Below are positions 1 through 55,747 of a DNA stretch of 55,747 nucleotides, piece after piece. The translations under genes were made by a program, and so were the position numbers. The DNA is taken from the sequence record DRR723986_5079. The stretch is one strand, 5' to 3'. Each line of letters starts with the position of its first letter. Positions within the stretch are counted from its first letter, which is position 1. The notes beneath the pieces were generated by a model. The model saw nothing but the letters and a program-made list of their open reading frames with translations, was not told where the DNA came from and made no database searches.

Positions 1-1
1 C

Positions 2-127
2 AAGGAAGGCGACAAGGTCTGGGTCAAGCTCATGGGCTTCGACGAGCGCGGCAAGGTCCGCCTGTCCATGAAGGTTGTCGACCAGGAAACCGGCAAGGAA
101 ATCGAAAAGAAGGAAGAAGCTGAATAA
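2..127 (+). CDS. pnp: Polyribonucleotide nucleotidyltransferase (PNPase), 3' end only (S1 domain tail)
   Basis: Frame 2 reads [41 protein letters not shown], the typical alphaproteobacterial PNPase C-terminus; not in the ORF track because it is truncated by the window edge. Confidence 0.93.
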
Positions 128-154
128 GCTTCCGTCCGACTGACGCAAGATATG

Positions 155-187
155 AAACGGGGACCGAAAGGTCCCCGTTTTTGTTTG
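155..187 (+). terminator. Rho-independent terminator after pnp (probably bidirectional)
   Basis: AAACGGGGACC-GAAA-GGTCCCCGTTT stem-loop followed by TTGTTTG; lies between convergent genes. Confidence 0.88.
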
Positions 188-208
188 TCTTGAAGCGAGA
201 AAGGCTGG

Positions 209-2965
209 TCAGCCAGCCCGGGCGGCAACTGAATCGACGCCGTTCATCTTGGCGAGATAGCGGTGGAAGTCGACGCCGGAAAGCGGGCGCGAAAAGCTGT
301 ACCCCTGGATGAGCGAGCAGCCGAAGGAATGGATCAGCTCGCATTGTTCGTGCGTTTCGGCCCCCTCGCACACGACTTCGATATGCAGCGAGCCGGCCAT
401 TGAAATGATCGCCTGAACCAGTGCCTGGCCGTCCACATCCCGCTCAAGGCCCATGATGAAGGTCCGGTCGATCTTGAGCGTGTCGATCGGCAGGCGCTTC
501 AGGTAGCTGAGCGACGAATAGCCGGTGCCGAAATCATCCAGGGAGATCTTGATGCCGAGGTTGCTGATGGCTTCCAGAATTTCGACCGGGTTGACGCGCT
601 GGTCGTCGAACATCACGCTTTCGGTGACTTCCAGCTGCAGACGTGTCGGGTCCATGCCGGTCTCGTCGAGGATTTCTCTCAGCCGAGGCAGGAAATCCGC
701 ATCCCTGCACTGGCGCGGCGAGATGTTGACGCTGATCCCGTCGAGCTGCAGGCCGTTGCGGTTGCAGGACTGGAAGAATTCGCAGGCCTCGCGCAGCACC
801 TGTTCGCCAAGCGGTACGATGAGCCCACAGTCTTCGGCCACCTTGATGAACTCGGTCGGAGGGACGACACCCAACTTGGGATCGGTCCAGCGTGCCAGGG
901 TTTCGCAGCTCACCACGCGGTTCTTTTCATAGTCCACGATCGGCTGGAAATTCAGGTGCAGCTCACCCTTGTCGATGGCTTGCCGGAGGCAGATCTCGAT
1001 CTGGCTTGCGCGGGCGGCCTGTTCATTCATGCGCGTGGCAAAGAACCGGTAACTGGCACCGCTATCGGCCTTGGCCTGCAGCATGCTGGTGTCGGCCTGC
1101 ATCAGCAGCGCTTCCTCGTGTGTGCCGTCGTGCGGGCAGACGGTAATGCCGAGACTGCCGGCAAGCACGGCATCATTGCCGTCTTCCAGTTTGATCGGGT
1201 CGCCGATCGCCTTCAGAATGTCACGGGCGGTCTGTTCGATCTGCCAGCGGTCTTCCGGATTCGACAGGATAATGGCGAATTCGTCGCCGCCCATGCGGGC
1301 CACGGTCTGGTCCGGGCCAAGGGTCCTGGTCAGACGCGCGGCTATGGTTTCGATGACCTTGTCCCCTGCCTTGGGACCATAGGTTTCGTTGACGGTCTTG
1401 AACCGGTCGAGGTCGAGGATCATCAGCGCCGTCAGGTCGCCCATATGTTTGCCGCGCTGGATCGCCTGGCGCAAACGGTCCATGAACAGGCGCCGGTTCG
1501 GCAGACCGGTCAGAATGTCGAAATTGGCATTCTTGGTTGCCAGTTCCTCCTGGCGCTTGCGCTCGCTGATGTCTGTGATGGTGGCGTAATAGGCGCGTTC
1601 CCCGCGCCATTCGGTCAACCGAACATGCTGCTCCAGCCAGATGGTCTCGCCATCCTTGCGGATGCCCTTGACCTCATAGGTGCGCGGAGCGCCTTCGCCG
1701 TTTTCACGCATGTTGTAGTAGCTGCGCAGCCGGCTGTGCTCTTCCGGTGCATAGATCACCAGTGTGGGAGACTCGACAAGCTGCTCGGGTTCACCGGGGG
1801 TGTAACCGCACATTTTCAGCAGGGCGTTGTTCACATAAAGGATGCGATGATTGGCATGGACGAGCACGCCGTGCATCGATCCGTCGATCATGTCCTTGAA
1901 CTGGGCATCGCGGTCACGAACGGATTCAAACGCCGCCTGGAACATGGTCGCCAATTTGTTGAATTCGAAGATAAGCCCGGGCGGCGGCGGCGACACCACC
2001 CTGTCCTGCCGCAGCCCCATCGCGTAGTTCAGCAGCCTGCCCAGGCCGGCCGTGGTGATGCGATTGACCAGAAGCGCTGCACCGATTGCCAGTATCGCCG
2101 TATAAAGCAGGAACGGTGTGAACAGTTGGCTGTAGGTTTCCTCGACCTTTTGCAGGGTGTCCACGGGCTGCTTGATCACGGTCGCAAGCATGTGGCCGTC
2201 CAGACCCTGCATCAGCGGAGCAAAAACGAAAAGGTTCTCTCCGTTCAGCGCGTAATTGACGTCGTCAGGTGTAGCGTAGAGCCGTTCGGGAAGGACTTCC
2301 GTGGTCAGGTCGCCCATGCCCGCCACAACATCCTCATGGTGATAGAAGGCGATATCTTCCACCCGTAGCGCCTTGGCGAGGACACCCGGCAGGGAGAAGG
2401 AATCGGTGATAGTCGTCCCGCCATAAATCCTGCCGAGGACTCGGCCGGTATCGGGATCGAGAACCAGAACAGAGAGCGCTGCAGTGATCTGTATGGGATC
2501 GGAATCATGGTCCGCGTAAGTTACCCAGATGTCGGGCGGCATGGCGGCACGTATCTTCACCGGCAATTGGTGGCTCAGGTCGATCAGGCCGAGACTGCCG
2601 TTTACCCAGCCGTTTTCACTTGGAAGATCGATCAGGAGAATGTCCAGAACCGCGCTGGTCATGCCTTCGGAAGCGCGTTCTATTATGACCTTGGCGGTCT
2701 CCTTGTCGTAGTTCAAAAGAGCCTGCCGGATATCCGGGTGTGCTGCGACCGCGCGGATCTGCGTTTCGAGTTTGTCCAGATGCTGGGTGAAGACGAGCCT
2801 TGCGAGCGTTGCCTTGGATTTTGCGCTGCGGGCAATTTCATGTTCGGCAATCGACAGGCTGCCAAGGTACGTAATCCAGAAGAGCGCGATCGCCGTTCCC
2901 ATAAGGCCGAACGCAAACAGAGCCATGACAAGGCGGCTGAAGGGAATGGAAAAACTGGCCTTCAA
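209..2965 (-). CDS. Membrane c-di-GMP signalling protein: periplasmic sensor (LuxQ-periplasmic/dCache-like) + PAS + GGDEF + EAL
   Basis: Two TM segments flank a ~270-aa periplasmic region; PAS (RKDGETIWLEQ...ITDISERK); RMGGDEF; EAL with ETLARW, EVTES, DDFGTGYSSLSYL, KIDRTF and EGAET. Start moved from 3085 to the TTG at 2965, 7 nt after an AGGAG RBS. Confidence 0.88.
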   Translation of the reverse strand: MKASFSIPFSRLVMALFAFGLMGTAIALFWITYLGSLSIAEHEIARSAKSKATLARLVFTQHLDKLETQIRAVAAHPDIRQALLNYDKETAKVIIERASEGMTSAVLDILLIDLPSENGWVNGSLGLIDLSHQLPVKIRAAMPPDIWVTYADHDSDPIQITAALSVLVLDPDTGRVLGRIYGGTTITDSFSLPGVLAKALRVEDIAFYHHEDVVAGMGDLTTEVLPERLYATPDDVNYALNGENLFVFAPLMQGLDGHMLATVIKQPVDTLQKVEETYSQLFTPFLLYTAILAIGAALLVNRITTAGLGRLLNYAMGLRQDRVVSPPPPGLIFEFNKLATMFQAAFESVRDRDAQFKDMIDGSMHGVLVHANHRILYVNNALLKMCGYTPGEPEQLVESPTLVIYAPEEHSRLRSYYNMRENGEGAPRTYEVKGIRKDGETIWLEQHVRLTEWRGERAYYATITDISERKRQEELATKNANFDILTGLPNRRLFMDRLRQAIQRGKHMGDLTALMILDLDRFKTVNETYGPKAGDKVIETIAARLTRTLGPDQTVARMGGDEFAIILSNPEDRWQIEQTARDILKAIGDPIKLEDGNDAVLAGSLGITVCPHDGTHEEALLMQADTSMLQAKADSGASYRFFATRMNEQAARASQIEICLRQAIDKGELHLNFQPIVDYEKNRVVSCETLARWTDPKLGVVPPTEFIKVAEDCGLIVPLGEQVLREACEFFQSCNRNGLQLDGISVNISPRQCRDADFLPRLREILDETGMDPTRLQLEVTESVMFDDQRVNPVEILEAISNLGIKISLDDFGTGYSSLSYLKRLPIDTLKIDRTFIMGLERDVDGQALVQAIISMAGSLHIEVVCEGAETHEQCELIHSFGCSLIQGYSFSRPLSGVDFHRYLAKMNGVDSVAARAG

Positions 2966-3466
2966 CGAAGCGCTCCTGAACCGGCGGGCATCATCTGACG
3001 GGTAAATCGAACATGACGGGAAGCAAGGCGGCGCGGGGTCCTTCTCGGTTGGAACAACAGGTTGTTGCTGGTCTTGCAAGTACAAGGCACCCGGCGGCGG
3101 GTGTGGACAGCTTCGGGAAAAGACAGGTTGTGACGAACCGATGCGTCCATAAGCACAGTATCATGAAACCTGCCTCCTGTTTTGCAATTGCAAGAAAAAA
3201 CACTTACAGACTCAAACGTAACTGCTCGAGGTTTACCTTTGGTGAATTGGAATGGTGAAGATATTGCCTTTTTATTGTCAATTTAACTTGCTGTTCATCA
3301 ATAAAGTTGGGATTGAGTATAGTAATATTTGACAGGAGCCATTTCTATTGAGTGCTGCTGTCCCCTTGCATGATCGGACGTTTGCCTCCCCCGGCGAAAC
3401 TGGTATACCCCCAATCGTGAAGTGAATTGGGGTCGATTGGCCTATTGCGGAAGACGGAGCCACTTG

Positions 3467-4279
3467 ATGGGGCAGATGCGCTTGGTAGTCGTTGGAGCCG
3501 GTGGCCGAATGGGCCGGGCATTGACGCGGGCGGTCACGGAAACAACGGGTGCTACCGTCGTCGCGGCGATCGAACGCGAGGGCTCCGAGTTTCTTGGCAA
3601 GGATGTGGGCGACCTGGCTGGAACAGGTTCCTTGGGCGTTCCTGTCACCGACGATCCGTTGACAGCCTTTGCCGCCTCTGACGGCGTCCTGGATTTCACG
3701 GCTCCGGCGGCAAGTCTCTGGTTTGCCGAACTGGCCGCGCAGGCTCGCATCGTCCATGTCATCGGCACCACCGGTTGGGCTGAAGGGCAGGACGAACCTC
3801 TGAAGGCGGCTGCCCGTCATGCCCGTATCGTCAAATCCGGAAACATGAGCCTGGGTGTCAATCTGCTGGCGAGCCTGGTGCGCAAGGCTGCCGCCGCGCT
3901 TGATGCGGATTTCGACATCGAGGTTCTGGAAATGCATCACAAGCACAAGGTGGATGCCCCCTCGGGCACGGCGCTGTTGCTTGGCGAAGCGGCTGCGCAG
4001 GGCCGGGGCCTGGATCTGGCCGCCCATTCGGTCCGTTCGCGCGACGGTATCATGGACCCTCGCAAGATCGGCGACATAGGCTTTGCAACCCTGCGGGGCG
4101 GGTCGGTCATCGGGGAGCATTCAGTGATTTTTGCAGGTGAAGGCGAGCGCATCGAACTCACTCACCGGGCGGAAGACCGGCAACTGTTTGCCCGCGGGGC
4201 CGTCAAGGCGGCACTGTGGGGATTTGACCAGAAGCCCGGGTTTTATTCGATGGCCGATGTCCTCGGCCTGGATTCTTGA
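3467..4279 (+). CDS. dapB: 4-hydroxy-tetrahydrodipicolinate reductase
   Basis: GAGGRMG NAD-binding motif, [22 protein letters not shown] signature, [17 protein letters not shown] before ATG 3467. Confidence 0.97.
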
Positions 4280-4308
4280 AGATACGCATTTAGCTTGAGG
4301 AGAATGGC

Positions 4309-4929
4309 ATGGACCGCCTTCTTGTGCTTGTCCGTCACGGACAGAGCGACTGGAATTTGAAGAACCTGTTCACCGGCTGGAAAAATCCGGACCTGACCGA
4401 GCAGGGCGTGGCGGAGGCTCACATGGCCGGCGAGCAGCTCAGGGATCTGAAGCTGTCCTTCGACGTTGCTTTCACCTCCGATCTGTCGCGCGCACAGAAG
4501 ACGCTGGACATCATCCTGGAAGAACTGGGCCAGACCGGCCTTGAAACCTTCAAGGATCAGGCTCTCAACGAGCGTGACTACGGTGACATCACCGGCATGA
4601 ACAAGGACGAAGCGCGCGAGAAATTCGGCGAAGAGCAGGTCCATATCTGGCGCCGCTCCTACGACATTCCCCCTCCGGGCGGTGAAAGCCTGAAGATGAC
4701 CGCAGAGCGCGTTCTGCCTTACTACAAGTCGGAAATTCTGCCGCGCGTTCTGGCTGGCAGCCGCACGATCGTTGCCGCGCATGGCAACTCGCTGCGGTCG
4801 CTGATCATGGATCTGGAAGATCTTTCACCGGAAGAAATCCTGAAGCGCGAACTGGGCACCGGAACGCCGATCATCTATCGCCTCGATGAAAACGGCGGCG
4901 TGGTCAGCGTCCAGGATCTCGCCGACTGA
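4309..4929 (+). CDS. gpmA: 2,3-bisphosphoglycerate-dependent phosphoglycerate mutase
   Basis: [30 protein letters not shown] motifs; GAGGAG RBS. Confidence 0.96.
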
Positions 4930-4955
4930 GGCCAGTCCGCATTGCCGAAATTCAT

Positions 4956-4992
4956 GTCCCGCTGCTTCCAGGAGGCAGCGGGACTTGTTTTT
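4956..4992 (+). terminator. Rho-independent terminator after dapB-gpmA
   Basis: GTCCCGCTGC...GCAGCGGGAC stem followed by TTGTTTTT. Confidence 0.8.
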
Positions 4993-5126
4993 GAAAGGCA
5001 GCCCGCCAGGTGCCTGCGTTGCCCGGGGCGTTATCGAACGGACCTTTGAAGCGGGCATGTACCGTCTGCAATTCCCCGGCAATTTCTTTGCAAAAACAGT
5101 CCTGAATAGTGATTTGCATTCGATGT

Positions 5127-5144
5127 CTCTCCCATTTGAGGGAG
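5127..5144. promoter_or_regulatory. 18-bp palindromic operator, copy 1 (CTCTCCCATTTGAGGGAG)
   Basis: Matches three other copies at 8794, 12941 and 15225; TAGGCT -10-like hexamer at 5166 after a 21-bp gap. Confidence 0.75.
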
Positions 5145-5204
5145 GGCCGATCTGCAACGCCTCTATAGGCTTCCAGCCGTCGACCACGGTTGGAGCATTT
5201 TTAG

Positions 5205-6128
5205 ATGGCCGAATGCACGAAAGTTTCTTCCCGCTTGCAGAAGCTGGTGCGCAGATCAGGAAAATCCGGACGTTCGCTATTTCAGGCAACTGCAGTTTTT
5301 CTGCTCGGCGCGGTTTCGGCGCAGGCCCAGACAGACCTGACAGCTGAAGAACAGGCCAGGCTGGCCGCAGCCGACAGCGGCCAGGCACCGACTGCCACCG
5401 CGATCGAACTTCCCTTCGAGGAGCCGTTTGACGGCAAGGATCTGGCCGGGCACTGGCAGCTCCTGAATGCTGACAAGGACTCCTTCGTTGTAGAAAACGG
5501 CATCCTGCTTGCGCTCACGAGTGGCGGCAAGAACAGTCTGCGAAATGCGGATACGAACAACATCTTCGAGCTGCAAGGCGTGCCGCCTGAGGGAGACTTC
5601 GATCTTGCTATCAAGGGCAAGCTCGATCCGAAAACCGGTTACGACGAAGTCTGGCTGGGACTTCGGGAAAGTCCGGACAATTTCATAGCAGCCCATCTTT
5701 ATGTGCTCACCAAGGGGTGCGGCCCTGCACTGTTCCTGCGGACTGTCGCCAATCAGCCGGTAATGCCGGAAGGAGAGCCGGTTTTGACCGCCGCCAACCA
5801 CAGCCTGTTTGACGGTCCCATCATCAAGTCCGTTTGCGACAAGGCCGGCCGGCCTCTCGGGGATCAGATCCTGTCGAACCTGTTTGCAGAAGGTTTTGAG
5901 CTGACCCTTTCCAGAAGAGGGTTGCGCTACCGGACCTCCCTGACATTGACCGTTCCGGACAGAGGGGCGCAAAAGCCCGCCGGTCTCGAGACCGTTCACA
6001 CCAACTGGATTGCCCGCATGGCGCCTTTCGGCAAACCGGTTTTCCTGCTTGGCCAGGGCAGCCGCGCCGGCAGCGGTGAAACGCTGGCCGAGTTCGACCA
6101 CTTCAGCATCCGCCGTCCGCAACAATGA
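5205..6128 (+). CDS. Exported hypothetical protein, single beta-sandwich (ConA/lectin-like?) domain paralogous to the C-terminus of the next gene
   Basis: GGAG RBS; signal peptide ending AVSAQAQ; FEEPFDG...W...GDFDL...TKGCG...VCDKAGR...EFDHFSI; ATGA overlap with the next gene. Confidence 0.75.
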   Translation: MAECTKVSSRLQKLVRRSGKSGRSLFQATAVFLLGAVSAQAQTDLTAEEQARLAAADSGQAPTATAIELPFEEPFDGKDLAGHWQLLNADKDSFVVENGILLALTSGGKNSLRNADTNNIFELQGVPPEGDFDLAIKGKLDPKTGYDEVWLGLRESPDNFIAAHLYVLTKGCGPALFLRTVANQPVMPEGEPVLTAANHSLFDGPIIKSVCDKAGRPLGDQILSNLFAEGFELTLSRRGLRYRTSLTLTVPDRGAQKPAGLETVHTNWIARMAPFGKPVFLLGQGSRAGSGETLAEFDHFSIRRPQQ

Positions 6129-8128
6129 GCCCGGAGTTTCCCATGTCTGCTCTTCCCTCTCGGGCACGCGTACTGCGGCTCGTGGTTCCTTTCTCGCTCG
6201 CCCTTTGTGCCGCTTTACCTTCTCATGCTCAGCAAGGTGATGTCGCCGCCGCAGAGAACCTCGTGCGGCTGTTTTATGCCGAACATTCGAAGCGGTTCAA
6301 CGACGGCGATACGCCGCTCCTGAACGACGCTCCGGCCGCAAAGGAGTTCCTCGTCGACGGCCTCGTGCAAGGGGAGCTTCAGGGGATTTTGCAATTCGAT
6401 CCGGTCTATGATGCACAGGACGCGAGCATTTCCGATCTCAGTATCCGGCCCGATCCGGACGCACCCCTCTTGCAGGGTGCTGCCCGGATCCAGGTGACTT
6501 TTACCAACTTCGGAATGCCGCTCCGGCACATCTACACGCTGATAACCGTGCCGGACGGTTCCTGGCAGATCAACGACATCTATTCCGAAACAAATGACTG
6601 GTCGCTGTCCGGTCTCCTGCAGTCCGCCGGTGTCGACATCAGAACGGATCCAGGTTCCGAGATCACGCTCAAGGGCGGTTCAGCGGCCGGGTCCACTGTT
6701 GGATCGGGGCAGACACAGGCTGCAAACGGCGGAGACGCGGTAATACCCGGTATGGAGGAAGGAGACCTTCCCGGAAACGGCCTGTCCTCTGAAGGGAGCG
6801 ACCTTCTGTTCGTTCTGGACGGTTCAGGCTCCATGTGGGGTCAGGTCGACGGTGTTGCCAAGATCACCACCGCGAAACAGGCGCTGACAGGTCTTATCGG
6901 TGACCTGCCGGCTCAGACCAATGTCGGCCTCATGGCCTACGGACACCGCCGGGAAGGGGATTGCGGAGACACCGAGATCCTGTATCCGGTTTCCAACTTC
7001 GATACCGAACGTCTGAAGCCGGTTATCGACGCGATTACGCCTCGTGGAAAAACCCCCATCGCAGCCGCCCTGCAACAGGCGGCTTCCGCCATGCCCGCCT
7101 CCAATCGGCCGGCAAACGTGCTTCTGATTTCAGACGGGCTGGAAACCTGCGGCGGTGACCCATGCGCCGCGGCCAAGGCATTGGCCGAGCGGGGTATCAA
7201 CACCCGCGTCCATGTGGTCGGGTTTGACCTGACGCAGGAGGAGAACCAGGCCCTTCAGTGCATCGCCGAAAATGGCGGCGGCAACTATTACGCCGCCAAC
7301 AATGCCGAAAGCTTCACCGAGGCCGTCAAGCAGGCTGTCGCGGACGCAGGCAAAGCAGCGGAACCTCCCGCACCGGCGCCGGAAGCTGAAGAGGTCGTTC
7401 CGGCCAGCACCCTTGTGTTTGAAGAAACGTTTGACGGCCCGGAGCTGGCAGCCAGCTGGCAGACACTGAATGGAACCGACAGGCTGACCAGGTTTACCGG
7501 AAGTGGCACCCTGTTTGTCTCCGCACTGGGGGGCGACACGATCTACGACAACAAGAACGCGCTGAACCGCCTCGTTCTTGACGAGCCACTGCCTGACGGC
7601 GATTTCGACCTGAGTCTCAAGTTCAAGCTGCATGAACAAAGCGGCCATGAAAGCGTATCGTTGTCGCTGCTGGAGGATACGAACAACCAGATCGGCGCAA
7701 TGGCCTGGATCTGGACGAAAGGCTGCGGTTCTTATCTGAACCTGTCCTTGACCCGCCTCTCCGGAGATCCCGAAGGCAAACCTGAAGTATCGCGTTTCGA
7801 TGTCAATCTGTTCAGCAAGCAGATCGTCAAGACAGTGTGCGACAAGGCGGGCAGAGCTTATGGCAACAAGGTTCTGGAATCGCTTTCGACCGATGGTGCA
7901 CTGCTGCGTCTGAAACGGCGAGGACGTGCGCTTTCCGCTGCCATCGAACTTGAACTGCCCGCTGCTGACGGTCAGGAGGGAGGTCCCTACGTTCTTGAGA
8001 CCGATCCGGTTACAGTACTGCGCCTTGCCGGCAAGCCGAGCGTGCTCGCCGGTCAGTGGAACAAGGCAAAGTCTCAAGAGAGCCATTTCGAGTTCGACAG
8101 GTTTGCAATCGAGCTGGTTTCGCAATGA
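6125..8128 (+). CDS. Exported multidomain protein: DUF3828-like + von Willebrand factor A + beta-sandwich domain
   Basis: Signal peptide (LPSHAQ); FDPVYDAQD and WQINDIY (DUF3828/YbjP-like); MIDAS DGSGS, GKTPI, LISDGLETCGGDPC, HVVGF; C-terminal repeat of the domain in 5205..6128. Confidence 0.85.
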   Translation: MSPEFPMSALPSRARVLRLVVPFSLALCAALPSHAQQGDVAAAENLVRLFYAEHSKRFNDGDTPLLNDAPAAKEFLVDGLVQGELQGILQFDPVYDAQDASISDLSIRPDPDAPLLQGAARIQVTFTNFGMPLRHIYTLITVPDGSWQINDIYSETNDWSLSGLLQSAGVDIRTDPGSEITLKGGSAAGSTVGSGQTQAANGGDAVIPGMEEGDLPGNGLSSEGSDLLFVLDGSGSMWGQVDGVAKITTAKQALTGLIGDLPAQTNVGLMAYGHRREGDCGDTEILYPVSNFDTERLKPVIDAITPRGKTPIAAALQQAASAMPASNRPANVLLISDGLETCGGDPCAAAKALAERGINTRVHVVGFDLTQEENQALQCIAENGGGNYYAANNAESFTEAVKQAVADAGKAAEPPAPAPEAEEVVPASTLVFEETFDGPELAASWQTLNGTDRLTRFTGSGTLFVSALGGDTIYDNKNALNRLVLDEPLPDGDFDLSLKFKLHEQSGHESVSLSLLEDTNNQIGAMAWIWTKGCGSYLNLSLTRLSGDPEGKPEVSRFDVNLFSKQIVKTVCDKAGRAYGNKVLESLSTDGALLRLKRRGRALSAAIELELPAADGQEGGPYVLETDPVTVLRLAGKPSVLAGQWNKAKSQESHFEFDRFAIELVSQ

Positions 8129-8763
8129 GGATTCGTCCTCGCCGTGCTTGTCTGGCCTTCGTAATCCCCTGGGTCCTGTCGGAAGCTGTCTTCGCGCAGG
8201 GTCCAGGCGTCCAGGCCCCAGGTGTCGAAGACCTCGAATGTGCGGCGGGGTATGGCTGCCAAGGCGTTTCATCTTCGCAATGCGACGTCCTGGCGATGCT
8301 GGGCTTGATGACGACGGGAGAGGCCCGGGACCTGTTCGCCCAGGCATATCCCGCACGGTTTACGGAGGTGGCAAGAAACGCAGACCTGCCACCGACCGAA
8401 TGCCTGCAGGCTGCCGGTTCCGGTATAGGCACCGGCGCATCGCCGAATGGCAGCAGTGCACAAGCCTTGCCCGACTTCGCAAGTCTCGACGGGTTTTCAG
8501 AGGCACCCTGCCCGGGCAAAGTGTCCGTCGATCCGATCTTCGTGCAGGGGCAACCGGACATCCGGGTGCTCGCCTGTTTCAAGGGAGCGGACAATCGCTA
8601 CAGCGAATGCGGCAAGGCAGCGGCCCGTGCCTATTGTCTGAAATTCGGTCAACCGGACGTTGCCTGTTTCGGCGACATCAAGCTCGTCGGCAAGGCCGCC
8701 ACTGTCGACGCCTATTGCGAAGCTGGCGGGTGTCCCGCTTTTGGTTTCATTGTCTGCAAATAA
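8125..8763 (+). CDS. Exported cysteine-rich hypothetical protein
   Basis: ATGA overlap with the VWA gene stop; signal-like N-terminus ending AVFAQ; 12 Cys in the mature part, C-terminal CGKAAARAYC...CEAGGCPAFGFIVCK. Confidence 0.72.
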   Translation: MRIRPRRACLAFVIPWVLSEAVFAQGPGVQAPGVEDLECAAGYGCQGVSSSQCDVLAMLGLMTTGEARDLFAQAYPARFTEVARNADLPPTECLQAAGSGIGTGASPNGSSAQALPDFASLDGFSEAPCPGKVSVDPIFVQGQPDIRVLACFKGADNRYSECGKAAARAYCLKFGQPDVACFGDIKLVGKAATVDAYCEAGGCPAFGFIVCK

Positions 8764-8793
8764 GCGTCATCCGGTGCCGGAACCGCATCGATG

Positions 8794-8811
8794 CTCACCC
8801 AAATGGGAGAG
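8794..8811. promoter_or_regulatory. 18-bp palindromic operator, copy 2 (CTCACCCAAATGGGAGAG)
   Basis: Same motif; CAGTCT hexamer at 8833 after a 21-bp gap; 70 bp upstream of ATG 8881. Confidence 0.75.
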
Positions 8812-8880
8812 GCTTCAGCCGGATCGAAACGTCAGTCTTGCGTCATCGACATGTCTCGCCAACAAGACCGGAGACTGAAA

Positions 8881-9288
8881 ATGCGGAAGATTTGGATGAT
8901 ACTTTTTCTGGCATTGGGGACGAGTTTCCTGCTGCCAACCTTTTCGGCGCAGGCCAAGACGATCTGCACGATCCAGGCGGAGAGCGCTTTCAGCAAGGGT
9001 CACAAGACCCGGGCCGGTGCCGAGGCAAGAGCCTGGGTAAACTGGCAAGGCAAGATGAGGAACAGCCATGGACGCCGGTTTGCCGTTTCCATGGCGCGGG
9101 TGACAAAAGGCTATCCCAAGTTCGATGGCACCCGGTTTAACCACAGGGTGGTGGTTCGCGCCCAGGGTTGCTACGTCAAAGGCGTTTCCTGCCTCACCGG
9201 CACGGGTATCACCCCTTCCTGCGAGTGCCAGAGCGACCGTCGCGCCGCCTTGAAGCAGGGATGTTCCGTCTACGCTGCTGGCAGGTGA
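8881..9288 (+). CDS. Small exported basic Cys-rich hypothetical protein
   Basis: GGAG RBS; Sec signal MRKIWMILFLALGTSFLLPTFSAQA; 6 Cys and many Lys/Arg in the mature part. Confidence 0.78.
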   Translation: MRKIWMILFLALGTSFLLPTFSAQAKTICTIQAESAFSKGHKTRAGAEARAWVNWQGKMRNSHGRRFAVSMARVTKGYPKFDGTRFNHRVVVRAQGCYVKGVSCLTGTGITPSCECQSDRRAALKQGCSVYAAGR

Positions 9289-9331
9289 CAGGCGGTAGGA
9301 ATACTTCCCGAATGGAATGCGTGCGGACGGT

Positions 9332-11137
9332 CTATTTCAACCAGCCGACAGGCCCGGCCATCAGCCGGGCCACAAGCTCCGACTGACTGTGCACGCCGAT
9401 CTTCTGGAAACTCTTTTTAAGATGCCCGCGGGCCGTGCTGACCAGAATTCCCTGGTTGTCTGCAATCTGGTCCAGCGATCGTCCTTCGGCGATCTCGAGG
9501 GCAATCTCCGCTTCTTTGCCGGTCAGGCCATAGGCCAGTTCGATCAGGGTCTTTCGGGTTTCGGAGGTGTCTTCGCCGGTCTGCACCCTCAACAACAACA
9601 AGCTGGCAGGCCCGTGCCTTTGAAGGCTGGTCTGTTTGAGGGCGGCAGGAAAAAACTGAAAGCCGACAGGCTTGCCCTCATGGACAATCAGTCTTTCCCC
9701 GTTCTGGCGAGAAATGACTGCCGCTTCGTTTTCTGCCAGCAGCGACTTTACCCGTGCCTTCGCGGTTTCTTGAATTTGACCAGCGTCGTCCTGCGGCAAC
9801 AGGCCCGAGAGCGATGTTTCGAAGGCGCCGTTGCAATGCAGGAGGTCGTTTTGCCTGTCCAGCAGGGCAACACCGATCTGCAGCCGCTCGATCACGCTTT
9901 CCAGAAGAACGCCGAGCGTCGCGCTCATCATGACCTGCTTGTTCAGGTTGAACGCCCGTTCCCAGTGCGGCATCAGCCGGCTGATGCGCTCGTGCAGTTC
10001 CTCCTCGTTGACGTTCCCGGAGAGTTCTGCCTCATGGATCATCCGGTAGATGATTTCCGTCCATCGGCTGTCGTCGTCGATGGCGTTGTAACAGAGCTCG
10101 ACAAGTTCATCCGGCTCCAGCTGCCGTGCGCCGGTTTCGCTGATCCGGTTGAGGATGTCCGAGGCAAGCTCTTCCACACCGACTTCCCTGATATCGGCCT
10201 CAGGGCGTCTGTTTTTCTGGACCCAGTCTAGGATCCGTCGGCTGATCGAGAATTTGTCCTCTTCCAGGAACAGCGCCGACCGGGCTCCGTCGACACGTTC
10301 GGAGGCAACGTCCTCAATGCCAATCCGCGACAGAAAGCGCTGGATGGGCGGCAGGAAACCGCCGTCGCGGAGCATTGCATCCTCGCCGCCGAAGACAACA
10401 AGGCACCGCGTGCCCGGTTTCATCTGAGCGTCACGCGGCCACGACCACGCACTGAGCATGCCTTCGAAAATCTGCTTCCAATATGCGGGTGTCGGTGTCG
10501 GCCAGCCATGCGGGTCTTCCAGGACCTGCTGAATGACGCGGTGATCCGTACTCATGACATCGGCAAGGTGCCTGCGATCCTTCAGGTGCGCGCCAAGGAA
10601 GGAATAGAGATGGTGCAGGGTCTGTTCGTCGGGCGTATCCGCCCCTTTCAGGCGGATTCGAACCTCGGCAAAAGTCTTGCCGAACAGGGCCAGCGTCTTC
10701 TGGTTGGGCGGCGGCGAGATGAACACGATGTGCCGGGCAAGGTCCGGCCAGGACTTCATGACTTCCAGGGTCAGCAGGGCGGTGATATTGGGAACGACGA
10801 TCAACCGGTCCTGCCAGGGCGTGTCCTCAAAGCTTCGCTGCAGCAGGTGCCGCATGTCTTCTACAGCAGATTTCCAGCCGTCTCGCGGATCCAGGTGCCC
10901 GGCAATCGAGGTCTTGTCGAAACTCTTGCCGTGTCCCCGGATATCGCCGGAGTGGACGTCCCAACCGGAGGCGCGGAACCCGGCTGCGAGTGGCTGCAGC
11001 ATTCCTGAATGCGTTGGTTGGCTATGGCCCAGGAAAACGGTTCTCTTTCCCGAATAGAGACGGCGCGTCATGTTGACGGGCCAATGACGGTAATAAAGCG
11101 AAGGCCCGTCAGGTCTCGGTAGGTATTTTGCTTCCAT
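9332..11137 (-). CDS. LuxR-family regulator with an N-terminal degenerate alpha/beta-hydrolase (lysophospholipase-like) domain and a PAS-like middle region
   Basis: N-terminal YYRHWP...GHSQPTHSG...DIRGHGKS...DGWKSAVEDM hydrolase scaffold; C-terminal YGLTGKEAEIALEIAEGRSLDQIA...STARGHLKKSFQKIGVHSQSELV LuxR HTH; start taken at MEAKYL. Confidence 0.85.
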   Translation of the reverse strand: MEAKYLPRPDGPSLYYRHWPVNMTRRLYSGKRTVFLGHSQPTHSGMLQPLAAGFRASGWDVHSGDIRGHGKSFDKTSIAGHLDPRDGWKSAVEDMRHLLQRSFEDTPWQDRLIVVPNITALLTLEVMKSWPDLARHIVFISPPPNQKTLALFGKTFAEVRIRLKGADTPDEQTLHHLYSFLGAHLKDRRHLADVMSTDHRVIQQVLEDPHGWPTPTPAYWKQIFEGMLSAWSWPRDAQMKPGTRCLVVFGGEDAMLRDGGFLPPIQRFLSRIGIEDVASERVDGARSALFLEEDKFSISRRILDWVQKNRRPEADIREVGVEELASDILNRISETGARQLEPDELVELCYNAIDDDSRWTEIIYRMIHEAELSGNVNEEELHERISRLMPHWERAFNLNKQVMMSATLGVLLESVIERLQIGVALLDRQNDLLHCNGAFETSLSGLLPQDDAGQIQETAKARVKSLLAENEAAVISRQNGERLIVHEGKPVGFQFFPAALKQTSLQRHGPASLLLLRVQTGEDTSETRKTLIELAYGLTGKEAEIALEIAEGRSLDQIADNQGILVSTARGHLKKSFQKIGVHSQSELVARLMAGPVGWLK

Positions 11138-11289
11138 GCGCAGATCTCGTCTTAGAACCACATCTGCCCAATGTGTCAAAATTCCCCTTGCAGACGCCCG
11201 CCGCGAGACTGCAGCAGAAAGCCGCCGTTGCAAATCTATGAAAATCCATAGGGTCTGGCTGCAAAAGCGGCGTTTCATGCCGAGTGCCC

Positions 11290-12309
11290 TTATTCGACGG
11301 TATTCTTGAGAGAGAACTTTGCAGCCTCGAACTCGGTCAGCAGGTCGGCGAGATGTGCATCGACCCGGTCCGGATGCGCGTTGGCACCGACAAGCTTGTC
11401 CTGCGCCAGAAAGAACAGGACATCGTCGTCAATCACGAAGCCGACGGTGTGATACCGCTGAAGCAGATCGAGCAGGGTGGCCTGAGTAGCAGGCGTCAGG
11501 ATTCTGAGAACGGCAAGGTCCGTATCCGCTCCGGCACCGTTTGAACAGGAAACATGGAATGCTTCGTTGAAGGCGATGGACTCCGTCTTGATGTCCCGAT
11601 CCAGAGGGCCCTTGTGGAAGAGGTTCTCCGGTCGCACTGCGGCCCGGACGCCTGTCTTGCGGCCAAGTTTGTAAGCGCCCAGGAGGGAGTAGAACACGCC
11701 GAAGCCCCCTCGGCCGCCACGGGCGTCACGCCTCAGGGCAGGATTCGCCGCAAGGCCGGCTTCCATTTCCATGGCACCGATTGCGACCCAGAACGGCAAT
11801 CCGTCGTTGCTGCTTGTACCCCAGAATTCGCCATCGAATTGGGCACCGACAAAGGATCCGACCTGAAGCCTGGTCAGTTCCGGGACGCGGTCTTCCACGG
11901 CAAGCGCCCTTTCGGATTTGACCAGGTGCGTTCGGCGATCCGCGCCGTCCGATGTCATGACGGTGCCGAATTCGCGCACGCGCTCCATGAGCTTGCCGGT
12001 GTAGCTCCAGCCTTTCCTGCGTGCGAGTTCGACCCGGCGCTTCAGCTGTCGGCCGTCCCTGTTTTCAAGCTCCCCCGCCAGAAACATGAGCGCGAACATC
12101 ACGGTCGTGACCGCAACAGGCACAAACGGAAAGCCGTCCGTCCAGAAGCCCTGCACCATGGTCCACAAAAGGGCAAGGATCGCCCCTATCGGCAGCATGC
12201 GTCGGACCGGAGCCGGCAGAACAACACCGGATCGGATGTCGGAGACATCGGGGGTCTCCACGGAGATTTCACCCTTGATCGGGTCCCAGTGCGTGACGCG
12301 CCCACTCAT
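11290..12309 (-). CDS. Membrane protein (2 TM), DUF3137-like, LemA-associated
   Basis: Two hydrophobic helices; DIKTESIAFNEAFHV...LRILTPA motif typical of DUF3137-type LemA partners; ATGA-coupled to the lemA-family gene. Confidence 0.65.
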   Translation of the reverse strand: MSGRVTHWDPIKGEISVETPDVSDIRSGVVLPAPVRRMLPIGAILALLWTMVQGFWTDGFPFVPVAVTTVMFALMFLAGELENRDGRQLKRRVELARRKGWSYTGKLMERVREFGTVMTSDGADRRTHLVKSERALAVEDRVPELTRLQVGSFVGAQFDGEFWGTSSNDGLPFWVAIGAMEMEAGLAANPALRRDARGGRGGFGVFYSLLGAYKLGRKTGVRAAVRPENLFHKGPLDRDIKTESIAFNEAFHVSCSNGAGADTDLAVLRILTPATQATLLDLLQRYHTVGFVIDDDVLFFLAQDKLVGANAHPDRVDAHLADLLTEFEAAKFSLKNTVE

Positions 12310-12881
12310 GACGGCGCTCTTGTCAGGTCGATTGGCGGTACGGCTTCAGCGGATTTCAACTGGTCTGCATTGAGTGTGAAAAACGCTGCCCGCTCGAAGC
12401 CGAGGAGCGAGCCGACCCAACACGAAGGGATGGCATCCAGCAGCGTGTTGTAGCGATCCACATTGCCGTTATAGAGCCGGCGCGCGGCACTGATCTGATC
12501 CTCGGTTTCCTCCAGCTGTTTTTGCAGTTGAAGGATGTTTTCCGTCGAAGTCACATCAGGATGATGTTCCGTGTAGCCAAGGAAGGTGCTCAGCCCCGCG
12601 GTCAGGTCGCCTTCGGCCCGTTCGATGTCTTCCAGGCTGCCCTGCCGGACCGCAATCGCCTTCTCCCGCACGTCCAGAAGACGGTCGAAGACATGGTTTT
12701 CCTGACGGATGGCGGAGCGGACCGTATTCACCAGCCCGGGAATAAGGTCATGCCGCCGCTTGAGTTGAACCTGAATGCCCGAACGCCCGTTCGCAACGGC
12801 ATTTCTGGCCGCTGCCAGGCGGTTTTGCAGGTAGACGAACCCGCCAAGGCTCATGATCAGTAGGATGAAAAGCGTCGTCAT
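12306..12881 (-). CDS. lemA: LemA family protein
   Basis: N-terminal TM; IQVQLKRRHDLIPGLV and LEETEDQISAARRLYNGNVDRYN LemA signatures; GGAG RBS. Confidence 0.9.
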   Translation of the reverse strand: MTTLFILLIMSLGGFVYLQNRLAAARNAVANGRSGIQVQLKRRHDLIPGLVNTVRSAIRQENHVFDRLLDVREKAIAVRQGSLEDIERAEGDLTAGLSTFLGYTEHHPDVTSTENILQLQKQLEETEDQISAARRLYNGNVDRYNTLLDAIPSCWVGSLLGFERAAFFTLNADQLKSAEAVPPIDLTRAPS

Positions 12882-12940
12882 GCATGTCTCCGGAAAACCC
12901 ATGTCCGGAAGACAACAGAACAGTTGGGGTGACACGCGCC

Positions 12941-12958
12941 CTCTCCCATTTAAGGGAG
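12941..12958. promoter_or_regulatory. 18-bp palindromic operator, copy 3 (CTCTCCCATTTAAGGGAG on +)
   Basis: 17/18 identical to copy 1; 60 bp upstream of the lemA start on the minus strand. Confidence 0.75.
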
Positions 12959-13002
12959 CTTGAAAACGTGAAAGGCACAGGACACCTTTTCCACATTCCT
13001 GA

Positions 13003-13761
13003 CTAAGGGGAAATCAGCCCGTTGAGCAGCGCGATGGCAATTGCCTGTTCGCGGGTCGCGGCGCGAAGTTTTGTGCGGGCGTTCTTGAGATGAAGTTCGA
13101 CGGTAACCGGCCGGAGGCCGAGCTTGTCTGCAATCTGCTTGCTGCGCAGGCCTTGCGCGACCCAAAGGAGGCATTCCTTTTCCCTCGGGCTCAGCGCGAT
13201 GTCCCTGTGCTCGTTTTCCAGCGCGGCCTGCAGGCGCTGGTGCGCAAAGAAGGCTGTCAGGCGGAGCAGGTCGGCATGTTCTGAAAATATCTTCTCGATT
13301 TCGTGGCGCGGCAGGCTTGAACCGAGGTTCCAGCCACCAGCTCCACCAGGCCCGGCTTGCCGCACGATACAGGACATGCCGGCACGCATGCCGGTTTCTC
13401 CAGCTTCCTGAATGAGTTGGCGCTGGGCGGCGCACAGATACGGGTAGTCCGATAGATAGTCGATACCCGTCCCCATAGGAGTAGTCGAGGTGCAGCAGTA
13501 GGCAAAGAAGGGGTCGATCCGCTCATAGGCGGCGGCGCGGTAATGAGAGGTCCAGCTTTCCGGAAAGGTGGTGAACATCGACAGACCGGCCATCGTGCGG
13601 TCGATGTAAATGAGCTTGTCGAAGCCAAAGGATTCGAAGAATTGCGCACTGGCTGTCCAGGCACTGTTGGAAGAAATTCCTTCAGGCAATTTCTCGATCA
13701 AACTGGGCGGCACTGCGTCTGTCCAAGCATAAACTATGGTTTTCCATATATTGGAGATCAT
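13003..13761 (-). CDS. LuxR solo: autoinducer-binding domain + HTH
   Basis: FPESWTSHY...YERIDPF...GMRAG autoinducer domain; LSPREKECLLWVAQGLRSKQIA...TVELHLKNARTKL HTH; no luxI in the window; exact start uncertain. Confidence 0.88.
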   Translation of the reverse strand: MISNIWKTIVYAWTDAVPPSLIEKLPEGISSNSAWTASAQFFESFGFDKLIYIDRTMAGLSMFTTFPESWTSHYRAAAYERIDPFFAYCCTSTTPMGTGIDYLSDYPYLCAAQRQLIQEAGETGMRAGMSCIVRQAGPGGAGGWNLGSSLPRHEIEKIFSEHADLLRLTAFFAHQRLQAALENEHRDIALSPREKECLLWVAQGLRSKQIADKLGLRPVTVELHLKNARTKLRAATREQAIAIALLNGLISP

Positions 13762-13861
13762 AGGGTGCCGGGTTACATCGGACAACGGTTAGAGTTCACG
13801 GGGATTTTTACCTGACCAGGGCCCGTCGGACGGAAAACGTTTTCGAGGGGCTGCTTCTGGC

Positions 13862-15187
13862 GTGACAGGCACGGGATCACAGACAATCGTCCTTGGAACG
13901 CTTCTGTTGGGGCCATTGGTTTACGCGTTCTGGCGCAGCCGCAAGGGAACGCGTGCAGACTACATTTTCAACTCGGGCCGAACGGGTTTACTGGCCACGG
14001 TCGCCGGTATCATCTGCGGTAACATCGGCATCGGTACATTCGTTGCACTGGTGCTGTTTTCCGCGGCAAGCCCGGTCATCGGCCTGTCACTCGCGCTGGC
14101 TTACGGCACCGGGCTGCTGATGTGTGCCCTTGTCGCTCCGGGTGTGCACAGACTGTCGCAAAAATACGGGGTAAGAGGACTGATCGACCTCATCGTGGTC
14201 ACCCACAAGGTACGGCATCCGATCCTGATATGGGGGCCGGTTGCCTTTGTCTTTCTTCTGCGGGCCTCGGTACAATTGATTGCCCTGGCCGTTATCCTGA
14301 CGGCTGTCCTTCCAATCCCGCCGCTTGCGGCAGTCGTGCTCGCAACATTCTTTGCAGGGGCCTATACGGCGATTGGCGGCTACAGAGTGGCAACGGAAAC
14401 CGACATTCCGCAGGCCGTGGTCATTCTCGTCGGCATTGCGATCCTCGGGATGTGGAACATGGAAGCGCCTTCGCGGGAGCTCGTGTTTTTCGACCTTGGT
14501 CCCTACCGCTTTCCGATCCTGATCGGCATCTGGCTGTTCATACCGGCAAGCGCTGTTCTGGCAGTCGACAACTGGCAGCGGATGGCGACCGCACGCGAGC
14601 CGTCGGTTGCCCGGAGCGCATTCCTGCTCGGAGCCCCGATATGCCTTGCGGGATACCTCATTATCGTCTGGCTCGGGCTGCACAGCATGCCTGGCGGGGA
14701 CGTGATGCAGATCCTGCACACGTCGGTGCCGCAGACCTGGACATGGCTTGTCGACCTGATGCTCATCGCCGTGGTGATGTCGACGATGGACACGTTCGTG
14801 ATGCCGCTGATGGCCGGTCTGGAACGGACAGAACTGTCGCTGGGGAGATTGCAGCTTATCGTTGCCGCGCTGTTCACGTTGCTCGGTCTTTCAGCGGCCT
14901 TGTTCGCGGATGTCCTGAACTCGATCATTTCCGCCTTCAGTTCGCTGGCGGTGTTCTTGCCGGTTGTCTGGGCATCGGTTCGCGGCCGGCGTGTGAGCGC
15001 GCCGGCGGCAATCGTGTCCCTGAACGTCGGGATCGCGGTCACCGTGCTGCTGACAACAGTGGACCTGAATTCCGCGGCGTTGGCTGGCTGTCTTCTGTCC
15101 TGGCTGCTGTATGAGACAGTGTCACGCCTTGCCCCGGGCCAGTCCCTGGCGCTTCGCAAGGTTGCTGAAAGAGACGCGGGAGCTTGA
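13862..15187 (+). CDS. Sodium:solute symporter-like membrane transporter
   Basis: About 12-13 hydrophobic segments; NIGIGTFV, YTAIGGYRVATETDIPQ, WQRMATA and AVVMSTMDT resemble SSS-family motifs. Confidence 0.75.
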   Translation: MTGTGSQTIVLGTLLLGPLVYAFWRSRKGTRADYIFNSGRTGLLATVAGIICGNIGIGTFVALVLFSAASPVIGLSLALAYGTGLLMCALVAPGVHRLSQKYGVRGLIDLIVVTHKVRHPILIWGPVAFVFLLRASVQLIALAVILTAVLPIPPLAAVVLATFFAGAYTAIGGYRVATETDIPQAVVILVGIAILGMWNMEAPSRELVFFDLGPYRFPILIGIWLFIPASAVLAVDNWQRMATAREPSVARSAFLLGAPICLAGYLIIVWLGLHSMPGGDVMQILHTSVPQTWTWLVDLMLIAVVMSTMDTFVMPLMAGLERTELSLGRLQLIVAALFTLLGLSAALFADVLNSIISAFSSLAVFLPVVWASVRGRRVSAPAAIVSLNVGIAVTVLLTTVDLNSAALAGCLLSWLLYETVSRLAPGQSLALRKVAERDAGA

Positions 15188-15224
15188 CGCTTCGCCGCCT
15201 AAGTAACTGCGATTTCCGTTCAAG

Positions 15225-15242
15225 CTCTCCCATATGGGACAT
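15225..15242. promoter_or_regulatory. 18-bp palindromic operator, copy 4 (CTCTCCCATATGGGACAT)
   Basis: Same motif; TACTCC hexamer at 15264 after a 21-bp gap; 60 bp upstream of ATG 15302. Confidence 0.72.
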
Positions 15243-15301
15243 TTGCAGTCTGCAAGGATCGCCTACTCCTTCCCGAGTTTCGGCTCAAAGGAGACAATCT
15301 G

Positions 15302-15769
15302 ATGAAATACGCCTACGCTCTTGCAGTTGGCCTTCTGCTGGGTTTGCCGGCAGAATTTGCGACAGCACAGTCGCGCTCCAATGAGGGAGTGACAGGTCAA
15401 CCACAAGCCTGTCCGTTCAACCATCCTGTTGGTTGCTTCATCAAGACCGGTTCCAAGGGGCCGGTGAAGTCCGTCTACTTCTTCAACGACTACAAGCAAA
15501 ACCGGTGCGGGGTTCATACGCAGGTTTGCCCGGAGGGGCGCAAGTGCTTCACGCGCACGGAGAAACTGAGCCTGAACACCGCGACGGGAGAATTCTATTC
15601 AAGCCGGATCAATGGAGCGGTCACCGTGACGAACAGTTACGGGTTCTCCACCAAGACGATTGGGTCCGGTTATCCCGCCTTCATGCGGGCGAAGGTCAAA
15701 TATGTCGGGAAAAACGGCAAGGCGAGAACCAGCACATTGTCCTTCAAGGCGTCGTCTGAAGGGTGCTGA
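15302..15769 (+). CDS. Small exported basic Cys-containing hypothetical protein
   Basis: AAGGAG RBS; Sec signal MKYAYALAVGLLLGLPAEFATA; 6 Cys. Confidence 0.78.
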   Translation: MKYAYALAVGLLLGLPAEFATAQSRSNEGVTGQPQACPFNHPVGCFIKTGSKGPVKSVYFFNDYKQNRCGVHTQVCPEGRKCFTRTEKLSLNTATGEFYSSRINGAVTVTNSYGFSTKTIGSGYPAFMRAKVKYVGKNGKARTSTLSFKASSEGC

Positions 15770-15811
15770 CCGGCCTCTGCAGCAGGCCCGGACAGTTTGC
15801 GAAACCTTTCG

Positions 15812-16534
15812 TCAGTTCAGCCTTTGAACCTTGCTCAGCGCACCTTCCGTCTGCAGCCGGGAGACCGCTTCCTTGATGCGGGTCCTGACCGCTCTTCCCA
15901 CATCGCATTTCGGTGTCCAGGCAAATACCGACACCTTTCTGACGGGAGTTGCGTGGAAGGTCTTGTCGAGATCGACACAATTCTCGGCGTCCTGACTTTG
16001 CAGCAAGTTGCAGTTCGGCCGGAGGCCAACGATGGCGCTTACGCTTTGCCGGGACAGCATATCGACCATCTGGTCCGGGTGCTCGACCTCGACCTTCGCA
16101 ATCTTTTCGTTGGCGTTTATTTCCGGTAGGAGCTCGGAGCCGAGCAGCAGGCCGACCGAATTGCCTTCAAGCTCTTTCAAGCTGCCGACGGGATCCAGTT
16201 TGTTCGAGTAAAGAACGACTTCCATGTCCCAGAGGCGTGCAGCCTCCTCCGAGCTGGCCCGGATTTCGGGGTGGTCCGGCATCACCACAAATCCCTTGAA
16301 ACAGCCACTGGCCACCGTGTGCACGCGCTTGTAGGGCATGACGATGAATTCGGGTGTGGCTCCCATCTCATCTGCGATCATTGCGGCGACGTCGACGAGC
16401 AAACCGCTGGGAGGGTTCGAGTTTTTGCCCCAGGGAGGCACTTCTATCGTCGGTACCTTGATAGTGTCGGCAATGGAAACGCCCGGGAGCAGAAAAACGC
16501 TCATGGCGACCAAAAACGCCGATAGACCCCGCAT
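15812..16534 (-). CDS. Periplasmic substrate-binding protein (family 3-like), no permease adjacent
   Basis: GAGGAGG RBS; signal peptide; EVPPW...SGLLVDV...MPYKR...LEGNSVGLLLG pattern. Confidence 0.72.
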   Translation of the reverse strand: MRGLSAFLVAMSVFLLPGVSIADTIKVPTIEVPPWGKNSNPPSGLLVDVAAMIADEMGATPEFIVMPYKRVHTVASGCFKGFVVMPDHPEIRASSEEAARLWDMEVVLYSNKLDPVGSLKELEGNSVGLLLGSELLPEINANEKIAKVEVEHPDQMVDMLSRQSVSAIVGLRPNCNLLQSQDAENCVDLDKTFHATPVRKVSVFAWTPKCDVGRAVRTRIKEAVSRLQTEGALSKVQRLN

Positions 16535-16627
16535 GCCGCTCCTCCTCACCCGGTTCCGAGCCGATTACAGCGAGATCATTGCGTAGTGGACCTTCCATGA
16601 CAATTGTCGAAACTCTGAAGGTTTGGC

Positions 16628-16654
16628 AAAAAAGGCCGCCATCTCTGGCGGCCT
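16628..16654 (-). terminator. Rho-independent terminator after the molybdo-oxidoreductase operon
   Basis: AGGCCGCC-ATCTCT-GGCGGCCT stem with an A-tract on the left (U-tail on the minus strand). Confidence 0.8.
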
Positions 16655-16665
16655 ACGGAGCATGT

Positions 16666-18840
16666 TTACGCGGATATGCCTCTTGTGAAGGGAAGGGTCC
16701 GAATGCGGGAACCGGTGAGCTTTTTCCAGGCATTGGCGACAGCGGGAGCAACAGGCGGTACACCCGGTTCACCGACCCCGGTCGGATCGGCCTGCGAGTT
16801 GATGATCGAAACCTCGACTTCCGGCATTTCGGACAGCCGCAACGACCGGTAAGTGTCGAAGTTCGACTGTTCCGGCTGCCCGTCCGCATCAATGGTGATT
16901 TCGTCATACATGGCAGCGCCTAGAGCGTAGCCGACCCCGCCTTCGAGCTGAGCCCGGATCAGGTCCGGATTGATGGCAACGCCGCAGTCGATCGCGCACC
17001 AGACCTTGTGCACCCTTGGCAATCCGTCCTCGCCGCGCGAGACTTCGGCGATTTCTGCAACGTAGCTGCGGAAACATCTGGCGATTGCAACGCCCATCGC
17101 CCTGTCGCCGCCGCTGCTGGCACCGGACCAGTTTGCCATGTCGGCGACCTGCTCGAGAACTCTGCCCAACCGCGGCTCTTCTTCGGAGATCAAAGCAAGG
17201 CGACCGGCAACAGGGTCGCGCCCGCCAAGTTCCAGAAGGTCATCGAGGAATGTCTCGACCGCATAACATGTGTGGCTACTTCCGACAGAACGCCAGAAAT
17301 TGGCACTGACCCCGTTGTCCATCAGATGCAGCCCGACACGAAGATTTGGGATTGCATAAGGCATACCCATCGCACCTTCGACGGCGGATCTGTCGATTCC
17401 GTTGCGCACGGCTCCATCAAAGGCTGTTCCTTTCAGAAAGGACTGAACGGCGATGACCTGGTCCCAGGCCGAGATGTTGCCAGCATCGTCCACACCGCCG
17501 CGCAATTTGTGAACGCACATCGGTCTGTAGCGTCCGCCTCGGATATCGTTTTCCCTGTCCCAGAGATGCTTGACCGGTCCCTGACCCCAGACCTTGGCAA
17601 CGCTTACGGCTTCGGCCGCGAATTCCGCATCCGGTGTTCCAAGGCGCCCGAAGCTACCGCCGGCAAGCATGGTATGAATTTCGACCTGCTCCGGCTTGAA
17701 CGCGAGCACTTTCTCTATCTCGCGCTGGTCACGTGTGACGAGCTGGCTGGCCATCCAGATGTCGACCTTTTCCGGTGTCAGGTCGACCACCGCACCCATG
17801 GGTTCCATGGGGGCATGAGCGAGGAAAGGGAACCGGTATTCCGCTTCGATCTGTCGCGCGGCGTCCTTCAGCGGCATGTCACCTTCACCGCGCTTTTCGG
17901 CTTCTGCACCGGGGGTCTGGGCAGCTGCGGCGTAGGTGGTGAACATCTCTTCGCTGCTGCGCGTTTCAGCCTTGGTCAAGTCCCATTCGACCTCCAGGGC
18001 CGCCTTGCCCTGCATGGCCGCGTAGCGCGTACGGGCAATCACCACAACACCGCGTCCGACTTCGTGAACGGCCAGCACGCCCGGCAGGCCGAGCGCGGCC
18101 GCGGCATCGACGCGTGATACCGTTGCGCCAAAGACCGGCGGGTGCAGGATTGAGCTGTGGACCATTCCGTCCAACGTCATGTCGATGGTGTAGATTGCCT
18201 GGCCGGACGATTTTTCGAAACCATCCACACGCCTGAGATCGCTGCCGATCAGCGTGAAGTCGGCAGGATCCTTGAGAACCGGCTCCGTGACGGACGGCAT
18301 CTGCGCCGCGGTTTCGGCGAGGGCTCCGAAGCCGGATGTCCGGCCACTGGGTGCATGACGCACGATCCCGGATTTCACGTCGATTTCCTTTTCCGGCACG
18401 TTCCAGAGACGCGCGGCAGCGGCAACAAGCATCGCCCGGGCAGCCGCGCCGGCCTTGCGCATCTGATAATAGCTGTTGGCCATCGCCGATGAGCCGCCCG
18501 TTCCCTGCATGCCCATGTTGAGATTGGCATAAAGCTCGACATCCGCAGGCGCTGCCTCGACGCGCATCTGGTTCCAGTCCGCATCCAGCTCTTCGGCAGC
18601 GAGCGTCGCTAGACCGGTGAATGTTCCTTGTCCGAATTCGATATGCTTGGAAATCACGGTGACGGTGTTGTCGGGAGCGATTTTCAGGAAGGCATTCGGT
18701 GCTGCCGGCAGATCCCGCATCTCTGCGGGGCTCATCCGCCGGATCGCCTGACAGAAGCTTTGGCTTGGAAGCACCATGGATATGACAAGCCCGCCGCCGA
18801 TGCGGGTCAGAAAGGACCGTCGTGTCAGCGTTGTGTTCAT
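16666..18840 (-). CDS. Xanthine dehydrogenase family molybdopterin subunit (isoquinoline 1-oxidoreductase beta-like)
   Basis: TRRSFL twin-Arg leader; [48 protein letters not shown] motifs. Confidence 0.92.
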
Positions 18841-18841
18841 C

Positions 18842-19303
18842 TCAGGTCCTCAGGGTTTCAGCGGCACGCTGGATTGCATGGCGAATGCGGACGTAGGACG
18901 CGCAGCGGCAGATGTTGCCGGACATGGCGTCGTCGATATCCTCAACGCTCGGGTTCGGATTGTGTTGCAGCAGATCGATGGCGGACATCACCTGACCGGA
19001 CTGGCAATAGCCGCATTGGGGAACATTGAAGTTGCTCCAGGCATCCTTGACCGCCACGGACACCTCGTCGACGAGACCTTCGATCGTCCGCACGGACTGA
19101 CCGTCGATGCTTTCGACCGAAGTGATGCAGGCCCTCTGGCCCATGCCGTCAACGTGAACGGTGCAGGCGCCGCACTGGGCAATGCCGCAACCGAATTTCG
19201 TTCCGGTGAGACCGTATTCGTCCCGGATCACCCAGAGAAGAGGCGTTTCCGGGTCGCCGTCATACGTCACCTCTTTGCCGTTGAGTTCGAATGTCACAGC
19301 CAT
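18842..19303 (-). CDS. 2Fe-2S subunit (isoquinoline 1-oxidoreductase alpha-like)
   Basis: [48 protein letters not shown] before MAVTF. Confidence 0.93.
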
Positions 19304-19409
19304 CCAACAACTCCTTTGCTGTCGTTGATGCCAACACCTGGCCGTTGCCGGCGTGGTCATCGACAAAAACTGAGGGAGAGACGTCGCAGGGATGTGCCGG
19401 GAGAGCGAG

Positions 19410-19543
19410 CGTTTGTATCGTTTGTATCGCGGCGCACACGCGGCCACCTGTGCCGACGAGGGTGACCGGGCAAGCAAAGCTGGTCTCAGTTGGCACCCGG
19501 AACCGGCATCAACCGGACATGTATGCCACATTTGATACATTTG
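19410..19543. promoter_or_regulatory. Two oppositely oriented 9-bp-period direct-repeat sites in the divergent promoter (candidate OmpR-family boxes)
   Basis: CGTTTGTAT x2 at 19410-19427 (GATACAAAC x2 on minus) and GCCACATTT-GATACATTT at about 19525-19543 on plus. Confidence 0.55.
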
Positions 19544-19603
19544 CCGACGTGGCCGGCGCTTCGATCTGGGCTATTCATGGGGTGTTCTGCCGGGATAAGC
19601 ATC

Positions 19604-20323
19604 ATGAAAGACAAGCCCCATATCGTCATCGTCGACGACCACCGGGAAATCCGCGACCTGATCGGGGACTACCTGACAGGCCATGGCTACCGAGTCAGTC
19701 TTGCCGATGGTGGGGACGCGCTCAGAAAGGTGCTGAAGTACAACGCCCCGGATCTCATACTGCTCGATGTGATGATGCCGGGTGAAGACGGACTGGAGAT
19801 CTGTCGCAACTTGCGGTCTGAGACGCAGGTTCCGGTCATCTTCCTGACTGCTCTTGCCGAGGATACGGACAGGATCCTGGGTCTGGAAATGGGAGCCGAC
19901 GATTATGTCGTCAAACCTTTCAACCCGCGGGAAGTTCTGGCCCGTATCAGGGCGGTGCTGCGCAGAGTGGACAATGTACCCTTCAATCGTGGCAAGTTTT
20001 CCAAGGAGACAATCCGTTTCGATCAGTGGACGCTCGACCTCGGCAGGCGTGAGCTGGAGCGGAGTGATGGTCTGACGGTTGCACTGAGCACGGTCGATTT
20101 CCGGCTTCTGAAAGTGTTTCTGGAAAATCCCAAAGCGGTGCTGACCCGGGAAAAGCTGCTGGATCTTACGGTGGGCAAGGAAGCCGAACCCTTCGATCGC
20201 AGCATCGACAATCAGGTCAGCCGGCTGCGCAAGAAGATCGAGGCCAATCCAAAGAACCCGAGGATCATCCAGACCCACTGGGGCGGTGGCTACAGCCTCG
20301 GCGTGGACGTGGAAATAACATGA
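19604..20323 (+). CDS. OmpR-family response regulator
   Basis: IVIVDD, LLDVMMPGEDG, GADDYVVKPF, DRSIDNQVSRLRKKIE, IQTHWGGGY. Confidence 0.95.
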   Translation: MKDKPHIVIVDDHREIRDLIGDYLTGHGYRVSLADGGDALRKVLKYNAPDLILLDVMMPGEDGLEICRNLRSETQVPVIFLTALAEDTDRILGLEMGADDYVVKPFNPREVLARIRAVLRRVDNVPFNRGKFSKETIRFDQWTLDLGRRELERSDGLTVALSTVDFRLLKVFLENPKAVLTREKLLDLTVGKEAEPFDRSIDNQVSRLRKKIEANPKNPRIIQTHWGGGYSLGVDVEIT

Positions 20324-21726
20324 TCAGCTGGTGGAAACGCAGTCTCGGCCGGCAGATCATCGGCCTCATGCTGATCGCGCTGGTTCTTGGTCAGTGCATC
20401 GGCTTCGCGCTTTCCTGGAACAGCCGCAGGGCGGCCCTCAAGGAAGCCGCCGAAAGTGAGTTCGTCAGCCGTACGTCAGCGCTTTGCGAAGTGATCCAGT
20501 CGATGACGGAGGACTTCAAGACAAATGTCCTGCTTGCCAGCGCGACGACCTACACGAGGTTCTGGCGAAGCGCCGAAGATCCGAGACCGGAAGGACGAAA
20601 CTGGTACATCGTTGCCCGAAACGAGCTTCTGACGCCGCTCTCCGATATACTGAAGACACCCCTTCAGGCAGCAACGGTGAGCAATACGGCTTCCGAGGAA
20701 TTCGTGCAGCGAAAATCCTTCGAGGGCTGGTCTGCCATGGAAAACCCGCTGTGGACCTGCCCGCAAGCGGCAAGCGTCCTGCCGTTCAGGGACCAGATCG
20801 GTCTTGGCATCGTCGTGGAACTTGCCGATGGAAGCTGGCTGAACGCGGTTTTCTACAAGACCCACATCCCCAACGACGGCACTTATCAATCGCTCGTCTC
20901 GACTGTTGCGACAGGGATTGCTCTTTGTCTGTTCGGCATCTTTGCGACCCGCCGCATTGCCCAGCCTCTCAGTGCGCTCGCCGATGCGGCGGAAAAAATC
21001 GGCCGCGGTGAGGAAAGCGCGCCTGTGCCGGAACGCGGGCCCCGCGACATTGCAAGATTGTGCGGCACCTTCAACCAGATGCAGGAGCGGCTGCGCCGGT
21101 TCGTCGAAGATCGGACACAGATGCTGGCGGCAATCGGCCATGATCTCAGGACCCCGCTCACGACAATGCGGTTGCGTGTCGAACAGATTGGGGACCCTCA
21201 ACTGCGTGACCGGCTGACCGAAACCATCGACGACATGAAATCGATGACCGATGCCACGCTGTCTTTCGCCAGAGCGGATGCCGCCACCGAAAAGACAAGG
21301 CTGGTGGATATGGGCTCGCTCCTGGAGAGCCTTTGCGATGACATGAGGGAACTCGGTCTCGATATCGACTTTGAGGAAGCAGACGGGATCTCCTGCCGGT
21401 GCCGCCCGGACGGCATCAGGCGCGCCGTTCGTAATCTCGTCGAGAACGCCTGCCAATACGCAGGCAAAGCTTCCGTTTCCTGCAAAAGGACACCATCGGC
21501 AGTCGTGATCACCGTCGCCGACACCGGGCCGGGGATTCCGGACGCGGATCTTGAACAGGTCTTTCTGCCTTTTTTCCGGTTGGAACAGTCAAGAAACCGG
21601 GACACCGGTGGCACCGGCCTCGGCCTGTCGATTGCCCGCGCCGTCGCCCGCCAGCACGGCGGCGACATTCGGCTGGAACCGAACAAGCCGGGCCTGCGTG
21701 CCGTTTTGACCGTACCTTGTCAGTAG
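20320..21726 (+). CDS. HAMP sensor histidine kinase
   Basis: Two TM segments, HAMP, H-box GHDLRTPL, NLVENA, DTGPGI, GGTGLGL; ATGA-coupled to the regulator. Confidence 0.94.
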   Translation: MISWWKRSLGRQIIGLMLIALVLGQCIGFALSWNSRRAALKEAAESEFVSRTSALCEVIQSMTEDFKTNVLLASATTYTRFWRSAEDPRPEGRNWYIVARNELLTPLSDILKTPLQAATVSNTASEEFVQRKSFEGWSAMENPLWTCPQAASVLPFRDQIGLGIVVELADGSWLNAVFYKTHIPNDGTYQSLVSTVATGIALCLFGIFATRRIAQPLSALADAAEKIGRGEESAPVPERGPRDIARLCGTFNQMQERLRRFVEDRTQMLAAIGHDLRTPLTTMRLRVEQIGDPQLRDRLTETIDDMKSMTDATLSFARADAATEKTRLVDMGSLLESLCDDMRELGLDIDFEEADGISCRCRPDGIRRAVRNLVENACQYAGKASVSCKRTPSAVVITVADTGPGIPDADLEQVFLPFFRLEQSRNRDTGGTGLGLSIARAVARQHGGDIRLEPNKPGLRAVLTVPCQ

Positions 21727-21841
21727 GGACCCATGCCTGGCGTTCCGTCGTTACGGTGCGTGCCTATCCACACTCTTGACGTCAACAGGCAGGGGGTGGT
21801 CGCCCCCCCCTGCGCAAAAGCGCAGGGAGCACCATAAATCA

Positions 21842-21991
21842 TCAGCGAGATGCCGACGACAGGTGCAGTTCACGTGTCATCGCTTCCAGCGTCGTCAGCG
21901 GTGCGGTGAAGACGACGAGTGCAAGGAACGTCGCGAAGGCTATGATGATCAGGGCCCCGGCAGGGGGATGAGGTTCAGATGTCACTGTCAT
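21842..21991 (-). pseudogene. 5' remnant of an MFS transporter (49 codons)
   Basis: MTVTSEPHPPAGALIIIAFATFLALVVFTAPLTTLEAMTRELHLSSASR*; resembles TM1 of drug:H+ MFS proteins; overlaps the RibD-like gene stop; not in the ORF track. Confidence 0.55.
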
Positions 21992-22688
21992 TCCGGTCTC
22001 GATGGGATGTCTCCCGGATCACCTTGTGGCGGATCCAGATGGTTCCGTCGTCGAATGTGCTGGAGGTGATGAGTTCGAGCCTGCGTGCATCACGCGGTTG
22101 CGTATGCTCGTAAATGGCTGGAATGCCGCTCTGTCCATCAATAACCGGGAAGACGAGTGTGCTGGTTTCATCGATCATGTCGGCTGCCAGAAATGCGCCG
22201 TTGAGAGTACCGCCACCTTCCAGCAACAGACGCCGGCAATCGAAGGCTTTCGAAATCCTTGTCAGCGCACCGGACAGATCAGTTCCCTCCGCACCGGCAA
22301 AGAAAACGGAAATTCCGCGGCCGTACAGATCCTGGACATGGTCGTCCGCAACTCTTTCCGAAAGCACGATCACGAGATGATCGCCGTCGAGGTCTCCGGT
22401 TTCGGGGCGTAGACGCCCGGTGCGGTCAAAGCAGATCGCGACCTTGTTTCCAGAAGAGCCGGCTATGAGATCCGGACGCGAAACCGGACCTGTAGAGATG
22501 CAGGGTTCAGCTGAGGCAATGAAATCTTCCATTGTGCGCCGACCGACAATCCAGCCGTCACTGTCCAGACGTTCGGCAGCGCTTTCATAGGCTGCCATGA
22601 CTTCTTCCTCGCTGACCGGCCAGCGACCGGGAAGGAGGCGGCCGTCGAGAGAGGTGATCATGTGGCAGATGATGAAAGGTCGTTGCAT
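21975..22688 (-). CDS. RibD C-terminal / dihydrofolate reductase-like protein
   Basis: ICHMITSLDG, WIVGRRTME, LLLEGGGTLNGAFL..DMIDE...PVIDG. Confidence 0.88.
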   Translation of the reverse strand: MQRPFIICHMITSLDGRLLPGRWPVSEEEVMAAYESAAERLDSDGWIVGRRTMEDFIASAEPCISTGPVSRPDLIAGSSGNKVAICFDRTGRLRPETGDLDGDHLVIVLSERVADDHVQDLYGRGISVFFAGAEGTDLSGALTRISKAFDCRRLLLEGGGTLNGAFLAADMIDETSTLVFPVIDGQSGIPAIYEHTQPRDARRLELITSSTFDDGTIWIRHKVIRETSHRDRNDSDI

Positions 22689-22796
22689 CTGATGCGTTGC
22701 TTCCGGTTTCAAGGAGCTTGGGCGGCAAGTCGAATTTGGAGCTGACACATTATCCCGCAGACCGGATGGAAAATATGCCCTGAGCCCAGCTTGCAC

Positions 22797-22849
22797 TGAT
22801 GAGAAGGACTCATGAAACAAACCGGCTTTCGTTGATGAAATTGGCTCAA
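22797..22849. promoter_or_regulatory. LysR-type boxes upstream of the RibD-like gene
   Basis: TGATGA-gaaggac-TCATGA (22797-22815) and a weaker ATGA-aattggc-TCAA (22835-22849); same motif at 37740, 38712, 40302 and 40384. Confidence 0.6.
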
Positions 22850-22880
22850 CACCAGCTTCAATCAAACACGGGGCTCAATA

Positions 22881-22927
22881 CAACCATACCGATGTATGAG
22901 CGGTAAGACCTGCCGTACAATGGTTCC
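22881..22927 (+). promoter_or_regulatory. Promoter with CATAC-N4-GTATG operator, copy 1
   Basis: CAACCATACCGATGTATGAG-N15-TACAATGGTTCC; near-identical architecture at 27186-27232. Confidence 0.72.
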
Positions 22928-22995
22928 ACGGTGCCCTTTCCCGCAGGCTGATGACGTCACCGCAGGCACCGCCTGCATCAGCTACGGGGAACAAC

Positions 22996-23970
22996 ATGTC
23001 CATGAAATCTGTCACGCGACGCTTCGTTCTTGAAGGACTGGCATCGGCCCCCGCGATCGGCGGGGCCGTATCCATCGTTATGCAACCGACCCCCGCCACG
23101 GCGGAAGAAATCAGGGGAACAAGCCAGATGACCGCGCAATTCGTTACCACCGCAGACGGCACCGAAATCTTTTACAAGGATTGGGGTCCGAAAAATGCCC
23201 AGCCGATCCTGTTTCACCACGGCTGGCCGCTATCTGCCGATGACTGGGACGCCCAGATGATGTTCTTTCTGGCGAAGGGGTACCGGGTGCTGGCGCACGA
23301 CCGGCGCGGCCACGGCCGTTCGACCCAGACATTCGATGGCAACGAGATGGACACTTACGCCGATGACGTGAAGGCGCTGGTGGAAGCGTTGGACCTGCAA
23401 AACGTCATCCACGTCGGCCACAGCACCGGCGGTGGTGAAGTGGCCCGCTACCTCGGCCGTCACGGCACAGCCCGTGCTTCAAAGGCCGTGCTGCTTGGCG
23501 CTGTGCCGCCGTTGATGGTCAAGACAGCGGCCAATCCGGGCGGTCTGCCGCTGGAAGTGTTCGACGGTTTCCGGGAAACCTTTCTGGCCAACCGTTCGCA
23601 GTTCTTCCACGATATTCCGGCAGGGCCGTTTTACGGTTTCAACCGGCCGGGTGCCGTTGTCAGCCAGGGCATCATCGACAATTGGTGGCGCCAGGGCATG
23701 ATGGGGGGAGCAAAGGCTCATTACGACTGCATCAAGGCGTTTTCCCAGACCGACTTCACGGAAGACCTGAAAAAAATCGATATCCCGGTTCTGGTCATGC
23801 ACGGCGACGACGACCAGATCGTCCCGATCGGGGCCTCGGCGCTGGAAAGCATCAAGCTGCTGCCGAAGGGCACGCTGAAGGTCTATGAGGGGCTGCCGCA
23901 CGGCCTTGCAACGACCCATCCGGACATCGTCAATCCCGATCTTCTGGAGTTCTTCGTCCAGCCGGCGTGA
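22996..23970 (+). CDS. Non-heme chloroperoxidase/perhydrolase-type alpha/beta hydrolase with a possible Tat leader (alternative start 23128)
   Basis: [48 protein letters not shown]; upstream in-frame SVTRRFVL. Confidence 0.9.
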
Positions 23971-23993
23971 GGACTTGGTTTCAGCCAGATAAA

Positions 23994-24017
23994 CGGGAGG
24001 ACGGCAGCGTCCTCCCG
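23994..24017. terminator. Hairpin between convergent genes
   Basis: CGGGAGGACG-GCAG-CGTCCTCCCG perfect 10-bp stem. Confidence 0.65.
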
Positions 24018-24018
24018 A

Positions 24019-26115
24019 TCATGTTTGCACCGCTGCAGAGGCAACGGGCAGCTCCACCTGGAACCGTGCCCCGCCGAGCGGTGAACCGTCCGCCAGGATC
24101 CTGCCGCCATGACCTTCCACGATATTGCGGCAGATGGACAGGCCGATGCCAAGTCCGGTCTGTTTGGTGGTGTAGAAGCTTTCGAATATGCGCTCGCGCA
24201 TCTCCGCCGGAATGCCGGCACCGGTATCTTCCACGCGGATGACAACCCTGTTGTCCACCTGCGAGGTCGTGACTTCGATCAGCGGGAAGGGAATGTTCTT
24301 GCGGGCAAGTTCCTGGACGGCGTTGAGAATGAGATTGACCACCACCTGCTGGATCTGCACCCGGTCGACGAGGACATCCGGCAGGCCGTCCTTCAGCGCG
24401 GTTCGTGTATTTGTGCCGTGGGCTTGCAGCTCGTGGGCAAGAAAGACCAGAGCCTCCTCGATGATCCGATTGACCGGTGCTGCGAACTGCTGAGTCTCCC
24501 GCTTGGTGGCCATGGAGCGGATCCGGGACACGATGTCGGCCGCGCGCCTGGCATCGCAGACCATCGCCTCGTTGATGGCCATCAGTTCCTCAAGATCGGG
24601 GTCGGGCCGCTTCAGCCAGCGGCCGGCGGCTGACCCGTTTGCGGCGATTGCCGCCAGCGGCTGGTTGACCTCATGGGCGATGGAGGCTGCCAGTTCCCCG
24701 AGCACCGAAAGCCGGGATGCATGCGCGAACTCGGCCTGAAGCTTTTGCAGGGCGGACTTTGCCTCGACTTCATCCGTGATGTCGACGAGCCCGACAAGCG
24801 TCATCTTCCTTGCCCGCAAGATCGGCGAGGCATTGACCAGAAACATCGTGTCGAACTCGCTGCCGTCGAGGCGGCAGTTCCGGGCGCGGACTTCGAACGG
24901 GGTTGCCGAGGCGAAGCTGTGCTGAAGCACGGCCCGGAAGGCCTCTTCACCGGACGCTGGCCAGAAGCGGGATACTGTCTGGCCTATGAGGTCCTCTGCC
25001 GTTTCCGCACCAAGTATCTTGAGAGCAGCTGTATTGACCTCAACGATGAGGCAGCCCTCCATGGCGCGCCTGAGATCCTCCGGATGGTCGTCAAGATGAG
25101 CGCCCATGTCGGTAATGCCTCGGGCATGCAAGTCGTCATAGAAGCCAAGCAAGCCCGCAGTATCGAGCTGGAACAAGGCCGTGGACATGGCCTGGAAAAG
25201 ATCGCGGAAACGCAGTTCCGACTGTCTCAGTTCCTCTTCCACCTTGACGCGGTCGGTAAGGTCGATGACACCGACCAGAACCGAGCCACGACCATGATGG
25301 CCCTCCGGCCAACACACGGTGAAGAGCGCATCGATCAGCTGCCCGTCGAGCGTCGACAGCCGGGTTTCAGTCTGCAGGTTCGGTTCACGCCGCAGGGCGG
25401 CCAGCAAGGATCGGGCATAGATGGTCCGGCTTTCCTGCGGCCAGAATGGCGAGATATTCCGGCCGATCATGCCGTCCCGGTCCTTGCCCCCGAACAGCCG
25501 CACGGTCGCATCGTTGACATCCAGGATCGTCGTGCGGGCAATGGCCTCATCGATAAACTCGGGATGGTTTTGAAAATAGGCCGCGAAATCGGTGACGCCG
25601 GATTGCAGCAGGCCGCCGATCATCTGACGGACTTCGGTGAAGTCCAGTTCCCAGAACGAGGCGGCCATCGCCTGGAACACGTTGGTATACTGGTGGGTGA
25701 GTGTGCGGACGGAGATTTCCGCATCACTCAACGCGGTGATGTCGCGTCCGTATTCGATGATCCACTCGGACTGCCCGTCTGCCGCAGGCACCATCGCCCA
25801 GGTCGTTTCGACGGTGAGAGTGTTGCCGGAGGCGGTGGCGCGTTCCAGATCACCGTCCCAGGCCCGGTGCGTTGCGAAAGTCTGCTGCAGGGCCTGGACG
25901 GGTTGAGGATGCCGGCTTTGCAGCAGTGTGTTCAGCTCCTGCCCGAGTACTTGAGCCGATGTCCAGCCATAGAGCGTTTCGCTCGCCCGGTTCCAGTAGG
26001 CGATACGCCAGGTTCGGTCGCACAGGACGACGCTTTGCGGGGCATGGTCCAGAAGGGCGGTTGCTGCTGCGTCAGGGCGCTGCAAATCAGAAAGAGGGAT
26101 AGGTCCTTCCAGCAT
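24019..26115 (-). CDS. Cytoplasmic multi-PAS sensor histidine kinase (NodV/FixL-like)
   Basis: Three PAS-like repeats, no TM; GELAASIAHEVNQPL, DRVQIQQVVVNLILNA, DTGAGI, GLGIGLSIC. Confidence 0.92.
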   Translation of the reverse strand: MLEGPIPLSDLQRPDAAATALLDHAPQSVVLCDRTWRIAYWNRASETLYGWTSAQVLGQELNTLLQSRHPQPVQALQQTFATHRAWDGDLERATASGNTLTVETTWAMVPAADGQSEWIIEYGRDITALSDAEISVRTLTHQYTNVFQAMAASFWELDFTEVRQMIGGLLQSGVTDFAAYFQNHPEFIDEAIARTTILDVNDATVRLFGGKDRDGMIGRNISPFWPQESRTIYARSLLAALRREPNLQTETRLSTLDGQLIDALFTVCWPEGHHGRGSVLVGVIDLTDRVKVEEELRQSELRFRDLFQAMSTALFQLDTAGLLGFYDDLHARGITDMGAHLDDHPEDLRRAMEGCLIVEVNTAALKILGAETAEDLIGQTVSRFWPASGEEAFRAVLQHSFASATPFEVRARNCRLDGSEFDTMFLVNASPILRARKMTLVGLVDITDEVEAKSALQKLQAEFAHASRLSVLGELAASIAHEVNQPLAAIAANGSAAGRWLKRPDPDLEELMAINEAMVCDARRAADIVSRIRSMATKRETQQFAAPVNRIIEEALVFLAHELQAHGTNTRTALKDGLPDVLVDRVQIQQVVVNLILNAVQELARKNIPFPLIEVTTSQVDNRVVIRVEDTGAGIPAEMRERIFESFYTTKQTGLGIGLSICRNIVEGHGGRILADGSPLGGARFQVELPVASAAVQT

Positions 26116-26129
26116 GCGGCATCTCCCGT

Positions 26130-26501
26130 TCAGTCGGCAAGGGCCTGCTCGATCGTGTTGAGTAAGTCGTCGGTATCGAAGGGTTTCCGGAATACCGAGT
26201 AGGCTCCCGAGGCCTCCGCCCGGTCAAGCAGATTCTGCTCGGTCTTGGCGGTGATCATGATCACGGGGACCTGGCAGTCCAGATCGTCGAGCCGGTCTTT
26301 CAACTCGATGCCGGACATGCCCGGCATGTGAATGTCTGTGATGATCAGATCGGTGTCGCCTAGCACCGCGCGGTTCAGGAAAAGATCGGCGGTGGCAAAG
26401 GTCGAAACGCGCATTCCCACTGAACGAAGCAGCGACGAAATGGCGTTGCGCAGCGATTCATCGTCATCGATGACCGCCACGCAGGCTGCCTCAGAGGTCA
26501 T
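26130..26501 (-). CDS. Single-domain response regulator
   Basis: VAVIDDD, IITDIHMPGMSG, IMITA, KPF; no output domain. Confidence 0.9.
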   Translation of the reverse strand: MTSEAACVAVIDDDESLRNAISSLLRSVGMRVSTFATADLFLNRAVLGDTDLIITDIHMPGMSGIELKDRLDDLDCQVPVIMITAKTEQNLLDRAEASGAYSVFRKPFDTDDLLNTIEQALAD

Positions 26502-27153
26502 GACTGTCGAGCCTCGCCAATCCGGAGGCATCCACATGAGGGTCTTTCAGACCGAGGATCTGGGCCATGCGCACAAGGTCGGCCAGGGTTCTGGCTCTCA
26601 TTTTTTTCATCATCGTTCCACGGTGGATCTTTACTGTGATTTCGCTGAGGTCGAGATCCGCTGCGACCTGCTTGTTGAGGCGTCCGGCACAGACACGCGT
26701 CATCACCTGACGTTCACGCCGGGTCAGGCTTTCGTACAGAGCCTGCAACTGGTCTTTTTCCCGATTGTCGGTCCGATTGCGGCTATCGCGTTCGATTGCA
26801 ATTGCCACCGCATCCAGAAGGTCCTGATCCCGGAAAGGCTTCGGCAAAAAGTCGACTGCACCCGCCTTCATCGCGCTGACGGACATCGGGATATCTCCGT
26901 GGCCGGTCATCATGATGGCCGGCATACGGATCCCGAGATCCTCCAGTTGACGTTGAAAATCGAGACCGCTCATGCCGGGCAGGCGCACATCGAGCAAAAG
27001 ACACCCCGGAGTGTCGTTGTTGCCGGCCTCAAGAAAAGCCGCGACGGACACATAAGACCTCGCCTCAAGACCAACGGACCGGAACAGCCGGACCAGGGCT
27101 TCGCGTAGCGAGGTGTCATCGTCGATGATGTGAACAATCGGATTGTCGGTCAT
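26491..27153 (-). CDS. FixJ/NodW-family response regulator
   Basis: HIIDDD, LLDVRLPGMSG, TGHGDIPMSV.AMKAGAVDFL.KPF, LTRRERQV...LNKQVA...ITVKIHRG. Confidence 0.93.
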   Translation of the reverse strand: MTDNPIVHIIDDDTSLREALVRLFRSVGLEARSYVSVAAFLEAGNNDTPGCLLLDVRLPGMSGLDFQRQLEDLGIRMPAIMMTGHGDIPMSVSAMKAGAVDFLPKPFRDQDLLDAVAIAIERDSRNRTDNREKDQLQALYESLTRRERQVMTRVCAGRLNKQVAADLDLSEITVKIHRGTMMKKMRARTLADLVRMAQILGLKDPHVDASGLARLDSHDL

Positions 27154-27185
27154 GGCCAAGTCCTCGCATGGGCCTGCAGTCCGTT

Positions 27186-27232
27186 CAATCATACGCCAGT
27201 ATGAGTGCAGCATCCCGGCAGATAATGGTTCC
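27186..27232 (+). promoter_or_regulatory. Promoter with CATAC-N4-GTATG operator, copy 2
   Basis: CAATCATACGCCAGTATGAG-N15-GATAATGGTTCC. Confidence 0.72.
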
Positions 27233-27317
27233 GGGACCCGTCTTGGCTCACCTTCTAGCCATCAGCCGGAAAGGCAAGCGATCCGGCGCTATTCGGCAAG
27301 GAGCAGAGGAGACGGAC

Positions 27318-28178
27318 ATGCTCGACAAGATTGCAGAAAATGATGCCCTGACGGCACCGACCCAATTCATCGAAACCGGTGGCAGAACTCTGGCTTACAG
27401 GTCCATCGGCAAAGGCAAGCCTATCCTGCTGGCAACGCGCTTTCGCGGCACTCTGGATCTTTGGGATCCGGCCTTCCTGAACGGGCTTGCCGAAAAAGGC
27501 TTTCGTGTCATCACCTTCGACTATTCCGGCCTTGGTCTGTCCACCGGCACACCCAGTTACAATCCCCTGGAGATGGCCGCGGATCCGCGTGATCTTATCC
27601 AGGCGTTGGGCCTGAAGGACGTGATCCTGCTCGGTTGGTCGATCGGCGGCATGGCGGCCCAGGTGGCGCTGACGCTTTATCCGCAGGAGATCAGCCACCT
27701 TGTGCTCTTGGGCTCGACACCTCCCGGCGATCTGGTGAAACCGGCAGAGCAGCTTTTTTACGACCTTGCCGGCAAGGACGTGAACGACTTCGAAGACGTG
27801 GTTGCCCTTTTCTTCGAACCGAAATCGGCTTCGAGCCGCGCGGCCGCAAGTCGGTCCCAGGCACGCATCGAAGCGCGTGAGGGCGATACCAGCCCGGCAG
27901 TTCCGATAGATTTTGCGCGGGCTCGCATTGCCGGTGGTCCGGCCAATCCGGCTTTCCCGGCTCCGTCGGTGATGGAGATGCTGAAGACGACCAGCGTGCC
28001 GATCCTGCATATCGGCGGAGATCACGACATCATCTTCCCGGTCGAGAACTGGTACGCGCTGAACGGGGTCCTGCCGACAGTCACACTGGTGACTTACCCC
28101 AGCGCAGGCCATGGGCCCCAGCATCAGCATCCTGAACTGACGGCAGACATCATCGCCAGTTTTGTCCGCAACGCCTGA
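27318..28178 (+). CDS. Alpha/beta fold hydrolase
   Basis: GAGGAG RBS; FDYSGLG, GWSIGG nucleophile elbow, GDHD, AGHG. Confidence 0.9.
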   Translation: MLDKIAENDALTAPTQFIETGGRTLAYRSIGKGKPILLATRFRGTLDLWDPAFLNGLAEKGFRVITFDYSGLGLSTGTPSYNPLEMAADPRDLIQALGLKDVILLGWSIGGMAAQVALTLYPQEISHLVLLGSTPPGDLVKPAEQLFYDLAGKDVNDFEDVVALFFEPKSASSRAAASRSQARIEAREGDTSPAVPIDFARARIAGGPANPAFPAPSVMEMLKTTSVPILHIGGDHDIIFPVENWYALNGVLPTVTLVTYPSAGHGPQHQHPELTADIIASFVRNA

Positions 28179-28190
28179 TGAAGGTTGAAA

Positions 28191-28234
28191 CTTCGGCGCC
28201 GGCAGATTTCGGTTCGAAATTGCCGGCGCTGAAG
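28191..28234. terminator. Long imperfect hairpin after the hydrolase gene
   Basis: CTTCGGCGCCGGCAGATTTC...GAAATTGCCGGCGCTGAAG; no clear U-tail. Confidence 0.45.
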
Positions 28235-28406
28235 CTCCCGGGCGCACAGATCTCATCCTGCCGCTCACGGCAGGTCGGATTGGATTGTTCAATAATCGAT
28301 TACAATGTGATCCGATTTTGATGACTTATAATCAGAAAAGTAGACGATATCTTTTAACCAGGCCCGGACGAATAAGGAAAGGTCCGGCAAAACAGGAGAA
28401 CTGAAA

Positions 28407-28856
28407 ATGGCAAATCTCGATGTATCGGCTGCACCTGAAGGCGGCTCCGCACTCACCCGCAGTCTGGACAGCGCCGTGCCGCTGGCCGCACGCCTGCTGA
28501 TCGCCCCTTTGTTTCTGCTTTCCGGCATTTCCAAACTTGGGTCTGCAGAAGCTACCATCGCCTGGATCGATGCTGCAGGCCTGCCCTTCGCAACGCTTGC
28601 CTATATCGGCGCAGTTGCGGTTGAAATCGTCGGCAGTCTGGCGCTGATCGCGGGTTATCAGACCCGTCTCGTTGCCGCAGTCATGGCGCTCTTTACTGTT
28701 GCAGCAGCTCTGGCCTTCCACAATCAACTCGGTGATCAGAACCAGTTCATCCACTTCTTCAAGAACATATCGATCGCCGGTGGACTGTTGCAGATCGTAG
28801 CCTATGGCGCCGGCCGCTTTAGCGTCGATGCCCGGATCGGCACTCGACTGCAGTAA
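28407..28856 (+). CDS. DoxX family membrane protein
   Basis: ARLLIAPLFLLSGISK, GYQTR..A, FFKNISIAGGLL, GAGRFSVD; AGGAG RBS. Confidence 0.92.
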   Translation: MANLDVSAAPEGGSALTRSLDSAVPLAARLLIAPLFLLSGISKLGSAEATIAWIDAAGLPFATLAYIGAVAVEIVGSLALIAGYQTRLVAAVMALFTVAAALAFHNQLGDQNQFIHFFKNISIAGGLLQIVAYGAGRFSVDARIGTRLQ

Positions 28857-29000
28857 TCGCGTCCCTGTAAAAACTGAAAAACGCTTCACGGCCTCCGCCC
28901 ATCCCGGAGGCCGTGCGCGTTTGTGCCGGGTGCAAAATGAACAGCAATCGCGCCAAGGCAATACTGTGCCCCCATGCGAAGAGATGTCATACTCCTGCCC

Positions 29001-30083
29001 ATGATGCGGCGTGGAGTTCCAAAACAAGACATCTTCTTTGTCACCGCCAAAGATGGTGCGCGCATTGCCTGCGCCTCGTCAGGGCGTGGGCCGACCATCG
29101 TTCGAGCCGCGCACTGGCTGACCCATATCTCCCGCGATCTTGACAGTCCCGTCTGGCAACACTGGCTTGCCGAGTTGACTGGCTTCGGACGTCTCGTGCG
29201 ATACGACCTTCGCGGCTGTGGTCTTTCTTCGCGAAACATCTCCGAGATCAGCTTCGAGGCCTGGCTGTCGGACCTGGAAGCCGTGACCGAAGCAATCGAC
29301 GAACCCTTTACCCTGCTCGGCATGTCTCAAGGTGCCGCGCTTTCCATCGCTTACGCGCTTCGCCATCCGGACAAGGTGGAACGACTGGTCTTGATCGGCG
29401 GTTACGCGCGCGGACTCTTGGCTCGCGACACCAGCGACAGGGCGAGACTGGAAGCGGCGACGCTGACCAACCTGATGCGGCTGGGGTGGGGCAGGGACGA
29501 TACTGCTTTCAATCAGGTTTTTACGCATCTCTTCATTCCGGACGGAACGCTTGCGCAGCACAAATGGTGGCGGTCTCTTGAGCAAGACACCGCGTCGGCA
29601 GACATTGCAGCCCGCACCATGGAAACGCTGCATCGTATCGACGTCCTGAATCTGGCTGCGCAATTGAAAGTGCCGACGCTGGTGCTGCACGCAAATGGCG
29701 ACGCACGCGTTCCCTTCGCTCAGGGACGCGAGCTTGCCATGACCATCCCGGATGCCAAATTCGTGCCCCTGGACAGCAACAATCACGTATTGCTGGACAC
29801 GGAACCTGCGTGGAACGTTCTTCTTTCTTCCTTGCAGGATTTCCTCGGAACCGGCGCCGACCTCGCGGTATCCGACACGGACTTCGGTCTCACCACCGCG
29901 GAGGAACAGGTGCTGACTTTGGTGGCGAAAGGGCTGAGCAATTCGGAAATTGCGGAGCTTCTGGACAAGAGCGAAAAGACCGTGAGAAATCAGGTCTCCT
30001 CGCTCTTCGACAAGGTCGGGGTGCACACCCGTTCCGAGTTGATCGTGCGCGTTCTGTCGGCACAGACGGGACAAACACCCTAG
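29001..30083 (+). CDS. Alpha/beta-hydrolase-LuxR HTH fusion regulator (catalytic motifs intact)
   Basis: AHWLTH, RYDLRGCGLS, GMSQG, GDARVP, SNNH; C-terminal LTTAEEQVL...GLSNSEIA...KTVRNQVS. Confidence 0.88.
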   Translation: MMRRGVPKQDIFFVTAKDGARIACASSGRGPTIVRAAHWLTHISRDLDSPVWQHWLAELTGFGRLVRYDLRGCGLSSRNISEISFEAWLSDLEAVTEAIDEPFTLLGMSQGAALSIAYALRHPDKVERLVLIGGYARGLLARDTSDRARLEAATLTNLMRLGWGRDDTAFNQVFTHLFIPDGTLAQHKWWRSLEQDTASADIAARTMETLHRIDVLNLAAQLKVPTLVLHANGDARVPFAQGRELAMTIPDAKFVPLDSNNHVLLDTEPAWNVLLSSLQDFLGTGADLAVSDTDFGLTTAEEQVLTLVAKGLSNSEIAELLDKSEKTVRNQVSSLFDKVGVHTRSELIVRVLSAQTGQTP

Positions 30084-30185
30084 GCAATACGTCACTTTAT
30101 CAAGCGCAGCGGGACATCGATCTCATGTGCGCCGGTCGGTTTTGGCGTCTGATCTCCACAGATCAAGCCGAAGGATGACCGGAAG

Positions 30186-31073
30186 ATGAGACAAGCAATC
30201 CAAAAAGACACCACGGCGGCAATTGCCGCGCTCGTTTTTGCGACCCTGTTCTGGTCGGGAAACTTTATCGCCGGGCGTGCGATCCGCGGTGAGATCACGC
30301 CGCTGGAACTCAACACGATCCGATGGGGCCTTTGCCTGGCGATGATGCTGCCTTTCACGTTGCGAGGCCTGGTCTCCTATCGCCGGGAGCTTGTTGCCTC
30401 ATGGCGCGTGGTCGCATTGCTTGGGATCACCGGCATCGCCGCGTTTCACACGATGGTCTACCAGGCGCTCTCGCAGACTGCCGCGGTGAACTGTCTCCTG
30501 ATCCTGGCGCTGGCTCCGGTCGCGACTGTTGCCGGTGGAATGATCTGGAGCGGGTTCCGGCCGACCTTGTTTCAGATCGCCGGGCTGCTTGTGTCGCTGC
30601 TGGGTGCCTCGGTTCTGGTCCTGGCTGGCGGGAACGTCGGCGTGTCCCTTCTTCAGGTTGATACCGGCAAGGTCTGGATGCTCGGCGCGATTGTGATCTG
30701 GGCCTGGTATACGCTTTTGCTGCGCCACAAGCCGTCCGCCGTGCCGCAGAGCGTGACACTGGTGGCAAGCATTCTGGTGGCGCTTTGCGTGATGGCTGCT
30801 TTCCTCCTCGTACGCGGGGTGGAACGGCCTGAGTTCACCGAAGAATCCCTGCTGGCTGTCGCCTATATTGCGGTTTTTGCGTCGGCGATCGGGTTTCTGC
30901 TGTGGTCCTACGGCATTGGCATCATCGGCCCGGAACGCGGCGGGCAATTTGTCCACCTGATGCCGATCTTCGGCAGCATCCTGGCAGTGCTCCTGCTGGG
31001 GGAGCAGCTGACTTTTTCACTCCTTGCAGGAGCGGCATTCGTCGTCGCCGGCATCGTACTAGTCAATCGATGA
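30186..31073 (+). CDS. DMT/EamA family transporter
   Basis: Ten hydrophobic segments; FWSGNFIAGR, HLMPIFG...LLGE. Confidence 0.9.
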   Translation: MRQAIQKDTTAAIAALVFATLFWSGNFIAGRAIRGEITPLELNTIRWGLCLAMMLPFTLRGLVSYRRELVASWRVVALLGITGIAAFHTMVYQALSQTAAVNCLLILALAPVATVAGGMIWSGFRPTLFQIAGLLVSLLGASVLVLAGGNVGVSLLQVDTGKVWMLGAIVIWAWYTLLLRHKPSAVPQSVTLVASILVALCVMAAFLLVRGVERPEFTEESLLAVAYIAVFASAIGFLLWSYGIGIIGPERGGQFVHLMPIFGSILAVLLLGEQLTFSLLAGAAFVVAGIVLVNR

Positions 31074-31159
31074 CAGACACGGAACTTGGCAAAGGCCAGC
31101 CTTTGCATGGTGATGTGGTACGCGGAAAGTGACCGATTTGAAGAAGCCGAAATTTGTCC

Positions 31160-31190
31160 TTGACCTCAACTTAGGTTGAGGTCTTAAGAA
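31160..31190 (+). promoter_or_regulatory. SoxR box within a MerR-type 19-bp-spacer promoter
   Basis: TTGACC(-35)-19 bp-TAAGAA; palindrome GACCTCAAC-TTAG-GTTGAGGTC (31162-31183), core CCTCAACTTAGGTTGAGG versus the established soxbox CCTCAAGTTAACTTGAGG. Confidence 0.85.
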
Positions 31191-31270
31191 GGCGTCCGGG
31201 TCTGCGTCCACAGGCTCATCGGCGTGCCCAAACCTGCCGCCGGTACCTCGTACTCATTACCGGATACCCA

Positions 31271-32476
31271 ATGCACGTCAGGCACTTTCCCGACTTACTC
31301 CCGCTCCTTGCGGTTCTGATAATACTCAGTGGCTGCAGCCCTTCCGAAGAAACCTCGCATGCCAGTTTCCCGCCGCCGGCCGTGAAGACGATCACGGTGG
31401 CCGGCGAGGACATGCCGCTCAAGAAAGATTATCCGGGTCGACTGGTGCCCATTCGTCTGGCCGAAGTCAGAGCGCGGGTTTCCGGCATCGTACTGGAACG
31501 GCAATTCGAACAGGGTAGCGACGTCCACAAGGGCGACGTGCTGTTCGAAATCGACCCGGCCAAATTCGCGGCCGCCGTGGCTTCCGCAAAGGCGCAGCTT
31601 TCGCGGGCGGAAGCAGCGCTCAGCCTGGCGAACCAGCGGGCAGACCGGGTGAAGCGTCTGCTCGCGCGAAATGTCGCCAGCACGGAGCAGCACGATGTTG
31701 CCCTGGCGGACCGCAAGCAGGCCCAGGCGGAAGTTGCCGTTGCCAAGGCCAATCTCCAGACCGCGGACCTTGAACTCAGCTATGCCTCGGTCCGCTCGCC
31801 GATTGACGGTCATATTGGCGCTGCGCTGGTATCCGAAGGCGCTCTGGTTCGCCAGGAGGACGGAACGCAAATGGCGGTCGTGCGGGATATCAGTTCACTC
31901 TATGTGGACTTCATCGCGCCGCTCGCGGAATTGTCCAGGGTCCGCCGCGAAATCGATACAGGCGACATGCAGCCGGTTGAAAGCAGCAATGCCATCGAGC
32001 TGATCCTTGACGACGGCAGCACCTATGAACATCCGGGCCGACTGCTGTTTTCATCCGCCGTTGTCGATGAAACCACAGGTCAGGTCCTGCTCCGCGCCGA
32101 GTTCGAAAATCCGCAGGGCAAACTGTTGCCCGGCACCTATGTCCGCGTCCGTGTGACGGAAGGCGTCGCTCACGAGGCGGTGCTCGTTCCGCAAGGGGCC
32201 GTCCAGTGGGACACGCTGGGCCAGGCAAGCGTGATGACAGTCAGGGACGGCAAGGCGGCCGCACAGCCTATCCTGACAAGTCGTTCCGTCGGCAACCGTT
32301 GGCTCGTCACCCAGGGTCTGAAATCGGGCGATCAGGTGATCGTCGACGGTCTCGATCGTGCAATGCCCGGTCAGCCCGTCTCGGCCGCTCCGGCAGAGGC
32401 GGCTGCAGAAAAGGCCACCGAACGCGGCACGGCATCAGACTGCAGTGTCGCAGAACCGTGCGATATCCCGAGCTAG
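31271..32476 (+). CDS. RND efflux periplasmic adaptor (AcrA/MexA family)
   Basis: Lipobox LSGC; AEVRARVSGIV, VRSPIDG, VDETTG, LLPG.YVR, GLKSGDQVIVDG. Confidence 0.95.
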   Translation: MHVRHFPDLLPLLAVLIILSGCSPSEETSHASFPPPAVKTITVAGEDMPLKKDYPGRLVPIRLAEVRARVSGIVLERQFEQGSDVHKGDVLFEIDPAKFAAAVASAKAQLSRAEAALSLANQRADRVKRLLARNVASTEQHDVALADRKQAQAEVAVAKANLQTADLELSYASVRSPIDGHIGAALVSEGALVRQEDGTQMAVVRDISSLYVDFIAPLAELSRVRREIDTGDMQPVESSNAIELILDDGSTYEHPGRLLFSSAVVDETTGQVLLRAEFENPQGKLLPGTYVRVRVTEGVAHEAVLVPQGAVQWDTLGQASVMTVRDGKAAAQPILTSRSVGNRWLVTQGLKSGDQVIVDGLDRAMPGQPVSAAPAEAAAEKATERGTASDCSVAEPCDIPS

Positions 32477-32491
32477 AACAGGTCCTCCCAA

Positions 32492-35659
<3,168 letters not shown>

Positions 35660-35745
35660 GTACGTGAACGTCCTCCAACCGTTGGCGAACAGCACAGGGG
35701 ACGTCAGTCGCAGGTGTCGGAAAACGGACATTCTCCGAGGCATGG

Positions 35746-35769
35746 CAGCCGGGCCCTTGGGCCCGGCTG
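35746..35769. terminator. Hairpin between convergent operons
   Basis: CAGCCGGGCCC-TT-GGGCCCGGCTG. Confidence 0.6.
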
Positions 35770-35777
35770 GCGGTTGG

Positions 35778-36173
35778 TCAGCCGGTGTAGTCTTCGTCCG
35801 AGACCTTCTCCATCCAGGTGACGGGAGAGCCGCCGATGCTTTCCTGAATGGCGATGTGGCTCATGGCTGTGTCGGGTGCGGCACCGTGCCAATGCTTTTC
35901 TCCGGCCGGAAACCAGACGACGTCACCCTGGGAAATCTCTTCCACGGGGCCGCCTTCGCGCTGAACCCGGCCACGGCCGAAGGTCACGATCAGCGTCTGT
36001 CCGGCCGGATGGGTGTGCCAGGCCGTGCGTGCGCCGGGCTCGAAGGTGACATGGGCACCGCCGGTCCGGCCGGGTTCTTCGGCCTGGAAAAGCGGGTCGA
36101 TGCGCACAGTGCCAGTGAACCAGTCGTCGGGCCCCCTGACGGACGAAGCAGTCCCGGAACGGGTGATTTTCAT
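35778..36173 (-). CDS. Cupin domain protein
   Basis: [42 protein letters not shown]. Confidence 0.92.
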
Positions 36174-36201
36174 TTTCAACTCCCTGATGCTTGTTGCGCG
36201 G

Positions 36202-36840
36202 TCAGCCGCGCAGCTTTTCAAAACGGTAGGTTAGGGCAGGTCCCCCGGGTTGGCTGTAGGCCAACTCGGCGGTGACCATGGCAAAAGGCTCCGCGAAGCG
36301 GGCCGTGCGAAGCGGACCGGCTTCAAGAGGATCGAAACCGATGTCCCGGATCAGGAGACCGGCAACTTCCTTCGCACCGGCATCGTCCCCATAAACCAGG
36401 ACTTGCGGCCTCGGTGTCCGTTCCTTTTGCGAAAAAACCGGCATGAAAGCCTCGGAGGGAACCGTGTTGAAACAGGAAACCCAGCGGGCCTGCGGCCGCA
36501 TGGCGGCCAGCTCTTCGGCTCCGGACGACTGGATACCGACCACCAGATCCGTGTTCGTCGGATCAAGGGGCACGCAGCAGTTCAGGACCACGGCTCCGGC
36601 AAGATCGCCGGCTTGTGCGAGGACGTCGTCCACCCGCGACCAGTGAACGGCCAGCAGCAGCGCGTCCGCGTTCTCGACCGCGTCCGCCACCGACCCGTGC
36701 GAGGCGCCTGCCGCCTGGGCGAGACGCTCGAGCTTCGAACGGCTGCGGGAATAGGCGAAGGTCACATCATGGCCGCAACGCGCCCAGAGCTGTCCGAGCT
36801 TTGCGCCCATCAGACCCGACCCCAGAATGCCTATCTTCAT
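36202..36840 (-). CDS. NADP-dependent oxidoreductase (F420-dependent NADP reductase-like)
   Basis: [12 protein letters not shown] Rossmann motif, FNT, GDDAGAK, GFDPL.AG.L. Confidence 0.85.
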
Positions 36841-36890
36841 GTCTCAGTTCCGATCTGTCGTGCGGCAAGGCTGGCTCCGGTGGGAACCGG

Positions 36891-37652
36891 TCACTGCGCG
36901 CGTTTTTCGAACACGGCCTTGGCAACCGGCAAAGCCGAAAACACTTTCGGCCAACCGGCATAGAATGCCAGGTGAGAAAGCATGGCACCGGCTTCTTCCT
37001 GTGTCAGGCCATTGTCCATGGCGCGGTTGAGGTGAAATGTCATCTGTTCGGGCTGACCGGCTGCAATCAAGGCGGCCACCGTCACGAGGCTCCGGTCGCG
37101 GGGCGCGAGATCTGGACGCAGCCAGAGATCGCGGAACAACAGCTCACGCGTGTTGTCCACGACACCCATGCTCACATCCGCATAGTTGCCGCGTACGAGG
37201 TTTTCACGGGCAGCTTCGGCCTCTTCGTTGAGCGGTAGCAGGTCCGGGTCGGAGGCCGGCAGGTCTTCGATGGTGATTTCCCTTTCCTCAAACACCGGCG
37301 CGGCTGCTTCGGCGGCCGCGGTGGCATTGCCCCAGCCTGTATAGAAGGCGAGGTGGGTGATGGTTTCGGAGATCTCTGCCGGGGTAACGCCTGAATCGAG
37401 AGCCAACGATACATGGCTTGCAAGATTTCCGGTCTCGTGCCGCGTCATGAGGGCGGCAAAGGTGACCAGTGCCCGGTCTCTCTTGGAAAGGCCTGCCCCG
37501 TTCCATTCCGCACCGAATAGATCGTCCTTCGCATAGGCTTCAAGTGCCGGGGCAACGCGGCCAACGGCTGCAGGCAAGGTTCCTGCCGCGTCCTGAGCGG
37601 CTGCAGTCGTGGCCATCAACGCCAGACCGGCTGCGGTGAGAATGGATTTCAT
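36891..37652 (-). CDS. Carboxymuconolactone decarboxylase family protein (two CMD repeats) with a signal peptide
   Basis: LSKRDRALVT...HLAFYTGW and LAPRDRSLVT...HLAFYAGWP; N-terminus MKSILTAAGLALMATTAAA. Confidence 0.9.
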   Translation of the reverse strand: MKSILTAAGLALMATTAAAQDAAGTLPAAVGRVAPALEAYAKDDLFGAEWNGAGLSKRDRALVTFAALMTRHETGNLASHVSLALDSGVTPAEISETITHLAFYTGWGNATAAAEAAAPVFEEREITIEDLPASDPDLLPLNEEAEAARENLVRGNYADVSMGVVDNTRELLFRDLWLRPDLAPRDRSLVTVAALIAAGQPEQMTFHLNRAMDNGLTQEEAGAMLSHLAFYAGWPKVFSALPVAKAVFEKRAQ

Positions 37653-37735
37653 CGGGAGCTCCCTTTCGGCAAGTGGGCAATTACCCTGATTATCTGGAGC
37701 GCAAAAAACGTATCTTAATAACCGGGACTTTCAAT

Positions 37736-37762
37736 CCACTCATGACGTCACCTCATGAGTGG
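37736..37762. promoter_or_regulatory. LysR-type palindrome upstream of the CMD operon
   Basis: CCACTCATGA-cgtcacc-TCATGAGTGG perfect 10-bp inverted repeat containing T-N11-A. Confidence 0.72.
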
Positions 37763-37764
37763 CC

Positions 37765-38661
37765 TCAACCACGGTCCCGCAGGGCGTCCAGGACGACCTG
37801 GAAGGCGAACGAGGGCTTTTGCCGGCTGGGGTAATAAAGGTGAAAACCGGGAAACGACGGGCTGAAGTCATAAAGACATGTGCGCAAGGTTCCGGCCGCA
37901 AGATGCTCCTGCGCCAGCCTTTCGGGGACCAGTGCCAGTCCATGACCGTCCACGGCCGCACGCATGACCGGGTTGATCGTATTGAAGCAGGCCTGTCCTT
38001 TTACCTTCACCCGGATTTCGTTGCCGTCCTTGTCTTCGAACTCCCAGGCATAGAGTGCGCCATGGGTGGAAAGCCGCAGGTTGATGCAACTATGGTCCGC
38101 GAGATCCTGAGGCGTTTCCGGCTCGCCAACCCTGTCCAGATAGTCGGGTGATCCGACACAGACCATGCGCTCGTCCGGACCGATACGCATCGAGATCATG
38201 CCCTCGCTGACCTGTTCGCCATAACGCGCACCCGCGTCACATTGGGAATCGGCAAGGTCCGTGTAGCCGTAGTCCATGACGAACTCGACATTGACCAGCG
38301 GATGGGCCTTGAGAACCGGAGACAGCTTCGGCCAGAGGAGGCTTTCTATGGCGTATTCTGTGGCGACGATCCTCACTGTCCCTGTGGGCTGGTCACGTGC
38401 ATCGTTGAGTGCCTGAAGCCTGGCCTCGATCTTTTCAAGGCATGGTGTCAGGGTAGCCAGAAGGTCTTCGCCTTCGATCGTGGGAGCGACGGAACGGGTC
38501 GTCCGCGTCAAAAGCCTCAGGCCCAGGCGTTGCTCCAGTCCCTTGATCGTGTGGCTCAGGGCGGACTGAGACACGTTCAACCGCGCTGCGGCCCGCGTGA
38601 AACTGCGTTCCTCCGCAACAGCCGCAAGCGCGATGAGATCATTGATATTTTCTCGGAGCAT
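37765..38661 (-). CDS. LysR-family regulator (PgrR/YcaN/CrgA-like)
   Basis: SFTRAAARLNVSQSALSHTI..LE.RLG.RLL.RTTRSV, YAWEF, FPGFHLYYPSR; GGGA RBS context before MLRENIND. Confidence 0.93.
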   Translation of the reverse strand: MLRENINDLIALAAVAEERSFTRAAARLNVSQSALSHTIKGLEQRLGLRLLTRTTRSVAPTIEGEDLLATLTPCLEKIEARLQALNDARDQPTGTVRIVATEYAIESLLWPKLSPVLKAHPLVNVEFVMDYGYTDLADSQCDAGARYGEQVSEGMISMRIGPDERMVCVGSPDYLDRVGEPETPQDLADHSCINLRLSTHGALYAWEFEDKDGNEIRVKVKGQACFNTINPVMRAAVDGHGLALVPERLAQEHLAAGTLRTCLYDFSPSFPGFHLYYPSRQKPSFAFQVVLDALRDRG

Positions 38662-38711
38662 GTGGGAGGTCCCGTTCTGATCATCCAGAATCATCACTGT
38701 CTCTCCCACAT

Positions 38712-38730
38712 ATATGTGCCGGGCTCATGA
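38712..38730. promoter_or_regulatory. LysR-type box upstream of the LysR gene (possible autoregulation)
   Basis: ATATGT-gccgggc-TCATGA, one mismatch from ATGA-N7-TCAT. Confidence 0.5.
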
Positions 38731-38748
38731 GGTCCATCGATTATGCAA

Positions 38749-39758
38749 TCAGGGATCAAGCCGGATCAGCCTGTCTTCAGAAGCCCCTTCCCGCCGGGGG
38801 GCCGGTTTGTGGTGATTGCATAGATCACCCCATCCGACACAAGCACGTCCCGGATACGTTCTCCCGCCCGGTAGGCCTCGGATACCCGGCCTTCGGTGGT
38901 CACTTCCAGAATGCCGTTCACTCTCAAGCCCGCAAGAAGCAGCCGGTCACCGTCCGAGGTCAGGCCTGAAGGCGCCCAGGTGCTCTGGCCCGAATGCGCC
39001 AGCGGTGCGAGCAGCCCGTCGCGGGTTTCATCGCCCTGGATCAGCGGCCAGCCGTAGTTGCCGCCCCGCTCAATCCGGTTCACCTCGTCATGGCCGGACT
39101 GGCCGTGCTCGGCTGCGAAGAGCTGCCCGGAGGCGTCCCAGGCAAGGCCCTGGGGATTGCGATGGCCGAGCGACCAGACCGGTGAACCCGCGAACGGATT
39201 GTCCGAAGGGATTTCGCCGTCCGGCGTCACGCGCAATATCTTCCCGGCAAGGCTGCCGAGGTCTTGCGGACGCTCCCTGTTTTCGGTCCAACCGGTGGTG
39301 ATATAAAGCATGCCGTCGGGACCGAAGGCCACGCGTCCGCCGTTGTAAAGCGGGTGGCCCGGAATGGCGTCGACCAGCACCCGGGTCTCTTTCCATCGAT
39401 CCCCGAGGCGTTCGGCCTCGATGACACGGTTCATCCGGGCATCCGGGGTGCCATAGTGCTGGTAGAGCACGATGCGGCCGGTGTCCGGGAAGTCCGGGCT
39501 GATGGCCAGACCAAGCAGGCCGCCGCCGCGGTCATCCAGGATCGGCTGACTGGTCTCGACGGGAAGGCGCGTGAAGGAACCCTCGGCAAGGATGCCGACT
39601 GTTCCGCTCTTCTCCGTCACATAGATCTTGCCGCCATGGGCTTCGATATCCCAGGGATAGTCGAGGCCGTTCAGCACGGTGTCCGCTGCAGAGGCGGACA
39701 CCGGTACCAGCATCGCAAACAAGACACCACACAAGTGGACGACAAGCTTACTGGCCAT
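38749..39758 (-). CDS. PQQ-dependent sugar dehydrogenase (glucose/sorbosone DH family) with an apparent 1-nt frameshift near the C-terminus
   Basis: Signal peptide; LDYPWDI, GGLLGLAISPDF, NGGRVAFGPDG, GHRNPQG, GGNYGWP, WAPSG. ORF as sequenced ends at 38766; a family-like tail RREGASEDRLIRLDP* continues in another frame to 38749. Confidence 0.82.
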
Positions 39759-40203
39759 ATTCTTCGTCCGTCACATGATCGCCCCAGGCAACGGCGGACC
39801 CGTCAACCGCAGCCTGAATTGCGTAATGGGAAACGGACGTGGTGTCTGTCGCGCCGTGCCAATGCTCGACATCAGGCGGGCACCAGACCACATCACCGGC
39901 CTGCATGATCTGCTTTTCCTGGCCGCGCTCCTGGACCCAGCCGGTTCCCGATGTCACGACCAGCATCTGGCCCGCAGGATGCGTGTGCCAGGCGGAGCGG
40001 GCTCCGGGCAGAAACGTGACGTGACCGGCGCTGACATCGTTCATGACAGGCGGGAAAACAGGCGCGACATAGGCTGTACCGGTAAAATAGTCACCGCTTC
40101 CCAATTGGCCCGCCAGGGTTTCGGAGCGGGTTATTTCCATGGATTGTGCAAATGCAGCCGGAGCCGCAAGAACGAGTGCGAGCGTTGCAAGAGTGCGTTT
40201 CAT
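39748..40203 (-). CDS. Exported cupin domain protein
   Basis: Signal [46 protein letters not shown]; paralog of 35778..36173. Confidence 0.9.
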
Positions 40204-40301
40204 CTCAGGTCGTCTCCATCAGTCGTGAGGCGGCCTTTCGGCCTTCCTCAAGAACGTAGGCAAGACGCACGCGTGGATAATGGTGGCTCTGTCGGAAGCA
40301 G

Positions 40302-40402
40302 TCATGAGGATCACTCATGAACCCGGTGGGGCTGTCCGTCTGTCCACGAGCTCCAGTCCTGCCGGTGTCACCCGGACGCGGATTAATGAGTGCTGCTCAT
40401 GA
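40302..40402. promoter_or_regulatory. Two LysR-type boxes in the divergent cupin/cyclophilin-like promoter
   Basis: TCATGA-ggatcac-TCATGA (40302-40320) and TAATGA-gtgctgc-TCATGA (40384-40402). Confidence 0.7.
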
Positions 40403-40480
40403 GAGGCAGTACCTGGAAGGGGCTTAATCCTTGTCGGTCTGACGCCTAGATTGGAAGCAACAGAACGGAGGAACCCCGCA

Positions 40481-40936
40481 ATGCCCGCTTTCAGGTCAAG
40501 ATTGCTCTCGTTGGCAATGACACTGTTTTGCGCCGGGGCGGGGGCTTCCGGAAACGCAACCGAACCATCGAACGAGGCTCGCATGATCCGCATCAAGGTG
40601 ATCGTAGAAGACGTTGTGCTTCCGGCGACGCTTGACGATACGCTCGCCGGCAGGGACTTCGCGGCCCTGCTGCCACTTGACCTGACCCTGACCGACTATC
40701 ACGGGACAGAAAAGGTCGCGGACCTGCCACGCAAGCTCGATATCTCCGAAGCCCCGGCAAGCTACACGCCGCGAAAGGGCGACATCACGCACTACGCACC
40801 CTGGGGAAACATCGCGATCTTCTACAAGCCGTTTCAGAATTCCCGGGGCCTCGTGAGGCTCGGCGCATTCGACGGGTCGATCGATGCCCTTCTGGGTGAT
40901 GGACCGCTTTCGGTCCGCATCGAAGCGGCCGACTGA
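40481..40936 (+). CDS. Cyclophilin-like fold protein
   Basis: GGAGG RBS; ATLDDTLAGRDFAALLPL...DYHGTEK...GDITHYAPWGNIAIFY...GLVRLG. Confidence 0.85.
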   Translation: MPAFRSRLLSLAMTLFCAGAGASGNATEPSNEARMIRIKVIVEDVVLPATLDDTLAGRDFAALLPLDLTLTDYHGTEKVADLPRKLDISEAPASYTPRKGDITHYAPWGNIAIFYKPFQNSRGLVRLGAFDGSIDALLGDGPLSVRIEAAD

Positions 40937-41121
40937 CACGACCCAAAATCGGGAAATTGTGGAACGGGCTGTCCACCTGTCGGGATTGCCCGACTGCAGG
41001 TGTCTTCATTTTCGACACCTTCAAAAACGCTTTCGCTTCGGCAGAACGGATCTGTCTGGACCCGGTGAACCGGGCCATTCCTCTGCCTGAACAAAAACAC
41101 TCAGAACCCAAGGAGACTATC

Positions 41122-41874
41122 ATGTCCGACAACATCAAGGGAAAAGTCGTCATCATTACCGGAGCCTCCTCCGGCATCGGCGAAGCAACCGCGAAGCTGC
41201 TGGCCAGCAAGGGGGCGAAGGTCGTGCTGGGTGCACGGCGCACCGACAAGCTCGAAACCATCGCGAACGAGATCAAGGCTGCTGGCGGCGAAGCCGTCTA
41301 TCAAGCGCTGGACGTCACCGCACCGGCTGAAAACGAGGCTATCGTCAAACTGGCGAAGGACACTTACGGAAAACTCGACGTCATTTTCCTGAACGCGGGG
41401 CTCATGCCGTCCTCGCCGATTTCCGCACTCAAGACGAACGAGTGGGAGCAGATGGTCGACGTCAACGTCAAGGGCGTGCTGAACGGTGTTGCAGCCGTCA
41501 TGCCCACCTTTGCCGAACAGAAGTCCGGCCATGTCATCGCGACATCTTCCGTTGCTGGTCTGAAAGCTTATCCTGGCGGTGCGGTCTATTGCGGCACCAA
41601 GTGGTTCGTGCGCTCGTTCATGGAAGTCCTGCGGATGGAATCTGCCATGGAAGGCACCAACATCCGCACGGCAACCATCTACCCGGCGGCAATCAACACC
41701 GAACTTCTGAACACGATCAGCGACAAGGGCAGTTCCGAAGCGTTCCAGGCCCTTTACGACCAGTACGGCATCTCCGCCGACCGGATCGCGGCCGTCGTCG
41801 AGTTTGCAGTGTCGCTGCCGGAGGACACGACGGTCAACGAATTCACCGTCGGTCCGGCCAATCAGCCCTGGTAA
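41122..41874 (+). CDS. Short-chain dehydrogenase/reductase
   Basis: AAGGAG RBS; TGASSGIG, NAG, YCGTK catalytic motif. Confidence 0.94.
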   Translation: MSDNIKGKVVIITGASSGIGEATAKLLASKGAKVVLGARRTDKLETIANEIKAAGGEAVYQALDVTAPAENEAIVKLAKDTYGKLDVIFLNAGLMPSSPISALKTNEWEQMVDVNVKGVLNGVAAVMPTFAEQKSGHVIATSSVAGLKAYPGGAVYCGTKWFVRSFMEVLRMESAMEGTNIRTATIYPAAINTELLNTISDKGSSEAFQALYDQYGISADRIAAVVEFAVSLPEDTTVNEFTVGPANQPW

Positions 41875-41937
41875 GACCCGGTGAAATGGCCGGTGGCGGC
41901 GGCAAACATTGCGCTACCGTCACCGGTCCGCATGCGG

Positions 41938-42190
41938 TTAAAAACCATGTGCTTCCAATGAAGCATCGATGCGGGCACGCCATTGCGGATCCTTGAAGGG
42001 AAAAGCCTCCAGAAACATTTGCCTGGTCGCGTCGGCACGTCGGGACCGCACATCTTTCGCCCAACGCTCGGCCCGTTCGGTTTGTCCGGCCAGGGTTGCA
42101 AATGAAACGACGATCATGCTGACAAGGTAGTCGGCTCCCGGTGTCAGCGCACTGCGTTCGGCCATTTCGCCTTCAGGAGGACGGCATTGC
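41938..42190 (-). pseudogene. 3' remnant of a winged-helix/TolB-like TPR transcriptional regulator
   Basis: ERSALTPGADYLVSMIVV...AERWAKDVRSRRADATRQMFLEAFPF...LEAHGF* resembles the C-terminus of such regulators; no room upstream for the rest of the gene. Confidence 0.5.
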
Positions 42191-42428
42191 AGCGCGCTCT
42201 CGGATACCACTGTCAGGGGCCGTCACAGCCTTCGCGTCGCCATTTGCAACCACCGTACACGAAGCAAAGACCTCGAGTTGCTTGTCAGGGAAATTTTGCG
42301 CGTTACAGACGCGATTGAAGCTGCCGCCTAACCGGGTAGGCCAACTTCATTATTTTTGAGAACAGCAAGTGACAAGGGCTGCAAACCAGCGATGATACGA
42401 AGGTTCCGATGCTTGGGGTGAAACCGAC

Positions 42429-43838
42429 ATGGATTTTTGGCGGCTGACAGTTGTTGAAGCAGTGGAGATGTTTCGAGGCCGCAGAATGTCCTGCCGAGAC
42501 TATGTCGAGGCGTTGATTGAAAGATCAGAACGGTTCGTTGACCTGAATGCCTTCACCCAGTTTGCCCCGGAAAATATCCGCAGCGCAGCGCGCAAGGCCG
42601 ATGAGCACCAGGCGAATGGTGGGTTTTTGGGGCCGCTGCATGGTATTCCCGTTGCCATCAAGGACTGCATCGACGTTGCCGGCATGGCGACGACTGCTGC
42701 AACGCCAAGCCTGAAAGATCACGTGGTCAACAGGACCGCATCGGTGGTCACGAAACTGGAAAAAGCCGGGGCACTGGTCTTCGGCAAGACCAACATGTAC
42801 GAGCTTGCCTTCGGCATCACCAGCAACAACGATCACACTGGGCCCGTTCGAAACCCGCACGATCCTTCTCGCTCAGCGGGGGGAAGCAGCAGTGGTTCTG
42901 CCGCTGCCGTGGCCGCGGGGCTGGTTCCGGCTGCTCTTGGCACGGACACGGCAGGCTCGGTGCGAATTCCGGCATCATTTTGCGGGGTTTTCGGCTTTCG
43001 CCCCACAAGTGGCCGCTACAAGACTGACGGTGTCATGCCCTTGTTTCCAACGCGCGATGTGCCTGGTTCATTTGCGCGGTCTGCAGAAGATCTGCTGCTT
43101 CTGGATGCCGTTTTGTGTGAGCAGAGTGAGCGGCCTGCCATCGACCTTCGAAGCCTGCGGCTTGGCCTTCCCGGAAAGTATTTCCTGTCCGGCCTGGAAA
43201 GCGGCGTCGCCCAGGCGTTTGAGGAAACCGTTGACCAGCTTGTCTCTTGGGGTGTCACGGTCGTTGAGGCAGAGATGCCGGAGGTTTCAAGCTGGCTTGG
43301 CGAAATGTCAGAGCCAATCCGTGCGTGGGAGCTGGAAAGAGCGCTGGAAGAGTACTTGTCGGTTTCTGGCGCTGCCGTCGATGTTCGGTCGCTCGTTGCC
43401 GGCATAGCCGGGCAATACGTTCGTGAGGAATTTGACGGGGCTTTGCGTGGTGCGGACGCCAAGGACCTGGCAGCACGATACGAGCATGTGATTTCCGTCT
43501 CTCTCCCCCGGTGTCGCAAGCAATACTGCGCGCATTTGGAGCAGTACAAACTTGACGCGATCATTTTTCCAACGACACCGATTGCGGCAACGGCACTGGG
43601 TGAAGAAGGGCGTGTCGTCGTTGACGGCAAGGAAGTGTCTGTATGGAAGACCATGCGCAACACGGTACCGGCGACATTCTTTGGCGCCCCTGGCGTGAGT
43701 TTGCCAATGGCACGGAGTATTCGCGGCGTACCCGCAGGCCTGGAAATCGATGGGCTACCGGGGGCAGATCGAAAGGTGCTGGCAATCGCGGCGGCGATTG
43801 AAGCAATGCAATCGAAGGAACACGGCATGCGTCGGTAG
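42429..43838 (+). CDS. Amidase signature family enzyme, indoleacetamide/mandelamide hydrolase-like
   Basis: PLHGIPVAIKD, GKTNMYELAFGITSNN, GGSSSGS, GTDTAGSVRIPA, RNT.P...G.PGVSLP, GLEIDG. Confidence 0.88.
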   Translation: MDFWRLTVVEAVEMFRGRRMSCRDYVEALIERSERFVDLNAFTQFAPENIRSAARKADEHQANGGFLGPLHGIPVAIKDCIDVAGMATTAATPSLKDHVVNRTASVVTKLEKAGALVFGKTNMYELAFGITSNNDHTGPVRNPHDPSRSAGGSSSGSAAAVAAGLVPAALGTDTAGSVRIPASFCGVFGFRPTSGRYKTDGVMPLFPTRDVPGSFARSAEDLLLLDAVLCEQSERPAIDLRSLRLGLPGKYFLSGLESGVAQAFEETVDQLVSWGVTVVEAEMPEVSSWLGEMSEPIRAWELERALEEYLSVSGAAVDVRSLVAGIAGQYVREEFDGALRGADAKDLAARYEHVISVSLPRCRKQYCAHLEQYKLDAIIFPTTPIAATALGEEGRVVVDGKEVSVWKTMRNTVPATFFGAPGVSLPMARSIRGVPAGLEIDGLPGADRKVLAIAAAIEAMQSKEHGMRR

Positions 43839-43853
43839 CAGTTGCCGGTTCCG

Positions 43854-43877
43854 AAAAGGGCGGCCCGAAGGCCGCCC
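43854..43877 (-). terminator. Rho-independent terminator for kdsB-pheA-kinase (possibly bidirectional)
   Basis: AAAA-GGGCGGCC-CGAA-GGCCGCCC. Confidence 0.78.
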
Positions 43878-43887
43878 CTGAAAAGGT

Positions 43888-44889
43888 TCAGATCTCGAAG
43901 CCGCTCTGGCCGGCGATGTTTTTCAAGGCCCGTTCCGGCCGGGCGCCGACGTGGCTGATGACGCTCGAGGCACACAGGCAGCCAAGCTCGGTGGCTTCCG
44001 CGAGCTTGTAGTCGCGGGCAAGGCCGAACAGGAAACCGGAGGCGAACAGGTCGCCGGCACCGGTCAGGTCAACCACGTTGTCGACAGTCTGCGCAGGAAC
44101 CTTGACGGTTTCCTCGCGGCTGATTGCCATCGCACCGTTCTCGCCGAGGGTCAGGGCGGTCAGGGCACCGGAGTCCCGGGCCGCATTTACCGCACTCTCC
44201 AGATCCGATGTTTCGTAAAGGGCCTTCAGCTCGTGCTCGTTGGCGAACATCAGGTCGACGACACCATCGGTCAGAAGGGCTTGAAATTCGCTGCGGTAGC
44301 GGTCGACACAGAACGAGTCGGACAGGGTGATCGCCACCTGACGCCCGTTTGCATGCGCGATTTCCGCAGCTTTCAGGAACGCCTTCTTGGCGTCTGTCGG
44401 GTCCCACAGATAGCCTTCCATGTAGGTGACGGCTGCGGCGGCAACGACTTCCTCGTCAACATCGGCGATGCCGAATTCGGTGCATGCACCCAGATAGGTG
44501 TTCATCGTGCGTTCGCCGTCCGGCGTGATCAGGATCATCGACCGGGCGGTCGGCTTGCCTTCCTTGAGGCGGGGCGTGTTGAAATAGACGCCGGTGCCGT
44601 TCATGTCGTGATAATAGCTATCGCCCAGTTCGTCCTCGGCAACCTTGCCGAAATAGGCAGGGCGTCCGCCGAGCGAGGCAATGCCAGCCGCCGTGTTGCC
44701 GGCGCTGCCGCCGGAAATGCGGACGGTCTGTCCCATCTTGTCGAACAGGCGTACTGCCTCGTCGGTGTCGATCAGGCGCATGGAGCCTTTGACGAGGTTT
44801 TCCTGAAGCAGGAAATCCTCTTCGACATGGGCGAAGACGTCGCAAATGGCATTGCCGATGCACAGGGCATCAAATCTTGTTTCAGTCAT
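43888..44889 (-). CDS. PfkB family carbohydrate/adenosine kinase
   Basis: IGNAICD, SGGSAGNT, GERTMNTYLGA, EGYLWD, FANEHE, DLTGAGDLFASG. Confidence 0.92.
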   Translation of the reverse strand: MTETRFDALCIGNAICDVFAHVEEDFLLQENLVKGSMRLIDTDEAVRLFDKMGQTVRISGGSAGNTAAGIASLGGRPAYFGKVAEDELGDSYYHDMNGTGVYFNTPRLKEGKPTARSMILITPDGERTMNTYLGACTEFGIADVDEEVVAAAAVTYMEGYLWDPTDAKKAFLKAAEIAHANGRQVAITLSDSFCVDRYRSEFQALLTDGVVDLMFANEHELKALYETSDLESAVNAARDSGALTALTLGENGAMAISREETVKVPAQTVDNVVDLTGAGDLFASGFLFGLARDYKLAEATELGCLCASSVISHVGARPERALKNIAGQSGFEI

Positions 44890-44921
44890 AGAGTTCCTCT
44901 GGTGGTGTCGGGTAGCCGCCG

Positions 44922-45812
44922 TTACGAGTAGGGATTGGGCCGGAGAGCACGGTTGGATTCCGGCTCCCTGATCTTGTCCCTGAACGGGCTTGCCCGGTAG
45001 ACGCCGAGCATGTTCAGCTCGGCACAGAAGAAGGCCAGCTCCTCGAGCGCCAGGGCCACCTTCGGATCTTCCGGATGGCCTTCGACGTCCGCATAGAACA
45101 TCGACGCGAAAAACTGCCCTTCAAGCTGATAGGATTCCAGCTTGGTCATGTTGACCCCGTTGGTGGCAAATCCTCCCAGGGCCTTGTAGAGCGCTGCCGG
45201 GACGTTGCGAACCCGGAAGATGAAGGTCGTGATGACCGGCTGGCCGTTGTGCGCGGCCTCCATCTTGTCGCGCGAGAGGATGACGAAGCGGGTCGTGTTG
45301 TGCGCCTCATCCTCCACATCCCGGCGCAGAATGTCCAGACCGTAGATTTCGGCGGCCATTTCCGGCGCAAGAGCGCCGACGCTCGGATCACCCAGCTCGG
45401 CGATCTGCCGGGCGGAGCCCGCGGTATCGCCGCCGACGACGGCCGTCAGGCCGAGCTCACGGATAACGTTCCGGCACTGGCCAAGGGCATGCACATGGCT
45501 TTGCACCTTTTTCAGGTCTTCGATCTTTGCACCCTTGACCGCCATGAGCTGAAACCGGATCGGCATGAAATATTCGCCGATGATGTGCAGGTCCGATTTG
45601 GGCAGCAGATGATGAATGTCCGCGACGCGGCCGGCAACGGAGTTCTCGATCGGGATCATGGCTAGGTCTGCCGACCCGTCGGCCATGGCCGAAAAGCAGT
45701 CCTCGAAGGTGGCGCAGGGGATGGCTTCGTAATCGGGATAAACGCTCCGGCAGGCCATGTGCGAGTTGGCACCGGTTTCTCCCTGGAACACGATTCTTTT
45801 TCTGTCGGTCAT
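44922..45812 (-). CDS. pheA: Prephenate dehydratase
   Basis: FQGETGANSH, PIENSVAGRV, SHVHALGQC, NTTRF, ACT domain with NMTKLES. Confidence 0.95.
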   Translation of the reverse strand: MTDRKRIVFQGETGANSHMACRSVYPDYEAIPCATFEDCFSAMADGSADLAMIPIENSVAGRVADIHHLLPKSDLHIIGEYFMPIRFQLMAVKGAKIEDLKKVQSHVHALGQCRNVIRELGLTAVVGGDTAGSARQIAELGDPSVGALAPEMAAEIYGLDILRRDVEDEAHNTTRFVILSRDKMEAAHNGQPVITTFIFRVRNVPAALYKALGGFATNGVNMTKLESYQLEGQFFASMFYADVEGHPEDPKVALALEELAFFCAELNMLGVYRASPFRDKIREPESNRALRPNPYS

Positions 45813-45841
45813 ATGTTTTTCCGCCTTTCGGCAGTCTTTCG

Positions 45842-46576
45842 TCAGTTTGTCTGATAGGCCGCCCGGGCTCGTTCCAGATCTTCGGGCGTGTTCACGTCCA
45901 TCGGCGCGCTGTCGATGACGGAGGCATCAATCCGCATGCCCGCTTCCAGGGCCCGCAACTGCTCCAGCTTTTCACGCTGTTCCAGCGGCGAAGGCGGCAG
46001 CTGGACGAATTTCGCCAGGGCTGCCCTGCGGTAGGCATAGATGCCGATGTGGTGGTAGTACGGGCCGTCACCGTGCGGGGCGACGGCCCTGGTAAAGTAG
46101 AGCGCGCGATGATGGCCGTGGCCGTTGGGCGTGGTGACTGCCTTGACGAAATTCGGATCGTCCCGGAAGGCGGTATTGGTGAACTCGGTCATGATGGTAC
46201 CCAGGTCGACATCGGCAATGGCGAGCGGTGCAAAGGCCGCCCGGATGGCTTCCGGTGCGATCAGCGGCACATCACCCTGCACGTTCAGGATGACATCGTG
46301 CTTTCCGTCCGGATCGATCAGTCCCGCTGCCTCGTGAATGCGATCGGATCCGGAAGCGTGGTCGGCACGCGTCATGACTGCCTTGCCGCCGTGGTCCTGC
46401 ACCGCTTCGAAAATGTCCTTGTCATCACAGGCAACGGCCACCGGGCCGATATCCGCGTTGCGGGCCTGTTCCAGAACACGCACGATCATGGGTTTTCCGC
46501 AGATGTCGGCAAGCGGTTTGCGCGGCAGTCGGGTGGCAGCGAGGCGGGCCGGGATAATCACAAGAGCAGCGGTCAA
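45842..46576 (-). CDS. kdsB: 3-deoxy-manno-octulosonate cytidylyltransferase
   Basis: IPARLAATRLPRKPLADI, SGSDRI, NVQGD, HIGIYAY, EKLEQLRAL; TTG start after GGAG. Confidence 0.96.
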   Translation of the reverse strand: MTAALVIIPARLAATRLPRKPLADICGKPMIVRVLEQARNADIGPVAVACDDKDIFEAVQDHGGKAVMTRADHASGSDRIHEAAGLIDPDGKHDVILNVQGDVPLIAPEAIRAAFAPLAIADVDLGTIMTEFTNTAFRDDPNFVKAVTTPNGHGHHRALYFTRAVAPHGDGPYYHHIGIYAYRRAALAKFVQLPPSPLEQREKLEQLRALEAGMRIDASVIDSAPMDVNTPEDLERARAAYQTN

Positions 46577-46773
46577 TCAGGTCTCCATGGAGCCGGACGG
46601 GCGGAAGAAATGCAAAAAAACACGTGCCGCGTCCGTTTGTCGTATCAGATGCCCTTTTAAAGCTATGGACAGCAAGGTCAAAAAATTTGTAGGTTCCGGC
46701 AAAATTCGAAAAGCTGATAGGGGTCGCAGCGACGCTGCGGGCCCGGACGCGTATGAGCTTGGAGCCGGAGAGA

Positions 46774-47325
46774 ATGGATTCCTTCACGCTGAACAAGGCC
46801 GCTGGTGCGGTACTGATGGTTCTGATTCTGACTATGGGTGTCGGCATTGTCTCCGACATCATCTTCCATCCGACGATCCCGGGTAAACCGGGTTATGAAA
46901 TCGTCGTGGCGTCTGCAGAGGATAGCACCTCGGAAGTCGGCGCGGTTCCGGAAGTGGTGCCGATCTCCGAGCGTCTGGTCGAAGCATCTGCTGAAGACGG
47001 CGCGAAGGTGGCCAAGAAATGCGCCGCCTGCCACGACTTCACGCAGGGCGGTGCCAACAAGGTTGGCCCGGGTCTTTGGGATGTCGTCGGCCGCAAGCCT
47101 GGTTCTCACGAAGGTTTCGGCTATTCTTCTGCAATGACCGCATTCGGTGAAGAAAATCCGGAGTGGACCTACGAAGAGCTGGATCACTTCCTGGAGTCCC
47201 CGAAGAACTTCATCTCCGGCACCACGATGGGTTTTGCCGGTCTGCGTAAACCGGAAGACCGGGCAGACCTGATTGCCTACCTTCGTGAACAGGCCGATTC
47301 GCCTGCACCGCTGCCGACCGAGTAA
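46774..47325 (+). CDS. cycM: Membrane-anchored cytochrome c
   Basis: N-terminal TM, CAACH heme motif, NKVGP.L, GTTMGFAGL; divergent from kdsB as is usual in Hyphomicrobiales. Confidence 0.88.
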   Translation: MDSFTLNKAAGAVLMVLILTMGVGIVSDIIFHPTIPGKPGYEIVVASAEDSTSEVGAVPEVVPISERLVEASAEDGAKVAKKCAACHDFTQGGANKVGPGLWDVVGRKPGSHEGFGYSSAMTAFGEENPEWTYEELDHFLESPKNFISGTTMGFAGLRKPEDRADLIAYLREQADSPAPLPTE

Positions 47326-47364
47326 AATCTCGTCGACATCGCAGACGTGACTTGAATTGTAGAG

Positions 47365-47395
47365 AAGCCGGGTTAGCTACCCGGCTTTTTTATTT
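47365..47395 (+). terminator. Rho-independent terminator after cycM
   Basis: AAGCCGGGT-TAGCT-ACCCGGCTT followed by TTTTATTT. Confidence 0.88.
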
Positions 47396-47470
47396 GATTT
47401 ATAAGAAAAATTAACAAATCTTACGTTACGTAGTTCTGTTGAAAGTGGGCTAAGGTCGGGCAAGGACCCT

Positions 47471-48904
47471 ATGGGCATCAACTTGACGAGGAATGTATTT
47501 TCTAAGTCGAATGGAACGTGGATCGCTTCCATCGTTGCTGCCGTCTGTTTTCTCGCTGGTATCGCCGTCACTGCGCACGTCGGTCAACTGGTCCGCAACG
47601 AACTTGTTTCCCAGCACAAACGTCAGGCCGTCGCCTCGCTTTCCGAAGCGCGGGCGCGCCTTGAAGGCGAAATCAACCGGACAGTGGCCCACGGTCTCGG
47701 GATCCGGGCCTATGTGTCCCAGTTCGTCGAACAGCCATTCGATATGGAAGACTACCGGGAAATCGCGGTCGAACTGATCGAGGAAAATCCGTCCATCCGC
47801 TCTATCGGCCTGGCACCCAACAACATTCTTCGCGCGGTGTTTCCGCTGGAGCCAAACCAGGCGGCGCTCGGTCTGAACTACCGCATGAACACGGCGCAGT
47901 GGCCCGCAATCCAGCAGGCCATGGTGACGCGTGAAGTCGTTATTGCAGGCCCACTGGAACTTGTGCAGGGGGGCAGGGCCCTCCTGATCCGAATTCCCAT
48001 CTTTCCAGCCAGCTTCCTTGGGCAACCGCTGAAGGAGCGCAGTTACTGGGGTGTCGCCACCCTGGTGCTGGACGAAGAGGGCATGATGAAGACTGCCGGC
48101 ATCACGGATGTCATCAACGGCATCCGTATCGGCCTTGTGAACCGGAGCGCGGTTGCCTCCAACAACATGATTTTCGGCAGCCAGTCTCTCCTTGAAAAGG
48201 ACCATGTGTCCCTGCCTCTGCATCTTCCCGGCGGTCTGAACTGGGAGCTTGTCGGCCTTCCGGAGGCCGGCTGGTCGAGCACGGGCAACCAGGTCTGGAT
48301 CACGCAACTCGTCGGCAGTCTGATCTCGCTCGTCTTTGGTGCCATGGCGTTTCTGTTGATCAGCGAGGTCTACAAGGTTCGCTCCATGGCGCTGCATGAC
48401 CCGCTGACAGGACTGGCGAACCGGCGCCTGCTGGAAGACCGCATGCACCAGCTTGCCGCCATGTGCGAGCGCAGTGGCGCGGGCTTCGAGATTTTTTACG
48501 TCGATCTGGATGCCTTCAAGCCGGTCAACGACAACTATGGTCACGCAGTTGGCGATCAGCTTCTGATCGAGGTCGGGCAGCGGCTGCAGAACCAGATCCG
48601 GCAGACGGATACCGTCGCCAGGGTCGGTGGCGACGAGTTCATCGTGTTGACGCCAGGCAACATGCGGCGCCAGGAGAAGGACACCTTTCTCAATCGACTT
48701 GGTGAGCGTGTGACCGAGGCTTTCGAGTATTCGGGTGCCCGTATCGACGTGAAGGCCAGTATTGGTTCTGCAAGCTATCCCGGCGATGCCGCTACGGTGG
48801 AAGATTTACTTAGGGTTGCTGACGGTAGAATGTACGCGCAAAAGGCAAAGTCCAAGAGAAATTCACAGGATATTCCCGGAAACGGCCTCCCCCAGACAGG
48901 TTAA
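47471..48904 (+). CDS. CHASE-domain diguanylate cyclase
   Basis: TM-CHASE(GPLELVQGG)-TM; HDPLTGLANR, DLDAFKPVND.YGH..GD, RQTD I-site + GGDEF. Confidence 0.92.
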   Translation: MGINLTRNVFSKSNGTWIASIVAAVCFLAGIAVTAHVGQLVRNELVSQHKRQAVASLSEARARLEGEINRTVAHGLGIRAYVSQFVEQPFDMEDYREIAVELIEENPSIRSIGLAPNNILRAVFPLEPNQAALGLNYRMNTAQWPAIQQAMVTREVVIAGPLELVQGGRALLIRIPIFPASFLGQPLKERSYWGVATLVLDEEGMMKTAGITDVINGIRIGLVNRSAVASNNMIFGSQSLLEKDHVSLPLHLPGGLNWELVGLPEAGWSSTGNQVWITQLVGSLISLVFGAMAFLLISEVYKVRSMALHDPLTGLANRRLLEDRMHQLAAMCERSGAGFEIFYVDLDAFKPVNDNYGHAVGDQLLIEVGQRLQNQIRQTDTVARVGGDEFIVLTPGNMRRQEKDTFLNRLGERVTEAFEYSGARIDVKASIGSASYPGDAATVEDLLRVADGRMYAQKAKSKRNSQDIPGNGLPQTG

Positions 48905-49013
48905 ATTTCTGTCATCTCGACAGCCAGCAGGTGACGCAGGGCCAACAGGTCCCTACACTGATTCTCTAAACCCGTGATTTGGGTTCAGGAACCGGAAGGG
49001 GACGGAGAAGCCG

Positions 49014-50894
49014 ATGGTGTTCAAATGGCATGTAGGGAAGCGGGCCGCAGCTGGGCTTGCACTGGCAAGTGTGGTGGTGATGTCGGGGATAGGATCCGTG
49101 CCGGCTTTCGCGGCTGAACCGGAATGGCATCATGCGGCCGCCCTCAACGGAACACCCAAATACGGCGCCGATGCCAAGCATTTCGATTACGTCAATCCCG
49201 ATGCCCCCAAAGGCGGCACGGTTCGGCTAGCCGCCAGCGGCGGTTTCGATACGTTCAACATTCTGGCGCAGAAGGGCAATATCGCCCCTGGCATCCTGAA
49301 TATCTACGAAAGCCTGATGGAGCCCTCTCTGGACGAAGAGGACATCAGTGCCCAATACGGTGTCTTGGCCGAAGCGGTCCGCTTTCCCGACGACTATTCC
49401 TGGGTCGAATATAGGCTCAATCCGGATGCAAGGTGGCATGACGGCGAGCCGGTAACCGCCGACGATGTCATCTGGTCGTTCGAAAAGTCCATCGAGCTGG
49501 ACCCGCAGCGCAAGTACTACTTCCAGAATGTCCAGAAGTCCGAGATTGTCGGCGATGGCACCGTGCGTTTCACCTTTGATGTCAGCGGAAACCGCGAGCT
49601 TCCCAAGATCATGGGCCAGCTGACTGTCCTGCCCAGACACTGGTGGGAAGGCACGAACAGCAAGGGAGAACAGCGTGACATCTCCCGCACCACTCTGGAG
49701 CCGCCACTCGGTTCCGGTGCCTACAAGATGAAAGAGTTCTCGCCCAACCGTCAGGTGATCTACGAGCGCGTGCCGGACTATTGGGGAAAGGACCTGCCGA
49801 TCCGCGTCGGAACCGATAATTTCGAAGAGATCCGTTACATCTCCTTCCTCGATGATTCCGTGCAATTCGAAGCCTTCAAGGGTGACCAGTACGACTTCCA
49901 TACCGAGCGCAGCTCGAGCCAGTGGGCCAAGCGCTACGACTTCCCAGCCATCAAGGATGGCCGGGTGGTGAAGGAAATCTTCCCGGACAAGTCCAGGGGC
50001 GTCATGCAGGGGTTCTTCTTGAACCAGCGCCGTGAAAAATTCCAGAACCCTGATGTCCGTCAGGCATTGAACTATGCCTACGATTTCGAAACCACCAACG
50101 AGATCGTTTCCGCCAATCTTCTCAAAAGGGTCAATTCCTATTTCGCCGGCACGGAGCTGGCATCCAGCGGTCTGCCGCAGGGCAAGGAGTTGGAGATCCT
50201 GGAGGAAGTGCGGGACATGGTGCCGCCCGAAGTCTTCACGGAAGAATTCAAGAACCCGGTTGGCGGCAATCCGCAGAACGTGCGCGCGAACCTGCGTGAA
50301 GCCGTCAAGTTGCTGCGCAAGGCCGGCTATGAGCTGAAAGACCGCAAGATGGTCGATCCGAAAACCGGCGAACAGCTCAGCATCGAATTCCTCTACCGTG
50401 ACAAGGCCAGCGAACGCACCCTTCTGCCGTATTCGCAGAACCTGGAAGCCATCGGCATCAAGCCGATCCTGCGTCTGGTCGATACCTCGCAGTTCGTCAA
50501 TCGTGTCCGCAGCCGTGATTTCGACACCGTGGTTCTGGCGATCGGTCAGTCCCTGTCGCCCGGAAACGAGCAGCGGGAGTACTGGGGGTCTGAATCTGCT
50601 GATAACGAAAGTTCGGCCAACTATGCCGGCATCAAGAACCCCGCGATCGACAAGCTGATCGATAAGGTCATCTTTGCCGAAGACCGGGAAACGCTGGTGG
50701 CTGCCACCCGCGCGCTCGACCGCGTGTTGCTGTGGAACCATTATGTGGTGCCGCAGTTCTATTCCGACGAAACTCGCACGGCACGCTGGAACCGCTTCGG
50801 CCATCCGCAACAGATGCCGGAATACAGCACCGGTTTCCCGACCATCTGGTGGTACGACGAGGCCCTGGCCGCCAAGACGGGAGCCGCGCGATGA
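49014..50894 (+). CDS. yejA: Peptide ABC transporter substrate-binding protein (YejA-like), copy 1
   Basis: HFDYVNPDAPKGG, DYWGKDLP, VRQAL, TRALDRVL, WW. Confidence 0.88.
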   Translation: MVFKWHVGKRAAAGLALASVVVMSGIGSVPAFAAEPEWHHAAALNGTPKYGADAKHFDYVNPDAPKGGTVRLAASGGFDTFNILAQKGNIAPGILNIYESLMEPSLDEEDISAQYGVLAEAVRFPDDYSWVEYRLNPDARWHDGEPVTADDVIWSFEKSIELDPQRKYYFQNVQKSEIVGDGTVRFTFDVSGNRELPKIMGQLTVLPRHWWEGTNSKGEQRDISRTTLEPPLGSGAYKMKEFSPNRQVIYERVPDYWGKDLPIRVGTDNFEEIRYISFLDDSVQFEAFKGDQYDFHTERSSSQWAKRYDFPAIKDGRVVKEIFPDKSRGVMQGFFLNQRREKFQNPDVRQALNYAYDFETTNEIVSANLLKRVNSYFAGTELASSGLPQGKELEILEEVRDMVPPEVFTEEFKNPVGGNPQNVRANLREAVKLLRKAGYELKDRKMVDPKTGEQLSIEFLYRDKASERTLLPYSQNLEAIGIKPILRLVDTSQFVNRVRSRDFDTVVLAIGQSLSPGNEQREYWGSESADNESSANYAGIKNPAIDKLIDKVIFAEDRETLVAATRALDRVLLWNHYVVPQFYSDETRTARWNRFGHPQQMPEYSTGFPTIWWYDEALAAKTGAAR

Positions 50895-52786
50895 GTGGGG
50901 CTCTGACGACTTCCCGGCGCCGTTTCCTGCAAATGAGCAGCGCCGCGGCGTTTGCGTCGGCAGCGCCCTGGCCAGTGTCCACGGCCTTCGCGTCACAAAC
51001 CGCCTATCCGGATGGCCCCGTACACGGCCTTTCCGTGTTCGGCGATCTGAAATACGGACCGGACTTCACCCAGTTCGACTATGTCAACCGGCTGGCTCCG
51101 AAAGGCGGGACCTTCTCGTTTCAGGCGCCTTACTGGTACTTCAACCAGAATGTCCTGACCTACAACACTTTCAATGCCTTCATCCTGAAAGGCGACGCTC
51201 CGCCCCGCATGGAGCTGTGTTTCGACACCTTGATGGTGCGCGCTTACGATGAGCCGGACGCGGTCTACGGCCTGCTGGCGGAAACGGTAAAGGTGTCGGA
51301 GGACGGCAACGTCTTCACGTTCAGTCTGAGGCCTGAAGCCAGATTTCACGACGGCTCCAAACTGACTGCAGAGGACGTCGCCTTTTCGCTTCTGCTTCTG
51401 AAGGCCGACGGTCACCCCATGCTCAGCCAGCCGCTGTCGTCATTGAAGGACGCGGTCATTCTGGACGATCACAAGGTCGCGCTGCAGTTCGACGGCTCGC
51501 AGTCGCGCAACCTGCCGCTCGTCGTTGCGGCCGATTATCCGATCTTCTCCAAGCGGTATTACACCGCCTACGATTTCAAGCAATCGACCCTGACACCGCC
51601 CCTGTCCTCCGGTCCCTACAAGGTCGGAAAACACGCCGTCGGTCACTATGTCGAATATCACCAGGTCGAAAACTACTGGGCAAAGGATCTGCCGGTCAGG
51701 GTCGGGCACTGCAATTTCGCGGTTATACGGGTGGAGTTCTACCGTGAACGCCAGACGGCATTCGAAGCCTTCAAGAAGGGCAAGACGTTCTACCGCGAGG
51801 AATTCACGTCCAAGAACTGGGCAACGGAGTACAATTTTCCGGCTGTGGAAGAAGGCAAGGTCATCCGCCGCGAGTTTCCCGATGGCCGGCCGTCAGGGGC
51901 GCAGGGCTGGTTCATCAACACCCGGCTCGACAAGTTCAAGGACCCGCGCGTGCGCGAGGCTCTTGGATACGCCTTCGATTTCGAATGGTCGAACCAGAAC
52001 CTGTTCTACGGGCTTTATACGAGAACCCAGTCCTTCTTCGAAAACTCCGACATGAAGGCCGAGGGAATGCCCTCGGCCGCGGAACTTTCTTTGCTGGAGC
52101 CCTTCCGGGACCAGTTGCCGAAGGCTGTCTTCGGCGAAGCGGTGATGCAGCCCGTCAGCGATGGATCCGGCAATGACCGCAAGCTGCTGAAACGGGCGAG
52201 CGAACTTCTGGCCGAAGCCGGGTTTACCCGGAAGGGGACTGACCTGATCGGCCCGGACGGAAATCAGCTGACGATCGAGTTCCTGAACAACACCGCCGCT
52301 TACGAACGGATCGTCAATCCGATGATCAAGAACCTGGAACGGCTCGGCATCAAGGCGAGCCTGCGGGTCGTGGATCCGGCGCAATATGAGGCCAGGCTCA
52401 ACGACTACGACTTTGATATCGCCAGTCGCAGGCTCAGCCTTTCGCCGACACTGTCGGATACCATTCGCGAGATGTGGGGCTCCAAGGCGGCGACAATTCC
52501 GGGCACCTACAACACATCCGGCATATCCAGCCCGGTTGTCGATGCACTGATCGACAAGGCCATCGCGGCGACAACGCGCGATGAGATGACCAACGCGGCG
52601 CGGGCCCTCGACCGCGTGTTGCGGGCCGGTCATTACTGGATCCCGCAATGGTTCAAGAACGTCCACACTGTTGCCATGTGGGATGTCTACGGCTTTCCCG
52701 AAGAAACTCCGCGCTACTTCTTCCCGGTTGAAGAACTGTGGTGGATAGACAAGGAAAAGGCGGAAAAACTCGGCAAAGCCGGGTAA
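50891..52786 (+). CDS. yejA: Peptide ABC transporter substrate-binding protein (YejA-like), copy 2, Tat signal
   Basis: ATGA overlap; SRRRFLQ twin-Arg; HGLSVFGDLKY, APKGG, RALDRVLR. Confidence 0.88.
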   Translation: MSGALTTSRRRFLQMSSAAAFASAAPWPVSTAFASQTAYPDGPVHGLSVFGDLKYGPDFTQFDYVNRLAPKGGTFSFQAPYWYFNQNVLTYNTFNAFILKGDAPPRMELCFDTLMVRAYDEPDAVYGLLAETVKVSEDGNVFTFSLRPEARFHDGSKLTAEDVAFSLLLLKADGHPMLSQPLSSLKDAVILDDHKVALQFDGSQSRNLPLVVAADYPIFSKRYYTAYDFKQSTLTPPLSSGPYKVGKHAVGHYVEYHQVENYWAKDLPVRVGHCNFAVIRVEFYRERQTAFEAFKKGKTFYREEFTSKNWATEYNFPAVEEGKVIRREFPDGRPSGAQGWFINTRLDKFKDPRVREALGYAFDFEWSNQNLFYGLYTRTQSFFENSDMKAEGMPSAAELSLLEPFRDQLPKAVFGEAVMQPVSDGSGNDRKLLKRASELLAEAGFTRKGTDLIGPDGNQLTIEFLNNTAAYERIVNPMIKNLERLGIKASLRVVDPAQYEARLNDYDFDIASRRLSLSPTLSDTIREMWGSKAATIPGTYNTSGISSPVVDALIDKAIAATTRDEMTNAARALDRVLRAGHYWIPQWFKNVHTVAMWDVYGFPEETPRYFFPVEELWWIDKEKAEKLGKAG

Positions 52787-52849
52787 TATTTCCAGCGAAA
52801 CCTCGGGCCCGCTCCAGAAGGCCAAGACAAAAGGGACTGCACACACTCC

Positions 52850-53974
52850 ATGGGCGCCTACATCCTCCGCCGCTTGCTGCTGATGATACCGACGCTGGTC
52901 GGGATCATGGCAATCAACTTCGTCATCATCCAGTTTGCGCCAGGTGGTCCGGTCGAGCGGGTCATTGCCCAGTTGCAGGGAACGGACGTTTCGGCGACAT
53001 CACGCATCAGCGGTGGTGGCAGCGACATGCTGGGGGGCGGCAACGACGCCTCCGGTGGCAGTGGTGGCGCAACTGCAGACTCGGCCAGTTCGAAATATCG
53101 CGGTGCCCAGGGGCTTGACCCGGAATTCATCAAGGAACTGGAAGCGCAGTTCGGTTTCGACAAGCCGCCGCTGGAACGCTTCCTGAAGATGCTGGGCGAC
53201 TATGCCCGCTTCGATTTCGGTGAAAGCTATTTCCGCGACATCAAGATCATCGATCTGATTGCCGAAAAACTGCCGGTTTCGATCTCGCTCGGCCTCTGGA
53301 TGACGTTGATATCCTATGCGGTGTCGATACCGCTCGGGATCCGCAAGGCCGTTTCGGACGGTTCGCGGTTCGACGTCTGGACCTCCGGTGTCATCGTCGT
53401 GGCTTACGCCATACCGGGCTTTCTCTTTGCGGTTCTCTTGATCGTGCTTTTCGCCGGCGGGTCCTTCTGGGATATCTTTCCCTTGCGGGGGCTGGTGTCT
53501 GACAATTGGGAACAGCTCTCGTGGCCTGCCCGGATCGCCGACTATTTCTGGCATCTGGCTCTGCCCTTGACGGCCATGGCCCTGTCCGCCTTTGCCACCA
53601 CCACCTTGCTGACCAAGAACTCGTTCCTGGACGAAATCCGCAAGCAATACGTGATCACCGCAAGGGCAAAGGGACTGACGGAAAGCCAGGTGCTTTACGG
53701 ACATGTGTTCCGCAACGCCATGCTGATCGTGGTGGCCGGTTTCCCGGGGGCCTTCATCTCGTCCTTCTTTGCCGGCTCGCTCCTCATCGAGACGATCTTC
53801 TCGCTCGATGGCCTGGGATTGCTCAGTTTTGAATCGGTGATCAATCGCGACTACGCGGTTGTTTTCGCAACCCTCTACATCTTCTCGCTCATGGGACTTC
53901 TGGTGAACCTCATTTCCGACCTGACCTACACCTGGATCGATCCCCGGATCGACTTCGAAAGCAGGGAGGTCTGA
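52850..53974 (+). CDS. yejB: Peptide ABC transporter permease
   Basis: MGAYILRRLLLMIPT, APGGPVE, FGFDKP, TARAKGL, DPRIDF. Confidence 0.93.
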   Translation: MGAYILRRLLLMIPTLVGIMAINFVIIQFAPGGPVERVIAQLQGTDVSATSRISGGGSDMLGGGNDASGGSGGATADSASSKYRGAQGLDPEFIKELEAQFGFDKPPLERFLKMLGDYARFDFGESYFRDIKIIDLIAEKLPVSISLGLWMTLISYAVSIPLGIRKAVSDGSRFDVWTSGVIVVAYAIPGFLFAVLLIVLFAGGSFWDIFPLRGLVSDNWEQLSWPARIADYFWHLALPLTAMALSAFATTTLLTKNSFLDEIRKQYVITARAKGLTESQVLYGHVFRNAMLIVVAGFPGAFISSFFAGSLLIETIFSLDGLGLLSFESVINRDYAVVFATLYIFSLMGLLVNLISDLTYTWIDPRIDFESREV

Positions 53975-53977
53975 TCG

Positions 53978-55246
53978 ATGGCGACCGATTCAGACAGTGA
54001 TGCAGGAAGTGCAAACTACGAGACCGGCAGTGGCGGACATGAGGCTGGCGGATATGAAGCCGAAAGCCGCGAGCGGTCCAGGGCGGCCTACTTCGAGGCA
54101 GCTGTAACAGATGATCGCGAGGCGTTTGTAGCCCCGGCAAAGGGTTCCAAGGCACGCCTTTCGCCGATAAACCAGCGGCGGCTGGTGAACTTCAAGGCCA
54201 ACAGGCGCGGATACTGGTCGCTCTGGATCTTCCTGGTGCTGTTCGTCATGGCCATGCTGGCCGAATTCCTGACCAACGACCGGCCGATCCTTGTTTCGTA
54301 CAACGGCGAATTGCTGGCGCCGGTCTTCGTCGATTACCCGGAAGAAAAGTTCGGTGGCTTCCTGGCGGTGACCGACTACCGCGATCCGTTCATCCAGGAA
54401 GAGATCAGTGCCAACGGCTGGATGCTGTGGCCGCCGGTGCGTTATTCCTACCGATCGGTCAACAATGACATTCCGGTCCCGGCACCCGCACCTCCCTCCT
54501 GGACGATGGACAAGGAAAAGCGTTGCTCGCGCTATCCGCTTGGCGCGGAAGATCCCAATTGCGTCATGGGCAACTGGAACTGGCTCGGTACGGACGATCA
54601 GGGCCGGGATGTGCTTGCGCGTCTCGTCTACGGCTTCCGGATTTCCGTGCTGTTCGGTCTGGCGCTGACGCTGGCATCCTCCGTCATCGGCATCGCGGCA
54701 GGGGCCGTGCAGGGCTATTATGGCGGCTGGACCGATCTCCTGTTCCAGCGTTTCATCGAGATCTGGACGGCGGTGCCGACGCTTTACCTCATCCTGATCG
54801 TGTCGTCGTTTCTGGTGCCCGGCTTCTGGACCCTTTTCACCATCCTGCTGGCATTTTCCTGGGTGGCGCTCGTGGGTGTCGTGCGCGCGGAATTCCTGCG
54901 CGGCCGGAACCTGGAATACATATCCGCAGCCCGGGCACTCGGCGTTTCCAATCCGGTGATCATGTGGCGGCACCTGCTTCCCAACGCCATGGTGGCGACG
55001 CTTACCTTCATGCCTTTCATTCTCAACGGTTCGATTTCCACCCTGACGGCGCTGGATTTCCTCGGCTTCGGCCTGCCGCCAGGGTCGGCATCACTTGGCG
55101 AACTGCTGGCGCAGGGCAAGAACAACCTTCAGGCGCCCTGGCTCGGGATAACCGGCTTCATGGTCATTTCACTGATGTTGAGCCTGCTGATCTTTATCGG
55201 CGAGGCGGTGCGTGATGCGTTCGACCCGCGCAAGAGTCTGGGGTGA
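53978..55246 (+). CDS. yejE: Peptide ABC transporter permease
   Basis: FKANRRGYWS, LGTDDQGRDV, RHLLPNA, GEAVRDAFDP. Confidence 0.92.
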   Translation: MATDSDSDAGSANYETGSGGHEAGGYEAESRERSRAAYFEAAVTDDREAFVAPAKGSKARLSPINQRRLVNFKANRRGYWSLWIFLVLFVMAMLAEFLTNDRPILVSYNGELLAPVFVDYPEEKFGGFLAVTDYRDPFIQEEISANGWMLWPPVRYSYRSVNNDIPVPAPAPPSWTMDKEKRCSRYPLGAEDPNCVMGNWNWLGTDDQGRDVLARLVYGFRISVLFGLALTLASSVIGIAAGAVQGYYGGWTDLLFQRFIEIWTAVPTLYLILIVSSFLVPGFWTLFTILLAFSWVALVGVVRAEFLRGRNLEYISAARALGVSNPVIMWRHLLPNAMVATLTFMPFILNGSISTLTALDFLGFGLPPGSASLGELLAQGKNNLQAPWLGITGFMVISLMLSLLIFIGEAVRDAFDPRKSLG

Positions 55247-55256
55247 GGAAAACAAG

Positions 55257-55747
55257 ATGACAAAAGAAACGTTCCTCTCCGTCGAAGACCTGTCCGTTGC
55301 CTTTTCCCAAGGCGGCAGCAAGAACCTTGCCGTCGACCGGATCACCTTCGACATCAAGAAGGGTGAGACCGTCGCACTGGTGGGGGAAAGCGGCTCGGGT
55401 AAGTCCGTAACCGCTCAGTCGGTCCTGCGGCTTCTGCCATACCCTGCAGCCTCGCATCCCTCCGGCAGAATCCTGATGAACGGTCAGGATCTTCTGGCGG
55501 TCGAGGAAGCCGAACTGCGCAAGGTGCGCGGCAACGGCATCTCGATGATTTTCCAGGAACCGATGACCTCGCTCAATCCGCTGCACTCGGTGGAAAAGCA
55601 GGTTTCGGAAATTCTGAAGATCCACCGGGGCATGAGCGATACAAAGGCGCGTGAGCGCGTGCTGGAACTGCTCAACCAGGTGGGCATCCGCGATCCTGAA
55701 AAACGTCTCAACTCCTATCCGCACCAGCTTTCCGGCGGCCAGCGCCA
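55257..55747 (+). CDS. yejF: Peptide ABC transporter ATP-binding protein, 5' part (runs off the window)
   Basis: MTKETFLSVEDL...GESGSGKS (Walker A)...IFQEPMTSLNP...YPHQLSGGQR. Confidence 0.92.
   Translation, partial: MTKETFLSVEDLSVAFSQGGSKNLAVDRITFDIKKGETVALVGESGSGKSVTAQSVLRLLPYPAASHPSGRILMNGQDLLAVEEAELRKVRGNGISMIFQEPMTSLNPLHSVEKQVSEILKIHRGMSDTKARERVLELLNQVGIRDPEKRLNSYPHQLSGGQR

Follow-up and report, generated by a model that had tools for sequence, protein, structure and literature searches.

A 55,747-nucleotide stretch of DNA from record DRR723986_5079 (hereafter the window) carries four 18-bp palindromes and, among them, genes for two LuxR-family regulators, which raises the question of which protein reads these sites and what the sites control. 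We place the probability at about 0.75 that a pseudo-hydrolase-PAS-LuxR fusion protein (HYD) acts as a one-component activator through operators in its own cassette, in a cascade with a LuxR solo and with exported proteins as the output. The four candidate operators are:

5127–5144, + strand: HYD box 1, followed by the −10-like hexamer TAGGCT (5166–5171); 17 of 18 letters are the same in the related locus L026
8794–8811, + strand: HYD box 2, followed by the −10-like hexamer CAGTCT (8833–8838)
12941–12958, − strand: HYD box 3, facing lemA, with no clear −10 hexamer; 18 of 18 letters are the same in L026
15225–15242, + strand: HYD box 4, followed by the −10-like hexamer TACTCC (15264–15269)

These palindromes are real, and all four were found where the earlier note had placed them. 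A consensus scan allowing up to three mismatches gave four matches compared to 0.30 ± 0.52 expected, and four were reached in 0 of 100 shuffles, although this test is circular because the consensus was derived from the same four hits. A held-out matrix built from 26 sites, all from other genomes, ranked the four boxes first in the window (27.5, 27.3, 23.0 and 21.4 bits; next site, 6.7), and 300 Markov simulations of the window never contained more than two sites at or above 15 bits. The window and L026 agree at 69 of 72 positions inside the boxes, at 46 of 84 spacer positions and at 31 of 60 positions upstream.

The earlier note had itself raised the concern that the motif might be a genome-wide repeat. 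All 12 strict matches in five genomes were inside the HYD cassette, and the control gave none. A REP-like repeat, an RNA hairpin or a terminator placed after stop codons is thus a very improbable explanation, despite several features that recall one: three of the four window copies are located 30–45 nt past a co-directional stop codon, a longer inverted repeat of similar appearance with a GC-rich center (presumably a REP element) is present at L128:1636, and a loose pattern gave 22 matches in genome G001 compared to 8 for the control. G001, which is 97% identical to the window over 20 kb, served as a stand-in genome and was examined by pattern search only; of its 15 scored sites, the 11 outside the cassette did not exceed 13.5 bits. 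In addition, pairing between positions 4 and 15 is impossible in 17 of 30 sites, conserved pairs show no compensatory changes, and the invariant A-T pair would have to close a 2-nt loop. None of the four boxes was called as a terminator, no U-tract support was found, and homologous boxes in other loci also occur between divergent genes. The repeat or terminator reading was rejected on the small number of copies, the lack of a compensatory stem and the lack of terminator calls.

Two regulators encoded inside the cassette are candidates for reading the boxes:

9332–11137, − strand: HYD, 601 aa, with a dead monoglyceride-lipase-fold domain (residues 1–309), a helical linker, a PAS-like domain and a LuxR HTH; the predicted reader of the four boxes
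13003–13713, − strand: LuxR solo, with Pfam matches to Autoind_bind (E 7e-19) and GerE (E 2e-16)

The start of the hydrolase-LuxR gene was moved to 11137, the resulting 601 aa agreeing with homologue lengths. Occurrence was assessed in a table of 24 HYD loci, from which near-identical duplicates (L120, L122, L127, L123, L125, L132, L121 and L133) and short or partial loci had been removed. The box follows HYD and not the solo, which is present at only 3 of the 24 loci, in agreement with the earlier preference for the pseudo-hydrolase LuxR as the activator. The co-occurrence check proposed at that time gave the same answer: boxes were found at all 11 close-clade HYD loci, eight of which have no solo. 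When five solo-less HYD genomes were searched, two had no match to the solo and three had distant matches only (at most 36% identical over long matches). Nine solo loci without HYD had no box (best score 10.0 bits versus 16.5–30.1 for real sites), and eight of them contained a different palindrome. No convincing box was detected at L128 or at the short loci L134 and L137.

Box sequence also varies with the HYD recognition helix. Position 4 of the half-site is T or C in 74 of 82 half-sites of proteins with an ILVSTxRGHLKK-type helix, A in all 36 with RTHL(K/R)R, and C in 11 of 12 with RSH(L/V)K; roughly two independent changes underlie this pattern, the middle group does not resolve as a single clade, and the boxes of G290 are mixed. 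It is far less probable, and we consider it quite unlikely, that the four boxes are read by the solo or by a protein encoded outside the cassette. The solo is found inside some HYD cassettes, and its relatives also adjoin VWA, LemA and DUF3137 genes. However, boxes remain where the solo is missing, solo loci without HYD have another palindrome in place of the box, and the helix co-variation points to HYD; these three observations led us to reject the solo as reader. If the reader were encoded outside the cassette, sites should also occur outside it, and none turned up in the strict scan. That HYD is the predicted reader of the boxes is, by comparison of sequences, largely settled.

What, then, might HYD sense? 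Pfam recognized only Hydrolase_4 and GerE domains (GerE, E 2.6e-6), and the HTH matches VraR, NarL and GerE in the PDB. The autoinducer-binding domain PF03472 was not found in HYD by Pfam. The earlier comparison with lux boxes holds as far as a LuxR-type HTH is concerned and does not extend to an AHL receptor. Residues 1–309 adopt an alpha/beta-hydrolase fold with a cap (Z 29.5 to 6khk, 27.6 to 7ozm and 27.1 to 6ax1), in agreement with Foldseek. The nucleophile Ser is replaced by Asn in a VPNIT motif, with N117 and D253 present in 45 of 45 sequences, and the catalytic His position is occupied by Ser (34), Thr (8), Gln (2) or Gly (1). All six stand-alone relatives listed retain both GHSMG and RH. 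An active serine hydrolase was rejected as a description of HYD because the GxSxG Ser and the catalytic His are both lost, so that the Ser-Asp-His route of hydrolysis should be closed to it. The lining of the former active site (H38, N117, I118, D253 and R286) is nevertheless invariant in the 45 HYD sequences. The C-terminal half resembles a large family of 360–410-aa PAS and GerE proteins and has a weak sequence match to 6ugl (E 0.01). In a class-wide sample, HYD was detected in 1 of 401 genomes, namely G001.

One further gene tracks HYD:

13862–15187, + strand: divergent sodium:solute symporter (SSF-like); the Pfam SSF match (E 1e-4) is partial and just under the cut-off

This gene, which the earlier note had not named as a member of the module, was present at 21 of 24 HYD loci, a count that is inflated because a symporter query had been used to find four of the loci; without these four it was 17 of 20. 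Symporter distances follow HYD distances (rho 0.70), and in several distant loci the gene lies directly behind HYD on the same strand. By these comparisons, the symporter is a core partner of HYD. Tentatively, the lipase-fold domain may hold an acyl- or glyceride-like small molecule in its pocket, and the co-inherited symporter may import this molecule. A less probable alternative differs at the sensing step only: HYD would read the boxes, and its dead-lipase domain would sense a protein partner or the membrane, with the symporter as co-sensor. Transporter-like co-sensors are known, one being the SLC5 domain of CbrA, and the partial symporter match together with its close association with HYD could suit such a role. 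On the other hand, invariance of the former active-site residues suits a kept pocket, and HYD has no hydrophobic N-terminal segment.

Returning to HYD as an activator, its predicted mode of action is suggested by promoter geometry. The distance from box to start codon is 60, 69, 59 and 59 nt for boxes 1–4 (60–70 bp in the earlier note), and TAGGCT, CAGTCT and TACTCC start 21 nt past boxes 1, 2 and 4, as had been noted, with TCTGTT at this place after box 3. The proposed class II spacing also gained comparative support: of 87 directions that face a gene, as assigned from our own gene calls, 24 have a TA dinucleotide 22 nt past the box, versus 2 of 47 controls, and no offset other than 23 gave more than four among the 87. 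TA at 22 or 23 was seen in only 30 of the 87 directions, and box 3 has no −10. This spacing fits class II activation. No recognizable −35 follows the HYD boxes, and a sigma-70 promoter scan of the window found no box promoter (2 matches versus 2.6 expected); such a miss is expected for activator-dependent promoters, yet it is no support in itself. Contigs from four RNA runs cover the whole stretch (28–30 of 30 bins each) and carry no information on starts or levels.

Given the palindrome and the LuxR-type HTH, a HYD dimer would occupy each box. With the box centered near −42.5, a spacing derived from comparison, and overlapping the −35 region, HYD would recruit sigma-70 RNA polymerase to the weak promoters of four transcription units, A-B-C, D, lemA-DUF3137 and E. 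It is unlikely that HYD is instead a repressor released by its ligand, even though a box spanning about −51 to −34 could overlap polymerase. The fixed 21–22 nt to the −10 element fits activator-dependent promoters, as does the lack of a −35, whereas repressor sites are usually variable in position.

The genes that HYD would activate, together with the left edge of the cassette, are:

4956–4984, + strand: hairpin of 13 pairs and a T run downstream of gpmA, at the cassette's left edge; putative terminator
5205–6128, + strand: gene A, 307 aa, with a signal-peptide-like N-terminus (hydrophobicity heuristic) and a concanavalin-A-like beta-sandwich
6125–8128, + strand: gene B, start at 6125 or 6143, with an N-terminal alpha/beta domain (DUF3828-like at most), a VWA domain (Pfam) and a ConA-like domain
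8125–8763, + strand: gene C, 212 aa, exported-type, 13 Cys; in the Atlas, unnamed clusters only (0.86)
8881–9288, + strand: gene D, 135 aa, exported-type, 6 Cys, no family
11290–12309, − strand: DUF3137-like membrane protein, its start overlapping the LemA stop; Pfam E 3e-4, below the cut-off
12306–12881, − strand: LemA-family membrane protein, 191 aa; Pfam LemA E 7e-38
15302–15769, + strand: gene E, 155 aa, exported-type, 6 Cys

Gene A is, by sequence, a paralogue of the C-terminal domain of gene B: it is 37% identical to residues 430–667 of B, and its Atlas matches are GH43_C2-like clusters at 0.96. The gene B model (pLDDT 83.6) contains a VWA domain (Z 23.4), in which the motif DxSxS..T..D is intact and its columns are invariant, and a C-terminal GH43-type sandwich (Z 19.5). 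A firm DUF3828 label, as given earlier, was too strong; the window protein had no match to PF12883 at E ≤ 0.1, and only 2 of 39 homologues matched (best E 0.049). The third gene of the first operon was kept, with its coordinates corrected to those above. No family was found in Pfam or NCBIfam for A, C, D and E, and 29 of 44 cargo proteins of related loci had no Pfam match. Gene E has few relatives: seven close homologues were detected, and distant copies occur at two other HYD loci. LemA genes were present at 18 of 24 HYD loci and DUF3137-like genes at 17. Comparative data support the earlier idea of a local regulon of exported proteins. G+C content is flat across the cassette (0.57–0.61), giving no compositional sign of recent transfer. 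The output would be a surface or envelope remodelling program involving VWA and lectin-like domains and LemA; the earlier suggestion that it serves contact with hosts or competitors is speculative.

A second palindrome, of 16 bp and overlooked in the earlier note, is present in two copies, which appear to belong to the solo:

13734–13749, + strand: solo box A, followed by TTGGAG-17-TACATC; faces the symporter gene
11236–11251, − strand: solo box B, followed by TTTGCA-17-CAGTCT; faces HYD and is conserved at L026:11982

Their held-out scores were 22.2 and 20.1 (next site, 8.8; L093, with a best site of 15.7 bits, was excluded from training), and two such sites occurred in 0 of 100 simulations. 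Box A is located just beyond a promoter-like sequence of the solo gene at 13785–13757 on the opposite strand, itself one of the two scan matches and weak alone. Start codons at 13713 or 13701 are likely for the solo, and a longer frame to 13761 overlaps its own box. The palindromes facing the symporter and HYD imply a cascade, and the solo probably binds them, activates both genes and represses itself. In this window's lineage, a second layer would have been added, with signal 1 acting through the solo on HYD and the symporter, and signal 2 then leading to the exported proteins. The solo-to-HYD link was found in only two related lineages; G133 has a solo and no solo box before HYD (score −0.3). 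Five of six conserved AHL-pocket residues (W57, Y61, D70, P71, W85 and G113, in a numbering that we take to apply) are present in the solo; the W85 position is Thr, also in relatives, and the solo may respond to something other than a standard AHL. In a Pfam scan of 19 proteins from the cassette region, no luxI was detected.

In the nine other close-clade gaps before HYD, a PhoP/CenR-like direct repeat with an 11-bp period was present in every case, and in neither of the two solo-box gaps (background 0.0024 per gap); the HYD promoter of this window lacks it. The repeat fits the P. aeruginosa PhoP consensus GTTCAG-N5-RTTCAG (PMC3156716) and, on the other strand, the CenR pattern TGA-N8-TGA (PMC9275681); a FeuP preprint gives no binding motif. 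With the repeat in place of the solo box, the upstream input to HYD appears to have been replaced between lineages, and a PhoP/CenR-type regulator may control the HYD promoter in these nine relatives.

Comparison with known systems places the circuit near, and outside, several groups. Like LuxR with the lux box and TraR with class II tra boxes, it has a LuxR-type HTH, an 18-bp palindrome over the −35 region and local targets; unlike them, HYD has no autoinducer-binding domain, the box is unrelated to the lux box, and no LuxI gene was seen in the cassette. The plant-associated solos PipR, OryR and NesR adjoin a transporter that imports their signal (PMC10134790), and here too a regulator lies beside a transporter; the latter, however, is SSF-like rather than ABC or peptide type, a pip gene is missing, and a hydrolase fusion is the predicted reader of the boxes. 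The main text of that paper does not contain 'hydrolase', 'symporter' or 'Willebrand'. Trp and Tyr are retained in the solo at positions that we take to be those changed in that group. Residues 1–309 share the fold of monoglyceride lipases and Hydrolase_4 lysophospholipases, and differ in the Ser-to-Asn change, the missing His and the fusion to PAS-like and HTH domains. The alpha/beta-hydrolase fold is reused for sensing in GID1, KAI2/D14 and RsbQ, GID1 also being without the catalytic His, and a pseudo-enzyme sensor is a known design from plant hormone receptors; these proteins act via partners, whereas the HYD sensor is fused to its DNA-binding domain. The C-terminal half is like PAS-LuxR one-component regulators such as VqmA, with a pseudo-hydrolase replacing the usual N-terminal domain.

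No account of the regulator, box or cassette, and no description of a pseudo-enzyme as sensor of a bacterial transcription factor, was found in the literature searched, which included few subscription papers and no supplements, where regulon tables could hold the motif. Of the earlier 'candidate new system', the operator and regulon stand; 'new system' is slightly strong for conventional one-component logic joined to an unusual sensor domain. LemA proteins have been linked to membrane vesicle formation in a 2026 preprint (10.64898/2026.10.21.759321). A bolder and doubtful extension makes HYD the founding member of a class of bacterial receptors: its dead monoglyceride lipase would bind a lipid-like cue delivered by a dedicated symporter, and a LemA-driven program of membrane vesicles or surface coat would then be turned on, its cargo being VWA, lectin-like and disulphide-rich proteins. 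On this view, the cassette would be portable across inputs, most carriers using a two-component site for envelope stress and this one a solo whose ligand is non-standard.

The analysis provides a complete and testable wiring diagram for an unstudied cassette, made up of two regulators, two different kinds of operator and six promoters. It offers an example of an operator and a recognition helix changing together, and of a promoter whose input was apparently replaced. For marine alphaproteobacteria, the HYD ligand might represent a new cue, and since the regulon is small and local, its induction would reveal the role of the LemA-DUF3137-VWA module.

The 18-bp palindrome (the box) was present at all four positions claimed in the earlier note, with start codons 60, 69, 59 and 59 nt downstream, in order, in keeping with the 60-70 bp it had proposed.

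Elements of the cassette
5127: box 1, ahead of genes A (5205-6128), B (6125-8128) and C (8125-8763), plus strand
8794: box 2, ahead of gene D (8881-9288, plus strand)
9332-11137, minus strand: HYD, a 601-aa pseudo-hydrolase-PAS-LuxR fusion
11236: solo box (a separate 16-bp palindrome), facing HYD
11290-12309, minus strand: DUF3137-like gene
12306-12881, minus strand: lemA
12941-12958, minus strand: box 3
13003-13713, minus strand: LuxR solo gene
13734: solo box facing the symporter, immediately beyond a promoter-like site for the solo gene (that site weak on its own)
13862-15187, plus strand: symporter-like SSF gene
15225: box 4, ahead of gene E (15302-15769, plus strand)

A box matrix trained on 26 sites from other genomes only, which avoids circularity, placed the four window boxes at the top of its ranking (27.5, 27.3, 23.0 and 21.4 bits; next site, 6.7), and across 300 Markov-simulated versions of the window the number of sites scoring >=15 bits never exceeded two. 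The nearest genome, G001 (6.7 Mb, 97% identical at the window region), gave 22 loose matches and a reversed control 8; three matches had two or fewer mismatches, all of them inside the cassette, and when 15 of the 22 loose matches were scored with the matrix, the 11 outside the cassette peaked at 13.5 bits. A genome-wide repeat, a concern of the earlier note, was not observed: with a strict degenerate pattern, 12 of 12 hits in five genomes fell within the cassette (control, 0). Between the window and a Stappia locus, L026, identity was 69/72 for box letters, 46/84 for spacers and 31/60 upstream. The reading of these palindromes as a repeat or hairpin fails, as position 4/15 was unpaired in 17 of 30 box sites and a terminator scan argued against it; by sequence comparison, the motif is a local, conserved operator. 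Look-alike palindromes with non-AT centres were detected outside cassettes (L128:1636; G134:C6:326 and C14:78027; G133:C9:64033), and the one at L128:1636, a longer inverted repeat, probably represents an intergenic repeat element and a source of spurious matches in loose searches. Given that Roseibium and Stappia provided the closest named homologues, the window probably comes from their family.

Promoter spacing was assessed at 67 box sites, with directions assigned from our own gene calls. In the 87 directions that face a gene, TA dinucleotide starts numbered 24 at offset 22 from the box, 6 at offset 23 and no more than 4 at any remaining offset; in the 47 directions facing no start, TA was found at offset 22 in 2. 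Without the window and three close kin, TA occurred at 22 or 23 in 22/70 directions. This spacing sets the box centre near -42.5, as the earlier note had suggested in assigning a class II placement. Lux boxes acting in class II fashion have their centre there. Overlap of the lux box with the -35 element is stated in the accessible text of PMC10491235. Box 3 had no clear -10, yet was 18/18 identical in L026. In that locus, a 27-codon lemA remnant (L026:10848-10931) lies beside its fully conserved box, implying that LemA is dispensable there and that the box may serve DUF3137 instead.

The cassette encodes a LuxR solo (Autoind_bind plus GerE) in addition to HYD, whose start was placed at 11137 from homologue length. 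A set of 24 distinct HYD loci, drawn from genomes and metagenomes, had a symporter-like gene in 21 (four loci were recovered via the symporter; 17/20 of the rest), VWA in 20, lemA in 18 and DUF3137 in 17; the solo was present in 3. Boxes were found in 11 of 11 loci with HYD at least 58% identical, and the solo was absent from 8 of these; a whole-genome solo search of five of these genomes detected none in two and distant matches only in three. In nine loci with a solo relative adjoining a VWA gene and without HYD, box scores were at most 10.0 bits, compared to 16.5-30.1 for real sites, and a HYD search of their genomes yielded none except one weak partial match. Box letters also varied with the HYD recognition helix: for ILVSTxRGHLKK-type helices, 74 of 82 half-sites had T or C at position 4, whereas RTHL(K/R)R helices went with A there in 36/36 (the GTCACTCA-WW-TGAGTGAC box type) and RSH(L/V)K helices with C in 11/12. 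Because this co-variation amounts to about two independent tree changes (the middle group was not placed as one clade), G290 is mixed, and scans of L128, L134 and L137 gave no convincing box, it supports, without proving, direct binding by HYD. Both co-occurrence and co-variation of the boxes follow HYD, the activator favoured in the earlier note, and we estimate a probability of about 85% that HYD binds the boxes and activates; the rivals to this reading are that another regulator reads the boxes, or that HYD is a repressor.

The predicted HYD model (pLDDT 86.7) contained a lipase-fold domain (residues 1-309), best matched by 6khk, a bacterial lipase (Z 29.5; 297 aligned, rmsd 3.3), and then by the monoglyceride lipases 7ozm and 6ax1 (Z 27.6 and 27.1), with Foldseek concordant. 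The model continues with a long helix, then a PAS-like segment and an HTH, the PAS label being based on model topology and weak PAS matches in three of four relatives of the C-terminal half. The nucleophile elbow is VPNIT, and the catalytic Asp was retained in 45/45 aligned members, with S, T, Q or G at the His position; six stand-alone relatives kept GHSMG and RH. An active hydrolase was rejected (Asn at the nucleophile in 45/45, catalytic His absent), as was an AHL receptor, HYD consisting of lipase-fold, PAS-like and HTH parts. Mean identity to window HYD was 55% in the dead domain and 58% in the HTH, with the PAS-like part lower at 37%, which shows the dead domain to be under selection. 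HYD is rare (about 17 clusters of full-length proteins in a set of 1.84 billion representatives; 5/132 genomes in the family of G001 and 5/151 in that of G133). Symporter and HYD distances were correlated (rho 0.70, 18 loci; 0/500 permutations as high), which demonstrates cassette co-inheritance and says nothing about ligand. As a tentative candidate, somewhat short of an even chance, the ligand would be an acyl or glyceride-like molecule that the symporter brings in; the rival is a protein or membrane input instead of a small molecule. A second hydrolase-HTH fusion of another type (28974-30083, 369 aa, LuxR-type HTH), with its GMSQG elbow intact by eye, is unrelated to the cassette.

A second palindrome, consensus CTATGGA-WW-TCCATAG, was found in the intergenic space separating solo relatives from their divergent genes. 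With a matrix from nine non-window loci, the window sites at 11236 and 13734 scored 22.2 and 20.1 bits (next, 8.8), and two such sites occurred in 0/100 simulations. One base past the solo box, TTG was present in 11/13 sites and TTTGCA in the other two; in the window, 17-nt spacing leads to TACATC and CAGTCT. L026 keeps both solo boxes, and G133 has a counterpart of 13734 and none of 11236. G001 had two further loose matches, one in a prophage-like region, where a near-perfect solo-type palindrome between repressor-like and integrase-like genes (L190:1501-1516; G001:C1:875802) could be a phage operator or a coincidence. The solo box was absent from nine other close-clade DUF3137-HYD gaps; RTTCA-N6-RTTCR was present in 9/9 of these, 35-75 nt before the gap end (background, 0.0024 per gap), and was not found in that gap of the window or L026. 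As the repeat was first noticed in those same gaps, its occurrence in 4/16 more distant HYD upstream regions is the independent part.

Gaps before HYD with the 11-bp-period direct repeat
L079:945-1103
L103:8802-8920
L105:8776-8893
L107:8784-8973
L110:10975-11290
L112:17289-17575
L113:16679-16845
L124:9832-10000
L126:9884-10000

The repeat matches the PhoP consensus in the accessible part of PMC3156716, and its opposite strand fits the CenR TGA-N8-TGA in that of PMC9275681. The most economical reading is that, in this lineage, a solo box took over as the input of the HYD promoter. The solo probably drives HYD and the symporter, in a cascade in which it would bind its own 16-bp boxes and HYD would then act on the 18-bp boxes. 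Separate solo-VWA cassettes (L028, L029, L087-L092), with the solo divergent from the VWA gene, had a 16-bp palindrome with a TTG -35 element directly after it, and a Thr at the AHL-pocket Trp85 position of the solo. In L093:5291-10486, which lacks HYD, VWA, lemA and DUF3137 accompany a solo relative and a further HTH gene; the shared output module is there under a different regulator.

Regarding targets, A, B, C, D and E have N-termini that look like signal peptides, judged only by a hydrophobicity heuristic, in line with the export proposed in the earlier note. The DUF3828 assignment is no more than a weak lead. Gene A encodes a ConA-like sandwich and a paralogue of the last domain of B, which resembled a GH43 C-terminal domain (Z 19.5); the VWA of B retains its metal-site motif. 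About 39 extra bases at 8430-8438 (gene C) in G001 and all four RNA-library contigs show that the window allele has a short in-frame deletion. A PAS-GGDEF-EAL protein encoded two genes away from the cassette (209-3085), with a weak LuxQ-periplasmic match (E 2e-5), was not seen in other HYD loci. Cargo varies among HYD loci (large VWA, SH3, transglutaminase-like, TMEM43-like and DUF3592 proteins); a Pfam scan of 44 cargo proteins left 29 without a match. Distant cassettes encode exported-type cargo proteins of 1200-1850 aa, mostly without Pfam domains besides VWA.

Giant cargo genes
L128:16406-20698
L129:2871-7553
L083:14703-19691
L142:14161-19695
L143:13105-16716

In the main texts of the openly accessible literature, we found no description of the regulator, box or cassette; the accessible text of PMC10413115 goes no further than naming a LemA protein that was altered in a LuxR-solo mutant. 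The boxes are real, and with HYD they would form a variant of a familiar kind of switch: HYD would work like LuxR/TraR class II activators, and the cassette like PipR-type regulator-transporter pairs (PMC10134790). LemA proteins are reported to drive membrane restructuring and vesicles in the available portion of a preprint (10.64898/2026.10.21.759321) that does not mention DUF3137 or LuxR. Surface remodelling or vesicle cargo as the purpose is a doubtful proposal; in the light of the LemA preprint, envelope or surface remodelling would be the likeliest output of the cassette.

Follow-up and report, generated by a model that had tools for sequence, protein, structure and literature searches.

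A LuxR-type regulator family of marine Alphaproteobacteria carrying a conserved, catalytically degenerate monoglyceride-lipase-like domain

Plants and animals offer familiar examples of enzyme folds that serve as receptors, and in bacteria it is mostly other folds that are known in this role. In the plant hormone receptors GID1, D14 and KAI2, which possess a hydrolase fold, the cap shuts on the bound ligand; the catalytic triad is intact in D14 and KAI2, which hydrolyse their ligand slowly, and all three signal by recruiting partner proteins and are not known to carry a fused DNA-binding domain. RhlR, a regulator with a GerE-type helix-turn-helix (HTH), is modulated by the hydrolase-fold partner PqsE, a separate protein with a metallo-beta-lactamase fold.

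Two further systems share features with the regulator described here, which comes from a marine bacterium and carries a hydrolase fold fused to a DNA-binding domain, a feature that sets it apart from the plant receptors. As far as the cited account goes (PMC3183031), RsbQ and RsbP's PAS domain constitute a bipartite sensing module in Bacillus subtilis and in 45 homologous pairs, where an alpha/beta-hydrolase, a PAS domain and a helical connector make up the input and the output is exchangeable (a PPM phosphatase, a histidine kinase or a diguanylate cyclase). Our regulator resembles this module in its parts, but its hydrolase is fused instead of being a separate protein from an adjacent gene, its output part is a LuxR HTH, and it lacks the Ser-Asp-His triad that the same account describes as highly conserved in RsbQ and required for signalling. 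The eukaryotic protein ABHD5 (CGI-58), likened here by its features and not by specific homology, is a capped alpha/beta-hydrolase in which the serine of GxSxG has become asparagine; in the parts of the source drawn on (PMC9694394) it is a regulator that is non-catalytic as a lipase, is allosterically controlled by lipid-derived long-chain acyl-CoA, and exerts its effect through protein-protein contact with ATGL and perilipins, no fused DNA-binding domain being described there. ABHD5 differs from our regulator in keeping the Asp and the His.

A literature search that extended to sources other than subscription journals yielded no paper on the hydrolase/PAS-like/LuxR architecture, and a search on LemA and DUF3137, two families encoded next to it, yielded one paper, which was unrelated.

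The regulator gene occupies positions 9332..11137 on the minus strand of the window, by which we mean the whole 55,747-nucleotide stretch of DNA that was analysed, with its stop codon at 9332-9334. The open reading frame that contains it is 9332..11278 on the same strand (648 aa), and the ATG at 11137 was accepted as the start because 16 of 40 aligned relatives, the closest included, begin at the equivalent methionine; the product has 601 aa, and the start that the first-pass annotation had given is thus right. It consists of four parts, namely an alpha/beta-hydrolase resembling monoglyceride lipases (MGL), a conserved helical region, a PAS-like domain and a LuxR/GerE HTH, and was modelled by AlphaFold2 (AF2) with a mean pLDDT of 86.3 and a pTM of 0.75. 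The Pfam domains Hydrolase_4 and GerE were both present in 68 of 73 word-search matches and in 11 of 12 divergent representatives. Database labels of these relatives read 'serine aminopeptidase domain-containing protein' or 'alpha/beta hydrolase', and so hide the regulator family.

The hydrolase domain, which is predicted to be non-catalytic, comprises residues 1-300 (10238..11137, minus strand) and was recognised by Pfam, AF2 and Foldseek. Hydrolase_4 (PF12146) matches residues 31-293 with 54.5 bits against a cut-off of 27 (E 1.4e-14). Over residues 1-300 the block-mean pLDDT of the AF2 model is mostly >90, and eight strands (2-6, 14-19, 33-36, 60-64, 111-116, 136-140, 244-250 and 276-282) form a core with a cap (about residues 145-235, helices 147-230) after strand 6, the arrangement expected of a monoglyceride-lipase-like alpha/beta-hydrolase. 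The best Foldseek matches of the domain are monoglyceride lipases, among them the human (3hju, E 5.7e-13) and Mycobacterium tuberculosis (6eic) enzymes, with TM scores of 0.68-0.78 on the target; in this the domain is unlike RsbQ, and none of the matches listed is described as D14, KAI2 or RsbQ. By sequence, the domain alone found no match in the PDB at E <=0.01, and a family profile (A1) matched monoglyceride lipases there over residues 5-74 only.

The scaffold motifs D65-I-R-G-H-G70 and D86-G-W88...V92-E-D94 are legible in this domain, and the catalytic motifs are degenerate, each reading as the first-pass annotation had given it. In place of the nucleophile elbow GHSMG the protein reads V115-P-N117-I-T119 (10781..10795, minus strand), with Asn for Ser; the oxyanion-hole dipeptide, HG in catalytic relatives, is H38-S39 (11021..11026, minus strand); and the ARHE that carries the catalytic His in relatives is A285-R-S287-A288 (10274..10285, minus strand). 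Only the catalytic acid, D253 (10379..10381, minus strand), is retained. These positions were assigned from the alignment with catalytic relatives and agree with the AF2 model, in which N117 is the first residue past strand 111-116 and begins helix 117-129, while D253 follows strand 244-250 and S287 follows strand 276-282, the canonical topological positions. A domain devoid of nucleophile, catalytic His and oxyanion Gly is therefore supported at the level of predicted structure and alignment.

The conserved helical region (residues 341-419; 9881..10117, minus strand) contains the motifs LVELCYNAIDD..RW and LMPHW.R.F.LN.Q and ends in a long helix; the segments LVELCYNAIDDDSRW and LMPHWERAF, which had been quoted earlier for this protein, are both present in the protein. 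The PAS-like alpha/beta domain follows at residues 420-520 (9578..9880, minus strand). Its predicted order of strands and helices fits the PAS pattern (pLDDT 55-88), and the PAS profiles score below their cut-offs (PAS_8 13.8 versus 21.8 bits, PAS 13.8 versus 22.6). The HTH (residues 535-595; 9353..9535, minus strand) is matched by GerE (PF00196) over residues 538-589 above cut-off (27.5 versus 23.5 bits, E 2.4e-6), and profile A1 matches the solved DNA-binding domains of VraR, LiaR, NarL and GerE at E 9.5e-9 and weaker; T568, R570 and H572, which are invariant, align with the recognition-helix segment of such domains. A Foldseek search with the C-terminal 290 residues gave VqmA as the best match (7dwm, E 6.2e-4), with TM scores of only 0.2-0.3, and also returned EL222, SdiA and TraR, matches of the VqmA/EL222 group (which include PDB entries 3p7n and 6ide) having E 6e-4 to 3e-3. 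The earlier reading of a PAS-like segment followed by a LuxR HTH is in keeping with these results.

In the predicted layout of this C-terminal part the regulator is like VqmA and EL222, in which a PAS-type domain precedes a GerE HTH, but those proteins have about 190-250 aa and sense by PAS alone, whereas here the PAS-like domain and HTH are preceded by a pseudo-hydrolase of 300 aa and by the conserved helical region, which has 80 aa. The GerE HTH is also shared with TraR, SdiA and RhlR, in which it binds palindromic boxes near promoters. The Autoind_bind domain (PF03472) of AHL-type LuxR proteins, on the other hand, gave no match in the regulator down to E = 1. Four proteins matched the C-terminal 291 aa in a word-based search, and two of them (P0012 and P0074) belong to the fused family but are shorter, a result that leaves room for standalone forms of this part; residues 335-525 matched only unnamed clusters in the ESM Atlas.

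The degenerate hydrolase domain is conserved about as strongly as the HTH. Mean pairwise identity is 52% in the hydrolase domain, 54% in its cap, 52% in the helical region, 55% in the HTH and 34% in the PAS-like domain, and dN/dS against the Stappia ortholog is 0.060, 0.032, 0.038, 0.090 and 0.209, respectively, with 0.09 for the whole regulator. As judged from these substitution patterns, the hydrolase domain is under strong purifying selection and not decaying. Many of its conserved residues are polar or charged, a composition as compatible with a protein interface or a polar ligand as with a lipid pocket.

It is conceivable that the PAS-like domain is the ligand sensor and that the dead hydrolase serves as a protein-protein module without a small molecule, driving oligomerisation, docking a partner as ABHD5 does, or restraining the HTH intramolecularly. 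The C-terminal part does resemble complete PAS+HTH receptors, VqmA and EL222, that sense ligand or light on their own, charged and polar residues are what an interface would conserve, and ABHD5, itself a hydrolase fold with a Ser-to-Asn elbow, is described as working as a protein co-activator (PMC9694394). However, among the folded parts the PAS-like domain shows the weakest conservation, with 11% of its columns conserved at >=90% in addition to its low identity and its dN/dS of 0.21, while conservation is strongest in the cap that would lie over the old active site, with 31% of such columns and a dN/dS of 0.03. Moreover, ABHD5 is by the same account ligand-regulated, by long-chain acyl-CoA (PMC9694394), so that a protein module and a ligand-binding module are compatible with one another. 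We hold a purely protein-binding role to be unlikely, though it is the alternative that we take most seriously.

The genes around the regulator were compared across 38 regulator loci (488.5 kb in total, with +/-6-kb flanks), and the cluster has been kept in several marine genera of the Hyphomicrobiales and Rhodobacterales. On the minus strand, a gene for a LemA-family membrane protein (12309..12935, likely start at 12881 or 12902; Pfam LemA 6.7e-38) is the first of a putative operon and adjoins the regulator in 20 of 38 loci. It is followed by a gene for a DUF3137-like protein (11290..12309, minus strand; E 3.2e-4, its 21.0 bits lying below the 26.1-bit cut-off), which is found in 22 of 38 loci and lies directly upstream of the regulator. 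No terminator-like site was found in the 152-bp gap between this gene and the regulator; because of the gap, their co-transcription is assumed only. On the plus strand are a putative box-controlled operon of signal-peptide proteins (5205..8763), comprising orf307, a 667-aa secreted vWA protein and orf212, whose ATG at 8125 overlaps the vWA stop; a gene for a 135-aa secreted protein (8881..9288) convergent with the regulator; a gene for a 441-aa divergent sodium:solute-symporter-like transporter (13862..15187; Pfam SSF 1.1e-4, below cut-off); and a gene for a 155-aa secreted protein, orf155 (15302..15769). The 135-aa and 155-aa proteins belong to no known family, and NCBIfam, Pfam and PADLOC supplied no informative names for orf307, orf212, orf135 or orf155; none of nine cluster proteins gave a match to a defence system. 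The vWA protein and orf307 each occur in 19 of 38 loci. The SSF-like transporter, without a relative in the PDB at E <=1, occurs in 20 of 38 loci; in the distant clade it comes immediately downstream of the regulator, and it is the neighbour that both clades retain there. In 11 of 38 loci the conserved neighbours are absent altogether.

A candidate operator, an 18-bp palindrome of the form CTCTCCCA-WW-TGGGAGAG, precedes four flanking transcription units, its centre lying 47-78 bp upstream of their start codons. Box 1 (CTCTCCCATTTGAGGGAG, 5127..5144) is 61 bp upstream of the orf307 ATG, box 2 (CTCACCCAAATGGGAGAG, 8794..8811) about 70 bp upstream of ATG 8881 of the small secreted protein, box 3 (CTCTCCCATTTAAGGGAG, 12941..12958) upstream of LemA-DUF3137 and, probably, of the regulator itself, and box 4 (CTCTCCCATATGGGACAT, 15225..15242) 60 bp upstream of the orf155 ATG. 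With <=3 mismatches, the consensus has four sites in the 55.7-kb window, all inside 5127-15242, against 0.37 expected from Markov shuffles (maximum 2 in 30). By itself, the simple pattern CTCCC-N6-GGGAG does not exceed chance expectation in the window (4 matches versus 3.08 expected, 39 of 100 shuffles reaching 4), and the argument for the box therefore rests on the extended consensus and on synteny across genomes only. Owing to their imperfect centres, the boxes escaped perfect-palindrome scans of the window and were found by reading the intergenic regions. A promoter scan gave nothing above chance (2 found versus 2.0 expected).

Across the 38 loci, the core CNCCCAWWTGGGNG with <=1 mismatch occurs at 68 sites versus 6.1 expected; it is present in 25 loci, and 13 have no box by this pattern. 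Boxes stand at the same intergenic positions in Stappia, Hoeflea, Maritalea, Nitratireductor, Mesorhizobium, Pelagibacterium, Pseudooceanicola and Roseovarius. Box 2 has syntenic counterparts in loci L001-L009 and L017, box 3 in L001, L003, L004, L005, L007, L009, L010, L011, L012, L013, L015, L016 and L017, and box 4 has an equivalent in L001 at 2389. In the distant clade, the region reaching about 320 bp upstream from the regulator gene contains related TCACCCAWWTGGGTGA palindromes (L018, L019, L020, L021 and L034), and weaker ones were seen in L027, L033 and L037. The outer box positions differ between the clades (CTCT... in the near one, GTCA... in the distant one), as does HTH residue 571, which is G in the near clade and T in the distant clade. 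At the level of DNA sequence, then, regulator gene and box co-occur, and the palindrome regulon that the first-pass annotation had suggested around the gene is found again at syntenic sites in other genera.

The box could nevertheless serve another regulator, either an unlinked factor or the AHL-type LuxR protein (Autoind_bind+GerE) encoded at 13006-13785, in which case the pseudo-hydrolase regulator would have its targets elsewhere. This protein adjoins box 3 here and in the Stappia locus L001, and AHL-type LuxR proteins use palindromic sites of 18-20 bp, a size that the box suits. However, such a gene occurs in only 2 of 38 loci: L001 alone encodes one among the 25 loci that carry boxes, and the second, L033, shows no core-pattern box. 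The related boxes of the distant clade, moreover, stand just upstream of the regulator gene where the remainder of the cluster is missing, and the only conserved DNA-binding protein of the cluster is the regulator. We thus consider assignment of the box to another protein improbable.

On whether the hydrolase domain might still be an enzyme, the family as a whole is informative. The first-pass annotation had supposed that Ser and His would prove lost across orthologs, and the alignment agrees: the elbow residue is Asn in 82 of 89 family sequences with this position aligned (Gly in 4, Thr in 2, Ser in 1), N117 and I118 are unchanged in all 40 of the relatives aligned for this purpose, the catalytic His is kept in 1 of 88, and the oxyanion position is Ser in 70, Thr in 7, Gly in 7 and Ala in 2 of 86. 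As an outgroup we used the 37 nearest standalone hydrolases (about 310 aa), all of which show HG, G/A-x-S-x-G, D and R-H-E in the catalytic columns, with the nucleophile Ser, the His, the Asp and the oxyanion Gly each present in 37/37, so that the assignment of these columns rests on catalytic relatives. The opposite supposition, that orthologs keep GxSxG and this copy is simply decaying, fails because loss of the triad is common to the whole family, with an elbow Ser in one sequence of the 89.

The fused and standalone proteins also form distinct groups. An exhaustive HMMER scan of 1.84 billion representatives returned 25 matches at E <=1.3e-22, all of them proteins of about 565-653 aa or fragments, and then, after a gap in the ranking, enzymes of 300-330 aa from E 1.9e-13; a quick maximum-likelihood tree separated 41 fused from 12 standalone sequences with an SH-aLRT of 100%, and in it the S, G and T elbow variants were nested within Asn-bearing branches. 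Among the sequences covered, the dead hydrolase domain occurs only in fusion to the PAS-like/LuxR part.

An enzyme of non-canonical chemistry, making or processing a signal for the PAS-like domain as has been proposed for RsbQ and RsbP, would account for the retention of Asp253 (86 of 87 aligned family sequences) and His38 (84 of 86), and RsbQ is a known case of a hydrolase beside a PAS domain whose activity is, by the cited account, required for sensing (PMC3183031). But the nucleophile, the His and the oxyanion Gly were all lost together, and His38, His43 and Asp253 are shared with the catalytic outgroup and are thus ancestral structural residues that make no new triad. In addition, the Hydrolase_4 E-value drops from 1e-44..1e-46 in the standalone enzymes to 1.4e-14 in the regulator, and the nucleophile column, in which family members carry N, G, T or S, is ill-suited to a catalytic residue. 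We therefore find continued catalysis very doubtful. That the gene is a decaying fusion or a functionless pseudogene, for which the missing triad and nothing else speaks, can be set aside almost entirely in view of the intact 601-aa frame, the identical substitutions in 40 of 40 aligned relatives and a dN/dS of 0.09 overall and 0.06 in the hydrolase domain.

The lipase-like domain, catalytically dead yet conserved, has probably taken on a new role in signal sensing or control, and with moderate confidence we favour a one-component, probably autoregulated regulator in which the pseudo-hydrolase has this function. The nucleophile (Ser to Asn117), the His (to Ser287) and the oxyanion Gly (to Ser39) were probably lost early in the history of the family, and the fold has been kept since then under strong purifying selection; a domain that is conserved with its triad lost would perform no canonical ester hydrolysis and would serve as regulatory input. 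The protein would be cytoplasmic, and a small molecule would most likely be held under the conserved cap, in the old active-site pocket, and the signal would reach the HTH by way of the conserved helical region and then the PAS-like domain. The HTH most likely binds the 18-bp palindrome as a dimer, and its targets would be orf307-vWA-orf212, the 135-aa secreted protein, LemA-DUF3137 and the 155-aa secreted protein. Transcription of LemA-DUF3137 probably runs on into the regulator gene, which would make the regulator autoregulatory, and because of the position of the boxes we lean towards activation as its mode of action.

More tentatively, the family may represent an undescribed class of one-component receptor, in which a pseudoenzyme ligand module responds to a signal that is an ester, a lactone or lipid-like, or else to the solute of the linked SSF-like transporter, and switches on a regulon of secreted proteins. 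The case is unusually testable, as the protein lies together with what is probably its operator (four sites in 10 kb), with a loop of apparent autoregulation and with a small regulon of secreted proteins that have no known function. If this reading is true, a pseudo-hydrolase fused to a DNA-binding domain would show the alpha/beta-hydrolase fold in a further role, as the input part of a bacterial transcription factor, and the receptor would be a bacterial DNA-binding counterpart of GID1, D14 and ABHD5, its regulon consisting of a secreted vWA protein and proteins of unknown family in surface- or alga-associated marine Alphaproteobacteria.

The regulator gene lies in an open reading frame at 9332..11278 (-). 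Of the sequences aligned with it, 16 of 40 begin at the methionine corresponding to ATG 11137, and these include its closest relatives; we therefore take the protein to be the 601-residue product of 9332..11137 (-), the start chosen in the first-pass annotation. In Pfam, residues 31-293 match Hydrolase_4 (E 1.4e-14, 54.5 bits, cut-off 27) and residues 538-589 match GerE, the LuxR-type HTH (27.5 bits, cut-off 23.5); the same scan found no autoinducer-binding domain. Every motif quoted in that annotation was recovered in place in the translation: D-I-R-G-H-G (D65-G70), D-G-W...V-E-D (D86-G87-W88, V92-E93-D94), H-S replacing HG (H38-S39, 11021-11026), V-P-N-I-T replacing GHSMG (V115-T119, 10781-10795), A-R-S-A replacing ARHE (A285-A288, 10274-10285), and LVELCYNAIDDDSRW with LMPHWERAF.

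An AlphaFold2 model built on 40 relatives (mean pLDDT 86.3, pTM 0.75) gave the hydrolase domain, where block-mean pLDDT was mostly >90, a canonical strand order and a cap formed by helices 147-230. Strand 111-116 is followed directly by N117, which opens helix 117-129 as the nucleophile elbow, while D253 comes after strand 244-250 and S287 after strand 276-282. The top Foldseek PDB matches were monoglyceride lipases (human MGL 3hju, E 5.7e-13, target-normalised TM 0.68-0.78), followed by M. tuberculosis Rv0183 (6eic) and related esterases. A separate alpha/beta hydrolase is encoded 12 kb away (22951-23970, +; Abhydrolase_1 4.1e-32, Hydrolase_4 7.2e-21), and no link between it and the regulator was seen.

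The loss of Ser and His was expected to extend across orthologs, and it does. A HMMER search with residues 1-300 against 1.84 billion representative proteins returned 25 matches at E <=1.3e-22, all of them proteins of ~565-653 residues or short fragments, and then, after a clear score gap, standalone proteins of ~300-330 residues from E 1.9e-13 with 21-28% identity. We aligned the fused family together with the 37 nearest standalone hydrolases, counting for each column the fused sequences aligned there. All 37 standalone proteins have G as the second residue of the oxyanion dipeptide, the nucleophile S, the acid D and the H, whereas in the fused family the nucleophile column holds N in 82 of 89 sequences (G 4, T 2, S 1), His survives in 1 of 88, and the oxyanion position is S in 70 of 86 (T 7, G 7, A 2); the acid is kept (D in 86/87). 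Across the 40 aligned full-length relatives, neither N117 nor I118 varies.

In a quick maximum-likelihood tree of the N-terminal 330 residues (41 of 93 family and 12 of 37 standalone sequences, midpoint root), the two groups split with 100% SH-aLRT, and the rare S, G and T nucleophile variants are nested within Asn-bearing branches. The simplest history would be a single early loss of the triad in a protein already fused. A divergent subclade of metagenome representatives (P0078, P0083, P0087, P0088, P0080) keeps HG and has an elbow of the form G-Q-S-I-S-G or G-G-G-x-S-G, yet lacks the His; P0080 (565 aa) has Thr at the nucleophile position, keeps the His and has no GerE match. In these sequences the pocket could be in an intermediate or an alternative state.

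Both Pfam domains were present in 68 of 73 matches of a word-based search, the five exceptions all being shorter (354-531 aa) and four of them lying on contigs <8 kb, and in 11 of 12 divergent representatives. Source databases name these proteins hydrolases or aminopeptidase-domain proteins. The sole gammaproteobacterial member, P0032 (record named Ferrimonas balearica), is 88% identical to P0031 from Pseudooceanicola sp., which suggests that the gene was transferred recently, or else that the assembly is mislabelled or contaminated; a 1.5-kb contig of a cyanobacterial assembly (L028, coverage 0.88) is also an apparent contaminant.

That the dead domain is simply decaying is ruled out by its conservation at the level of the HTH and by its dN/dS. 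With the Stappia sp. ortholog of L001 as reference (90% identical in amino acids), dN/dS is 0.060 for the hydrolase domain, 0.032 for the cap, 0.038 for helical region 341-419, 0.209 for the PAS-like part and 0.090 for the HTH; mean pairwise identities are, respectively, 52%, 54%, 52%, 34% and 55%, with 26%, 31%, 27%, 11% and 28% of columns at >=90%. In conservation the hydrolase domain equals the DNA-binding domain, the cap is at least its equal, and the PAS-like part comes last among the folded regions.

The modelled C-terminal half has helices at 321-419, the last ~40 residues long, then a five-strand alpha/beta unit (420-520) and the HTH. Modelled on their own (pLDDT 77.9), the last 290 residues matched receptors that combine a PAS-type domain with a LuxR HTH, namely VqmA-DPO (7dwm, E 6.2e-4), EL222 (3p7n) and VqmA (6ide), and further SdiA, TraR and RhlR, with TM-scores of only 0.2-0.3. 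On these matches, 'PAS-like', the earlier name for this segment, is a fair but unproven label; PAS_8, at 13.8 bits, fell short of its 21.8-bit cut-off. T568, R570 and H572, invariant in the 40-sequence alignment, align with the recognition-helix segment of solved GerE-type domains.

The putative palindrome regulon also found support. Inspection of intergenic regions gave an 18-bp box, CTCTCCCA-WW-TGGGAGAG, in four copies: box 1 (5127-5144) lies upstream of orf307 (ATG 5205; centre to start codon ~69 bp), box 2 (8794-8811) of a 135-aa secreted protein (ATG 8881; ~78 bp), box 3 (12941-12958) of LemA (start 12902 or 12881; 47-68 bp), and box 4 (15225-15242) of orf155 (ATG 15302; ~68 bp). These are the only matches to the consensus with <=3 mismatches in the 55.7-kb window, against 0.37 expected and a maximum of 2 in 30 first-order Markov shuffles; the looser CTCCC-N6-GGGAG alone was not above chance in the window (4 observed vs 3.08 expected). 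A strong terminator-like hairpin (4956-4984, +; 13 pairs, 9 G-C, T-run) lies between a histidine-phosphatase gene and box 1, at the left edge of the cluster.

Comparison across loci is the stronger argument for the box. With <=1 mismatch, the core CNCCCAWWTGGGNG occurs 68 times vs 6.1 expected across the 38 loci fetched around relatives, and in 25 of them. Loci of the closer clade (L001-L017, L026) share their intergenic box sites, which lie in front of LemA/DUF3137, of orf307-vWA and of small secreted proteins. The distant clade, ~40% identical and often without the vWA cluster, has related palindromes of TCACCCAWWTGGGTGA form no further than ~320 bp upstream of the regulator's own gene in L018, L019, L020, L021 and L034, and weaker ones in L027, L033 and L037. 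Some genomes hold two paralogs, one per clade (Nitratireductor sp. B36, L013 and L022; Fulvimarina sp. MAC3, L030 and L032), and the B36 locus L022 has its own box pair, GTCACCCAAATGGGTGAG and CTCACCCAAATGGGTGAC; the Roseibium aggregatum copy fetched (L036) is of the distant type (41% identical).

The recurrent neighbours are the DUF3137-like protein (22/38 loci), LemA and the SSF-like transporter (20/38 each), and the vWA protein and orf307 (19/38 each). An AHL-type LuxR (Autoind_bind and GerE; 13006-13785, -), next door between the transporter and box 3, recurs in just 2 of 38 loci (L001 and, at 30% identity, L033) and therefore looks like an insertion into a conserved cluster, so that the pseudo-hydrolase regulator is, judged by gene neighbourhood, the only DNA-binding protein travelling with the box. 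A 958-aa protein (209-3085, -) with LuxQ-periplasmic-like, PAS, GGDEF and EAL domains is not kept beside the regulator in other loci.

Signal-peptide-like N-termini were found in orf307, the 667-aa vWA protein, orf212 (whose ATG at 8125 overlaps the vWA stop), orf135 and orf155. The four orf proteins have no family name, only the vWA domain is named in the vWA protein, and PADLOC matched none of the box-regulon proteins. The C-terminal third of the vWA protein (6125-8128, +) has a homologue in the orf307 product (5205-6128, +), neither region matching a Pfam family, and in 19 loci tblastn with orf307 hit both. By family, LemA and the DUF3137-like protein would be membrane proteins. With LemA upstream, the DUF3137-like gene precedes the regulator on the same strand across a 152-bp gap in which no terminator-like site was found. 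In Stappia sp. L001 (4628-4833) the box and the DUF3137-like gene are only ~140 bp apart, with no LemA match in between; the window has LemA at that place.

A dimer of the regulator would bind the box through its HTH. Class II activators such as LuxR bind sites that overlap the -35 region, and the box positions are compatible with such a site; on this analogy we lean towards activation, with positive autoregulation. The conserved pseudo-hydrolase, above all its cap, would be the input module, most likely holding a small molecule in the old active-site cavity, and the signal change would be transmitted by way of the conserved helices and then the PAS-like domain. Given its monoglyceride-lipase ancestry, the module may bind an ester or a lipid-like ligand, a guess that we think rather unlikely to be right; its many polar residues under conservation, and the SSF-like transporter that persists as a neighbour, leave room for others.

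Functional analogues are presumably GID1, D14 and KAI2, and VqmA and EL222 resemble the regulator in C-terminal layout. The closest bacterial concept is RsbQ/RsbP-PAS, in which a hydrolase fold and a PAS domain form one sensor with exchangeable outputs, those described being phosphatase, kinase and diguanylate cyclase (PMC3183031); unlike the regulator, RsbQ is a separate protein with a highly conserved and required triad (PMC3183031). The closest pseudoenzyme precedent is ABHD5/CGI-58, whose elbow likewise has Asn for Ser; long-chain acyl-CoA regulates it, and it works through protein contacts (PMC9694394). Our literature search turned up no published account of a hydrolase-LuxR fusion, and the family appears undescribed. 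The sequence comparisons support the core of the proposed interpretation, a LuxR-type regulator that carries a conserved and apparently non-catalytic hydrolase fold and is associated with a palindrome regulon, and with it the view that an enzyme fold, in a kind of reuse already known, may serve here as a regulatory input.
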